DNA of 64,000 nucleotides from Emiliania huxleyi CCMP1516 (Eukaryota): contig NW_005202303.1 of the NCBI RefSeq assembly GCF_000372725.1, forward strand, positions 248,001-312,000, in the 5' to 3' direction. The notes under the pieces were generated by a model. That model saw only the letters and a list, made by a program, of their open reading frames with translations, was not told where the DNA came from and made no database searches. A program made the translations under genes and the position numbers. Positions 1 to 64,000 of this stretch are shown here, in pieces. The first letter of the stretch is position 1. Every line of letters begins with the position of its first letter.

Positions 1-261
1 GGCCAGAGCTCGGCTAGATCTCGGCGAGAGCTCGGCGAGATCTCGGCGAGATCTCGGCGAGATCTCGGCAATCGCTAGTCTCCCGAGGCGAAGACTGGCC
101 GCAAGACTCTCTCGGGCACCACCCCCTCTGACACCCCCTCTGACAACCTCTATTACACCCAGCCACGTCACAGATGAATAGGGCACCGGCACAGCAGACC
201 AAACACACACGCACCGCCCGCCCCTCGCCCCTCGCCCGCCCGCCCCTCTCCCCTCGGCCAG

Positions 262-1635
262 GTGAATGCGCGCGACGGCTTCCTGCACGAGTGCGCCCTG
301 CGGCTCGGCGGCAAGAAGCCAGGCGTCGCTGTCTGGCGCCGCCTCAACTTGCTCTTCGAGTGGCTGCCGATGGCGGCGACGGTCAACGGCTGCATCCTGT
401 GCGTACACGGAGGAAGCGTCGCGCCGACAGCGCACGCCTCGGCAAGGCGGCGGTCCTGTGACCCGCCTCGGGGCTGGCCTCTCTCTAGGCATCGGCAAGA
501 CGCTGTGCTCGCTCGAGCAGATTGCAGAGATGCAGCGGCCGCTGCGCGTGGGTGGCCAGCGCGCGGACGGCTCATGCCCCGCCCAGGACGCGTCCACGAC
601 ACGTCCGAGACGGCCTGTCCGCAGGCGGGCAGCACGCGGAGCTGATGCTCGACTTGCTCTGGTCCGACCCGACCAAGTCCGACGCCGTGGAGGGCGCGCA
701 CACATAGCCGATACGTGGCCGAGAGGTGGCCGAGAGGTGGCCGAGAGGTGGCCGAGAGGTGGCCGAGACCAGGTCCGCCGGGGAGGGCGAGCCCCACATC
801 GGCCGACGAGCGAGCGCCTCCCTCCCTCCTCCCCCGAGCGCCTCCCCGCACCTCTAGGCGTCCACATGAACGATGAGCGAGGGTCGCCCGTCGTCTGCTT
901 TGGGCGCGAGATGTAGCCGAGATACAGCCGAGATACAGCCGAGATAAGCGCCGTCGCGTCCCCTCCCTCCTCGCGGCAAGCCGCGGGTGCATCGACGCCC
1001 TCCCCCCATCCCTCGCCAGGCCCGACCGCGTCGCTTCCTTCCTCGCCGCAAACAAGCTCAAGCTCATCGTGCGCGGGCACGAGTGCGTCATGGACGGCTT
1101 CCAGCGCTTCGCGGGCGGCAAGCTCGTCACCGTCTTCTCGGCGACAAACTACTGCAACCGGTGGCAGAACGCGGGCGCGATCCTGCTCATCGGGAAGGAC
1201 CTCGAGATCACGCCAAAGATGATCTTCCCCGTCGAAGAGATCGAGGACGCGTGGCTGCGCTGCGAGGAGGTCGACCACATGCGGCCGCCGACGCCGCCGC
1301 GCGAGCAGGACGACGCCGACGAGGACGCGACGCCGGCGGCCGGAGGGCGCGGGCCCGGGGGTCGCAAGCCGCGCTCGAGCCCGCGCGTGGCGGGCGCGCC
1401 GCCGGTGCCGTCGCCGACGAAGCGCAACCTGTCGGCGAGCTTGGGGTTGGGCGCGATTGCGGAGCGGCGTGCGACTGAGCCGACGGAGGAGGAGGGGGCG
1501 GGCAGCGACGGGGAGCGCGAGGAGCAGGAGCAGGAGCAGGAGGCGAGCGGCGCGACGGAGGCTGCCTCGCCGCAGTCCTCGCCGCAAGAGGAGGAGGAGG
1601 AGGAGGTCCCCATCGGCACTCGCCCGCAGGAGTAG
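262..1635 (+). CDS. PPP-family Ser/Thr phosphatase, BSU1/PPKL-like catalytic domain (multi-exon, 5' part outside window)
   Basis: Spliced exons give ILCVHGGIG, LDLLWSDP, FGPDRV, IVRGHECVMDGFQRFAGGKLVTVFSATNYC, NAGAILLIGKDLEITPKMIFP and RPPTPPR, matching PPP motifs and the BSL/PPKL C-terminal pattern. Confidence 0.85.
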
Positions 1636-2012
1636 TCCGCCAGCCGACTCCGCCAGCCGACGCCGCGCTGCTCGCGCGTTGGCGCCGATTCCCGGTCCCG
1701 AGCTTGTCGCCTCCTCAAGCTCCGCCGCCCCGAGCGCCGTCGGTCGCTTGAGGAGATGGCCGGATGTTCGCGGCCGTACCTGAGATTTACCTGTGACTGT
1801 GTGCTCTCACATACGGTAGACTTTTTTGAGCACCGCCACCGGCCACCGCTGTGCCTGTGGGTGTGGCAGCCGCCAGAGAGAGGGCACCCAGGAGCGGTGA
1901 GCGCAGAGCCGCAGAGGGCAGAGAGAGCCCTGCACGGTGCGCTCACACAGCCTGAGTCCTGACCTCCCCCTGTGTGTGGACAAATACACCGCTCATCGGG
2001 CCAAAGCGCAAG

Positions 2013-2451
2013 GGGCCGTCCCGACTTGATTTCTCGGTCTGTGGGCGCCGGGCCCGCCCCCTCTGAGGGGGTCGGGCCCCCTAGTCTGAAAACAAAAACA
2101 AGCTGAAAACAGCCAAAATCAGCCTGCGAGAGAGGCACTGCGCGCCGGGCGCCGCTGACCTCAATCCTCATTGTGGGGATGTGTGCCGACACCAATCGTG
2201 ATCTAAAACCTGGAAATCCTTGTTCAAAGCCGACCCTAACGCCTAAGCGCCATCCTTCCTGCGCTCACCTGATGCTGCTCCCCCGCGCCGCCTCCTTGGC
2301 CCCCTTGGGCGTGTTTTCTGCTCCCAGAGGGGGGGCCTGGGCCCCGGGCCCCCCCATGTTTTCTGTTTTCTGTTTTTCAAAACGCCCGCCCGCCCGCCAC
2401 CCCGAGGCGGCTCGGCCCCCCACAGACCGAGAAATCAACTCCGGACGGCCC
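2013..2451. mobile_element. MITE-like element with ~33-bp TIRs and 3-bp TSD (AAG), PIF/Harbinger-like
   Basis: Left GGGCCGTCCCGACTTGATTTCTCGGTCTGTGGG is the reverse complement of right CCCACAGACCGAGAAATCAACTCCGGACGGCCC with 2 mismatches; AAG flanks both ends; no coding capacity. Confidence 0.75.
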
Positions 2452-2681
2452 AAGGGGTCGTCGAACTCGAAGGTGTAGAGCGAGCGGGGGGGCCGCCCGG
2501 CCCCGCCCCGAGAGCGTCGCAGCAACTCAGCGCGAGCAGGGGTGACCAGAGCACCAGGAACCAGGTCCGCAGGTGACGCCGCTCGCCGGACACGGAGCAC
2601 CGGGAGGCGACTGGCGAGCACCCCGCCATGCATGTCCCTGGTCTGGACGATTTTTTTCACGGTATCCGCGGCGAGATATGG

Positions 2682-2800
2682 CGGGATACCGCGGGATACC
2701 GCGGGATACTGCGGGATACCATACTGGGAGATACCGGGAGATACCGGGAGATACGAGATACGGGGAGATACCGGGGGATACGCTGCCTCGAGATACGGCT
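2682..2800. repeat. 10-bp minisatellite (GGGATACCGC / GAGATACCGG variants)
   Basis: Visible tandem 10-mers; related arrays at 13-70, 715-770, 3357-3420, 3845-3915, 7361-7450, 37219-37268, 55261-55338. Confidence 0.85.
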
Positions 2801-2840
2801 GCTTTAAAAATGCATACTGGTAGAGATACGGGCTGCTGCA

Positions 2841-4580
2841 GGGCTCGCCGGGCGAGGAGCACGGCAGAGACTCGTTTGAGCGCGGCAACCAGCGCTTCGC
2901 GACGCGGCTGTGCGGCTTGTACCGCAAGCCGAGGCTGCGCGACTACTGTGCGTGGCTCGGCTGGGCGGCGCTTCCTCCGCCGAGCCGTTCGCCGCGCGCC
3001 GCCGCCGCCTTCACCGTGTTCACGTCCGGCGCGAGGACGGCGGTCGCGGCAGAGGGGGAGGCTGGTTCCGAGGCGCGGCCGGAAGAGGCGGAGGGGGCGG
3101 CGGAGGGGGTGGCGGCAAGGGCGGCGGCGGGGGAGGGCCGCCGCGGCGGCAGACGCCGACAAGCTCCTCGCGGCGGGCGAGGAGGAGCTGCCAGAGGAGG
3201 AGGACCTGAGGCGGCTCGCGACCGAGGCGCTCGGCGCGGCCGCCGCGACCGGCAGCGCCCGGCTGGTTGCGGCGCTGCTCGCCGCTCGCGCTTCGGCCGA
3301 CGGCGGCGCCTCTCGCGCCGCGCGGGGCCCGACGCCGCTCATGCGCGCCGTCGGGCGAGAGATAGCCGAGAGACAGCCGAGAGACAGCCGAGAGATAGAG
3401 CCGAGAGATAGCCGAGATATGACGCCGCTCGTGCGCGCCGTCGGGCGCGAGAGACGCGTGGCCGCACCGGACCTGCTCGGAAGCTTCTCGGAAGCTTCTC
3501 GGAACCTTCCTGCAGGCACGTGGACGTGCTCGCGACGCGCTGCGGCGGGCGTGACGGTCCGCCTCTCCAGCCACTCGCACGCGAGCGCGGCACACCTCGC
3601 CGCAGCTGGCGGTCACGCTGCCTCGCTCCGGCTGCTGCAGGCGCGCGGCACGTCCGAGCGGACGACGCTGTACCGCCACCCAAAGAGTAGCCGAGACGGG
3701 CTGAGGTTAGGCGCGGGACACGTCCAAGTGGACGGTGCTCTATCACGCGGCATGGGGCGGCCACGCCGAGTGCGTCGCGCTGCTGCTCGACGCGCGAGCG
3801 CGCTGCGACGCCTCTGACCGGTGGGGGAGGTCGCCGCTCTGCTGAGATATAGCCGAGATATAGCCGAGATATAGCCGAGATATAGCCGAGATATAGCCGA
3901 TATATAGCCGAGATAGGTCGCCGCTCTGCTGGGCGTGCTGCCGCGCGCACGAGCGGGTGGTGGCGCTGCTCCTCGAGGCGGGCCCGACGGCAACCGCCGG
4001 CCGCAGCGGGCGCACACGGAGCGGTTCGGCCACGTGTACAGCGCGCCGCTCCACTTGGCGTGCTCGGCGGCGATGCGGACGAGGGGCGAGGGGGCGAGGG
4101 GCCTGGGGGCGGGGAGGAGCGGCGGGAGACAGACGAGGCGGTGGCAGCAGAGGCGACGAGGCAGGCGCCGGGGGAGAGCTCGGCGGGTGGCGCCGCGGCG
4201 GACGTGGCTGCAGGTGGGCGGAGGGTGCGGCCGGACGCTCTAGCCGTCGTCAAGTTGCTCCTGGCCGCGCGCGCAGACGCGAATCGGCGCGACCAGCTCG
4301 GGCGCACGCCGTTGCGCGTCGCGAGCGCGGCTGGCCTCGCAGAGGCAGTGGTGCTGCTCGAGGCCGCGGGGGCGCGGCGAGACGACGAGCCGCGCGCAGG
4401 CTCTGCGCGCCATCGGGAGGAGGCTACTGTGGCGCCCGAGGCTGCCGCTGCGAGCGGCGCGCCGGCACAGGCTGGCGCCGAGAAGCCGTGGCTCCGCGCG
4501 CGCTGCTGGGCGGCGGCGAGTTCGGGTTGGGTTTGGCCACCGGGCGTGGCGCCGCAAAAACTCTCTTGGGAGCTGACTGA
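2841..4580 (+). CDS. Ankyrin-repeat protein (multi-exon; boundaries approximate)
   Basis: TPLMRAVG, HLAAAGGHAASLRLL, WTVLYHAAWGGHAECVALLLDA, RSPLCWACCRAHERVVALLLEAG, VVKLLLAARADANRRDQLGRTPL; possible frameshift near 3130. Confidence 0.7.
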
Positions 4581-4782
4581 TCCGGATTTGATCCTGTGCA
4601 GAGGTCATTTTTGACCTAGGTAGACCGCACGTGCAGTAGGCACGTGTTGAAGGGAAGATTTTACGTGCCTGGCAGGCACAGTCAGCGCTGCCTGAAATTC
4701 TTTTTTCTTCTCAAGAATAACCGACTACCTTCTTGGACCGCGTCTTTCAGATACAGCGTTTGGGTCAAGAAGAGACCTACCA

Positions 4783-5822
4783 ATGATGAAGCCAACCTTC
4801 AGCTTCAAGCGAGCCGCCAGAGCTCGCTGTGCCCAGTGCGCGGGCTGCCAGTGGAAGACAGACTGCGGCGTGTGCCGCGAGTGCCGCGATAAGATCAGCT
4901 TTGGTGGGAGCGGCCTCCGCAAGAAGGTGTGCCGCGCGCGGGTTTGCCTGAACCTCCAGCCGCGCAACACGCACTCAGCGAGATTAGCCAACGACAGGGG
5001 GCAGCAGTCCGTGGCGGGCTGGCAGCAGCACTTGGCGGCCCAGCCTCCACCCGCGCTCGCCCCCAACCCCTCCCCCGCCGACCTCGCCGCGCTGGCCTCG
5101 ACATACTCCGCAGCCGTCGCGGCCTACCCCTGCGCGCCCTTCGCGATCCTGGAGAATGGGTATCCGGCGCCCCACCACATCGTCGCGGGTGTGCTCGCGG
5201 GCGCTTATCTGCCGACGGTCACCACCCACGTCGGCTACGCCCCCACGCCAGCCGCGCCGCCGCTCCCTGCCCTCGCGGGGGGTGCGCCGCCCGCCGCGCC
5301 ATCATGTTCCCAAATCTTCCACAATGTGGAAGTGCAGACGCCTCGCGCCGCGGCGTCCGGGGGGAAGGGGGAGCGCGAGCTACTCACCGCAAAGGAGCAA
5401 GAGATCTTGAGTGCGGTGGCGGAGCGGACCAAGGTGCTTGGAGGCGCGGACAACGCCTCCGCCGCAACATCAAAGCGGGCCTTCGCCTTCGGCGCCGCGG
5501 CGCGGGCGCCGCCCGCCGCCCCCCCCGCCGGCCCCCCCGCCATCCCCCCCGCCGGCCTAGCCGCCGGCCCTCCCGGCCTCGCGGCGGCGGCGGCGGCGCA
5601 GACCGTGTGGGACCCGCCGACACCGCAGCGACTCGAGGCGTGGGTCGCGAACCGCGGCGGCGCGTGGGACCCGCCGACACTCGAGGCGTGGGTCGCGAGC
5701 CAAGCGCAGGCCCAAGCGCAGGCGAGCCGGCCCGCCGCAAACACCTTCCCCAACGTCGAGGCGCGAGTCAAGCCAGGCCGCCGCTATTGGCCCGACGCCG
5801 CGCCGCCGCCGGCACCAGCGCC

Positions 5823-5880
<58 letters not shown>

Positions 5881-7019
5881 GAGAGCTCCGAGAGCTCCGA
5901 GAGGAGGCCTTTCGAGTGCTGCGGCCGGTGCGGCGGCGACGCGTCCGACGGTAGCTGCTGCTGCCGCCGCGTCGCTGACGAGGCACACCTCCCTCTGCCG
6001 CGAGAGGGTTCGGTACCGTGGGGGTAGGGGAGGGACGGACGAGTCCCAGTCGTGGGTTCCAGTATTAGGTGGTAGGGGAGGAGTGCCGCCACATCAAGGC
6101 TCATCGGCCATCGGTCACGTTGTTCCCCGTGGGGAGATAGGCCTACCTCTACGGCGCCGCCGCGGCGCTCGTCGAGCTGAGGAGCAGCGAGAGGCATGTC
6201 CAGGACACGTCCATGACGTGTCCGCGACATGTCTTTAGGCGCTCGTCGAGCTGATGAGCAGCGACGTGAGTAACGAGAGGCCCTCGTGCGAGGCGATCCT
6301 CGGCGAGACCAGCCTCGAGGAGGGACGCGTCCCTGGACGCGTCCCTGGACGCGTCCCTGGGGGCGTCCCTGGGGGCGTCCCTGGGGGAATCGCTTTGCTT
6401 GCGCCGGCGGTGCCGTCGATGCCGGGCGCGGCGGGAAGTGCCTTTGTCAAGGTCGGCAGCTCGTCAAGCTCGCGCCTCGCGCCCGGCATCAGCCTGCCTC
6501 CCTCTCCCCCCGAGCCACCGGCCGGACCAGCGCCCACGCCGCCGCCGGAGGACACCGCGCCGGCGCTTCGGCCGTGCTGGCCCTCTGAGCCGACGGGCAG
6601 CTCGGCGCTGCTGCCCGCGTGCGGCGACCTCTCGGGCGGGGGGGCGGCGCAGCTGGGCTTCGGCGCGGTCCTCCTCGTGCTGGCCGTCGGTGCACGTCGG
6701 GTCGGGGGAGGGGGGGGGGTCGTGTCACCTGGACACGTCCATGACCCGTCGATGACCTGACCCCCCCCCCCCCAGGCACATATCTCGGGCCTTGGGTTGC
6801 TGTGCGGGCAGAGTCGCTCGCGCTCGCCTCTCCCCCTCTCGACACAGACGGGGAGAGGAGGGAGAGCGGCGCGGACCACCCCCTGCACGCCTTCCTCCCC
6901 CTCCTCCTCTTCCCCGCCCTCGCTTGCGCCCACGCCATGCTCGGATTCGGACGCCGCTTCAGCGCGGCCGTGGCGGTGCGCCAGCAACCCCCTCCCCTCT
7001 CATCTCGTGCCGCCACCCT

Positions 7020-7106
<87 letters not shown>

Positions 7107-8593
7107 CACACAACCCCCCCCCCTCCTCCTCCCCTCCTGCTCCCCGTCAGGCGTGCCTCGTCATTCACGCGGCGCTCGTCCTCGCCTCCGTCTCCGCCCT
7201 GCCAGTGCCCCTCATCCGCGCCTACTTCGCCGCCCAGCCGCCCGAGCTCGTCCACATCGGCTCCTGCCTCGCCGGCTTCACGCTTGGCGCGACGCTCGGC
7301 TCGGAGCAGCCTCTCTCGCGCGCCGAGCGCTGGCTCGTCGCCCTCGTCTCCGAGGTGCAGCCGAGAGACACAGCCGAGGGACAGCCGAGAGACACAGCCG
7401 AGAGAGACAGCCGAGGTACAGCCGAGAGACACAGCCGAGAGACACAGCCGCGAGGTACCGAGAGAGCAGAGAGAGAGAGTCAGAGCAGAGGCTCCAGCAG
7501 ACTGAGGCTCCGACAGAGGCGTGCGCGCTTAGTCCGCCTGCCCTCTCTCGCCCCGCAGGCGCTCCACCTTGCGGCCATGCTCACGCTCGTGGCGCGCACG
7601 GGCCAGCTCGGCTACCTCGCCGCCCTGTGCACCTTCCACGCCCCGTTCGTCTTCGGCCTGGTGGGGCAGATGCACCTCGCCTCCCACCCGCCCTGTGGGC
7701 CCTCGCCCTCGTCCTGTGGGCCGCCCCTGTCGGCGGCGCCGAAGCTGTGGACGACGACGTCGCAGCTCGCGCCGCTCGTCCTCGCGATGCTCATGTCCAC
7801 CCACCTCGCGCGGCCGAACCCGTTCCTCGCCGCCGACGCGGGCGGCTTGCCCTTCCCCGGCGGCCTCCCCGGCGGCCTCACGCGAGGCGACCTCGAGGTG
7901 CTGCTGCACCTGCCGCTGCCCGTCTGCCTGTACGGGTGGGCCATCCTCCTGCACGGCGACACGGCGGAGCTCTGGTGCGGCTTCCTCGTCGCGGCGTGCG
8001 CCTGGTGTGTGCGCACCCTCTCCCTTCTCGCCGCGCCGCGCAGCACCAGCAAAAGCACTCTTCCCTTCGCACTTTGCGCCGCGCCGACCCACCAGCGCTG
8101 TGTTGCGGGTGAGCCGTACTGGACGTAGCCACACCGGCTCCGAGGCCCGCTCCTCCCAACCTTCCCCGCGGCCCTGCCTCCTCCAGGCGCTGGCTCGGCA
8201 CCGCCCTGATCTCCACCGAGATGCTGTGGTCGATCGTCACGTCGTCCCAGGGCGTCACAAGGCGCGTGTGTGGCTGGCGAGGGCCCATCTCAGGCGTGAG
8301 CACATCATGTAACCGCCCTCCGCCCTCTCCTCCCGTGGCACAGGCCTCTCCTCCCGGTCATCGTCGGCCTCACGCACGGCTTCAGGCAGATGCGGCCGTG
8401 CACCCGGGACAAGTACTCCGCGGTCGTCGTCGCCAGCGTGGCGGTGATTGCGAGCACGGCGGCCTTCCGCCTCGGGCCACAGGGCCTCGCCGCGGCGGCG
8501 CAAAAGGGCCTGCGCTTTGCCGGCGGGTTTGTGCTGGGCCGGGGCGTGGCGGCGGCGGCAGCATCGTCCGCAAATCGCAAGCCTTGCGCGTGA
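4783..8593 (+). CDS. CXXC zinc-finger protein with Pro/Ala-rich linker and multi-pass TM C-terminus (spliced model)
   Basis: RCAQCAGCQWKTDCGVCRECRDKISFGGSGLRKKVCRARVC is a zf-CXXC; donor 6013/acceptor 6140 and intron 6165-6238 keep frame into hydrophobic exons that end at 8593. Confidence 0.6.
7021..7110. repeat. (CA)n/(CGCA)n microsatellite in intron
   Basis: Direct inspection. Confidence 0.95.
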
Positions 8594-8770
8594 TTCTCGG
8601 CGGTGGAGGCCGTCCGCTCCCGCGGAGCACGCGTAGGAGAGTGCGTATATAGTGTGCGGCCGTGCGGGTGGATTGTGGATCAGCATCAGGGGACCTCCGA
8701 ACGGATCACGTCTCGTTGCATAAGATATACACGGAATTCAAAACCGTTAAACGCTCCCCAGGCCCCTGCA

Positions 8771-9371
8771 CTAGTCACTACGTACTACTCGAGCGTTTTT
8801 TCGCAAACCCGCAACGGCCAAGGCTGCAACCCGGAAACTTTGCGGGAAACCCAACCGCGATCTCACACCACGCGGACGTGCCACCACGCACCAGCGCTCG
8901 GCTGGCGTGCGGCAATACGGGCACGCTCGCAGCCGAGCGGAGCAGGGGCCACAGACACACTGGTGGCCACACGGCACAGCGACGTGCGACTTCGGCCTAG
9001 TGAAGCACACGATACACGTAGTCTGGCCACCTATGGTGGACTCGGGAGCGTCTCGTCTCTCGACGGCCGGTGTCGAAGCTAGCGTCCGCCAGCGAGAGGA
9101 CCTCAGGCGGCGGTGCCGAGGGGGTGGAGCGCTCTTCGTGTGGCCGTGAATGAACATCTCCTCCGTCTTCGTCCGCCTCCTCGTCCCCCTCATCTGATCC
9201 CTCTTCTTCCTCTTCCTCCTCCTCCTCCTCCTCCTCCTCCTCCTCCCCCTCCCCCTCTACCTCCTCCTTCTCCTCCTCCTCCTCGGACTCGGCCTCCCTG
9301 TCGCCTCTGACTGCTCCGGTCCATTTGCTGAGGCCCGCGGCCTTCATCCATCTGGCGACGCCCCTTGCCAC
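8771..9371 (-). pseudogene. C3HC4 RING-finger protein with acidic tract, frameshifted
   Basis: CIVCFTRPKSHVAVPCGHQCVCGPCSARLRACPYCR; the upstream Glu-rich segment is in another frame, switching near 9055. Confidence 0.65.
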
Positions 9372-10367
9372 GATGCGCGAGGCCTCGACGGCGGCTTTGG
9401 CGACGCGGCTGCGTTTGTGCGCACCTGAGCGATGGTGATTTCTCGCATCTCTCCCTCGTCATTGGCGGCGTCCGCGGCTCCCTGTTGCGCTCGCCACTCT
9501 GTTGCCTCGCACTCCGCAAAGTCGGACAAAGTTGCACCCGGTCGTGCATGCAGCATGGGTGGCACACCACTGGACAGAGGACACCTTCTCTTTAGAATTT
9601 CCCCAGAGGCGACTCAGAGCCGTACCATACTGACGTATCCGGCAGCCGAACCCCTCCACGCGCGACGCGCACGCCGGCTGCCCGCCCGCGGCCTCGGGCC
9701 TGGACACGGGGTGCACCACACATCTTGTGGCACGACGGTCGACGCACGATTCTTTCGATAGATTTCATGCATGAAAAACGACAATAACTCAATGAGCAAA
9801 GAAAATGAGGAAAAAGATGGACGGACGGAAAACACCCCCCCTTTTATGCCTGACCCTGGGCATGGCCCCTCTGGGGGTGAGCTGGGCCGGCCGCCTCCGG
9901 GTCCGCAACTCGCACGGTGGGCTCGCGTCCGGGCGAGCATCCGAGGCCCGCGGTTGTCCTCTCGCTGGGCGCGACCGACATGGAGATCCACTGCACACAG
10001 ATCTGTGCTTTTGGCGCCTATTGCTCGCTCTCTGTGCAATCGCAACGCCAGAGGCCGTGCTTGGAGAGTGTGTCGCAGTGCTGCTGCGTCAGTGGATTGA
10101 GCCGCGACGCAGGCTCCATCGGTGAGCTGCGGCGGCGCACCGGCCGCTCCATACATAGCTCTCCGGCGAGCCCTCGCAAACGCGTTTTCCGTCCGTTTCA
10201 TCGAGTTTGCCCGAGTGGTAAAATGCAATCGAATCTGCCCGAGTGGTCAAGTAAAACTTTGCCTTTCGTAAAAGTTGCCCGAGTGGTCTGTGGGAAAAAA
10301 ACCAAAATCGAGACGGACTTCATGAACGGCCGCGCAATATGTCTTCCTTACTATTATTAATTGATGC

Positions 10368-10792
10368 TTTTTGCACGGCTGAGCCCCCCCCCCCCCCCTC
10401 CCTCCCCCGCGCCCATTCCCTGCCCTCTCCCGCCTCACACTCCGTCAGAGCCCCCTCCCCTCTTGCACAACAGGAATTTTGACAATTAACCAGATGGTGC
10501 TAATTGATGGGCTTGCCCATCCCGGTACCCGGAGTGGTTCGACCCCACACAAACCCGAGACGGTGATGGGAGGCGTCGTACGGTGATCTCAGGCCCAGTG
10601 AGGTAGTGCATCTGACTACCCCGGATCCTGCTGAACAAGCTCCTCTTGTAGCTCGATCGGTCACACCGCCATCGCCGTCGGGGAGAGGGGGGACGACACT
10701 GCTTCGGCAGCGTGCACCTCTCGATCCTGTACCGTGTTTGTTATGACCCCCCCCAATGAACACACCAGTGAGGGAGGGCGAGACGATCGAGG
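10368..10792. mobile_element. Dispersed ~430-bp repeat, copy 1 (copy 2 at 40467-40911)
   Basis: Both share a poly-C block, GATCCTGCTGAACAAGCTCCTCTTGTAGCTCGATCGGTCACACCG and GATCCTGTACCGTGTTTGTTATGACCCCCCC(C)AATGAACACACCAGTGAGGGAGGGCGAGA. Confidence 0.75.
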
Positions 10793-10919
10793 GGTCCCGT
10801 ACCATGCGGAATCGACCCTATCCAGTGCTCAAGTGCTCAAGAAAATAAAGATCCAGCTCGCCTCAAAGAGTCCGCGCCTCTCTAACTTTTACTCTGCCAC
10901 TGCGTCCACATTGGCCAAG

Positions 10920-11921
10920 TCAATTCCCGCGGGCGCGCTCCTCCAGCGTCTCGGTGGCGAGCTTCGAGACGATCCCGTCGTTCTCCATGTGGTTCGGCTG
11001 GTAGATCCCGTTCACGTACTTCCCTCCGCCGCCATCCGCGCCCGCCCAAACGTGGTAGACTCCATCGCCGTTCTCGTCGTGTATGTGGTCGAACCGCCCC
11101 TCGCCCAGCTCCGCCTCTATCCCGACCTCCTTCAGCTTTGCGATGTCGGCGCGCGCGCGCTCGACGGCCGCCAAGTTCGGGTCCACTTCGCGCGGGAACG
11201 GAGAGGCGCCTAATGGTACAGCACACGCGGACATGTCAAGGTGGTGCACGTCACGTGCCAGAGGGCCTTGCCAAGGAGCAGCTGGGCGCCAAAAGGCCAG
11301 AGGAGGACGTTGACCAGCGTGGCGCGCGCGCTGATCTCGGCGTTGAGCAGCTGGACCACGCCGCGCAGCTTCGTGAGGTGCGACGTCTCCTTGTTGCACA
11401 CGGCGACCGCCGCAACCTGATCGCACCGCGCGCGAGACCGTGAACCGCGCCTCTCCTCGGCAGGTTGGGCGGGGGGCGTGGCAGGTTGGGCGGGGGGCGT
11501 GGCAGCGGGCTACCGAGTCGCCGTAGCAGATGATGTGGCCCATCTCCCCGACGAGCAGATCTGCGACCTGGCGAATCGGCGCGTTGAGCAAGCCGACGCT
11601 GATGCCGTCGGCAGCGATCGAGATCGACTCGACGTCGAACTTTCCGCGGCAGGCGGCACTGCCCCAGCGCGGCCGCCTCGATGTGCCGCAGGTCAACGTG
11701 CCTGCGACGCGGCCGCGAGGACGCGTCATGGACGTATCCGACGGCGGAGCAGAGATATGGGGAGAACGGGGAGATACGGGGAGATAGAGGGGAATACGCG
11801 AAGACAGAGGGAGATACGGGGATATAGAGGTAGCCCGCCGCGCGTATATCGCGCGCCTTGCGCCTTGCGGAGGGGGCGCGGAAAAGAGGAACCTCTTAGC
11901 GCCATCGCCACGGTGCTGCAA
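10920..11921 (-). CDS. Hypothetical protein (multi-exon, start uncertain)
   Basis: Coding-like exons GKFDVESISIAADGISVGLL..., CNKETSHLTKLRGVVQLL..., GASPFPREVDPNL...ERARGN* separated by minisatellite-containing introns. Confidence 0.5.
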   Translation of the reverse strand: MQHRGDGAKRFLFSAPPPQGARRAIYARRATSISPYLPLSSRIPLYLPVSPRSPHISAPPSDTSMTRPRGRVAGTLTCGTSRRPRWGSAACRGKFDVESISIAADGISVGLLNAPIRQVADLLVGEMGHIICYGDSVARCHAPRPTCHAPRPTCRGEARFTVSRAVRSGCGGRRVQQGDVAPHEAARRGPAAQRRDQRARHAGQRPPLAFWRPAAPWQGPLARDVHHLDMSACAVPLGASPFPREVDPNLAAVERARADIAKLKEVGIEAELGEGRFDHIHDENGDGVYHVWAGADGGGGKYVNGIYQPNHMENDGIVSKLATETLEERARGN

Positions 11922-12761
11922 GCAGCGCCGGGCGACGACGGCTTACCGCCTCCCGGTCCCCCTCGGCACACCTCCGCTGCTTAATGTTTGGCAACTCGAA
12001 CCCGTGAAGCTTCCCGGTGCGGCGGAGACGGGCGCCTAAGGTTGGGACGATTTGTTCCGCGTAGTAAGGACGCGAGGCATGTGGTCCGAGCCACCGCCGC
12101 CACTGCGCACCGCGGATACGACTGCGTAGCCGCTGCCGAGCAACTCTGCGAGCACTGACGCAACAAGCCGCTCGCCGTTATCGCCACCGCCAAAGTGGTC
12201 AACTATGTCCGCGGGCAGGTCGCGCGGGTTACCCCGCACACGGGTCAGCCTGCCAGCCACGTATCCACGCAAGCGTGGTCCGCGCGCATGGCATACAGGC
12301 GTTCGCGCGCACCGCCGCCTCCGTCACCGCCGCGTACGGCGCGTCCGCAGCCACGCCCGCCGCTAGGCCCGCCGTCGCCTACGCCCACACCGTGATCGCA
12401 AAGCCTGCGGGTTGAAGCCAAGCCAGCCCGCCCGCCGCGCACCGCCGCCTCCGTCACCGCTGCGTACAGCGCGTCCACAGCCACGCCCGCCGTCGCATAC
12501 GCCCGCACTGGTAGTCTGGAGCCACAGACCGTACATGGACGTGCCACATACCTCGCGATTGAGGTTTGCGCGGTGAGTTGCCAGTTGTCAATTCACTAGC
12601 CGGGTCGAGCGGGCTGTCGCCATTGTGCGGGTGGTGCTGGCCTGTTTTGCGCATGACGATTGCGTGGTAGATGGATGTGATCAGTCGCTGGACATGCATT
12701 GGCAGGCGGAATCGCGGAATGCTGACTGATCCTTCAACACTCAGCTAATCAATCGAATAGC

Positions 12762-13685
12762 CTACAACGCGCCTCCCAGCACAGGCAGCGGCACTCTGTC
12801 GTGGAGGTACGACTCGTCGTCCATCGGCCGCACCTCGGTGCGGCAGCCCGCCGCCCGCAGTCCATCTTTGATCGCACCTTTGAGCACCGAGGCGGTTGTT
12901 TGAGCGTTCAAGATCGTGTCGAGGTGCAGCCGCTGGTTGCTGTGCAGCCGCAGCGGAGCCAATTTGGGGTGCCACTCGACACTGATCCAGTCGACTACTC
13001 TGCAGAGATTTCCAGATGCCACGACTTGAGGCACCACTGCAAACTCCAAACCCTCGATGTCCATCTTGACGATCACGCGCCCACGGGGATGGATGGACGG
13101 CATCGCTCGGCGGGAGATCTGAGAAAGAATCTCGTCAAAGGAGACCGACGGCACGCGCACTATCAGGTTCTGCCCCGTGCGGTTGCTCGCCCCCCGGAAG
13201 GCTTCGTTGAAGTTCGTCACGCCGAAGCCCCAGTATTCATTGTCTTTGCCGTTGTCTTCGAAATCTCCATTCTCGTGGAAGACCAGCTCCTCCGACGCCG
13301 TTCCCAGCGCCATGGGGAAGAACGTGTACCTCCAGCCCATCCGAGCATACACGCGCTGCATCTTTTCGTGGCGCGCCTTGTGTATCGGATTGGGCTCAAA
13401 GCCGAGCGAGCAAGTGAGGTTTCTGTCTACACCAAAGACGCGATCGAAGACGGCAACAAACTTGGAGTCGTTGTAAAATGCCGGCTCAAAGAGGAATCGC
13501 GTGTGAACACCTATGCTGGCACCGGCGTCAACGAAAACGTTCACACAGCCATCAACGGCGTTCTTCACGCGCTCGGTGACGTAATGGCCATGCAGGGATG
13601 TGTGCGAGGGAGGAGGAGGTGGTGGCGAGGTCGGAGGCGGCGGCCGCAGCAGCGGCTCAACGACGGTTGGTGCGAGCGTGTTCAT
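12762..13685 (-). CDS. FkbM-like SAM-dependent methyltransferase, intronless
   Basis: VFVDAGASIG (SAM motif), GFEPNP, VIVKMDIEGLEF, ISVEWH. Confidence 0.75.
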   Translation of the reverse strand: MNTLAPTVVEPLLRPPPPTSPPPPPPSHTSLHGHYVTERVKNAVDGCVNVFVDAGASIGVHTRFLFEPAFYNDSKFVAVFDRVFGVDRNLTCSLGFEPNPIHKARHEKMQRVYARMGWRYTFFPMALGTASEELVFHENGDFEDNGKDNEYWGFGVTNFNEAFRGASNRTGQNLIVRVPSVSFDEILSQISRRAMPSIHPRGRVIVKMDIEGLEFAVVPQVVASGNLCRVVDWISVEWHPKLAPLRLHSNQRLHLDTILNAQTTASVLKGAIKDGLRAAGCRTEVRPMDDESYLHDRVPLPVLGGAL

Positions 13686-14265
13686 ATTCGGCTCCCTATT
13701 TGAGGCACGAGCCCCGGCGGCGCGCGTGTGTGAGAAGTTAAAATCGGTTCTGCTGCTAATACAAAACGAAAACACAAAAAAGAAAATTGTTACCGGAACA
13801 TTCCAGGAACGTGCTCGTGCCGTGTACTCGGGAGAGGCTAGGTAGCTGCTCTGGCTCCAAGCGATACGAGTCCACCTTACAGTGAGTGCACGCGGCCGGG
13901 GTATAGTGAGGTGGCTTGAGCTCTGTCTGTCAAGGGCACGACCTACTTCCGGTTCGATGGCGCCTAATAATGAAGATGGCGGCCGGCTCTACGCCGGTGT
14001 GCAAGCCGCTATGCATTATTGCATTTTTCGAATGCATTTTCCCCCGGTGGTAAAGAGCCGTATCTGGTATGTGCATGGCTGTGGCCTGTGCGCACCCTCC
14101 CCCGCCCCACTGTGTGTACAGCCTCGAGGGGTAGCAGAGTACTACGCGTTCGCGTACTGTACTGACGTAGGAAGGACGGTGGTACGAGGCAGCGACTAGA
14201 TATGGAGAGTACTCCCTGCGAATTACACTTCACACACTGTAGGTCGACAGAGGGCGATCAGCTCT

Positions 14266-15372
14266 CTAATGCTGGTGACGCTGATCGGCCGCGGCGGAGA
14301 AGGGGAGCTCCGAGTGACACGACGACGACCGCGAGAGAGACATTCGGCGGCGCGACGGGCCGGCGGCGTCCTTGGTGTCGGAGAGGCCCGAGAGGAGCCC
14401 CCACGCGGCAAGAGGCGGCATCCTGCGCAGGAGGGTGCCCACGAACGGCACCAGGAAAGCGGACGCGCACGCGGCCGCGAAGGGCAGCGGCGCGTCGCAC
14501 ACGGCGGTGGCGATGGGGATGGGCAAGTAGGCGCTCGACCTACACAGGGGAAGGTGCCCGGTCAGGGGTGTCCGGGCAGGCTCCGGCCTGGCTCCGAGGA
14601 GGCGGTGGGCGGCTCGACCTCGCCGCCGCGGGGAGGACGAACGCGCCTCCGAGGGCCGCGCCTGAGAGGGTGGTTCCGCGAAGGTCCCGAAGAGGGTCGG
14701 AGGACCTTGCTAGGGCTCCTTTGCGGCCCGCGCGCCGCAGAGAGCTGCCGCGCGGACGTAGCCATCGCGCGCCATGTACGGGTAGCACGCCTGTGCAGGC
14801 ACGCCAAGGAGGTGTCTAGGACGTGTCGTGGACGCGGCTGCTCGGCCGCCAAGTACGGGCGTGCTGTGCGCCTCGACAAAGTCGCCAAACCAGATGTTGA
14901 TGGCGAGCGCGCGGCGGCACGCGGAGCCCTCCTCGGCGCTCGTCGGTCGCGCGGCGACGGCGGCGCACACGCCCGCACACGCACAGCAGAGGCACGAGGC
15001 GTCGAGCGCGCCTAGGGTCAGGATCGGGGATCGGGATAGGATTGGGGTTGAGGTTGGGGTTGGGGCAGGAGGAGGATTGGAGTTGGGGCAAGGGTTAGGC
15101 CCGGCGGGGTCGAGCCTGCTCACAGCGTTTCCTCTTACTTCTTCACAGCCGTTCTTCTGCTCGAGGCACGCGGCGTCGAGCGCGCCGAGGACGGAGAAGG
15201 CGCCGCCCTCCATCTCGAGGAGGATGAGCGGGAGGACCTGCCGCCGCGGGTGATCTCGGGTGATCTCGGGTGATCTCGGTGTATCTCGAGGAGGAGGAGC
15301 GGGGGGACCGCGGCGTGGTAGTAGCCGAGGAGGGGCGAGAGCACGGCACCTAGGGTCAGGGTCAGGGTCAGG

Positions 15373-15405
<33 letters not shown>

Positions 15406-15408
15406 GGG

Positions 15409-15458
<50 letters not shown>

Positions 15459-17339
15459 CAGGAGGTCAGGGGTCGGGGTCAGGGTCAGGGTGAGGGCTTG
15501 GGTGAGGAGCGGCGAGAGCACGACACCGGCCCCGCCGCCCGACCACAGCTGCGCAGGGAGGGCGAGGAGGGCGAGGAGCGAGCGGGTCGCTGCGGCGAAC
15601 GCGGGCGAGAGCAGCAGCGCGGCCACGCCCCCTGCGCACGCCGAGCCGCAAACCGTGTAGAGGGTCGCTGCGGTGGCGGGCAGGCCCAAGTGCAGCGCGT
15701 GCGGCAGCGTGCGGCGGCAAGCGAGGCCGGCGAGGCTGGCCGCCAGCAGCGAGGCGGCGAGGGAGGGGACGGCGGCGTTGGCGAGGGCGGCGGCGAGCAG
15801 CCCTGCCATGGCGCCCGTGCCGTCGGTGCCGCCCTCCTCCCCGTCGAGAGACGCGGCGCGGCGGCCGGCGTGGACACCGGCCGCGGCACCGTTTACCCTC
15901 GTCGCGGCGGCGGCAGCGAGAGGCAGCAGCGCGCGAAGGCCGTCGATGCGGCCGTGCAGCGGCGGCGGCAGAGGCAAGACGGTGGCGGCAGAGGCGGCGG
16001 CCACACAGAGACTGAGCGAGAGAGTGACAGGGAGAGTGGCGTCGAGGACAGGGCCGAGGCCGAGCTGCGGCGGCGGCAGCTGGACAGAGTAGGGCAGCCG
16101 CCAGTGCGCCGCGAGAGCGGCGGCCGCCGCGACGGCGCGGGAGCGCGGCGTAGTGCCGACCGACCCCCCCGCCTCCAAGACAGAGACCCCCATCCTCGCC
16201 GCCTCGCCGAGCGAGCTGCCGCCTGTGCCGACCACGGGCAGGCCCGCCGCCGCGGCGGCGAGCAGCGACGCGCGGTTGGTGCTGCCTAGGCGACGGCTCC
16301 GAGGCAAGGTCCGAGAAGGCTCCCGACAGTAGCGAGGAGCGGTTGGTCGATGCCGGCGTCCGCAGACACGAGGACGAGCGCGTCGATGTCTCCGCGCGCA
16401 ATCACGCCGGCCAGCCGCTCGTCCGCCTTTCGCGCGAGCCGGTTCACAGCGTGCAGCTCGCCTCGCATCCGAATCTGAGGGATCGGACAGCCGCCAGCAG
16501 CAGAAGCAGCCGCAGCCGCCGCCGCCGCCGCCGCCGCGTCTCGTGACGAGAGTCGTCCTCCCTCCCTCCTGCTGACGGCGGCCCGCCCCGAGGCGGCAGG
16601 CGCCGCGTCCGGGAAGCACCACAGCGAGGCGGTCGCGTGCCTGCAGGAGGGTAAGGGAGGAGTGGCAAAGGAGGATGCTAATAATTAGATGCCACAGAGC
16701 GGCGGTCGCGCGCCCTGGAGCGCCGTCCAGCGGCGACTCGCAGCCCACAAACACGAGGAAAGAGAGGTCGATGGCGCCGGAGCCTCGGCCGCCAGCCCCG
16801 CCTGCGCAGCCGCAGCCCTCGTCCGCATACGAGTCGACCTCGTGTGCGCGGCCAATGCCAGCGAGCTGTGCGGCGAGGGCGGAGACGGCCGTCTGCACGC
16901 TGCCTCGCTGCGTCGAGCCGCCGCTCGAGCCGACAAGCGCAACCCGCCTCTCGGGCGGCAGCGGAGTCGAGCGAGGCCGGCCGGGGAGTCCGTCTGGGTC
17001 GAGCATGGTGGCTGGGGCGGCGGTGGGAGCGGGATCGCCACGGCGGGTGCCCGGGATCGGGTCGGCGTCGTGGTGCGATGCAAACGGCGAAAGCGGCCGC
17101 GGCTGAGGAGGCCGCTTTGGCGGCGGAGGTTGCAGCGACGGCACGGTGGCGGCATCCTGGCCGCCAGGGTAGCGTTGAGCGTGATGGCGCTGCTGAAGCC
17201 GCTGTCGTTCGTCGGGCCGCCGCCGCCTTGCCTCGGCGGCATTATTCGCCTTAGCCTCGCCATCGGTCGCGTCCTCGCTGGAGCTGCTGCGGCCCGACGG
17301 CTCGTCGTCGTCCGAGTTGGCGTCCGAATTCCAGTTCAT
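14266..17339 (-). CDS. Multi-pass membrane protein resembling bacterial 'PTS sugar transporter'/EIIC-like permeases (multi-exon; start 17339 or 17005)
   Basis: VALVGSSGG, IDALVLVSAD, PVVGTGGSSL, GSVGTTPRSRAV, YYHAAVLPLILLEME, LGALD, INIWFGDFVEACYPYM, SAYLPIP after removing introns; similarity recalled from Firmicutes proteins. Confidence 0.65.
15350..15500. repeat. Telomere-like (GGGTGA/GGGTCA)n array inside an intron
   Basis: About 24 hexamer units; a more degenerate array lies at 15012-15100. Confidence 0.9.
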
Positions 17340-18053
17340 GTCCGAACGGAAGCCTTTCCATCTCTCACACTATCCCAGTGGCGATCTCTCTCCACTAGCG
17401 ACTATCGTCCGGATTCTTTTTGGGGCCCTGTTAAAGGCCCTGTTTCTTTTTTTATTGTTTGTTGTTGTCAAATCAAGGCACATTACTCACGCGAGAGAGG
17501 CCGTTAAGTTTTTTCTCTTTTTGGCCAAGTGTTTCTGTTATTTCTTAATTCCTTTTCCTTTCGCACACCGTCTCTTTTCCTTTCCTTTCCTGGGAGTTGG
17601 ATCGACAAGTCGTATCCAGCTTAGGCTGAATATACTTTTCCTCTCGCAGCCCGTCGCTTTTCCTTTCCTTTGGCTCAGACCTTGTGCAGGCCACCCCTAG
17701 GTAGGGAGGGAGGGAGGGAGGGGCACCGCAGGGAGGACCGGTCAGGTTTTTGCAGAATTTCAGTACCCAACGCGGCCAAAGGATATCCACCTCGAGAACC
17801 TCGAGAGATGAGAGAGAGATTTTTAGCAATACCAAACAAATCTAACACTCACACGTCATTTGTCGAGAGATGAGGGCTGGGGCAAAAATAAACGCAATAT
17901 AAAAAATAAACGCCCGCCTTGTTCTTCTGATTGACGATTCGCAATATTTCTCGCCCCTCCACACAATATTGGGTGTTCATAATCTTTTTTTAGCTCCAAG
18001 CGGCGACGCGAGTGGCGACGACAGCGCGCACGACAGCAGTGGCGACAGCAGGT

Positions 18054-19716
18054 ATGTCTTCTGCTCCTCCTCCAAAGACGCCGGAAAAGGCCGCGCCTGC
18101 CCAACCGCGCAAGAAGAGGCCCGCAGACGCGGGCGCTGGAGGAGCCGAGCGGCAGCTCATGAAGCCAAAGTTGTCCTTCGCGGAGGCGTTCAAGGTGACG
18201 CCAAGGCCAGACCAGCTCTGCGGCGTGACCGACGACGAGCTGCAGCGCAGCGCCGACCACCCGCCGGCGCTGCCCTTGCCCCGCCTCGAAGACCCGCGCG
18301 GGCTCGCCACGCCGAGTGCAGCGCTCGAGCTGCTTCAGCAGGCGGTGCAGCCCTCGCCGACCGTTGACGACTTCTCTGCCTTCATCGACATGCAGCGGCT
18401 CGCCTCGCAGCTCGAGCCGGGAGCACCCGAGGGCGGCGGCGCGGCCCTCGATGTGTCCCAGCTCGATTGGCTCAAGGCGCAGAGCGACCCGCTGCTGCTC
18501 CGCGGCGCGGCGGTGCCGCTCAACAAGCCGCTGCCAGACATTTCCGCCAGCGTCGGATTGGGTGGGCACACGCTCCGCGCTACGGTGGTGCGCACCAGCA
18601 GCCGAGGCAAGACCTCAATCCAGCTCCGCTTCGAGGACGGGCCGGTGCCCGCCAAGAAGAAGGCGACACTGCCGCAGCTCCTCGGGATGGTGGGCGAGAT
18701 CGGCCCCAAGCTCTCCTCCGCTCAGCGGCAGTCGCTGTGGGCCGACCACGACCCGTTCGCGAGCGCGGACGCGCAGGCCGCCTTCCTCTCCGCGATCCTC
18801 GAGAAGCGGTTCGACGACGGGACGGCGCGGCAGCAGGCGGCGGCGGACACGCAGCGCGCGGACGGCAAGACGCACAAGGCGGGCGTCTACGTGGCGACGC
18901 TCAACGCGGCGTTGGCAACGCGGCACGGCTTGCCGCGGCACTACGTCGGCTTGTTTTGCCGCAAGGCGCTGATGCTCGGCCGCAACGGTTGGGTCGAGCT
19001 GCCGATCGAGGTCCTCTTCTCGCAGCGCCGCGACGAGCACCTCCAGGCCGCCGAGCGCACGCTGCAGGAGATCTCCTTCCAGGTGGCGCTCCACAGGTTC
19101 GGCGCAGACAGCTTCGACTGGCGCATCGTGCTCAAGGACGGCGACGTGCCGGTCAGCCACACGGCGCTGCTCGACGCGCCGGCCGTCCAGGGCGACGGCG
19201 AGCTCGCTCGACCCGAGGACCTGCGCCCATGGGCGGGCCAGCAAGAGCGGGCGAGAGAAAGCTCGCCGCGCATCCCGCCCCTCTCCTCCCTTGCATTCGC
19301 GAGATCTCACCACATAGGCGATCGTCGAGGCTGCGGGCGGCCCCTACCCCGAGACCTGGAACCTCACGCGCGGCGGCGAGGGCAGCGGCGCGGCGTGCGA
19401 CTCGTCCGGCACCTTGCTCGCGTCGGCGGCGGGCTTCTCGTGGCTGCTTGTGCTTTGGAGCTGCTGCATGGACAAGCCGGAGCTGCACCGGGAAGACGCC
19501 GTCTTCGCAGGCGTCAAGGTGGGCTCGCTGTGGCACAGCGTCCGCAGCATGGGCATCTTCGTCAAGGGCTACCCCGACCGCATCCTCGCCCTGACCGAGC
19601 GCGGGTTCGTGTGGGACGTGCACGAGGTGGCCGCCAACAAGTTCCTGCAGAGCCTCGCGGCGCACATCCGCGAGCGCAAGCAGGCGCGCCGCCCCAACCC
19701 CGCCACACTTAAATAA
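18054..19716 (+). CDS. GIY-YIG endonuclease-like protein with C-terminal helicase-associated (HA)-like domain; one GC-AG intron 19251-19317
   Basis: GVYVAT...HYVG, RRDEH, ALHRFGADSFDWRIV, QQE, WNLTRGGEG; then KVGSLWHSVR...DRILALTERGFVWD; phase-0 intron joins ORFs 18012 and 19414; N-terminal PRKKRP basic patch. Confidence 0.7.
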
Positions 19717-20452
19717 TAGCACATGCACATGGCGACCCCAGAGATGGGTAACATGCTGCACCTCGCCAACCTCCGCCCCACTCTGGTAGGCGGGCTCGTG
19801 GAACGGTGTGCCCGCCTTCGAGGGGTGGAGCCTTGTCAAACACAGCGGGCGTTTTGTCAGCCGCCGGCCCGCGCTCGCCACCGCCATCATCGAGATGGGC
19901 GTCGAGCGCGGCGAATGGTGCAAGTGGGTGGGGCTCGGCTTCTGAGAAGCGGGAGGCGCCCGCGGGAGGCGCCCGCTTGCCGCCGCTGGTCAATTTCACA
20001 TAAACAACACCGCATGAGGCAGGTAGGTTGCCTAATATAGGGCACCTGTGGAGCGACCGTCACGGCGAACGTAGGTCGAGAAAAGGCGTTTGGCGTTGTT
20101 TCTTTTTTTGCCCCCAGCGCGAGATGAGCACAAAAGAAGACGGTAGACGCGTCTCGGGGACCCGCTGCTTAACGGGGAGCTGTGCCCGTATGCGGTGACG
20201 CGGTATTTACTTCTCAATAACAAGAGATTTTTGCATTTGGGGAAAACCAAGCCACGGCGATCCGGTTGACGGAACTGTAAGTTCTAGCTACTTGGGGCTT
20301 TCAGACGTCTACGTGCTTGCGTCCCAGAGTGCCCTCGCGCAGAACCAACGCAGCTTTCAAAACGTAGCTTACTAGGTCTAGGAAGGAGGACCGAACTCGG
20401 CCGTCCGCCCGATCAGCCACGGCATTTGCGCGGCGCTGTACGCGTGCTGCCA

Positions 20453-20890
20453 ATGACAGCCACGAAGCCGTACGTGCTCTTCTTTGTGCACCCGCAGAGC
20501 ATGTCCTCTATCGCAGATGCGATTGCCGACGCATGCTTGCCGGATGGATGGCGTCTGGCTGGGAAGCTGAGCCAGCAGAGCCATGGACGTTCGCCGCATC
20601 GGGACGCGATTGCACGCAGTATGACTGCGAGAGTCGCGAGGCTGTTGCAATTGGTCCCTGCTGGTGCCTTGCTGGTGGTGAGATGGATGCGACTCGACGT
20701 CCCATGGAGTTGGATGGATGAGCTGCTCGGTTACAGCGTCTACGCAACCAACCAATTCTCCTCCGGCATGGGCATCAGAGAGTCCAGTGCACTGCTCGTC
20801 GACTGGACAGGCGTCGACAGCGACGCCAACTCGCCAGAGACGGATGTGTGGGCCGAGGTGTGCGCTCGTCGCATTTGGAGTCCAGCCTGA
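20453..20890 (+). CDS. Hypothetical protein
   Basis: Intronless ORF with normal amino-acid complexity; no recognised motif. Confidence 0.3.
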   Translation: MTATKPYVLFFVHPQSMSSIADAIADACLPDGWRLAGKLSQQSHGRSPHRDAIARSMTARVARLLQLVPAGALLVVRWMRLDVPWSWMDELLGYSVYATNQFSSGMGIRESSALLVDWTGVDSDANSPETDVWAEVCARRIWSPA

Positions 20891-21183
20891 AGACCTGTGC
20901 CTTGGCGACGTTCTGTGTCTCAGCCGCCTGCGCCGACGTGGTCAATTGCTAGGGGTTGAATCGCCTCGACCGGCACCGGCGCCGGGTGCATCGTTTGCAG
21001 TGATCGGCAGTGGCCCTTGTCGCGAGGACGGCATTCAAGCCAACAGCAAGACCGGCGCAACGCGAACAGCGATTTTAAAGGTGGATCAGACGGAGGCCAC
21101 CTGGCGTCGTATTATATTGTTGTATCTGTGTCCGGCGTCATTCCCTGAGCAGAGTCCCTAAATTCCGGTGTTTTTCATATTTC

Positions 21184-22435
21184 TCATCCTACTGTACTAC
21201 TAGTACCCTCACCACCACGCGTCTCAGCCCGCAAGTTGGCGGACCACGCGGCTCCTACGCGCGCGCCGCAGCTGGGGCAGACTGGATCGTCCCCTCGGAA
21301 CTTTTCAGCTGCAGCCGCACTCAGTTCCGTTTCGCGCGCCACTTCTTTGAATATGTCTGCTGCCTGGTGCCGGTCCGAGATGGCGACCGCCATCGCAGCG
21401 TTGCGTGCGTCCGATGCGGCAGCTGCAGCCTTGCTCGCCGCAACCCTCGCCCGCTCCCTCGCCTCCCGCACCTGCGTGCCGAGTGCTCGCGGATAGCAAA
21501 CGTTGCACACCCAATGCATACCTGCATCCGCGGGAGGCGCGCGCGTGAGTCACGCCCGGTGGCAACCACCCTGACAAGCAGGGCTCCGCGGAGGCGCAAG
21601 GTCGCAAGGGATTGGGGGTTGAGGCTCTCGCACATGGTGCCAGACTGTACCACCTCTCCCGCCGTCCGGCGACGAGAAGAAAGTGTTCGTGGCAGCCCTC
21701 GTAGCGGGCGCAGCAGTCGTACGCGCCCAGCGCCTGGTTGGAAATGTCCGGCACCCACCCGCTGCGTATCATGCCATTTAGGAGTAGACTGAGCACGCGC
21801 TTGATGCACCACGGCGCCGAGTACTGCTCGCCGGATCTCTCACCGTTAAGGTCCCTGTTTGCACAGCTGCGTCAGTGAGTAGCGATCGCGCATGTGCTGG
21901 GACGCGGTCACCGCGCGCACCACGCCCAGCACTGCTCCACTTCCAGGCTGTGCAGCTTTGAGGCCACGCTGCACAAAAGCTCCAACCCTGTAGTCAGGAG
22001 GAGCTCCACGAACCGAGCGGAAGCCGCTCGTCGTTCTGGCGGCAGGTCCTTGCACTGGTCGTCCACAAAGTGGAGCGCGAGCGCCCGTGCGTTGTGGTCG
22101 AGCTCCGTGCTCAGCTCTTCCCACGCCTGGCGGTGTTGCGGGCCGCCACATCCCCTGCCAATCGTATGGCAGTAACTCCTCTTCCCGGGCCAGCGCTGCA
22201 TCCTCATCTGTGCCCTCGTCGGGATGGTCTCCGAGCTCGCCAGGAGAGCGGGCTCCGGCTGCAGCTCCTCGAACGAGGGAAGGGAGTCGCGGGCCCAGAT
22301 CTGCATGACGTTCCCCACGACGACAAAGAATTTTAGAAGCCGACCCGCCGCGGCGAATTCCAGTTCGAGCGGAATCACGTCTGGTGTCCGACGAGTCACG
22401 CCTGCGAATCGAATCACGTCTTGTCCTACGAGCAA
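21184..22435 (-). pseudogene. Degenerate Cys-rich (RING-like) coding relic
   Basis: Three consecutive frame-shifted ORFs of protein-like composition ending in HWVCNVC...CPSC. Confidence 0.35.
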
Positions 22436-22665
22436 GAGAGCGATCGAATAGAAGAAAGTTTGCAGCGAGCTCTAGGACTGGCGCGCACTGGCACTAACAC
22501 AGGTACACCAAATAGAAGAAGATAAATTGCGGGGGACATGCCAGAGGGGCCGCACCTTGAGCACTTGAGCACTGGATGGATAGGGTCGATTCCGCATGGA
22601 CCATGTCTGTGCGCTTGCCCTCTCTCTCTCTGTGCGGCTGCTAGCAGTCCTTGGATCTTTGGTAC

Positions 22666-22988
22666 GATTGTGAGCGCAGCCGCTCGCAATCCTAGATAGA
22701 AGTTCTAGGATTGCGAGCGCTACTGCTCGCAATCGGAGGCATGTTGCTAGGATTATGAGCTAAGCTGCTCGCAACCCTAGACTTTGCTCGGATTGCGAGC
22801 GCGATGGTAGTAGTCGTAGCACGTAGGCGTCACCAGTCACCTTGGGAGCGGAGCTGCTCTTAGTCCTAGAAGATGTAGGATTGCGAGCGTAGGCGCTCAC
22901 AATCGCACAGAGATGCTACGATTGCGAGGAGTGCTGCTCACAATCCTTCGACTTCTAGGATTGAGAGCGAGGCTGCTCTCAATCCTAG
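22666..22988. repeat. Array of ~8 palindromic units GATTGCGAGC-N6-GCTCGCAATC, period ~39-43 bp
   Basis: Units start at 22666, 22709, 22751, 22791 (half), ~22841 (degenerate), 22879, 22920, 22959; arms often extend to CTAG...CTAG. Confidence 0.9.
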
Positions 22989-23156
22989 CGGTCTAAAAAG
23001 AAGCTTAAAAGAAGGTTACCCGCACTGGCACCCCCGCGCGTCCTCATCGTCGTCGTCGTCGTCGTCCTCCTCCTCCTTCCTCCTCCTCGCCGTCGTCCTC
23101 GTCGCCCTCCTCGTCTGAGGTCCTCACGTCAGCTCCCTCCTTCCCTGATATGGCAG

Positions 23157-23579
23157 GTGGTCGCGCGCGTCCTCGCCTCGCGCGGCTGCTCGCAGATGCT
23201 CCGCCCTCCCGCTGAGTACGCCGCCGCCTCGTCGACGCTCGACGGCGTAACGGACGCTGAGTTTGCACGTGCGTGGGCGGCGGCCTCTTCGAATGGCTTC
23301 CACCATGTGGGCACCGACGGCAGGGTGCGCCTCCTGCCGACGCGCACCTCGTCGTCGTCGTCGTCGTCGTCCTCCTCCTCCTCCTCCTCGTTGTCCTCCT
23401 CGTCCTCCTCGTCGTCCTCCTCCTCGCCCTCCTCCTCGTGCTCACGAGGCGCCCTCCCTAATATGGCAGGAGCGCTTCCTGCTGTACGCGCACCTCTCCG
23501 TCCTCAACCACTCGTGCGTTCCTAATGCGGCCATCGACGAGGCGCGCGCCGCCGGACGGACGGAAGACCGGCTACGCCC

Positions 23580-23635
<56 letters not shown>

Positions 23636-24747
23636 TCTCCCCTCCCTAATAAGGCAGGCGCGCGCCGCCGAGCGGACGACCGTCTACGCCATACGAGATG
23701 TAACCGCCGGAGAGGAGCTCTGTATCTGCTACTTGCCTGACGCTCTGCCCTGCGCGCCGCCGCCGCTTCGCCGCGCCTTCCTGCGTCACCGCTTTGAGTT
23801 TGAGTGTGAGTGCCCGCGCTGCGCCGGCCGAGCGTGCGACGCGGACGGACGGGACGTGGACGTGGACGGAGCCGGCGGCGGTGGAGGCGGAGGCGGAAGC
23901 ACCGCCGCCGCCGACGTGTTGCTCGAGCAGTTGGCCGAGGGCGCGGGGCGTGCGGAGGCGGCGGCGGCGCAGCACGCGCACCGCGAGCTGGTGCGCGCCA
24001 CAAGCGCCGCCGCCGCCGCCGCCGCCGCCCTCGTCGTCGTCGTCCTCCTCTTCCTCCTCCTCCACCACCTCCTCCTCGTTCTCCCCACCTCTGCTTCTCC
24101 TCTCCCGCGCGCAGGTGCGTGGGCAGCTCGACGAGCGCAAGCGGCTGATCGGCCTGCAGCTCAAGGAGTACTCCTCGTTTGACGAAGCGCTCGCGGCGAC
24201 GGACGCTTTCATGGCCGAGCATGCGCCTCGCCTCGCGACGACGCACTGGATGCGGCACCAGCGCAGGCGAGCACGTGACCTGAGGAGCACGTGACCTGCG
24301 CCACGGGATGCGCCACCAGGCGAGTACGACAGACAGGAGCACGTGAGGCGGAAGCACGTGCGCTGAGCGCGCGTGAGCTGAGCCACTGGGTGCGCCGCCA
24401 GGCATGCTCGCCGCGCACGCCCTCGCCGTCGTCGTCGTCGCTCCTCCTCCACCTCTTCCACGCGGCGGCGGCCTTTCCTTTTGCGGCGGGAGGCAGGTGC
24501 GCTCGCTGCGCAGCCTCGTGCTGCTCGAGCTTCCTAATAAGGCCGTCGGCGCGGCGATGCTCCTCGCCGAGCAGCTCGCCTCCGAGGCGCGCCTGCATGC
24601 ATGCATGCACGGCATGGCATGGCATGGCATGGCACCGCTGCGCCTCGACGCGCTCGCGCGGGTTGAGGAGTGGCTGCGCCGTCCCGGCGGCGTGGCCCCG
24701 CACCGTAGCGCGGCCGCGGCGGCTCGAAGAGCCGGAACGCGCGTGAG
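23157..24747 (+). CDS. SMYD-like SET-domain protein (multi-exon; 5' end not found, 3' end approximate)
   Basis: SNGF, LYAHLSVLNHSCVPNA, VYAIRDVTAGEELCICY and post-SET FEFECECPRC. Confidence 0.75.
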
Positions 24748-25046
24748 AGGGTGAGTCAGAGGTCTCAGTACTCAGAGAGCGGCCGGCGGCGGCCGCGTAA
24801 GACTGGTGGCGTGCGCAGGATCCGGGGCGGCGAGGAGGCGGCGCCGCGAGTGTGCTCAACAGCAGCACTCGCGACAGTTGCGTCAGTTGGATCACTGTGC
24901 TTCCTCTAAGGTGAACTTAGGTTACATCGGCCGCGGGCCCCGACGCCACGCGCACACACTCAATGAAATACTTGTTACAAGCTGGACAATGGCCGTCCGA
25001 GGAGCCGGCGCTGCGGATCGGCTGCCTCGGCGCTCGGGTGGGTGGG

Positions 25047-25440
25047 TCATCTTGTCCGCGTGCGCGTGCCTGCGTGGAACCAGAGGTTGGCGGCCCACTT
25101 CTCGCCGCGCGTGACCTCGCACGAGCCATGCCACGGCCAGTAGTCGGCGGCGGCCGTCATGGGCTGCGCGTTATAGAAGAGCAGCACGTCGCCTCGCTTG
25201 GGGCGCACGCTGAGCCCGCGCGCCGTCTGGCACGGCCCAAACGCGCGCAGCACGTCCTGGGCCCGCGCCGGCTGGTGGTCGCCACCGGTGGCGTGCTGCG
25301 CGGCGGCTGCGCCCCGCCCCGCGGCCCCGGCGGGCGGCCAGTGCCCGCCAGAGAGAGGAAAGTTTGTGTGGCCGCCCTCGAAACCGTCGTTGAGGTAGAA
25401 AAGCGCCGTGAGCACGCGAGGCACCTGGCGGCGCCTCCGC

Positions 25441-25473
<33 letters not shown>

Positions 25474-26273
25474 ACGTCTGGGTTGTCGAGGTGGTAGTAG
25501 TAGTACTCGGACGTGTTGTAGTGGACCACCTGCCCCAAATAAGGAAGGGGCGTGGGACGAGGAGGTAGGTAGCGGAGACGTGTGTGGTGGTGGACCTGCA
25601 TCGGTTCCGAGTGCGCGACGCTCAGCCGCGCGAGCGAGGCGACCCGCCGGGCAGCCGCCTGCACGAGCGCCGCGTCGGAGGAGGAGGCGGAGGCGGCGGA
25701 GGAGGAGGAGGAGGCCTCGTCGCTGACGTGGAGCCACGCGCTCCGCGAGGTGCGGTGCGCTGGCTGCCTCGGCCCAAAGAGGCGCCCGAGCGCCGCTACG
25801 AGCGACCAGTCGGTCGAGCTGCGCTGGAGGCGCGACGCGCCGGCCCGCTGGATCGCAGAGAGCTCGGCAGACGAGAGAAGGCCCTCCGCCATCAGCACGC
25901 GCGGCCGCTCGCTGAGAGTGCGCAGCGTGCAGCTCGTGCCAGCAGCGCCGTCATCATCCAGGGCGACCCGGCGCGGCCGCTCGCTCGTCGGCCACACGAA
26001 GAAGGGGCGGCCGCCGACCACCGCGTAGAGCGGCGAGCAGCCGACGCACGGCGTACCCACGCCGCTCGCGCCGTCGCGCTTTGTCCAGAGAACCTCGACG
26101 CCGCCGTCGCTCCACAGCCCGATGCGCTGCGCCGACGGCACGGCGGCGTGCAGCTGCTGCCGCCACGAGGACGCGTTGAGGAGCATGCGCGCGCGCGAAC
26201 CGGCGTTGCCGCCATTCGGCAGGACGTGCAGCGTGCTCGCGCCAACCGCGCGCCGCAGCAAGTCGTCGGGCAT
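25047..26273 (-). CDS. Prolyl 4-hydroxylase (2OG-Fe(II) dioxygenase)
   Basis: RTSRSAWL, SEPMQVVHY, YYHLD, RVLTALFYLND, GGHTNFP, PKRGDVLLFYN, HGSCEVTRGEKWAANLW; one in-frame intron near 25530-25595. Confidence 0.9.
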
Positions 26274-26456
26274 GGTTCGCGCGTGTGGGCGCTAGCCTCC
26301 TCCGCCCGCCGGCCGGACGCGACCGAGGTCGAGGCCCAGGTCGAGTGTGACGCCTGTGGAAGTGGTCGAGACGCTGTCGGGGGCTGTCACGTAAGATAAA
26401 AGAATTCTTAACCCCAAGCCTCTCTCACAGCACACTGGCACGACAAGGGCGCGATA

Positions 26457-27877
26457 AAAGAAAGAAAAACCCCGCAAGCGCAAGGGAGGGACGGGAGGAC
26501 ACGCCGCCACCACACAGGGATTTCACGGGAAGGAAGGTGTGTAGCTAGCCGTCGCCCACCCTTGGTTGGGCGTCTGCCTCTTCCTCGATCTCTCTTCGCA
26601 GTCCCTCACCGATTCTCCCTGCAACCGCGTCGATGCTTTCTTCGAAAGAAAGAAAGAAAAAACGGACCCAAGGGAGGGATGGAGGACGGCACGCCGCCAC
26701 CACGATTAGATGCTTTCTTCTCTGAGAGGGACTTTTCTTCGTGATGCGGAAATTCTTCTGCATGCTGCAGCTGACAGCGAGAAGCGGCCGAGTGTGCAGC
26801 AGGCTGTGTGCGACGGGAGATGTGCGGCGAGGTGAAGATGGCAGGCCGAGGAAAGCGGGGAGGCGCCAGCGCAGGGAGGCGCGTGCAGCCTTGAGCCAAC
26901 CGCGATGGAGGTCCAATGAGAGGAGGGACACGTCGGGAAGAGAGCGTGCGCATCGTCGAGATCTCAATATCAAGGCTGCGAACTCGACTATCCGCGAGGC
27001 CACAGAGCAGGCCACAGAGCAGCGGCGAGAAGAAAATCGTGCCGTATAGGTGCAGCTGACATCTGGATGACTGCGCATAATGGGTTTGACCCGCCGCGCA
27101 GCAACCCGATGTTCCTTAGTTTTCCGTCGAGTGACGAGTCTCGTCCGAGACGTCTAGTCTCATCCCGCCTCGTGGCAACCTGTTCTAGTGTGTCATGGGT
27201 GTCCCGGTGTGGTGGTCTCGTGTGTGGGGGAGGCTCAGCAGCCCACCACAGGGAGGTTTCGTCAGTCTCGGCCCCGTCGCATCTGCCGCGCCGAGATTCG
27301 ACGGACCAAGGGGTAGAGGCTAGCGCTCTCTGTCGAGAGAAGCGCAATACTCAAGACAATGATTACTACATCATGCACGACCTCGAGCGTGCAATGCCGC
27401 ACAGTGCTCAGGGTTCGAGCAGGTGCAAAGAAAGAAAGAAAGAAAACAGAGGCAACCCAAGGGAGGGATGGGAGAACGGCACGCCGCCACCACACAGGGA
27501 TTTTAAGGAGAGGAGTGTGATGCGCTAGCCGTCGCCCACCCTTGGGGAGTCTGCCTCATCGTATCTCTTTTCGCAGTCTCTCGGTCTCGCCGCTTCTCGC
27601 TGCAACCTTCATGCCACCTCGCGGCCGTCCCACTCTCGTCGTTCTCTCCCTTGTCATTTCCTCCTCTGTCGCGTCGTTCTCTTCTGCCTCGTCCTGCGAC
27701 GCCGCCGCCTGCCGGTCCCTTGTTCTCGCGGCTTCTTTCGCCTTTCGGCGCAACTCCGTCCTCCTCGCGGCGTATCCTGGCCCCTCGAGTCTATCGAGCT
27801 CCCCTCGCGCAAGGACCACATTTCTCTCGAGCAAAAAGAAAGAAAACAGACAACCCAAGGGAGGGATGGGAGGACGT
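26457..27877. repeat. Four direct copies of an (AAAG)n-led motif; two extend to ~150 bp
   Basis: AAAGAAAGAAAA...CAAGGGAGGGA(T/C)GG at ~26457, 26645, 27427, 27833; copies 1 and 3 continue CACACAGGGATTT...GCTAGCCGTCGCCCACCCTTGG...TCGCAGTC. Confidence 0.8.
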
Positions 27878-27949
27878 TTTTTTCTCTCGAGCAGGTGAGG
27901 CGAGTGCAAAAGTTGAATTCTTTGGCGGCACGGACCCAGCTGTATCTTG

Positions 27950-28600
27950 ATGAGGCAGCTGTCGGCATCGCTACTCCTGCTCGTCGCTGGCTGCGCGGCG
28001 CTCCGAGTGGCGCCGCTTTCGCCGGCCGTGCGGTCCGCCCCGCTGCGCCCCGCCGCCGCTGCCCGTGCCGCTGCGCCCGTCGCCGTCTCCTTCGCGCCCT
28101 CGCCGCTGGCGGCAGCCTCTCGCTCAAAGCTCCGCGCTGCGGGCGCGCGTGGCACGGCGGCGCGGAGGGCGTGGTCCTGCCGACGCCTCCCGGAGGTCGC
28201 TCCCATCGACATGATGGCCGACATCGCGCCGAAGAAGGTTGGCGTCGTCGGCGTGACTGGTGCCGTGGGGCAGGAGATTGTCGCTGTGCTGGGCGAGCGC
28301 GGCTTCCCAGTGTCGGAGCTGCGGCTCTTCGCGTCGGCGCGGTCGGCGGGCCAGCCGATGGAGACGGGCTCGGGCACGCTGCAGATCGAGGAGTTCTCCC
28401 TCGCCGCCGCGCGCGAGTGCGACATCGTCTTCCTCGCAGTCTCTGGCGACTTTGCGCTTGAGTGGGCGGAAAAGGTGCCCGTCCGCCGCAATCGCCTCGC
28501 CACATGTGCATGTCGTCTTGCCAGAGCTGGCCGAGTCTTGCCGGCCACCCTCCTACCCGCTCTGCTCCGCTTTCTCTCTCCATCTCTCGCTTGCTCGCTC

Positions 28601-28681
<81 letters not shown>

Positions 28682-30474
28682 CCTGCTCCCTGCATCCCGC
28701 CGCCGCCGCTGCAGATCTCGGAGGGCGAGGGCGGCGCGCTGGTGATCGACAACTCGTCCGCCTTTCGGTACAAGGACGGCGTTCCGCTGGTTGTGCCAGA
28801 GATCAACGCCGAGGCAGCCCGCCCGTAGCTGGCCCGGGGCAGGGAAAGGCAGGGCAGGGCAGGGCGGGTTGGGTTCCACGGCAGGGAAGGTAGGGTAGGC
28901 AGGCTGGGGCAGCGGCAGGACGGCGGTAGGGCAGCGGCAGGGCAGGGCGGTGCGGCGGGGCAGGACATGGCCAGCGGCAGGGCCTGTGACGGGGCTTGTG
29001 ACATGGTCTGTGACGGGCCTGCAGCGCCTCCACTCACGCCCAAGGCAGGCTGCTGGGCGAGCCCGCCGCCCTTGCGTGCGGAGACAGCCAGCCCTCCTCC
29101 CTCGACCGCCTCCCCAACCGAGTGCCTCCCCTGTGAGTGCGGGTACCTACCCCTCCTCCCTGCCACGTCTGCAGGCCGCCCGCCGCGCAAAGGCCAAGCT
29201 CATCGCAAACCCGAACTGCACCACCGCCATCGCGCTGATGGCGCTCGCGCCGCTGCACGAGCAGTTCGGCACCCGGCGGGTCATCATGTCCACGTGAGCA
29301 CCTCCCTCCTCTCCACTCTCCCTCTGCCACCCCACCCGTCCCGTCGGACGTGTCTGTGCGGCGGTGTGCAGCTCTTCTTCTGTCCGTCACGTCTGCTGTC
29401 CCCGCGCGCGCGGAGCCCCCCCCGCCCCCCCCTGCCACCCCCCCCCGCCCCCCCCCTCTACCTTCCGGCAACACTGACCCTAGCCCCACCCCTCTGCCTT
29501 CAGGTACCAGGCCGCCTCGGGCGCTGGCGCCCCCGGCATGGCGGAGCTCGAGGAGGGGACAAAGGCGATGGCCAACGGCGGCAGCGCGAGCAACGAGGTC
29601 TTCGCGCACCCCCTCCCCTTCAACGTGATACCGCACATCGACAAGTTTCTCGACGACAAGTGCGCGCCGCCACACCACGCCCCGCCGCCCGCCCTGCCCC
29701 GCCCGCGCCCCGCCCCACCACACACCCCGCTGCCCGCCCCCCACGCCGCCCGCCCTGCCCGCCCTATCCGCCACGGCCCGCCCCCGCCCGCCGCGCGCCA
29801 CGCCCTCCCCACGGCGGCCCGACGGCCCTACCGCGCCGCGGCCACCGCCAGACCCCCGCAGCAGCAAGCAGACCTCTCCGCCCCTCGCTGCAGGTACACA
29901 AAGGAGGAGCGCAAGGTGACCTGGGAGACGCGCAAGATCATGGACCTGCCCGACCTGCCCGTCTCTTGCACGTGCGTCCGCATCCCGACGCTGCGCGCGC
30001 ACGCTGAGGCGATCACCATCGAGACGGCGCGCTGGAGAGAGATGCAGCCGAGAGGACCCGGGATCGGCCCAGTTTACCTTCACCCCCACCCCTCGCGCCC
30101 CGCCCCCCTCCGCCCCTCCGCATCGCCCCTCCCGCCCCTCCCGTCCCTCCCGCCCCTCCCGCCCCACCGCCCCACCGCCCCACCGCCCCCACCCACACCC
30201 TCCCGTCCTCCCGCCCTTCGCAGGAGAAGCCGGTCGACCTTGACAAGGCGTACGCCGCCCTCAACGCCGCGCCGGGCGTCACAGTCGCCGACGACCTCTC
30301 GTCGAACCTCTACCCGATGCCGCTCACCGCACCAAAAAGTACGACGTCGAGGTCGGCCGCGTCCGCAAGAACGACGTCTTTGGCGACAACGGGCTCGACC
30401 TCTTCGTCTGCGGCGACCAGCTGCTGCGCGGCGCCGCACTCAATGCGGTGCTCATCGCCGAGGCGGTCGCGTAG
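27950..30474 (+). CDS. asd: Aspartate-semialdehyde dehydrogenase, probably plastid-targeted (multi-exon)
   Basis: Signal peptide [104 protein letters not shown]. Confidence 0.95.
28607..28679. repeat. (CT)n microsatellite in asd intron
   Basis: Direct inspection. Confidence 0.95.
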
Positions 30475-31062
30475 AGAAAGTCGCGAAGACACGCGCCGCC
30501 TTAGCGGCTGCAGTCCCCCGGCTGTGCCCAGGGGGCGGGACGGGGTTGCCGCCCCTTCCCTGTCTCCCCGGCCTGGAGAGCACCGGGCGACTCCCACCGA
30601 GACCAGCACAAGCAAACATATCACTCACGTACTTCGAGGCGCATGACATTTGGCAAGTCGAAATAGAGTGGACGGGCTGTGTTTTATATCCGCAATCCGG
30701 TGTATAACGCAGATACGCAGTAAGGCTTTGCATTTTGAAAACTCTCTCTTCTCCGTGTTGGTGGCGTCGGACGAAAGACGAAAATTTATTTGTAATTTGT
30801 GGGAAAAGGATGAAAATAAAGGTAAATAAAACTTAAAACGGCAACCTTCTACTAAGAAGGATCACAAGTTCCCGTATCCCGCCTTGCAGCACAGGGATTC
30901 TTTGATCTTTGTGGAAGGTATGTCTATGTGGATTGTGGTCGGCGACACATACGGATGTTTTTCTAGAAATCGACACACACTCTCGTACGCCCGGCCCCGC
31001 GCGACCCCGCGCTGCTCCCCCCCCCGCCAACACACTGGCCACTTGGGCGGAGCCCGCCCGCG

Positions 31063-31106
<44 letters not shown>

Positions 31107-31315
31107 CCCCTGTGGCTGGAGCCTCGCTGGTGGCGGCCAGCGCCTTGTTTCTCCGGCGACCACAGGACGAATCCCACATGAGCGGGCAATCCCGCGAGGG
31201 TGACGCCCCGCGGTGCGGTTCGCGGGTCTAGTCTCCTTGCCACACCTCCGCCGCCGCCATTCGGGAGAGCTTGCGGAGGCCCGCTGCCCCCAACCCACAC
31301 CCATCCGCCCCGCCC

Positions 31316-33949
31316 TCACACGTCGATATCCATCTTGCGGGCGCCTATGGCGCGCGCCGTTCCCTGGTCGTATTTCTCCACGACCGCCTCGTACTCCTCC
31401 TCACCATACTCCTCCTCCTCGCCATACTCCTCGTCATCCTCGTACCCCTCTTCCCCCTCCTCGCCATACTCCTCGTCGTCCTCGTAGTCCTCATCCTCGT
31501 CACCCTCCTCGCCCTCCTGCTCAGCCACCTCCGGCAGCTTGCTCCCGCGCGGGTCGCCGCCGCCAAAGAGGTTGGGGCAGCAGTGCCGGTACAGGCCGTA
31601 CAGCACGAGCAGCTCCACAGCGACCGCGACGAGGACGATCGCCGCCTTGGCCTGGCTGACGTGCGCGGCAAGCTCGGCGTCGCTGGCGGCAGCGCTCGCG
31701 AACGCGTCGGCGCGCGGCGAATCCAGCGGTGGCGGCGGCATTGGATTGGGCGGAGGGGGCGGCGGCGGGTTGGGCGGCGGCGGCGGCGACGGCGGCGGCG
31801 GCCGCACAAAGGGCGGCGGAGGCGGCGGCGAGGGCGCTGCGGCGCAGCCGTTGGGCATGTGATTCCAGTGCAGGTTACGCTCCTTGTGCCACTGCTGAAT
31901 GCCCACCCAGTCGCAGCCTCCCGTGAGCGCGGCGCCCTTCTTCTCCTTGGTGCCGCAGTGGGTGGAGAGCAGGTCGTTGATCCGATCCGTCATCATGTGG
32001 CACGCATAGTGGGCGCGCTCGCTGTTCTCGCGGATGTTGGCGGCGCAGGTGCACCGGTCGTTTGCGAAAACCGAGTCCTTGCCCCGGGCCGCCTCGGAGC
32101 AGCACGCCTTCGCAAAGGCCTCGTCGTTGACCACCCGCCGGGAGACGGGGTCGTACGCCGCAAAGGTCCAGGTCTCGTGCGCCCAGCCATGGCCGGCGAA
32201 CTTGCCGTCCGGGTCGTGCTGATGCGCCAAGCAGCCGAACTGGCACCAGTCCACCCCAAGCTGCTCGACCGTGCTCTGGTAGCTCACCTCGAGCTCCTCC
32301 TCCCAGCCGGCCTGGCCCCAGTGCAGCGCGGCGGCGCACTTGGGGCTGCGCATCAGCTCGTTCACCGGCCGCGGCACGCCGTGCCCGTGGTGCGAGACGA
32401 CGGTGAGCCAGAGGCGCGGCTCGCGGCCCGCAGGGGAAAGGAAAGAGTCGTCCACCCCGGTCCAACCCATCATCACGTCCACCGTCTTGGCGTTGGGAGG
32501 GTACAGGTTGGTGGCGTTGGCGAGCAGCGCCTCGATGCAGCCCGCCGCGCGGTCCCACGGGATGCTGTACTCGGTCGAGTTGAAGCAGCCCGCCTCCGCC
32601 CCGCCGGCGTGCATATCGGTCCACGTCTGGTACGCCGGCGGCGCCTGCTGGATGCGCGCCAGCCGCGCTTCCTCCATCAGGTAGTCCGCAAAGGCGGGCG
32701 GGTCGGCCGCGGCGGCTGACGTGTCCTTGCACACCTTGGGGTCGCTGAACCAGAGGTTGGGGTGCTCCTCCACGTCGGAGGTGCCCGACTCGAGGCGCTT
32801 CCACAGGTGGCTGCCATCGCGCGCGCCGCGCTGGATCGCCTCGGTCCACGTGTGCGCGCCCCACCGGTACGTCGTCCCCTCGAGCCAGTTGTACCACGTG
32901 ACCTGGTGCCGCTCCCGCGCGGCCGAGGAGAACTTGGTCGTGTAGAGCTCGTCCGCGACCTCGTCTTCGGGGCTGAGCTCAAAGCCGTGGTACCGGACCG
33001 TGGTGCCTTGCTGGTTCACCGACACGAACAGGACCTTGTTGTTGTGCGCCGCGCGCTTCATCTGGTTGACGAGCGCCTCGCGGCCCTCCTCGGTCTTCTC
33101 CGTGCGTAGCTCCACCGCCTGCGCCACGTGCATCGCGGTCTGCTTGACGTCGATAATGAAGTCGCTTGCGCTCAGCTCGTCGCCATAGCTCACCTTGATC
33201 ATGCGGTGCTTGACGATTCGCACCGTCACGTCGAGCAGCACGCCCAGCCGCCCACCCGACGTCTTGAGCGCGCGCCACAGCAGCGGCCGGGTCGCCTCCG
33301 ACACCCCCTCGATGACCTCGCCGTCCGCCGTCATGAGGCGCGCCTCCAGGACCTTGGCGGACCAGCTCCCTTCCACGAGCGAGTGCGCGTGCGTCGCGGT
33401 GGCCACGGCGCCGCCCACCGTCTGCCCCGCATAGATCGTGCCTGGCTCCGGCAGCATGTAGCCCGTCGGCGACGCCTCTGTCCGGTACGCGGCGAGGTAC
33501 TCGTTGAGAGCCTGCACGGTGACACAGGTCTTGACCGTCACAACGCCCTTGGCCTCGTCGACCTTGATGTCCGGGGTCGCCGCCGTCGCAGTCGCCGTCC
33601 CCTCGGCGGGCGCCAGGTAGAATGGCAGAGCGCCCGTGAGCTCGTCCACCTCGCACATCGCCGCGGTGACCAGGCTGAAGCCTCCCGCTGCGGCGCAGGC
33701 CATGTTGTTGATGTTCCAATTGGCGCCGGTGCCCACTGCCCGGATCGAGTGTGTGCGACGCATCACCTCGCTCAGCTCCTTCTCGGAAGCCGTGCCGATG
33801 ACGGTGGGCAGGGAGCGGCAAGACTGGCCGCCTTGGTAGTTTGTCTGCCCCACAATGTCGGCGTGAGCCTGGTCGGTGGGGATTATCCTTTCATACGCGT
33901 CCGCCCCGGCGCAGATTGCCAGGCAGAGTGCCGCCGCCGCTCGCGTCAT
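31316..33949 (-). CDS. FAD-binding L-gulonolactone/arabinonolactone oxidase-like protein with signal peptide, Pro-rich stalk, TM helix and acidic tail; intronless
   Basis: IRAVGTG, QTVGGAVATATH, SGGRLGVLLDVT, EYSIP, LHWGQ, DPDGKF; TM AAIVLVAVAVELLVLYGLY; Glu/Tyr-rich C-terminus. Confidence 0.75.
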   Translation of the reverse strand: MTRAAAALCLAICAGADAYERIIPTDQAHADIVGQTNYQGGQSCRSLPTVIGTASEKELSEVMRRTHSIRAVGTGANWNINNMACAAAGGFSLVTAAMCEVDELTGALPFYLAPAEGTATATAATPDIKVDEAKGVVTVKTCVTVQALNEYLAAYRTEASPTGYMLPEPGTIYAGQTVGGAVATATHAHSLVEGSWSAKVLEARLMTADGEVIEGVSEATRPLLWRALKTSGGRLGVLLDVTVRIVKHRMIKVSYGDELSASDFIIDVKQTAMHVAQAVELRTEKTEEGREALVNQMKRAAHNNKVLFVSVNQQGTTVRYHGFELSPEDEVADELYTTKFSSAARERHQVTWYNWLEGTTYRWGAHTWTEAIQRGARDGSHLWKRLESGTSDVEEHPNLWFSDPKVCKDTSAAAADPPAFADYLMEEARLARIQQAPPAYQTWTDMHAGGAEAGCFNSTEYSIPWDRAAGCIEALLANATNLYPPNAKTVDVMMGWTGVDDSFLSPAGREPRLWLTVVSHHGHGVPRPVNELMRSPKCAAALHWGQAGWEEELEVSYQSTVEQLGVDWCQFGCLAHQHDPDGKFAGHGWAHETWTFAAYDPVSRRVVNDEAFAKACCSEAARGKDSVFANDRCTCAANIRENSERAHYACHMMTDRINDLLSTHCGTKEKKGAALTGGCDWVGIQQWHKERNLHWNHMPNGCAAAPSPPPPPPFVRPPPPSPPPPPNPPPPPPPNPMPPPPLDSPRADAFASAAASDAELAAHVSQAKAAIVLVAVAVELLVLYGLYRHCCPNLFGGGDPRGSKLPEVAEQEGEEGDEDEDYEDDEEYGEEGEEGYEDDEEYGEEEEYGEEEYEAVVEKYDQGTARAIGARKMDIDV

Positions 33950-34161
33950 GAGGAGCACGGCGGAAGGGGGGAGGCGGTGCGGCTGCTGCCCGCCGACAGA
34001 GAGTGCCCGTCGCAGCTCGGACGGGTTGAGCGTGGAACACGACACGTGAGCCGTGAACCTAGTCAGAACTTGGCGGCATATGATCGGAGTGGGAGTCAGA
34101 AGAGTGGTCCTTGCGCGAGGAGAGTGCCGTCAGTGGCTGCACATGTCCGATGTCGCCCATA

Positions 34162-34310
34162 GGGCCGTGTCGTGTTTTGATCTCTCGGTCAGTCAGTGGG
34201 TGGGGGGGCCGCCGAGCGCCGAGCCGCCTCGGTCGGGGTGGCGGGCGGGCGGGCGTTTTGTTTGAAAAACAGAGAACAGAAAACAAGAAGGGGGGGCGGG
34301 GACCCTGGGA
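34162..34310. mobile_element. Solo terminus related to the 2013-2451 MITE
   Basis: GGGCCGTG...TTGATCTCTCGGTC...GCCGAGCCGCCTCGG...GGTGGCGGGCGGGCGGGCGTTTTG...AAAAACAG matches the reverse complement of 2340-2451. Confidence 0.7.
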
Positions 34311-34737
34311 GAAGAAACCGAGGGATCAGCAGCTATATGCGCACTGTGCTTAGTTAGGTTACGGGCGACCCGGGCGGGGCGAGGCCCAGCAGGGCCTTTC
34401 TTGTGCTAGCTTGTGTGATGCGCCCGACAAAAAGGCGTCTTCACAAGTCTGAAGCCACAGGCACAGCAGTCAGCACACGTGTCACGTGACCGAGCTCTGA
34501 GGGCCAGCGTGAGGGCGCTGGGCGGGTGGCTGCCACTCTCGTTTCACGTTTCCAAACAAACGACAACAAAAGCCTCGTTCTCCATTATGTGAACCGGAGT
34601 GCGCCGAGACGCGTGTACACGCATCCGAGCCCGCGCCGAGCCAGCGCGCACATGCCATCCTCGGATCCTGGTAACGAGCACAGGACCGTGGTAAACCGAA
34701 TTTTACGACAAAGCTCCCTCGCACAACACGGGGCTCG

Positions 34738-36508
34738 GGACTGGCGTGCACTGGCACTAACACAGGTACACTCCCGCGAGGGCGGTGAGGCACTTAGCTC
34801 CGTGCACACGCCCGCCCCCGCCATAGGCAAGCCCCGCTCCCTAACCAGATTGGTTTGACGCGAACCCGGAAGCGATGGAAGCTCCCGATCCCGCGCCGAA
34901 CTCTCGTGGCTTCCCACGTCATGGATACAGTCATGGCACCGATTTATCGTCCGTTGCATTTCCCGTTTGAGCGCTCTTTGCGAGCCAACGCGTTCTCGAG
35001 ACGCGTGTACACGCATCCGAGCCCCCGCGCCGAGCGCGCACATGCCATCCTGGTAACGAGCACAGGACCGTGGCGTTCCACGTAGGATGAGGCGGAAGGT
35101 GTGGGCTGTGGCCACTGAAGGCATTTTTCGGCACCCTGATGATTGAAGTCGGATCATTCGCCCGTGTTGTAGTTGTAAGGCGAGCACGGCTTGTCTGTGT
35201 CGTTGACCACACGGCCATTGCGGCACGGCATGCCCCACTCCATGTGTGATGATCTCCTTGTTCGAGTACCCAAAGTAACGTGCCTCCGTCGTAGCCGGGG
35301 AACAGGTTGCGGAACGGAATTCCGCCATTGGCGATGTCTTGCAGGAGAGTCCCCGGGATCCACGGGAGGGTTGGGTCGGCCTGGTCGCCGCGGAGCGCGG
35401 TTGAAGAAGTCCTGGGGGCGGTACTGTGTCATGTAAATGAAAGGGGGCCGGACGTGGAGTACGTCCTCGCGCCTTGCGTGAGGTTGTAGGTCAGGGATCC
35501 GGGCTTTGGGGACGGGAAGGTAGGCGCAACGCAGTGGCTCGAGAAGGTGGGGTTGAAGAGATTGACGTCGCCTCCTCCGCCGCCAAGAGCCCCCGCAGCC
35601 GACTTTCCGCTCTTGTAGCCGGGAAAGTCCTAGGGAAAGTCCGGGGAGAGGACATTGGTGGCGCTGCCGCGGCCCCGCCGCCGTCTCGTCTTCTCTGCCT
35701 GATCCTGTTTTGACTCCGCCTCCGGCGATCCCGTGCCCGACTCCCCGGGCGAGGGCGGCGGCATTGGGTCGTGTCGCCTCACCTCCCCGGGTCGGAGGTC
35801 GGGCCAGCTCTCCCTGGTCGACAAATCGCGCCCGCATCCGTGGCCTCTCTATTGTACTCGGCTCGCCCACTCCTTCCGCCGCTTCCTCGTCGAGTTCGGG
35901 TGGTCGCGGCTCTCCTCGTCGTGGTTCACAATGGTCCAACCGCCGCCGCGACGGGTCTACCCCCGGTGAGTCCGTTTGTCCGTATGCCCCCGACTCCACT
36001 CGCAGAGGCCGAGTCAGCTCCGTCTCTCGCCTCCTCCGATAGCTGACTCCAAGCCCCACCTGGAGCCCTCCGGTCTCGGACTTCCGGTTCGCCAGCGGAC
36101 CCGCTGTCATCTTGCGGCACCTCCCCTCCCCCAGAGCCCCCTCCCCCGGGTACTCCAGCCTCCCGGGGCGGGGCGGCTCCGGCCTCCGGGTTCCCCAGGT
36201 TCCGTGCGGGTCCGTACGGTGACGGCCACGCCGGGGGCGGCGGGGGTGGAGGCGGTGGCGGAGGGCGCGGGGGCGGGTATGGTGGCGGTTAGGGTACGGG
36301 CGGCCGCAACACCTGGTGTGTGGAGCCCCGGGCGGGCGGCCCCCTCCAGCTGGCCCTGTGGCGTGGTGTGACGTGGATTATCGTGGTCGTTCCTCGTTCC
36401 AGACACCAGAGCCGCGGCTCTCCACACGTCGGCCGTCTATACCACATGTTGTCTGTTTCTTTTTCTTTCCCGGGAATGGCGCGCACTGCCACTGGCACTA
36501 CGACACAG
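34738..36508 (-). mobile_element. Possible degenerate tyrosine-recombinase retrotransposon (DIRS/Ngaro-like) relic
   Basis: Bounded by related direct motifs containing CACTGGCACTA; broken minus-strand frames GGWTIVNH...RRKEWASRV (gag-like) and YSNKEI/HMEWGMP...FNHQGA (pre-RT-like); internal ~80-bp direct repeat 34605-34691 / 34997-35073. Confidence 0.35.
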
Positions 36509-37419
36509 TCCTCCCACCCTCCCATGCCCCGACTCACCGATCTCCCGATACGCAATCCCGCGCAAGCACTCGAGCCAAACACCGTCGAGGAGCGGGACGT
36601 CTCTCTGGAGCACAGCCAGGACAAGGAATAAGAGTCTAAGAGGCTTGATCCTTGTTCGAGAGTGTTGCCAAGGGTCGGCGCCCTATGTGCGGCTCTGCTT
36701 GGCTGCGGGCTTCGATTTCGCCGCCGGCCCCGCCTGTGGTGGTCGGCGGTCGGGCTGAGAGCGGCGCGTGCCCCACGCGGCCAAGTAGCTCACGCGTTGG
36801 GCGGGTGGCCTTGCGCGCCGCCGCCGCCTTGCGCGCCGCCGCCTCCTTGCCGCTTCGCGCCGCGTGCTCATTCGTCATCACCGCAAGGATGCGGCGGCAG
36901 CGGGCCAGCTGCTCGAGCCCCTCTGCGCCTGTTCGGAACGTGTAGCGGTGGCTGAGACAAGATGCAACCGATGCAGCCGAGGTCTAGCCGAGGTGCAGCC
37001 GATAATTCCCCGAGCGATCCCCGAGATGCTGCCGAGATGTAGCCGAGATCTTGCCGAGGTTGGGGACGCGTCGCGGACTCAATTACAGGTCCGTGACCCC
37101 CCCCCCTCCCAACCCCGCCCCCAACCGCGCGCGCCGGCAGGGGCGGCGGCCTCGTAGTCCGTGTAGAGCCGGTCAACCTTTGGGACGAGACCGGCGATGA
37201 GACCCACAGCGCGGTCAGGGGAGATACGGGGAGATACGGGGAGATACGGGGAGATAGGGGGAGATACAGACCCACAGCGCGGTCAGCTCAGGGTCGAACC
37301 GGTCCTGGACGCGCAGGCGGCCGCGTGATGGACGTGTACGTGTGATGGACGTGTGATGAACGTGTCGCTAGGGGAGGGAGGGGGGGGGGGGAGCGAGAGA
37401 GGGGGAGCGAGAGAGGGGA

Positions 37420-37519
37420 NNNNNNNNNNNNNNNNNNNNNNNNNNNNNNNNNNNNNNNNNNNNNNNNNNNNNNNNNNNNNNNNNNNNNNNNNNNNNNNNN
37501 NNNNNNNNNNNNNNNNNNN
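37420..37519. other. Assembly gap (100 N)
   Basis: Run of N. Confidence 1.
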
Positions 37520-38713
37520 TGGAGCATGGCCGAGATGATGGCCGAGGCGGTGGCCGAGGCGGCCCGGGCGGTGGTGGCCGAGGCGGTGGCCGAGGCGGCC
37601 CGAATCGTGCCCGCGAGCATCAGGCTCAGCCACCCATACCTCCGATGCCGCCGGTGCCCAGTCGCTTCATGTCGCCAGATGCCATCTTCGACTCTATCTT
37701 CAACAAGTCCTCCTTTAACGACCCGCTGCCCTCCTTTGGGGCAGAGGCTGCGGCCACGCTGGCCCGCGAAAAGGCGGCACAGGCCGCAAAGGTGGAGATG
37801 GACGCGCTCACAAAGCGATGTGCAGCGGCAGGCGCGCTGCTTCGGCAAGAGAATGCCGAGCTGCAGGCAAAGAACAAAATCCTGCACCGCGAGTGCCGCG
37901 AGTTGCGAGATGCTCTCGCGCGGGAGAAGCAGGCCGGGCTTGCGGCCCAGGGCGCTGCCGATGCCTTGCGAGCGGAGCTCAAGGGCGAACTTAGGGACGC
38001 CCTGGATCGCGAGCGGCAGGCGCAGCAACTGGCGGAGACTGCGAGCGCCGAGCTCGCGGCGGCAACAGGCAGCGGAGCCGGAGGCGCCGCAGAGGGCGGC
38101 CGCAGGAGGGTCCTTCTGCCGCGACCTCGGCCCCCCCAGAGGCGTTGAAGCGCGCGCGCGTATAGAGAGCCACAATGCAAAGAAACCTCATCAAAACATG
38201 TCGACAAAAGAGAGAGAGAACGGTTTCAAGAGAGAGAAGTGAGATGTGTTGTGAGAAAAAAGTTTCAGAAGAGAGAGAGATCGCGGAGATCGCGTGGAGA
38301 TATCTCGAACTACAACAACAACATGTACATGTACATGCGCATGTGCTTCAATCCTCGCTTCGCCCGCTCAGAGAGCCTGTCGAGCTTCGCCCGCTCAGGC
38401 TCAGCCGCCTGCCCTGCTCTCGCTTCTCCTGCATCTTGCGCGCCTGTCGCCGCTCCATCACGAGGGCTAGCTGCCGGTCGGCGCCCGTGGGCGCCTCCCG
38501 AGACGAGGCCGAAGTGCAGTCCACATCGACCGGCTCGGAACCTTCCCGAGAATTCCCGTTCGCGGAGGTCGCGCTCGCGGTTTGGGCGGGTGCCGAGACG
38601 CGGATCTGCTGAACGAGGCGGAGGACAGCGGGAGTCGTGTCGGGCGTGAGGAGGAGTCGCTCGTCGCCGTGCAGAAGGCACCTGGCGGGAGCGTGTGGGT
38701 GGGCTGATGGGTG
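37520..38713. repeat. Near-identical duplicate of ~41862-43033 (3' ends of DnaJ and PDZ genes) between two gaps
   Basis: Matches except a few SNPs/indels (e.g. AACAAAATC vs AACGAAATC). Confidence 0.9.
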
Positions 38714-38813
38714 NNNNNNNNNNNNNNNNNNNNNNNNNNNNNNNNNNNNNNNNNNNNNNNNNNNNNNNNNNNNNNNNNNNNNNNNNNNNNNNNNNNNNNN
38801 NNNNNNNNNNNNN
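38714..38813. other. Assembly gap (100 N)
   Basis: Run of N. Confidence 1.
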
Positions 38814-40237
38814 AAAAAAAAACCGGCCCAAACGAAGAGCCCGATCCACAAGCCCAGGATCGACACGCAGCGGTGGGGTGGGATGGGGTGGGGTTGGCTC
38901 ACCGCGGTGAATGTACATCCGCTACGGATACAACGAGTGCGGCGGGATACAGCGAGCTGCGTGTCCTCTCGAGTGCTGTTGGAATGCACGATTCTTAGGG
39001 CTCGCGCCGCTCCCACCCGCTCGACCACACGGTAGACGGCGTCGGCGTCGTCGATCGACCGCCACGCGGCGCCGTTCTCGACGATCGCTGCGCGAGGCAG
39101 GGGAGAGGGTCAGAGAGGGAGAGGGTCTGAGACAGGAGAGGGCAGGGCGGCGGCGGCAAGGAGGGCGGCGGCGAGGGGGGCGGCGGGTAGGGAGGGCGGC
39201 GGGTAGGAGGAGATGGGCGTCGGAGCGAGGGGCGGCAGCAGCGGCGGGAGGGGAGGCTGACGCACCGGCGACGGCGACCGTCAGCTCCTTGACGGCGGCG
39301 ACGCAGCAAGGCTTGCCTAGTGATACCATGACTCGGACATGTCCTGGACGCGTCCTGGCCGGGTACTGGCCGGGTACAGGCTGAGAGCGGCAGCAGGCGA
39401 CCTACTTGTATGAGTCACAGGGACGTGTCGCGCCTGTGATTGGGCAAGATATGGGCACGCCACCAGAGGGGGAGCGGCGAGGGGGAGGAGGCGTGAAGAG
39501 AGGCGAAGTGGGGAGGCGAGGGTGGGGAGGCGAGGCGAAGACAGCGGCGCTGTTGCCGTTATGGCAGCCACACGACCCGACCGGTCCGCCCGTCTCCATG
39601 ATGTACCTGGGTGGTCAAAGAGGGGCGGGCTGCGTCTGCAGACTCGATGCGACCAACGTGAGGAGCAGCGAGCTCGAGTGCTCTCCTACCGAGGCAGTCA
39701 AGCGCTGGGGCCACGGGCTGGGGACTGCGCATCTAGGACGCTGCATGCGGAGCGCCGACTGGATGCTGCGCTCGATGCAGAAGAGCTGGCGGGCGAGAGG
39801 CGGGCATCGGATGCGAGAGGCGGGCATCGGATGCGAGGGCCGGAGGGCAGCTGTGCGGAGGCGGCAGGTGAAGACCTGGCCGTGGTCCGCCGTCTCGCGC
39901 TTTCCATCGATGAAGCGCGAGAGCGCAGAGCCCAGCACGCCGGCAACGGACGGCCCTGATGCTGCTGCTCGCCAATTCTCTGTGTTGTTGGGCATATCTT
40001 TGCAGTGGGAGGGTCGGAGAGTAGCAGCAGAGATTGGACGGGGCCGCTCAAAGCTGTCCCGAAAAAGAGAAATCCATATCTCATCGGTGAGGGACTGCGA
40101 AGGTGGGGACGTGTCTGTCCTCGACCCAGCCCTAGCTTGGGATGTCCGTTGTATTTATTTATTTATTGCGAAGGGAGATAGGAAGAGGCAGACGACCAAG
40201 GGATAGGGTGGGCGACGGCTAGCACCACACTCCTCTC

Positions 40238-40337
40238 NNNNNNNNNNNNNNNNNNNNNNNNNNNNNNNNNNNNNNNNNNNNNNNNNNNNNNNNNNNNNNN
40301 NNNNNNNNNNNNNNNNNNNNNNNNNNNNNNNNNNNNN
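40238..40337. other. Assembly gap (100 N)
   Basis: Run of N. Confidence 1.
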
Positions 40338-40466
40338 CTTTTTGGAAAAAGGGGAGCCCCCCCCCCCCCCCTTCTTTTCGGGGGGCAATTTCCGGCCTGC
40401 CTTTTCCCCCCAGGGGCCGTGAGAGCCCTTTTCGTTTTTGCCCAGGGGGAAATTGGAATTATTCAG

Positions 40467-40911
40467 ATTTTGCAGGGGGGAGCCCCCCCCCCCCCCCCCC
40501 CCTCCTCCCACGCTCCCATCCCCTGCCCCCTCTCCCGTCCCGCGCTCCGTCCGAGCCCTCCCTGTTGCACAGGAGGAAATCGAAAGTTAAACAGAGATGG
40601 AAGCAGGAAGCTTCCATCCCGGCCGTGGTTCGAATCCACACGAGCCGAGGGGTGAGGGGGAGGACGCGTGGTGGCGCCGGCCATGAAGTCTGAAGCTCAC
40701 CCATTGAGGAAGTGAGAACTGCTCGGCCCACCCCTGATCCTGCTGAACAAGCTCCTCTTGTAGCTCGATCGGTCACACCGACACCGCCGCCGACGTCTCG
40801 ATGTGGGATGATGGAGAGGGGGGACGACACTGCTTCTGCAGCGTGCACCTCGATCCTGTACCGTGTTTGTTATGACCCCCCCCAATGAACACACCAGTGA
40901 GGGAGGGCGAG
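40467..40911. mobile_element. Dispersed ~430-bp repeat, copy 2
   Basis: Homologous to 10368-10792 in the same orientation. Confidence 0.75.
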
Positions 40912-40979
40912 AGCTTGTTACAGATTCGGCTGCCCAGTCAGATTTCTTTTGCGAGTCAGAATAGGGTAAATACGGGGTA

Positions 40980-41370
40980 CGTACTTTTAGCTTACTGGGA
41001 GAAAAGGGAGAGAGGGGGGTGTTCTCTCGGCCCCTAAGGGCCCTACGCGCGGCGTGAGAGCTCGGTCGGAAGGGAGCTTCGCATCTACTTTACTGGGTGG
41101 GAGAAAAGGGACGTACTTTTAGCTTACTTGGAGAGAACACAACCCCCTCTCCCTCTTCTCCCAGTACTTTAAGATCACAACCCCCTCTCCCTCTTCTCCC
41201 AGTACTTTAAGAACACAACCCCCTCTCCCTCTTTCTTGCCTCTTCTCCCAGTACTTTATAAAGTACTGGGAGAAGAGGCAACTTTATAAAGTACTGGGAG
41301 AAGAGGGAGCGGGGGTTGTGTTCTCTAGGCCCCCTCAGGGCCCTGCCTACGAGCGGCGTGAGAGCTCGTA
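40980..41370. repeat. Foldback-like cluster of direct and inverted repeats with a perfect 46-bp palindrome (41236-41281)
   Basis: Units TACTGGGAGAA(A/G)AGGGAG..GGGGG and their reverse complement CCCCCTCTCCCTCTTCTCCCAGTACTTT occur several times. Confidence 0.85.
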
Positions 41371-41531
41371 ACTCGTATAAGTTAAAAAACGCGCGCCGAC
41401 GACGTCCGTGGCCAGTCCACCTCTCGCCGAGAAGCCTCGGGGGGCGCTGCGGGGCGACCCGATCTACGGGTACCACCGACGCTCTTCTAGTATCCCTGGT
41501 GCTGGTGCCTGTGGGTTGGTCAAATTCAAGT

Positions 41532-42491
41532 ATGCGACGCGGCTCCAAGCGGCTTGACCCCCATGCGGTTCTGGGCGTCTCACGCAGCGCCAGCAACGAA
41601 GAGGTGCGGGGCGCCTGGCGGAAGCTCGCATCCACCCTGCATCCGGACAAGCACCCAAATGCGAGCGATGCGGAGCGGGCTGAGTTTGAACGCAAATTCA
41701 AGGAACCATCCACCCATTCGGCCGTCGCCTCAGTCCTGCACCGATTATCGTTGACCCGCAATCACTAGGAGGTTGCCGCGGCGTACGCCATGCTCTCCGA
41801 CAAGGAGCAGCGCAATGCGTACGACCGAGGCCAGTCGCAAGCTACAGGGGAAGACGCCGGTGGAGGCAATGGCCGAGATGATGGCCGAGGCGGTGGCCGA
41901 GGCGGCCCGGGCGGTGGTGGCCGAGGCGGTGGCCGAGGCGGCCCGAATCGTGCCCGCGAGCATCAGGCTCAGCCACCCATACCTCCGATGCCGCCGGTGC
42001 CCAGTCGCTTCATGTCGCCAGATGCCATCTTCGACTCTATCTTCAACAAGTCCTCCTTTAACGACCCGCTGCCCTCCTTTGGGGCAGAGGCTGCGGCCAC
42101 GCTGGCCCGCGAAAAGGCGGCACAGGCCGCAAAGGTGGAGATGGACGCGCTCACAAAGCGATGTGCAGCGGCAGGCGCGCTGCTTCGGCAAGAGAATGCC
42201 GAGCTGCAGGCAAAGAACGAAATCCTGCACCGCGAGTGCCGCGAGTTGCGAGATGCTCTCGCGCGGGAGAAGCAGGCCGGGCTTGCGGCCCAGGGCGCTG
42301 CCGATGCCTTGCGAGCGGAGCTCAAGGGCGAACTTAGGGACGCCCTGGATCGCGAGCGGCAGGCGCAGCAACTGGCGGAGACTGCGAGCGCCGAGCTCGC
42401 GGCGGCAACAGGCAGCGGAGCCGGAGGCGCCGCAGAGGGCGGCCGCAGGAGGGTCCTTCTGCCGCGACCTCGGCCCCCCCAGAGGCGTTGA
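41532..42491 (+). CDS. DnaJ-domain protein with coiled-coil C-terminus; intron 41703-41768
   Basis: DPHAVLGV...WRKLASTLHPDKHP...FK|EVAAAYAMLSDKEQRNAYD, then Gly-rich and coiled-coil regions. Confidence 0.9.
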
Positions 42492-42685
42492 AGCGCGCGC
42501 GCGTATAGAGAGCCACAATGCAAAGAAACCTCATCAAAACATGTCGACAAAAGAGAGAGAAAACGGTTTCAAGAGAGAGAAGTGAGATGTGTTGTGAGAA
42601 AAGTTTCAGAAGAGAGAGAGATCGCGGAGATCGCGTGGAGATATCTCTGACTACAACAACAACAACATGTACATGTACATGTGCT

Positions 42686-44837
42686 TCAATCCTCGCTTCG
42701 CCCGCTCAGAGAGCCTGTCGAGCTTCGCCCGCTCAGGCTCAGCCGCCTGCCCTGCTCTCGCTTCTCCTGCATCTTGCGCGCCTGTCGCCGCTCCATCACG
42801 AGGGCTAGCTGCCGGTCGGCGCCCGTGGGCGCCTCCCGAGACGAGGCCGAAGTGCAGTCCACATCGACCGGCTCGGAACCTTCCCGAGAATTCCCGTTCG
42901 CGGAGGTCGCGCTCGCGGTTTGGGCGGGTGCCGAGACGCGGATCTGCTGAACGAGGCGGAGGACAGCGGGAGTCGTGTCGGGCGTGAGGAGGAGTCGCTC
43001 GTCGCCGTGCAGAAGGCACCTGGCGGGAGCGTGTGGGTGGGCTGATGGGTGCGTGGTGTGGTATAAGGGAGGGGAGGGGGGGGGGGCAAGCGAAAAATGG
43101 TGTGAGGGTGAGGGTGAGCGTGTGGGGCATCCGCTCGCGGCGAGCTCACTCGACGCGTGGCGAGACTCGCAGCTGGTGCGGCACGAGGCCGACACCTGTG
43201 CACTCGTGCCACGTTGCTGCGGCGAGGTCGCACAGCTCAGCGGCGGACTCGAGGCGCGACACGTCGAGGAGGGTCTTGAAGCGCGTGCCGGTGGGCGTGA
43301 GCAGGACAGTCGGCACGCCCGTGGCGGACTCGCCGTACGAGACGCGCCTCGCCTTCTCTCGCCTCGAAGCCGAGGAGGAGGGAGGGAGCGCAGCCGCAAG
43401 CGCCGGGCCGTCGTCGCCACCCCACGCCGCAAGTGGAGCCGCTGGGGCGGAGCGTCGCACGGCGAGGGAGAAGCTCGTCGCGGAGGGCCTCTGGCGGAGG
43501 GCCTCCCTCAGCCGGCGACCCGCCAGCGGCACGCCGTCCACCGTGAGCACGGTGTCGCCGATGCGGAGTAAGCCGTCCTCGGCCGCGGCTCCGCCGGCGG
43601 TGAGCTCGAGCACGACGTTCTGCGGCGAGACGACGAGGCCGAGCCCGCCCGCGCCTCGGCGGACGGAGACAGTAACGCCCTCAGCCTCCGCTCTCGCATC
43701 TCGCATCGCGGCGGCGGCGGCGGCGATAGCGGCGGCGGCGGCCTGGGTGGCGGCGGCGGCCTCCACCCTCGCCGCTTCCGCAGCCACCCTCGCCGCTTCC
43801 GCCCGCGCCGCCTCCGCAGCGGCCTCTGCAGACGCGGCGGTGGCGAGGGTGGCGGCGGTGAAGGAGGACGACGACGCGGAGGCGAGGGAGGCGAGGTCCT
43901 CTTCATCCGTCTTTGCCTGGCGGCGGAGCGTGTGGCCGCGGCCAGGGACGACCGCCTCGTCCTCGTCCAAGTCGCCGTCCACGCATCCCGCTCCTCCCGC
44001 CCCCTGCGCCTGCGGCTGGCTGCGCCCATCAGAGGCGGAGGAAGGGCCGCTGCGGCTCCGGGCTGGGACCTCCCTCGCGCGACGGAGCGCAGACGCGCTC
44101 CGCGTGTCTCCCGAAGCCGTCCGCTCTCGCAGGATCCGCTGCACCACATCTGAAGCACTCGACGCCGGCGGTGGAGGGCAGCAGCGAGGCGTCGCCGCCG
44201 GCGTGGACACCGCGGAACTCTCCTGCTGCCCCGAGAGAGAGGGGCTTGCCGCGCAGCCGCGGTCGTCAGGCCTGGAGGCCTCCCGTGACGGCGCAATCTC
44301 CCTGGCCGAGTCGACGGCGAGCATAACCCAGGCCCTCGTTGCCGGACCCTTTGCCACCGCCACCGCCACCGCCGAAGCCGAAACCGCCAGAGCCCGCCCC
44401 TCCGCCGCTGCCGCCGCCACCGTCCTCACCGCCGTCTCTTTCGCCCTTGCCGTCACCTGCTCCGCCCTCAAACTCACCCAGGACCTCGTCGCCGTCTGCC
44501 TGATGCTAGCCCGCAGGCTCTGGTCGGAGGAGGCGACTGGGTCGTCGTCGACCCTCTCGTCCTTGAAGGGGAAGTGGCGTCGCTCGGGCGCGATTGGCCA
44601 GCGAGGCATCCTCCTCGATGACAGCCAGCGCGGCCACTGCAAGGGCAACGACGGCCAGTGCGGCGGCTGCGAGGTTGATGCAGAGGCGTCGTCCGCCACG
44701 GCGCCGGCGCTTGGCTGAACACGGGCACGCGTGGCGCGCACGGCGACGTTGCCCGCCAGGACGAGTAGGAGGCCCACGAGTAGCACCAGCTCTGGTCCGA
44801 AGTAGCCTGTGTGCGGCTGCACCGGCGGAGACGTCAT
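42686..44837 (-). CDS. N-terminal TM + PDZ-domain protein (2 exons)
   Basis: TM LVLLVGLLLVLAG; VRRGAGGLGLVV...GGAAAEDGLLRIGDTVLTVDG PDZ signature; GTGAG donor near 43149 splices to CLLHGDER exon. Confidence 0.7.
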
Positions 44838-44985
44838 TCTCTACCGGCCAGGAGCCCGCGGCGGGCTGCGCCCTCGCACGGCGTTTTCATCGCGTCACGG
44901 TGGAGCCGGGCGGGATTTCTTTTCCAGCCTCTCTGGAGCAGCGCCGGCGCTCGCGACACACTCACTCGGGCCGCCGCCGCCGCTC

Positions 44986-45129
44986 ATGCCGCTCCCGACG
45001 GGCATCGAGACCCCCGCCAAGGGCCCGTCCGTCTCTTACGCGCATACGCGCAGCAGAGGTCTCGCAGAGGCCAAGGGCAAGGCGGTGGCGTCCACGTCGG
45101 GTCGCTCGACCGGCGCTTCACATGACTGA
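44986..45129 (+). pseudogene. Truncated duplicate of RPN5/PSMD12 first exon
   Basis: MPLPTGIETPAKGPSVSYA identical to 50406 onward, then indels and a stop. Confidence 0.8.
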
Positions 45130-45310
45130 GAAGGAGGCTAGAGTAAAAAGAACCCAAAGAGCCGGTCCGGGATTATGCCACATGCATGTGCAAGAGAGGG
45201 AGGGAGGTTGTGCGCCGTCGGCTTGGCGTGCCGTTGAGTGAGCGGTCAGTCGCTCAATCCATCCTCGCTTCGCCCGCTCAGAGAGCCTGTCGAGCTTCGC
45301 CCGCTCAGGC

Positions 45311-48300
45311 TCAGCCGCCTGCCCTCCGCCGCACCCTCGCCAACTGCTGCTCGATCGTCGCAACCAGCTTCTGCTGGTACGCGGCCGGCAGCCCGTGCTC
45401 GCTCGCAAACTTGGCCGCGATGGCCGCCGGGTTGTCCCCGGCGTGGACCGGCAGCCGCGCCGACTTGCCTCCCCCGACGCCAACCTCGAGGACCGCGAGC
45501 GCGCTCGAGTCCTTTTGCGCCGCCGCCGGCGCTGAGGGCGGCGCAGCCTCGCACCGCGCGCCCGAGGGGGCGGCGAGCTTCGCCGCCCGCTTCTTTGCTG
45601 CCGCCTCAGCCTCGAGCCTCAGGGAGGGGTTGGAGGCGGCCAGGGCGGCCGCGACTGCCGCCGCCTCCTCGGCCTCCCTCAGCTCCGGGTCCTTGGCGGC
45701 TAGCTGCCGGTCGGCGCCCGTGGGCGCCTCCCTAGATCGCATCGCGGCGGCGGCGGCGGCGATAGCGGCGGCGGCGGCCTGGGTGGCGGCGGCCTCCACC
45801 CTCGCCGCTTCTGCAGCCACCCTCGCCGCTTCTGCCCGTGCCGCCTCCTCCGCCGCCTCCACCTCCTCCTCCACCTCCTCCTCCGCAGCTTCCCACCTTC
45901 CCGCCTCCTCCGTCGCCTCCTTTTCTGCCTCCGCCGCCTCATCCGCCTCCTCTTCCGCCGCCTCCTCCGCCGCCACCCTCGCCGCTTCTGCCTCCGCCTC
46001 CTCCGCCTCCTCCTCTTCAGCCTCCTCCGCCGCCTCCTCCGCCGCCACCCTCGCCGCCTTTGCCTCCTCCGCCTCCTCCGCCGCCCCCGCCGCCTCCGCC
46101 GCCACCCTCGCCAACTGCTGCTCGATCGTCGCAACCAGCTTCTGCTGGTACGCGGCCGGCAGCCCGTGCTCGCTCGCAAACTTGGCCGCGATGGCCGCCG
46201 GGTTGTCCCCGGCGTGGACCGGCAGCCGCACCGACTTGCCTCCCCCGACGCCAACCTCGAGGACCGCGAGCGCGCTCGAGTCCTTTTGCGCCGCCGCCGG
46301 CGCTGAGGGCGGCGCAGCCTCGCACCGCGCGCCCGAGGGGGCGGCGAGCTTCGCCGCCCGCTTCTTTGCTGCCGCCTCAGCCTCGAGCCTCAGGGAGGGG
46401 TTGGAGGCGGCCAGGGCGGCCGCGACTGCCGCCGCCTCCTCGGCCTCCCTCAGCTCCGGGTCCTTGGCGGCTAGCTGCCGGTCGGCGCCCGTGGGCGCCT
46501 CCCTAGATCGCATCGCGGCGGCGGCGGCGGCGATAGCGGCGGCGGCGGCCTGGGTGGCGGCGGCCTCCACCCTCGCCGCTTCTGCAGCCACCCTCGCCGC
46601 TTCTGCCCGTGCCGCCTCCTCCGCCGCCTCCACCTCCTCCTCCTCCGCAGCTTCCCACCTTCCCTCCTCCTCCGTCGCCTCCTTTTCTGCCTCCGCCGCC
46701 TCATCCGCCTCCTCTTCCGCCGCCTCCTCCGCCGCCACCCTCGCCGCTTCTGCCTCCGCCTCCTCCGCCGCCTCCTCTTCAGCCTCCTCCGCCGCCACCC
46801 TCGCCGCTTTTGCCTCCTCCGCCGCCTCCTCTTCAGCCTCCTCCGCCGCCACCCTCGCCGCTTTTGCCTCCTCCGCCTCCTCCGCCTCCTCCGCCGCCTC
46901 CTCCGCCGCCACCCTCGCCGCTTTTGCCTCCTCCGCCTCCTCCGCCGCCTCCGCCGCCTCCTCTTCAGCCTCCTCCGCCGCCACCCTCGCCGCTTTTGCC
47001 TCCTCCGCCTCCTCCGCCTCCTCCGCCGCCTCCTCCGCCGCCACCCTCGCCGCTTTTGCCTCCTCCGCCTCCTCCGCCGCCTCCGCCGCCTCCGCCGCCA
47101 CCCTCGCCGCTTTTGCCTCCTCCGCCTCCTCCGCCGCCTCCGCCTCCTCCGCCGCCACCCTCGCCGCTTTTGCCTCCTCTGCCTCCTCCGCCGCCTCCGC
47201 CTCCTCCGCCGCCACCCTCGCCGCTTTTGCCTCCTCCGCCTCCTCCGCCTCCTCCGCCTCCTCCTCCGCCGCCACCCTCGCCGCTTCTGCCTCCTCCGCC
47301 TCCTCCGCCGCCTCCGCCTCCTCCGCCGCCACCGTCGCCGCTTTTGCCTCCTCCGCCGCCTCCGCCGCCTCCTCCGCCGCCACCCTCGCCGCTTTTGCCT
47401 CCTCCGCCTCCTCCGCCGCCTCCGCCTCCTCCGCCGCCACCCTCGCCGCTTTTGCCTCCTCCGCCTCCTCCGCCTCCTCCGCCGCCTCCTCCGCCGCCAC
47501 CATCGCCGCTTTTGCCTCCTCCGCCTCCTCCGCCGCCTCCGCCGCCCTCGCCGCTTTTGCCTCCTCCGCCGCCTCCGCCGCCTCCGCCGCCTCCTCCGCC
47601 GCCACCCTCGCCGCTTTTGCCTCCTCCGCCTCCTCCGCCTCCTCCGCCGCCGCCCTCGCCGCTTTTGCCTCCTCCGCCTCCTCCGCCGCCTCCGCCTCCT
47701 CCGCCGCCACCCTCGCCGCTTTTGCCTCCTCCGCCGCCACCCTCGCCGCTTTTGCCTCCTCCGCCGCCTCCGCCGCCTCCGCCGCCTCCTCCGCCGCCAC
47801 CCTCGCCGCTTTTGCCTCCTCCGCCTCCTCCGCCTCCTCCGCCGCCGCCCTCGCCGCTTTTGCCTCCTCCGCCTCCTCCGCCGCCTCCGCCTCCTCCGCC
47901 GCCACCCTCGCCGCTTTTGCCTCCTCTGCCTCCTCCGCCGCCTCCGCCTCCTCCGCCGCCACCCTCGCCGCTTTTGCCTCCTCCGCCTCCTCCGCCGCCC
48001 CCGCCGCCTCCGCCGCCACCCTCGCCAACTGCTGCTCGATCGTCGCAACCAGCTTCTGCTGGTACGCGGCCGGCAGCCCGTGCTCGCTCGCAAACTTGGC
48101 CGCGATGGCCGCCGGGTTGTCCCCGGCGTGGACCGGCAGCCGCGCCGACTTGCCTCCCCCGACGCCAACCTCGAGGACCGCGAGCGCGCTCGAGTCCTTT
48201 TGCGCCGCCGCCGGCGCTGAGGGCGGCGCAGCCTCGCACCGCGCGCCCGAGGGGGCGGCGAGCTTCGCCGCCCGCTTCTTTGCTGCCGCCTCAGCCTCGA

Positions 48301-50257
48301 GCCTCAGGGAGGGGTTGGAGGCGGCCAGGGCGGCCGCGACTGCCGCCGCCTCCTCGGTCTCCCTCAGCTCCGGGTCCTTGGCCGCCTCGCCAACCTCGGA
48401 GCAGCTCGCGTCCTCCTCCTCCTCCTCCCTCTCCTCCGCCCACCTCTCCTCCCCCGCGGAGGAGCGATCCGGCGAGGCGGCCGAGGAGTGAGGGGAGGCC
48501 GCCGCCGAAGCAACGGCCGAGCCGGCGGCGGCCGAGCCGGTTCGCGTGAGGCCGAGGGCGGCCGCGTGCTGCTGTAAGCGACTACTACTGCTGAGGCCGA
48601 GAGCGGCGTGCTGCTTGTCGAGGAAATCGCCCGTCGCCTCGGCCTCAGGGTCGAAACTGAGATGCCGCAGCAGCGGCGCGACATGCGGCGGCTCGGGATC
48701 CGTCACGAGGGCTGGGGCGACGTTTGTTGCGGCTGCGAGGAGCGGGGCGGCCCCTCTCGACTCGTGAGACCCACTCTCCCTCCTCCCGGCGGCGACCTCC
48801 GCCTCTGCAGCCCTCGCCCTCTCCTCGCTCGCGCTTGCTGCGGCTTGGGCGCGCTCTAGCGCCGCCGCCGCCGCCGCCGCCGCCGCACGGGCCTCCTCCG
48901 CCGCGGCGCGCTCAGCCTGCAGCGCGGCGGCGGCGGCGGCTGCCTCGCTCCTTGCCGCCTGGGCGCCCGCTTGCTCATACGCCACAACGTCGCGAACGGC
49001 GACCAGAGCCTTCTTGGCCTGCATCGCCGCCGCCCTTGCGGCGTTGGCCTCCGCAGTGAGCGCCGCGATGCGAGCTCCCGCCGCCTCTGCACCTTTGCTG
49101 CGCCCCGCCGCCGCCCCGGCCTCCTCCTCCCGCGCCTGCTTCCCCTGTGCGACACCCCGGTCGAGCGCCCCTTGCAAGGAGCGCTCGCGCGCCGCGTCCT
49201 GCGCCGAGGCGCTAGACTCGTCGAGGGCAGATCGCGCCTCCGCCTCCTTCTCGGCCGTTGCAAGCGCCGCCACCATCGCCGTCTCCACCTGCGCCTCGCG
49301 CGCCCCGGTGGCCGCTCGCTTCGCGGCGGGATTCAGCTCCGCCTGCAGCGCCTCCTCGCGCGCCGCCGCCCGCTCCGCCGCCGCCGCCGCCTCGCCCCTC
49401 CCCCACTGCTCCAAGCCCGCGCCGAAGCGCGGGATTCGCGCCCACTCGCTCACCTGCCGCGCCTCCTCCAGCTCTCGCCGCGCCGCCTCCCTCTCCGCCG
49501 CCGCCGCCAGCGCCTCCCTCTCCTCGCCCTCGTCGGAAACCTCCTGCTCCCTGTGTCGCGCGTCTTCCGGCCAAGCCGCCTCCTCCGCCACCTCCTCCTC
49601 CTCCTCCGCCACCCCCACCGTTTCCACAGCCGCCGCCTCTACACGCTCTCGCAGGATCCGCTGCACCACGTCCGAAGCATTCGACGCCGTCTGTGGAGGG
49701 CAGCAGCGAGGCGTCGCCTCTCGCAGGATCCGCTGCACCACGTCTGAAGCACTCGACGCCGGGAGAGGAGCGCAGCAGCGAGGCGTCGCCGCCTCCCGCG
49801 AGGGCGCAATCTCTCTGGCCGAGTCCACGGCGAGCATCCACTTGGCTATCTCCTCGTAGGTGAGCTGCGGCGCCGAATCGCGCGAGGGCTCGCCAAAGGA
49901 GAGCCGGCGAGGGCTCTGCCTGATGCTAGCCTGCAGGCTCTGGTCGGAGGAGGCGACTGGGTCGTCGTCGGCAATTTCGTCCTTGAAGGGGAAGTGGCGT
50001 CGCTCGGGCGCGATTGGCCAGCGCGGCATCCTCCTCGATGACAGCCAGCGCGGCCACTGCAAGGGCAACGACGGCCAGTGCGGCGGCTGCGAGGTTGATG
50101 CAGAGGCGTCGTCCGCCACGGCGCCGGCGCTTGGCTGAACACGGGCACGCGTGGCGCGCACGGCGACGTTGCCCGCCAGGACGAGTAGGAGGCCCACGAG
50201 TAGCACCAGCTCTGGTCCGAAGTAGCCTGTGTGCGGCTGCACCGGCGGAGACGTCAT
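45311..50257 (-). CDS. 1648-aa TM-anchored Ala/Glu-rich coiled-coil protein with three copies of a ~50-aa globular module; paralog of 42686-44837
   Basis: Open ORF; N-terminus identical to the PDZ gene; AKAARVAAEE repeats; LAVLEVGVGGGKS(A/V)RLPVHAGDNPAAIAAKFASEHGL x3. Confidence 0.7.
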   Translation of the reverse strand: MTSPPVQPHTGYFGPELVLLVGLLLVLAGNVAVRATRARVQPSAGAVADDASASTSQPPHWPSLPLQWPRWLSSRRMPRWPIAPERRHFPFKDEIADDDPVASSDQSLQASIRQSPRRLSFGEPSRDSAPQLTYEEIAKWMLAVDSAREIAPSREAATPRCCAPLPASSASDVVQRILREATPRCCPPQTASNASDVVQRILRERVEAAAVETVGVAEEEEEVAEEAAWPEDARHREQEVSDEGEEREALAAAAEREAARRELEEARQVSEWARIPRFGAGLEQWGRGEAAAAAERAAAREEALQAELNPAAKRAATGAREAQVETAMVAALATAEKEAEARSALDESSASAQDAARERSLQGALDRGVAQGKQAREEEAGAAAGRSKGAEAAGARIAALTAEANAARAAAMQAKKALVAVRDVVAYEQAGAQAARSEAAAAAAALQAERAAAEEARAAAAAAAAALERAQAAASASEERARAAEAEVAAGRRESGSHESRGAAPLLAAATNVAPALVTDPEPPHVAPLLRHLSFDPEAEATGDFLDKQHAALGLSSSSRLQQHAAALGLTRTGSAAAGSAVASAAASPHSSAASPDRSSAGEERWAEEREEEEEDASCSEVGEAAKDPELRETEEAAAVAAALAASNPSLRLEAEAAAKKRAAKLAAPSGARCEAAPPSAPAAAQKDSSALAVLEVGVGGGKSARLPVHAGDNPAAIAAKFASEHGLPAAYQQKLVATIEQQLARVAAEAAGAAEEAEEAKAARVAAEEAEAAEEAEEAKAARVAAEEAEAAEEAEEAKAARAAAEEAEEAEEAKAARVAAEEAAEAAEAAEEAKAARVAAEEAKAARVAAEEAEAAEEAEEAKAARAAAEEAEEAEEAKAARVAAEEAAEAAEAAEEAKAARAAEAAEEAEEAKAAMVAAEEAAEEAEEAEEAKAARVAAEEAEAAEEAEEAKAARVAAEEAAEAAEEAKAATVAAEEAEAAEEAEEAEAARVAAEEEAEEAEEAEEAKAARVAAEEAEAAEEAEEAKAARVAAEEAEAAEEAEEAKAARVAAEAAEAAEEAEEAKAARVAAEEAAEEAEEAEEAKAARVAAEEAEEEAAEAAEEAEEAKAARVAAEEAAEEAEEAEEAKAARVAAEEAEEEAAEEAKAARVAAEEAEEEAAEEAEAEAARVAAEEAAEEEADEAAEAEKEATEEEGRWEAAEEEEVEAAEEAARAEAARVAAEAARVEAAATQAAAAAIAAAAAAMRSREAPTGADRQLAAKDPELREAEEAAAVAAALAASNPSLRLEAEAAAKKRAAKLAAPSGARCEAAPPSAPAAAQKDSSALAVLEVGVGGGKSVRLPVHAGDNPAAIAAKFASEHGLPAAYQQKLVATIEQQLARVAAEAAGAAEEAEEAKAARVAAEEAAEEAEEEEAEEAEAEAARVAAEEAAEEEADEAAEAEKEATEEAGRWEAAEEEVEEEVEAAEEAARAEAARVAAEAARVEAAATQAAAAAIAAAAAAMRSREAPTGADRQLAAKDPELREAEEAAAVAAALAASNPSLRLEAEAAAKKRAAKLAAPSGARCEAAPPSAPAAAQKDSSALAVLEVGVGGGKSARLPVHAGDNPAAIAAKFASEHGLPAAYQQKLVATIEQQLARVRRRAGG

Positions 50258-50405
50258 TCTCTACCGGCCAGGAGCCCGCGGCGGGCTGCGCCCTCGCACG
50301 GCGTTTTCATCGCGTCACGGTGGAGCCGGGCGGGATTTCTTTTCCAGCCTCTCTGGAGCAGCGCCGGCGCTCGCGACACACTCACTCGGGCCGCCGCCGC
50401 CGCTC

Positions 50406-52254
50406 ATGCCGCTCCCGACGGGCATCGAGACCCCCGCCAAGGGCCCGTCCGTCTCTTACGCGCAGCAGGTCGCAGAGGCCAAGGCGCTGGCGTCCACGTC
50501 GCTCGACGGCGCGCTGCAGAACCTGCTGTCGCACGAAAAGACAGCGAGACTGGCGCGCCCTCCCCGCTGTCGCCCGATCCCCAAATCCCGCGCCTCCTCC
50601 ACCGCCCCCTGCTCCATCGCCGCCTACTTCCGCCCCATCCACGCCATCTCCTCCTGCTCCTCCACCACCTCCTCCTCCCCCTCCCACTCCTGCCTCGCCT
50701 CCTTCGGCCTCTCCACCACCTCTTCCTCCTCCGCCCTCACCGCCACCGCCGTCCGGTCCGCCTCCCCCGCGGCCACTTCTGCCACCGCCAACTCCCCCTC
50801 CCCTGCCGCCGCCTCCGCCTCCGCCCCCGCCAACGCCACCCCTGATCGTTGCCACCCAAACGTGCCTCCTCCACCGCCACCCTCCCCTCCGCCCCCTCTC
50901 CGCCGCCGCCCGCCCCTCCTCCCCCTCCGCCACTCCCTCCCCATGCATCACCGCCTCTTCCCGCCCCACCCCCGCCCCCACCACCACCTCCGCCTCCCTC
51001 GCCTCCCTCGCCCGGGCCCCTCTCCCTGCCCGCCTCTGCCAGCTGCTTCCCGACTCGGCGCCTCGCGGCCGCGCGTCTTCAGGCGGCCGACGTCGGCGGG
51101 ACGACTGAGCTCGTCAAGGCGATGGTGAGCCTCTGCTACGACGCAAAGGACTGGGACAAGCTCAACGAGACCATCGTGCTGCTCTCCAAGCGGCGCGCGC
51201 AGCTCAAGCAGGCGGTGACTGCGATGGTGCAGCAGGCGTCGACGTACCTCGACGAGCTGGCCGAGGCGCGCAAGCTCTCGCTGATCGAGACCCTGCGCAA
51301 CGTCTCCGAGGGCAAGATGTGCGCGCCGCCCGCCCACGCACCGCGGGGCCCTCCCGCCCTCCGCATCGCGCGCCGCCGTCCGTCCTGCCCCCCTGCCATC
51401 GCCCCCTCTCTCTGGCTGAGCGCGCCCGCCGCGCGCAGGTACGTCGAGGTGGAGCGGGCGCGGCTGACCCGGATCCTCGCCGGGATGCAAGAGGCCACGG
51501 GCGACGTCGAGGCGTGTGCGCAGGTCGGCGCGGGGCACTGCGAGCCGCCTCTCTTGACGCGTCTGTGTGCGGAGCAGGCGGCGCGCAAGACGATGCAGGA
51601 TACCGTCGTCGAGACGCTGGGAGGGATGGACAAGCGGGAGAAGACCGACTTCATCCTGGAGCAGATCCGGCTCCGCCTCGGGGGCGGCTGCCCGCGAGCT
51701 GCTTGGGGCCCTCCTCTGAGCCCTTCCCCGGCCTCGCCTACAGGCTCTGTCTCGAGGTGAAGGACTTCATCCGCGCGAACATCGTCGCCAAGAAGATCCA
51801 GACAAAGACCTTCAAGGAGAGACGAGAAGAGACGAGAAGAGGAGAGAAGAGGAGAGAAGAGCTCCAGCGCCCGTGTCTCTTCGCCCCCCTTTGCCCGCGC
51901 GATGCGGCGAGCCCATTCGGCCTAGTAGGTTCCTAGAAGGCAGAAGGTTCCTAGAGGCAGCTTGCCTAGCAGCCCACTCTTAGCCCCTCCTCGCGCACGG
52001 CCTGGCGGCGGCTTCCTCCCTCTCAGGACCCGGAGCTCGACGACCTCAAGATCCGCTACTACTCGATGATTGTCCGCTACCAGCTGCACAACAAGAAGTG
52101 GATGGAGGTCTTCCGCGCGTACCAGGCCCCGCGTCGCGAGAAGGCGGCTCTCGTGCCGCGCGTCTCCGTGACGCGTCGCGGAGCCTTGCCGTAGGCCACG
52201 TGGGACTCGCCCTCCGTGCAGGTGACGTGGCACACACACGAACACACACACACA

Positions 52255-52347
<93 letters not shown>

Positions 52348-52391
52348 TCACACACACACACACAGATGCACATGCACATGCACATGCACAT

Positions 52392-52448
<57 letters not shown>

Positions 52449-52470
52449 CATGCACACACACACGCACGCA

Positions 52471-52533
<63 letters not shown>

Positions 52534-53856
52534 ACACACACGCTCACATTGTCGCCCACCGTGCAGCGGGACCAGGCTTTGAATTGCTGTGGGGCTCCGA
52601 GATGCGGGGGGCAGCCGACGCCCCACACTACAGCATGTGGGAGGCTCACCTTCTAATTATTTAACTATTAATTAACACACTACAGCATGTGGGAGGCTCA
52701 CTTTCTCCCCCCCGTTCGCGCGCAGGGGAGCGACGCCGCGGCGGACCGCTGCCTCAAGCAGCAGGTCCTCTACCTGGTGCTCTCGAAGTGCGGACTGGAC
52801 CCGAGATCGCCCCGAGATACCGAGGCTGGGCCGAGATACCGAGGCTGGGCCGAGAGTTGCGGCTCCCCCACCTCGCCCTCTCCGAGGGTGCTCGCACGCG
52901 GCTTGCCCGCCACGCGCGCGTCTGTGCCCACACCCCCCGCCAGCCGCCGCCGCCGCGGCAGCGGCAGCAGCCAGAGCCCGCCTCTGGCCGCCTCGCATGA
53001 TCGCCTGCTGCGTGGGCAGGTATGATAACGAGCAGTCGGACCAGATGCACGCGCTGCAGAAGGAGAAGCGGCTCGCCAAGCTCCCCCTCTACGACTCCCT
53101 GCTCAAGGCCTTCATCACCAAGGAGGTTTTCAAGTTCGAGGATGTGAAGCCGGGCGTCGCCGCCGAGCTCGTGGCCATTGGCGACTTCGACGAGGGCGCG
53201 CCGCGGAAGGAGGATGAGTCGAGAGGGGGGGGGGGCGAGAGTGGCCGGGGTGACCCGAGGCTCCTCCGAGGCCGCAGGCCAGCAGAAGGAGATGCTCGAG
53301 ACGCTGCACCGCCGCGTGACGCAGCACAACATTCTGACGATCGGCGCCAGCCTCCCGCTCCGCGCTGGCGCCTTCTCTGTCGCGTCTTCACGCCGCCGAG
53401 CCTGCGAGACAGGCGGCTACTATGCGCGGATCCAGCTCTCGCGTCTCGCGCAGCTCCTCGCGCTCCCGCTCGACGAGGCCGAGAAGCAGCTCTGCGAGAT
53501 TGTCTCGGACAAGTCCATCTACGCGCGCGTCGACCGGCGCGCCTGCCTAGACACCGCCTCCCCTCGGTCAACGAGGGAGGGAGAGAGAGGCGAGCCAGCG
53601 GTTACCAGCGGCTGAAGGAGGCCGCGAGCAGCAAGCATAGCTCGCCATTGCGGCTTGAGACGGCCCTTCCCACGCCCCCTCCCACCACTTTGCCCGTCCG
53701 CCCTCACGCAGGCCTGCTGGGATTGTGCGCTTCGCCGCGACGAAGACGCCAAACGAGCTGCTCAACGACTGGTCGGACGACATCTCGCAGCTGCTCAACA
53801 CGCTCGAGTCGACCTGCCACCTCATCCACAAGGAGAACATGGTGCACAAGATCTGA
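50406..53856 (+). CDS. RPN5: 26S proteasome non-ATPase regulatory subunit 12 (multi-exon)
   Basis: LLSKRRAQLKQA, EGKMYVEVERARLT, MDKREKTDFILEQIRLCL, RVTQHNI, YYARIQLSRLAQLL, LLNDWS, CHLIHKENMVHKI. Confidence 0.95.
52231..52542. repeat. ~310-bp compound (CA)n microsatellite in RPN5 intron
   Basis: Direct inspection. Confidence 0.95.
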
Positions 53857-54424
53857 CCGCTCGAGACCGCGGCGGACCGCTGTCCCTGTCACGAGTCCGC
53901 CAAAGCTGAGGCGCTGCACCCTGCTACTTCGAGCTTGCGGTGCGCCGCAGAGCTTGCAGTTTCTCCTGCGACGCTTCAGAGCCAACCCCCGGGGTCAGTG
54001 TAGTTTGTCTATGACCGATCATAGAGATCTCAAACGAATGGATTTTCCGCGACGCGCCGCCCTACCCCTAGGCCCTAGAGCTAGACCGAGGGTGGCCGTA
54101 GACGCTAAGAGCAAAGAGGTCGGTCCACGAATGTGGTGAAACATGCTCTGACGAAACATGAATAATGGACGCGCCGCGCTCGGTCCGGAGCCGCCCAAGT
54201 CGGACTGTCGGAGCCGCCCAAGTGCAAGACGCACAAGCATAGAAAGTCGAGAACGGAACCCCCCTCACCGCTCTTTGCTCACACGCCCAGCCGTGCTCTG
54301 GTTCGTCTCTTAAAAAGTGCATGTACATCCCCCGGCACGTGCAAACGACGCGGAACATTCTTTTTGCCCACCGGCGGGTACCAGTAGCGCGGCCGCCTGC
54401 GCGGCCCTAGGGGGGCGGGGGGGG

Positions 54425-54427
<3 letters not shown>

Positions 54428-54492
<65 letters not shown>
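54428..54492. repeat. (GA)n microsatellite upstream of PDX2
   Basis: Direct inspection. Confidence 0.95.
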
Positions 54493-54495
<3 letters not shown>

Positions 54496-54590
54496 TTAGT
54501 TTGTGAAAGAAAAGAAGAAAAATCCCCACAGGTACAGACGCTCCACAGGCCTCCGTCTAGACTGCGTCGCCTCAATCGCGGGAGCCTGAC

Positions 54591-55682
54591 ATGGTCGTCG
54601 CCGCGCTCCCTGCCAACCTATGCGACTCCGTGCAAGCTCCGCCGACCGCAGGCCCGGCAGTCGGCGTCCTCGCGCTGCAGGGCGGCTACCACGAGCACGC
54701 CGTCATGCTCTCCCGACTCGGCTGCCGCGTGAGCGAGGTCCGGCAGGAGCGCGCTGGGCCAGAGCGGTCGCAAGCGGCGCCCGGTTCTCGCGTCGCAACG
54801 CTCGCTCCTCCGCTGTCGCAGGTGCCTCACCTCGAGGGTCTCGACGGCCTCGTCATCCCGGGCGGCGAGAGCACGACGATGGGCCACCTCGCCGAGCGGC
54901 TCGCGCTGCTCGAGCCGCTGCGCGCCTTCGTGGCGAGCGGGAGGCCGGTGCTCGGCACCTGCGCCGGCCTCATCTTCCTCGCGGATGAGGTCGTCGGCCA
55001 GAAGCAGGGCGGGCAGAAACTCGTCGGCGGAATGGACCTGACGGTCCAGCGCAACTTCTTCGGCTCGCAGGCGGCGCCTGCGCGAGGAGGGGGCGGGCGC
55101 GTCGCGTCCTCGCCGCGCCCTGGTCCAAGGCGGCGACCTCCGCAGTAGGTCGACTCGTTCGAGACCACGCTCGAGGCGGCCGACGTCGCGCCTGCCCGCC
55201 GCGTGCCGGCCGTCTTCATCCGCGCGCCCGCCATCCTGCGGACTGGAGGTGACCCCGCCACCCACCTCTCGCCACCTCTCGCCACCTGTCGCCACCTCTC
55301 GCCACCTCTCGCCACCTCTCGCCACCTCTCGCCACCTCTCGCCTCCTCTCGCCACCTCTGGGCTCCCACCTCTCCCTCTCGCACCCTCCCTCCGGCGGCG
55401 ACTTCTCGCACAAAAGAGCATAAGCGGGCCGCACGCACGGCACGGGGAGGAGCCAATCAGCGATGACAAGAGCCGGGCAGACGGCGCCGGGTCGCACTAG
55501 GCGCGGTGAAGGTGCTCGCGCGCGTCCCGGTCGAGGGGAGGGAGGATGCGCCCGTCGCCGTGCAGGACGGCAACTTGCTCGGCATCGCCTTTCACCCCGA
55601 GCTCACCGCCGACGACTGCTGGCACGCCTACTTTGTGTCGCTGGTCAGGAAGGCCAGTACCACAAAGGTGCGGGAAGCCTGA
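54591..55682 (+). CDS. PDX2: Pyridoxal 5'-phosphate synthase glutaminase subunit (multi-exon; extreme 3' end uncertain)
   Basis: [44 protein letters not shown]. Confidence 0.95.
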
Positions 55683-56297
55683 GATCTGTCCCACCTCTCT
55701 CTTTCTGTACGCTCAGCGCAGTGCTGGGTTCTCCCCCTCCCCGTGTGTCGCCGAGGCCGAGGCCGTGCGCGCAGCGCGCGCGTGCCGTGTCGACCCCCCC
55801 CCCCCCCTCTTGTGACGCACGACGAGGGGTGTGGGCGAGACTTCACGCAGCACTCACGCGCCACGGGTGCACGGCTGGGTTATTTGTCAACGCCTAGACG
55901 AGTTAGGACAGCTAAGGAGTACCCGGGCCCCGGGGGGCTCCCCCCCTGCCCCCTGCCCCTCCGTGCTGGGGCCCGCGCCGTGAACATCTTTCGAGCCAGG
56001 AAAAGGCCGCGGCGGGTCCCGCGTGAACCGATCTTTCGCACCTCGGCACCTCGCCGAGACGCCGTCGTCTCGTTTCACGTTTCATCCGGGGGGGCGCCGG
56101 CAGGCTGCGGCAGCACACACAGGTCATAGCCGCGTGAGCCGTGAGTTCGAAACGGATAAAACAGTCGTCAGTCCCAAGTGCGTCCATAAAAACCAACCTC
56201 GAGACCTCGAGAGCTTCGAGAAGCAGGTGTGAAAATCGGCGGGGGCGCCGGGGGCACTCGAGTTCGCGTGCTCCCTCTCGTGCGGTCCCAGCAGCGA

Positions 56298-57209
56298 ATG
56301 CAAGCCTGGGATGACATCCAGCGGCACCGCTGGCGGGTCAGCTCCTCTCCAACCAAGCAGCCGAGACCAGAGAGCAGCGCCTCACATTTCCGCGTGGACA
56401 AGTGGTGCCTTTACCGCGGGACCTACGCCCGCCTCCTCTCGATCGACTGCACCTCCGTATCGACCAGCGAGCCTCGCAGGCCAGCCGTCGCCACCAACGT
56501 GTGGCACATGAGCGACATTATCGGCGTCCACGACGGTGCCAATAGCCGCTGCGCCGCCGCACACACACAGAGCTCATCCCCACCGCAGGACTCTCCCTCA
56601 TCAGGCGGGTGCTCGTCTCGGTGGCTGCAGCTGCTGCTGCCGCGGCGCTGCTGCGGCGTCGGCCCCGAGGCGCGGCTCCACATACGAGCCGCCTCGCTGG
56701 AGCAGAAGGCTGCGCTTCTGGACGCCCTGCGCACAGCCGTCTCCTCGAGAGCGTCGCCCAACCGCTCGCCGCCGGCAGCCGCAGCCCCGTCGCCGCCCCC
56801 GACCGTGCTTGTCGTGCCCGACCCAGCGCCCAGGGAGGCGGAGGCAGCGGCGGTAGGGGAGACTTCGGCGGCGGCGGAGACTGCTGCGGCGGCGGCAGAG
56901 GCTGCTGCGGCGGCGCCGCTTGCACCGCTGGCAGCGCGGCGGAGCACGGCGGCGCTCGCTCCGGTGCGGCTAGAGGAGCGGTTTGGCCGACTCGCCGCCC
57001 GGTCGGCGAGCCTTCCGTCCAAGGACGGCGTCGAGGGGTGGGACGTGATCCCCGCGCGTGCGGGCGAGAAGACGGTGGCACACACCACCTCGGAGCTGCA
57101 GGAGTGGCTGCGGCGGGAGCGGAAGAATCGGCTCTTCAACGAGGCGAACGCGCGAGCCGCGCTCCGCGCCGGCCCAAGCGGCCATGGTGCCGGCCCGTGC
57201 ATAGCCTAG
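56298..57209 (+). CDS. PH-like domain protein (resembles the RME-8/DNAJC13 N-terminal type), intronless
   Basis: FRVDKWCLYRGTYARLLSIDCTSVSTSEP...TNVWHMSDIIGV...LHIRAASLEQKAALLDALR. Confidence 0.5.
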   Translation: MQAWDDIQRHRWRVSSSPTKQPRPESSASHFRVDKWCLYRGTYARLLSIDCTSVSTSEPRRPAVATNVWHMSDIIGVHDGANSRCAAAHTQSSSPPQDSPSSGGCSSRWLQLLLPRRCCGVGPEARLHIRAASLEQKAALLDALRTAVSSRASPNRSPPAAAAPSPPPTVLVVPDPAPREAEAAAVGETSAAAETAAAAAEAAAAAPLAPLAARRSTAALAPVRLEERFGRLAARSASLPSKDGVEGWDVIPARAGEKTVAHTTSELQEWLRRERKNRLFNEANARAALRAGPSGHGAGPCIA

Positions 57210-57614
57210 TGGTGCGGGGAGGGAGAGAGGAGAGCGGAGTGTCGAGAGTGAAGTGAGCGAGAGAGTGCGCAGCCCGGAGCGGGGAAGCCCGGCCGGGGCG
57301 GTTGCGGTGGGGCTGGTTGTGTGTTTTTATTATGCATATGGCGCGGGCGGCTCAGAGCGCTTAAAGATCTGTTTTGCGCGCCCACACGTCACGCCGACAG
57401 GGCTCACGCACCGCACCACTGTGGATTCCAACCACACGAGAGAGCACAGGTGCACAGGTGCACACCCACCCGCGATGCCACACATGAGATCTGCGGTCGC
57501 GTCGGCCGAAAGCGTCTCTCTCCTCCCCTAATCCCTTGTTGTTTTGAGCCTTGAGCGGAGTCCTAAGGCCGCGCGCCCTCCTTGCTCGCTGGGGTGCTTC
57601 CGGAACTGGACCTC

Positions 57615-59541
57615 TCAAAAGGTGAGGATCATGCCCCCGAAAGAGAGCCCCGCACCCGTGCCCATTAGGAGCAGCTTGTCGCCGCGCTGGATGCGGCCCG
57701 AGGTGACGCCCGCGTGGAGCGTGAGCGGGATCGAGGCGGCAACCTATCGAGGGGAGTTGTGCCGTGAGCGGCGCCGGGTGATGAGGCAACCGCGCCAGCG
57801 GTGTGTCCCCGCTCGCACCACGTTGCCGAGGCGGTCGAGCGTGCGCAGCATGCGCTCCGCTGGCCAGCCCAGCGCGTCGGTGATCGCGTCGAGTGCGAGC
57901 CCGCTTGCCTGGTGCGGCACCACCCATGCGATGTCCCCGAGCCCGGACGAGAGACCTGGCCGGAGCCGCTCCATGAAGCCCGGCCCGTGCTGCAGCACCA
58001 TCCGCATCGTGGCGGGCCCGTCCATCTGGAAGTGGTTGACCTCGCGGGTGGCTGCTGGGTTTGGCGCCGCGCGGTCGTCGACCCGGTGGAAGGGGAAGTT
58101 GGTGCCGCCGCCTCGCACCTCGGTGAGACTCGCGCCGTCCGCATACGTCTCCATGTGCGCGCGGTGCAGCGCCGACCCCTCGCGCCACGAGGCCTTGCGC
58201 ACGACGCACGCCGCGGCCCCGTCGCCAAAGAGGGGGGCCACGTGCTCGTCTGTCGGGTCGACGTGCCGCGAGGAGATCTCGGACGAGCAGACGAGGATCA
58301 GCGCCTGTCAACACACCGCCGCTCTAGAGGGGCGCCCAGCGCCTCTGCCGCCCCACGGGCGCGGGCCGCGCGCGCGTCGTCCGGCGTGTCTGCGCGCGCG
58401 AGCAGCATGCACGCCGTCTCGAGGCCGACGAGGAACGAGAGGCAGGTGGCGTGGACAGAGAAGGCGCGGATCCCCGAGCCGCCCAGTCCGAGCTCACGCT
58501 GCAGCAGCGGGCCGCCGTCGGGGAGGCACTGCTCTGGAGTTCCCGAGGCGTGCACGATGCAAGTCAACGACTCGGGAGCCACTCCCGCCGCCTCGAGCGC
58601 CTGCCTCGCCGCCGCCGCAGCCATGGCGCTGGCTCGCTCATCGTCCGCTGCAAAGCGCCGCTCGGTCACGCCGCTGCGGGCCCGGTCGAGGGAGAGCGGC
58701 TCAAGGCCGCCCCGCCGCTCTATCTGCGTGGGGAGGGGCGAGGAGGGGGCGTGTTGATCGACCGGGTTCTGGTCCGTGGGTCACTGCTCTCCGCCGCACC
58801 TCGCGATTCGTCACGATGTTTGGCGGCAGATAGTGCCTACCGCGCAGGCAGGGCGGGAGTGAGCACGGCTCTCCTTGCTGGCGAGGGCGCCTCTCCTCTG
58901 ACAGCCACGCGCCCGGTCCCGAGGATGCGCACGCGGCAGCGCAGGTCGGCGCACCGAGGCTTCTGCCGCAGGGAGGGCGGAAGCACGCACGCGGCCGCTC
59001 GCTTGGTGACGCCGTCGAGCAGCGCGACGTACTCTGCGCGGCACGCCGCAGCCTCCTTGCCGGCCTGCGCGCGCCACGCCGCAGCCTTGGCGCGAGCCTT
59101 GAGTCCACCGCCCGCGCCGCCGGCTGGCGCGTCACCGAGCGTCGCCTGCTTGTACAGCCCGTACAGGCTTTGCGGCTCGTTGTCCACCAGGTAGCCGAGC
59201 AGCCGCGGCGCTGCCTTGACTGCCGCCTGTGTGGAGTCGGCAGAGTGCGGGGTCACAGGGTTGCGCTGGGCGGGTGGTCGCGGATAGTGCGAGTTGCGAG
59301 GTTGAGTCGCCGTGCGCGCGTGTGCTTGGTGCGCTGGACGCGGCGTTTGTGGGCTGGAGGCGGCCTCAAAGCATTCGGTCTCGCTGAGCTTCGGACTTTG
59401 CCACGGCGGCGCGCGAAGCACCGCGCCGGCCTCTGCGGTCGGAGCGGCGGCAGAGGCAGTGCGGCGGTGGAGGAAGACGAGCGCGAGAAGCAGCGCGGAA
59501 ATCGCGGCGAAAAGGGTTGGGTCGAGCCAGATGGGGAGCAT
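57615..59541 (-). CDS. TM anchor + acyl-CoA-binding (ACBP) domain + KASIII/FabH-like condensing enzyme fusion (multi-exon)
   Basis: LYGLYKQATLGD...AKAAAW (ACBP); ILGTG.YLP, GVTERR, HATCLSF (Cys), LFGDGAAA, VPHQAS (His), LGNVVAASIP (Asn), GTGAGLSFG. Confidence 0.85.
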
Positions 59542-60426
59542 CACACCCAAAGAGGGGAAGAGCCGCACCCGCCCCGGCCGACACGTGTCCCAACGGGGGG
59601 GGGATTGAATTTTATTGCTTCACCTCGATGTGGATCTTAGCGAACATACCCGTAGGTGGATTGCTGACGGGGTTTGCGATGACCACACAAAGAGAGGGGG
59701 CAGGCGACAAGTAAGTGTCACATACTTATTTTGTGTGGCTGTGAATGAACCAATCTGCAGGTCCAAAATACCCCGGCGCTCGCGCGCGCCACCGCCCCCG
59801 GCGCGGGGTGGGATGTTCGTGAGTTCTGTGTCCCTGTCCCTGTGCTCCACCTTCTTCTCCCGCGTCAGTCCCTGAGAATCCCACTACATAGCGCCACCTC
59901 GTGAGCTGTCCTGTGAGCTGTGTGCTGTGTGTCCAGCAGTCCGGACCCGGTGCTAAGGCCGGTGACAGTGTGCCTCGTGTCGGCTCCCGAGCCAATCGTG
60001 TGCAGCGTGTGTGCGTGTGGGCCCGTCCTCCATGCTAGGGAGGTGTGACTGACTGCTGTGAATGAAACAGCGTCCTAGTAGCGATCTATTTGCCTGCGTG
60101 AGTATGAATGAGCTCAATAGCTAGAGAGCTCTCACTAGAGGCCGTCATCGCATTCGCCTTCCTGGGACCCAGTGCTGACTTCTGACTGTCGTTGGACGTT
60201 GCAGTTAGAAATCTCTGTCTTGCTGTTTCTCGTCTCGACTGTCATCTGTGCTTGTGCGTCTTGCTTGGGTCCGGGGTTGTGTTTTTGTGTGAAATACACG
60301 TTAGTGAATGAGAACAGGAAGACCACGATGACTTTAAAGTCGGCCCGGCATGCATGCCAGCCACAGCGGGAGGGAGACAAACAAACAAACAAACAAGCTG
60401 GCCGGTTTTGAGTGAGACATTCGTGG

Positions 60427-60961
60427 GGATACCCATCACTGAGCCGACGATGCTACGGGTAGCCCCAGGGTGGCGCCCACCCCCATACCCTCAGGCACTT
60501 GCCTGCGCCCTGGCCGCGCACGCCGCGCATGCCCGCGCACGCCCGCGCACGCCCGCGCACGCCCGCGCACGCCCGCGCACGCCCGCGCACGCCCGCGCAC
60601 GACCGCCGCACGCGCGCGCGCGCGGCACTACGCGGCACTACGCAGCATGCGCGCACGCCCGCGCACGTGCGCGCACGCCGCCCGCGCGCACGCCCGCGCG
60701 CACGCCGCACTACGCGGCACTCCGTGGCACTGTGTGGCGCTTCGCCGATCTGAGCAGGGAACCTGGGCGTTTTGAAATTCCGTGCAAGGGGGTGCCGAGG
60801 TATGCCGCAGGCCGGGATGGAGTGAGATCTTGCGGGGCAGGGCGTGGGCTAGCGCGCAAGGGCGCAGGCAAGTGCCCGAGCGAGGGTATGGCTATGGGGG
60901 TGGGCGCCACCCTGGCGCCTGGGGCTAACCCGTAGCATTGTCGGCTCAGTGATGGGTATCC
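60427..60961. mobile_element. MITE with long (~95-bp) imperfect TIRs and 3-bp TSD (TGG); internal (GCCCGCGCAC)n array
   Basis: GGATACCCATCACTGAGCCGAC(G/A)ATGCTACGGGT inverted at both ends; TGG at 60424-60426 and 60962-60964. Confidence 0.85.
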
Positions 60962-61292
60962 TGGAGAGCACAGCTGCATGCGTCAGGAAGGTCCCAGGGT
61001 TGAGGTCGGCACCTTTTCTGCTTAATTTTCTCAAAAGTTATTGCGCACGACGAAATCAAGGTGCATCGGACAATTGATCCCGTCAACCAAGTAACCGACC
61101 GTGTCACCATCCTTGCCTCCCGACGATGTAAGCCTCGCGCCCGCCTCTCCGCGCGCCACGCCACGCCACGCAACATCTACGCGCCCGCACGCCACGCGCC
61201 ACGACGGCCGCCAGCAGTCACACAAATCGCCGCGCCCACTCCAACGTCCACGATGTCCTCACTCTCACATCCCGCCGCCCGCAGCCTCCACG

Positions 61293-63089
61293 ATGTCCGA
61301 CGACTACGCTCAGAAGCCCACCCAGGAGTACGGCACCACGCGCGACTCCTCCACCGGCAACTCGATCCAGAACCTCCTCGTGACTCTCTCCGTCGCCGGC
61401 CTCTGGCTCCTTGTCACCGCCGCCGCGCCGCAGGGCGGCTACGGTGCGCCTGACTACGAGTATCCGTCCACCTACTGGGACAAGTACCGCAAGTACGCCG
61501 TCTCCGTCGGCGCCGTCGGCCTCGGCCTCGGCCTCATCGCACTCCTCATGACCCGCTTCAAGCCCGACATGTCCGACAAGAAGATGCTCTCCATCAAGTC
61601 GACCGACGTCTCCGTCCTCGGTGCCTTCTCAATCTTCTTCGTCCTCTGGTGGGGCGTCGGCGCGGGCGTCTGCACCTTCAAGTCGCCCTTCGCGCCCGAC
61701 GGCACGTCCGCGGTTCCCGCCGGCAACGGCTACTTCTCGGTGTGGACCGGCTTCCTCGCGTCGCTCCTCCTCCTCTCCAAGACCATGAGCATCGGCGACG
61801 CCAAGTCGCTCAAGGGGCGGGCCGCCGGCCTCTTCTTCGCCGCGGTCATGCTGCTCATCGCCACCATCAAGTACGTCGACCCCAACGACGGCGTCGAGTT
61901 CCCCAGTGCCGGGCCGCAAACCCAAACCACCGACGACATCGCCATCTTCGGCATGGCTTCCGCCGCGGCCACCATCCTCATCACCATCATGATCATCTTC
62001 GCCGACATGAAGGAGTCGGCCATCCAGACACTCATCCCGATCCTCGTGCTGCTCTGGGCGGCCACCGCCGGCGTCCTCACCTTCCGCAGCGGCTCGCCCT
62101 TCACCGGGATGAACAACGGATATTTCTCGTCCTGGTTTGGCTTCTTCATGGCCGCGCAGATGACTGGCAGCGCCTCTGGCCCGCTCAACTCCAACATCTT
62201 CCAGATCCTCGCGCTCGGCGTGGTGGTGGTGCTCTCGGCCTACTTCTACCAGGGCGCGGTCACGACTCCCGTGGCTGCGGGTGTCGTTGACATGGTCTAC
62301 CAGGACAACATCGTGCCCGACCGCCAGGCGTACATGATTGCCGTCGGCGCCGTCGCCGGCTTCCTTGCCCTCTTCCACTACTGGTGCTCCGTCTTCAAGC
62401 CGGCGCTCCTCGAGACGGTCCTCTTCAACGTCAGCGACTCGCCTGTCTCGATGCGCCGCGCAATGGCCATCTTCCTCGTCCCGTGGGTCGCCGCCGGCGC
62501 CATCGTCGGAACCTTTGGCGTCACCGGCGGCGGAATCTTCGTTGCTCCCGCCACCACCGCTAACGGGTACTTTTCCATCTGGCTGCTCCTGGTCGCATGC
62601 CTCGCACACCTTGGCAGCGAGGCGGAGGCTGCCGTCGAGAACGTCCGCGCCGTCGCCAACGCCGACGCCCTCTCCTCGTCGATGTTTGCGTTCCTCTTCG
62701 CGTCGGTGATCGTCCTTGGCTCGCTCCTGCAGGACCAGGATAATGTCATTCAGGAGGGGCGCAGCGACGACGTCCGCGGCATGTTCGGCGAGTACGTGTA
62801 CTCGCTCGTGCTGGTGTGCATCTCGGCCTTCGTCGGACTCTACCACCTCGTGCTCAAGGAGCCGCTCCCCCTCGTCAACAAGATCGCCACCCCGCTCCTT
62901 GCCCTCGGCTGGCTCGGCGCGGCTGGCGTCCTGACCTTCCGCGACTCGGCTGGCTTCTCAGTCGCCGGCAACGGCTTCTTCGCCGTCTACGTCGGCCTCT
63001 TCCTCTCCTTCGCCCTCGTGGGCAAGGTGCACCTCAGCCCGGCGCGCGACGACCCGCCCGCCGCCGACGCGGTGATCTCGGCGGCGTAA
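61293..63089 (+). CDS. Intronless polytopic membrane protein with four internal repeats
   Basis: 598-aa ORF with strong C-ending codon bias; W...G..TF...F....NG(Y/F)F motif four times. Confidence 0.85.
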   Translation: MSDDYAQKPTQEYGTTRDSSTGNSIQNLLVTLSVAGLWLLVTAAAPQGGYGAPDYEYPSTYWDKYRKYAVSVGAVGLGLGLIALLMTRFKPDMSDKKMLSIKSTDVSVLGAFSIFFVLWWGVGAGVCTFKSPFAPDGTSAVPAGNGYFSVWTGFLASLLLLSKTMSIGDAKSLKGRAAGLFFAAVMLLIATIKYVDPNDGVEFPSAGPQTQTTDDIAIFGMASAAATILITIMIIFADMKESAIQTLIPILVLLWAATAGVLTFRSGSPFTGMNNGYFSSWFGFFMAAQMTGSASGPLNSNIFQILALGVVVVLSAYFYQGAVTTPVAAGVVDMVYQDNIVPDRQAYMIAVGAVAGFLALFHYWCSVFKPALLETVLFNVSDSPVSMRRAMAIFLVPWVAAGAIVGTFGVTGGGIFVAPATTANGYFSIWLLLVACLAHLGSEAEAAVENVRAVANADALSSSMFAFLFASVIVLGSLLQDQDNVIQEGRSDDVRGMFGEYVYSLVLVCISAFVGLYHLVLKEPLPLVNKIATPLLALGWLGAAGVLTFRDSAGFSVAGNGFFAVYVGLFLSFALVGKVHLSPARDDPPAADAVISAA

Positions 63090-63477
63090 GAGCGCCGCCT
63101 TGAAGACAGGGAGGCTGCGCGTGCCGCCAACTGCGAGCCTACAAGAGGCAAGGGAGGCCGCGCGGTCCGACCACCACCACCACCCCAATCCCACCGCATG
63201 CTCTACTTGTATTCGGAGCCCGAGTATCTCGATACGTCTCGTCCCGTGGCGCGTGTGTGCGCGCGCGCTCCACCTCCGTCCTCATACCTCACAGACCCCG
63301 CTCACCCGATCCCCCACAGAGACCCGCCCCGCGCACGCAGATGCCAGATCTGTGTAGTCACCGTCCCGCATGCTGTTAGGTGTGTTCTTACCTCAGATGT
63401 TTCCATACATGAAAATACATACAGAGCCGCGCACCTCGCCGCGACCTCCACCCCGCCCCCTGCTTTGAGAAAGCTTC

Positions 63478-63969
63478 TCACTCCAGCCCGCGGCGGATCC
63501 GGGAGAGGAGCCGCCTCGCCAAGCCCGCCACTGGAGAGGCGCGTGCGACCATCCCACGCACCGCCTTCAGCACGCGGTCGCGCTTGCGGACCCTCGTGGA
63601 GGCGCCCGCGAACTCCGCCTCGGGCGATGTCGTGGCGCCGCTTGCTCCGGCGGGTGGCGGCGGCGACGGGCTCTGAAGCAAGGGGCTCGGAGCCTGCTGT
63701 GCACGGCGCATGCGCTCGCTCTTCTCGTTGATTCGCCGCTTCCACTCCTCCGCGTCGAACGGAGGCCTCTCTCGAACCTCTTCAGCCGCCTGCTGCTCCG
63801 GCGCCTCGGCCGCCACCGCCGCCACCGCCTCCGCCTCCGCCTCCGCCTCCGCCTCCGCCTCCGCCTCCTCCGCCGCCTCCGCCGCCTCTACCGCCCGCGC
63901 GGCATACGCCTCCCGCCTCGCCAACCGCTCCGCCACCGCTCTCTCCCCCTCTTGACGCAGCGACGCCAA
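63478..63969 (-). CDS. 3' end of hypothetical Ala/Glu-rich protein (continues beyond window)
   Basis: Coding-like ORF ...PFDAEEWKRRINEKSERMRR...IRRGLE*. Confidence 0.45.
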   Translation of the reverse strand: MASLRQEGERAVAERLARREAYAARAVEAAEAAEEAEAEAEAEAEAEAVAAVAAEAPEQQAAEEVRERPPFDAEEWKRRINEKSERMRRAQQAPSPLLQSPSPPPPAGASGATTSPEAEFAGASTRVRKRDRVLKAVRGMVARASPVAGLARRLLSRIRRGLE

Positions 63970-64000
63970 CTTGCCTGCTGCCTCCGCCGCCGCCTCCCAT

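What the first reader, a model, noticed from the sequence alone, without database searches (positions are those of the whole stretch)
14540..16353. Introns that begin with a copy of the next exon's start: signature of duplication-driven intron gain
Seen: in the PTS-like gene (minus strand) intron 15012-15185 starts GCGCGCTCGACGCCGCGTGCCTC and the next exon starts GCGCGCTCGACGCCTCGTGCCTC. Intron 15238-15308 starts GTCCCCCCGCTCCTCCTCCTCGAGAT vs exon GTCCTCCCGCTCATCCTCCTCGAGAT. Intron 15350-15526 starts GTGTCGTGCTCTCGCCGCTCCTC vs exon GTGCCGTGCTCTCGCCCCTCCTC. Introns 14540-14618 and 16286-16353 show decayed copies. The remainder of several introns is simple-repeat filler. Inference: a staggered break or slippage duplicates ~10-26 nt at a G|G(T/C) proto-splice site and low-complexity DNA ending in AG is inserted, creating an intron with no protein change. 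Partial conversion by spliced cDNA is an alternative. A bacterial-type gene must have gained all its introns, so it is an ideal witness.
Basis: partly seen in the sequence, partly recalled or inferred. Interest (0 to 1): 0.85.

Follow-up and report, generated by a model that had tools for sequence, protein, structure and literature searches.

The report
Alga's introns born with exon copies
In the bloom-forming alga Emiliania huxleyi, 12 of 49 introns examined begin with a decaying 15-32-base copy of the exon that follows them, likely the scar of a recurring insertion process that creates new introns without changing the protein and that may help explain the alga's unusual GC splice donors.

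Summary
Confirmed and wider than reported. The window is Emiliania huxleyi. The gene has 8 introns; RNA contigs join across 6. Six of the 8, and 12 of 49 introns in 11 genes, start with a 15-32-nt copy of the next exon; the mirror pattern is 0 of 49. Three haptophyte-like orthologue loci lack all 8 introns, and two RPN5 introns at widely shared positions lack the copy, so gain is favoured. The copy begins within 2 nt of the junction in 12 of 12; a simulation of random filler plus selection expects 13-22%. So the insert probably arrives already ending in an acceptor, or an existing intron was overwritten from cDNA. Fillers are short repeat families shared between genes; 11 of 12 lack terminal inverted repeats. 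It works like a 'carry 3', co-opt 5'' Introner but with long, variable duplications. No intron-less allele was shown, and the 177- and 71-nt junctions are not RNA-confirmed. Ten searches found no description of the pattern; the 2013 genome paper was not held. The scan noted single similar introns in other genomes.

The parts
14265..17339 (-). Host gene, 9 exons, 758-codon model; membrane protein whose bacterial relatives have weak PTS-EIIC similarity; overlaps the mis-spliced model EMIHUDRAFT_222267
   Evidence: Open spliced model; homologues; EIIC hits below cut-off
16641..16713 (-).
   Evidence: RNA joint in X11 and X13
16286..16353 (-). Intron 2, 68 nt, GC-AG; decayed gapped copy of about 26 nt
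   Evidence: RNA joint in X11 and X13
15350..15526 (-). Intron 3, 177 nt, GT-AG; 21 of 23 copy, then a telomere-like hexamer array; in frame and stop-free; junction inferred, not shown in RNA
   Evidence: masked the array and shows 42 unexplained letters in one contig
15238..15308 (-). Intron 4, 71 nt, GT-AG; 24 of 26 copy, then a 10-mer array whose unit overlaps the copy's last 6 nt; acceptor supported by an RNA piece end, donor inferred
   Evidence: X11 piece starts at 15238; homologue alignment
15012..15185 (-). Intron 5, 174 nt, GC-AG; 22 of 23 copy; the intron copy keeps the Ala codon found in several orthologues where the exon has Ser
   Evidence: RNA joint in X11; P0034 spliced, P0033 read-through
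14791..14871 (-). Intron 6, 81 nt, GC-AG; gapped copy; filler shares 22 of 23 nt with the phosphatase intron 552-624
   Evidence: RNA joint in X11 and X13
14662..14735 (-). Intron 7, 74 nt, GC-AG; no significant copy
   Evidence: RNA joint in X11
14540..14618 (-). Intron 8, 79 nt, GT-AG; 7-nt exact start, borderline
   Evidence: RNA joint in X11; positive, negative
552..624 (+). Same signature in a BSU1-like phosphatase gene (decayed, gapped)
   Evidence: RNA joint in 4 of 4 runs
3641..3710 (+). Same signature in an ankyrin gene (25 of 32)
   Evidence: RNA joint row in X13 (table 5c)
3830..3916 (+). Youngest-looking case: 15 of 15 copy plus a nearly pure 11-mer array that ends in AG; donor placed from the copy and the reading frame
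   Evidence: RNA pieces start at 3915
6165..6238 (+). 25 of 26 copy plus a hairpin filler (z -6.5); donor placed from the copy and the reading frame
   Evidence: RNA piece starts at 6238
23325..23469 (+). Same signature in a SET-domain gene; filler and 3' end resemble the next intron's
   Evidence: no RNA laid here
23542..23657 (+). Same signature in the SET-domain gene (19 of 21 in the local alignment)
   Evidence: no RNA laid here
3331..3452 (+). Copy-array-copy event whose 32-nt copy spans an exon end and the existing donor: a genomic duplication that spliced cDNA cannot template
   Evidence: 30 of 32, filler wholly tandem repeat
37200..37286 (+). Second copy-array-copy event, 19 of 19, apparently across a donor of a minus-strand gene; read on the plus strand the array ends in CAG
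   Evidence: gene structure read by eye, no RNA

Best explanation
These introns start with a 15-32-base copy of the next exon and likely arose when a short repeat-family fragment already ending in a splice acceptor was inserted into coding DNA with a long target-site duplication, the upstream copy then likely serving as the donor. Steps: (1, shown) the layout is exon | copy | filler ending in YAG | exon, and six such junctions of the gene are spliced so that one copy remains. (2, inferred) two offset nicks 15-30 nt apart duplicate the target; the insert's 3' end is joined at the first nick, often sharing a G or AG with the target. (3, inferred) because this alga accepts G|GC, G|GT and G|GA donors, the duplicated coding sequence supplies the donor and the mRNA is restored exactly. 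(4, shown for 7 copies) the copies then differ at all codon positions, as expected if the intron copy decays freely. (5, inferred) the fillers are copied from other introns or their repeat arrays, which would explain families shared between genes. The enzyme is unknown; nick-primed copying, as in non-LTR retrotransposition or templated end joining, fits best.
For: 12 of 49 introns positive, mirror 0 of 49. All 8 positions are uninterrupted in the held DNA of L002, L003 and L004, and P0003-P0006 are single ORFs on contigs of up to 8-10 kb; these rows flank the window's gene inside a 12-row clade with support 99 in a quick tree. Two RPN5 introns at widely shared positions (51 of 154 homologue alignments end at residues 127-130, 20 start at residue 50) have no copy, and RPN5, ASD and SNO/PDX2 together have 0 of 19. 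The junction lies within 2 nt of the copy's left edge in 12 of 12; inserts that are intron 3' ends give 59-74% in simulation, random ends 13-22%. Fillers of different genes match in the sense orientation (22 of 23 nt; best sense score 20.5, best antisense 12). Intron 3830-3916 is wholly copy plus array. Two copy-array-copy events span a donor, so the process acts on genomic DNA. The same layout is described for Introners with short duplications (PMC9860276).
Against: No intron-less E. huxleyi allele was shown: DNA runs X5 and X10 run unbroken through 6 of the 8 introns, and four ENA read-through proteins carry the introns they cover. No genome of a sister species was available, and my searches favour intronless orthologues. 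Even the pre-formed-end model gives 12 of 12 only with probability 0.002-0.03, whereas cDNA conversion predicts it exactly; the simulation's splice-site model comes from 49 introns and has no branch point. The array at 3331-3452 does not end in AG in either orientation. Fillers of the 12 are at most 67% alike overall, so no donor element was found. The contrast between core and other genes was drawn after seeing the data. One wild contig does not fit intron 3.
Confidence: 0.55

Rival explanations
1. Partial conversion: an intron that already existed had its 5' end overwritten when the exon end was extended 15-30 nt on a spliced cDNA and then rejoined; the introns were gained earlier by other means.
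For: Predicts exactly the 12 of 12 coincidence of copy edge and junction and the match of donor and exon dinucleotides (28 of 40). The introns are fixed in the two DNA runs laid.
Against: Cannot make the two donor-spanning duplications. Gives no reason why core genes have 0 of 19 and why two ancient positions lack the copy. Intron 3830-3916 has no old remainder. Direct mRNA templating would give the mirror pattern (inference from strand polarity), which is 0 of 49.
Confidence: 0.2
2. One reading: undirected staggered breaks or slippage duplicate a few bases, random low-complexity DNA is added, and selection keeps the rare events that splice cleanly (the Daphnia-type route).
For: Copy-array-copy events exist outside new introns; simulated yield is 0.8-6% of events; telomere-like hexamers and microhomology at the copy/filler join resemble telomeric insertions at breaks (PMC7215372 passages).
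Against: It predicts that 78-87% of survivors use an AG inside the duplication and so share 3 or more nt with the previous exon; 0 of 12 do, including 5 copies at 91-100% identity that have had little time to decay.
Confidence: 0.15
3. Rescue of an expanded coding repeat: a repeat inside the exon grew, and a later template switch placed a second copy of the upstream bases behind it, so the exon copy is the new one.
For: Fits intron 3 only: the spliced model lacks 6 residues against all 12 homologues shown, the intron reads in frame without a stop, and one wild RNA contig seems to carry the intron-type copy plus 42 other letters.
Against: The other 7 junctions align to homologues without such a gap; 8 of 12 positive introns are not multiples of three; it rests on coordinates of one contig whose letters I could not see.
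Confidence: 0.07
4. Chance similarity in GC-rich DNA, splice-site consensus, or assembly error.
For: The window is about 57-76% GC by 2-kb bin, repeat-rich and holds segmental duplications.
Against: Permutation tests with the first 2 or 6 nt removed, the null mirror test, RNA joints, and the same two copies in independent DNA contigs.
Confidence: 0.02

Closest known systems
[quoted passage not shown]
   Same: Same layout: donor from duplicated host sequence, acceptor from the insert, no change in mRNA.
   Different: Published duplications are 3-9 bp and elements are multi-copy, often with terminal inverted repeats. Here copies are 15-32 nt and variable, fillers are at most 67% alike, and 11 of 12 have no inverted ends. 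Introner screens list only small E. huxleyi families: 5 families, 653 elements, duplication '?' or none; 3 families of 5, 6 and 45 copies, one noted as '10bp terminal direct repeats, co-opt 5' carry 3''. That last family may be a corner of the same process; I could not see its sequence.
Intron gain at staggered double-strand breaks in Daphnia pulex (PMC4202315, passages)
   Same: New intron with a direct repeat of an adjacent exon end and added DNA.
   Different: Daphnia repeats are 4-12 bp and the introns are polymorphic; here 15-32 nt, always the downstream exon, and fixed in the samples seen.
Tandem genomic duplication, AGGT model (PMC3443670, passages)
   Same: Donor derived from duplicated exon sequence; precise gain.
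   Different: There the duplication supplies both sites and the whole intron. Here 38-154 nt are filler, and the AG lies outside the duplication in 8 of 12.
Identically repeated intron boundaries of dinoflagellates (PMC5032977, passages)
   Same: Repeat at both splice sites that occurs once in the mRNA; GG at the junction.
   Different: 2-9 bp, identical, described as exon end against intron end; that orientation is null here (0 of 49).
Interstitial telomeric insertions at breaks (PMC7215372, passages)
   Same: Hexamer arrays, microhomology at the join, occasional target duplication (3 of 66 loci in that paper's table).
   Different: Only 2 of the 12 fillers here are telomere-like; no link to intron creation in the passages seen.

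Membership tests
Introner (TIR DNA-transposon type) | Many near-identical copies in unrelated genes | tested here: inconclusive
   Among 12 fillers the best global identity is 67%, with one 22-of-23 local match; only 64 kb could be searched, no genome was held
Introner (TIR DNA-transposon type) | Terminal inverted repeats | tested here: not met
   11 of 12 fillers reach at most 6 of 8 matches; only 6191-6238 is a hairpin
Introner (TIR DNA-transposon type) | Short fixed-length target-site duplication (3-9 bp) | tested here: not met
   Copies of about 15-32 nt, variable
Introner (carry 3', co-opt 5') | Donor from the duplication, acceptor from the insert, mRNA unchanged | tested here: met
   12 of 12 positive introns; RNA joints for 6 of them
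Tandem genomic duplication (AGGT model) | Both splice sites lie in the duplicated segment and the intron is all duplicate | tested here: not met
   Only G shared upstream in 8 of 12, AG in 4 of 12; fillers of 38-154 nt
Staggered-break intron gain (Daphnia type) | Direct repeat shared by the new intron and one adjacent exon | tested here: met
   longer than the 4-12 bp reported
Staggered-break intron gain (Daphnia type) | Intron absent from close relatives or from some alleles | tested here: inconclusive
   Absent from distant orthologues; present in X5, X10 and four ENA proteins; one unexplained contig; no sister-species DNA
Non-LTR (target-primed) insertion | Variable-length duplication with a 3'-anchored, 5'-truncated insert (definition recalled, from no call) | tested here: inconclusive
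   Variable length met; longest shared 3' end 11 nt; one donor-spanning array ends in CAG and one does not
Non-LTR (target-primed) insertion | A reverse transcriptase/endonuclease partner and a transcribed source element | not testable with these tools
   No genome held
Dinoflagellate IRIB | 2-9 identical bases at the exon end and the intron end | tested here: not met
   Shared upstream length is 0-2 in 46 of 49, 4 in 3 of 49; mirror test null
PTS EIIC (host gene) | Score above the PF02378 or TIGR cut-off | tested here: not met
   Best Pfam 19.4 bits against 30.7, in a bacterial relative; none for P0003, P0006, P0009, P0012

The most novel reading that the evidence does not exclude
E. huxleyi runs a self-feeding intron factory without a dedicated transposon: 3' ends of existing introns are copied into nicked coding DNA by target-primed synthesis, leaving 15-30-nt duplications whose upstream copy becomes the donor. 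This would have made a large share of its introns within the last few million years, and would account for both its intronic 10-11-mer families and its GC-majority donors, since donors are drawn from GC-rich codons.
Probability: 0.3. Interest if true: 0.88.

Novelty: new variant of a known kind. Interest (0 to 1): 0.66.

Why it matters
How new spliceosomal introns arise is still open for most gains; the review read lists 5 unambiguous break-repair cases and 188 tandem-duplication cases. If a quarter of introns in this window reflects the genome, E. huxleyi would hold thousands of datable events (extrapolation from one window), each carrying its own clock in the divergence of the two copies. 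They are largely invisible to Introner screens, which need similar intron bodies. Public genomes and RNA-seq of E. huxleyi strains and Gephyrocapsa species make the mechanism directly testable. It offers a possible cause for the 56-65% GC donors reported in PMC4028052. Practically, the copies mislead gene finders: the public model of this gene reads into two intron copies.

Tried and rejected
No whole genome was held, so the genome-wide test was replaced by 49 hand-annotated introns. The 19-kb RNA lay showed only 15 of 113 joints and none for this gene; the narrow lay fixed that except around the masked hexamer array. An unfiltered scan for acceptor-anchored repeats was swamped by the 45.8-48.0 kb repeat, and the filtered repeat scan was too strict and dropped four known copies; I used it only to find donor-spanning events. 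A viral-contig scan with an RPN5 exon found no relative among 50 candidates. Pfam found nothing in 4 window exons. Five of 6 fillers folded no better than shuffles, so a general hairpin element was rejected. Enrichment of in-frame introns was rejected (4 of 12 are multiples of three). Positive introns are not clearly shorter (p 0.07). Same-gene filler similarity is weak (p 0.046). The careful tree did not finish; the quick tree has a midpoint root and a long brown-algal branch, so no donor or direction of transfer is claimed. The minus-strand gene at 10.9-11.7 kb has no Pfam hit; my script label for it is not an identification. A transcript-derived protein across introns 3 and 4 was sought and not found.
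Full report
Setting. The best protein hit of the long third exon is EMIHUDRAFT_222267 of Emiliania huxleyi CCMP1516, 97% identical over the aligned part. The window has GC-AG introns and 10-11-mer arrays; a GC majority of donors (56-65%) and frequent intron retention are published for this species (PMC4028052, passages). No whole genome was held.

The observation. The three strong cases are exact as stated: 22 of 23, 24 of 26 and 21 of 23 matches between intron start and next-exon start. An 8-intron model gives an open frame of 758 codons that aligns with homologues across all junctions. RNA contigs give joints for the 73-, 68-, 174-, 81-, 74- and 79-nt introns, three of them in two studies; these are 6 of 13 joint rows, the other 7 having sides of 20-23 letters. 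Protein P0034 is the spliced product of the last four junctions. The 177- and 71-nt introns are not shown as joints because the tool masked 15346-15504. Contig 9 of run X11 has 83 letters between 15527 and 15237 where the model has 41. It shows no difference rows at the two places where intron copy and exon copy differ, and little depth on the 41-nt exon, so it may be an allele with one copy and a short in-frame array. This is one contig whose letters I could not see. At the same place the model lacks 6 residues against all 12 homologues shown. It stays unexplained.

More than chance, and wider. I annotated 40 introns in 7 genes by reading frame and then 9 more in 4 genes; annotation was not blind to the copies. 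Sixteen have RNA support from joints or piece coordinates. With an anchored extension, 11 of 40 exceed the 99th percentile of mismatched pairs, 9 of 40 with the first 6 nt removed, and 0 of 40 in the mirror test. With local alignment, 12 of 49 are positive and 0 of 49 in the mirror. Permutations reaching the observed mean: 0 of 100000 for all 49, for 44 without the reported five, and for the 16 RNA-supported; 12 for 39 without this gene and two donor-inferred introns; 112 for the later 9. By gene: host gene 6 of 8, ankyrin 2 of 3, SET 2 of 3, membrane protein 1 of 6, phosphatase 1 of 4, 2OG oxygenase 0 of 1, RPN5 0 of 11, ASD 0 of 5, SNO/PDX2 0 of 3, ACBP fusion 0 of 3, unnamed gene 0 of 2 (names). 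The split 12 of 25 against 0 of 24 gives p 9e-5, or 0.003 without the host gene, but I drew the groups afterwards.

Gain or old introns? A metagenome scan returned 79 loci. L002, L003 and L004 (L005 and L008 are near copies of L004) encode the whole protein in one frame, uninterrupted at all 8 positions; L003 (8 kb) and L004 (from a 37-kb contig) carry other genes and so are DNA. L001 covers only part and changes frame at a different place. P0003-P0006 are single ORFs with cluster contigs of up to 8-10 kb. In a quick tree these rows, the window's gene and a Prymnesium parvum protein form a 12-row clade with support 99, apart from 15 prokaryote-type rows. The introns therefore arose on the branch to Emiliania, unless several lineages lost all eight; the searches favour intronless copies, and the lineages are unnamed. 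As a control, ORFs of other eukaryotes read into introns of RPN5: 51 of 154 alignments end at residues 127-130 and 20 start at residue 50, the positions of introns 51319 and 50553. Neither has a copy. Within the species the introns look fixed: DNA runs X5 and X10 show no joint at any intron and span six of them whole, and four ENA proteins read through those they cover, with small filler and donor variants. Five differences in 72 nt, at the rate of 5.18e-8 per year given in PMC7486954 (passages), date the three best copies to about 0.7-1.3 Myr, range 0.2-3.1; this is biased young because copy ends were set by alignment, but it is older than the 290-kyr species age and so consistent with fixation.

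Anatomy and mechanism. In 12 of 12 the copy begins at the junction, sharing only G (8) or AG (4) upstream. I simulated duplications of 15-32 nt in the window's coding sequence with filler between, keeping events with usable splice sites. Randomly ended filler leaves 13-22% with so short an overlap, because most survivors use an AG inside the duplication; filler that is an intron 3' end leaves 59-74%. The splice model is crude (49 sites, no branch point), so this ranks the models rather than proving one. Fillers are 38-154 nt and belong to a few families: introns of two genes 14 kb apart share 22 of 23 nt, best sense score 20.5 against antisense 12. No pair exceeds 67% overall and 11 of 12 lack inverted ends. 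Intron 3830-3916 is a 15-of-15 copy plus an 11-mer array ending in AG, with nothing else. Two further copy-array-copy events include a donor inside the copy (3331-3452, 37200-37286), which spliced cDNA cannot template; one array ends in CAG on one strand, the other in AG on neither. I conclude that insertion with a long target duplication, the insert bringing the acceptor, is most likely (0.55); cDNA conversion of earlier-gained introns remains (0.2), as does undirected repair with selection (0.15). The enzyme is inferred, not shown.

What is known. The layout equals the 'carry 3', co-opt 5'' Introner class (PMC9860276: passages, one section part, supplement rows), but duplication length, inverted repeats and family identity do not match. 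That paper's table lists 653 elements in 5 E. huxleyi families with duplications undetermined or absent. PMC12130899 (passages, section 6, supplement rows; files 13-14 not searched) lists 3 families, one of 5 copies with '10bp terminal direct repeats, co-opt 5' carry 3''. Daphnia repeats are 4-12 bp (PMC4202315, passages); dinoflagellate boundary repeats are 2-9 bp (PMC5032977, passages); the AGGT duplication model is in PMC3443670 (passages). PMC6142364, PMC11282704 and PMC7215372 were seen as passages and do not describe this pattern there. Ten full-text searches gave no paper whose listing or passages describe long next-exon copies in E. huxleyi introns. The 2013 genome paper was not held; from memory it reports intronic 10-11-bp repeats, and its supplement may bear on novelty. 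The 2016 Introner paper is recalled only. This scan's notes hold single similar introns in fungi, a marine protist and a euglenid, none for this genome; I did not test them.

Verdict. A real, RNA-backed and recurrent signature of intron origin, a new variant of duplication-flanked intron gain, with the exact mechanism open and directly testable. Interest 0.66.

Noticed in passing
window 3331-3452 and 37200-37286: Copy-array-copy events whose copy spans an existing donor, so the insertion is hidden inside the intron.
   Followed up: partly
window 15238-15527: One wild RNA contig (X11) has 42 more letters than the model; possibly an allele with one copy, a short in-frame hexamer array and no intron.
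   Followed up: partly
window 6191-6238: Intron filler folds into a near-perfect hairpin (z -6.5); the same 10-mer family occurs in at least four introns of three genes.
   Followed up: partly
window 23142-23157, 23452-23469, 23640-23657: Three acceptors of the SET gene share a near-identical 14-18-nt 3' end; a similar end is seen at 25530 on the minus strand.
   Followed up: partly
window 14791-14871, 15012-15185, 15350-15526: Three introns of the host gene are in frame and stop-free, so retention would add residues rather than truncate.
   Followed up: partly
P0001 (model of the host gene): The public gene model reads into two intron copies and drops part of exon 3.
   Followed up: yes
window 413, 51817, 54747: Three of 49 donors are GA; the first has an RNA joint in 4 of 4 runs.
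   Followed up: partly
window 37520-38713 and 41861-43051; 44495-45044 and 49915-50464; 45315-48382: Near-identical segmental duplications at 96-99% (one pair at 91%), one including the RPN5 5' end; some may be assembly effects.
   Followed up: no
window about 30330: The ASD gene appears to shift frame by one base near its 3' end, read by eye; probably a sequencing error.
   Followed up: no
window 57615-59541 (minus): Gene joining an acyl-CoA-binding domain to a region that looks like a FabH-type synthase (recalled, no Pfam hit in the exon scanned).
   Followed up: partly
window 22666-22990: Array of about 40-nt units with matches on both strands, upstream of the SET gene.
   Followed up: no
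window about 60430-60960: Inverted ends of about 40 nt around a GC-rich repeat, seen by eye; MITE-like.
   Followed up: no
window 45840-48026: Long Ala/Glu-rich repeat array with 57- and 114-nt periods.
   Followed up: no
window 52624-52706: 31-nt direct repeat (30 of 31) with an AT-rich spacer inside an RPN5 intron.
   Followed up: no
P0008; L001:138-356: Two orthologues seem to have introns of their own at positions different from the window's eight.
   Followed up: partly
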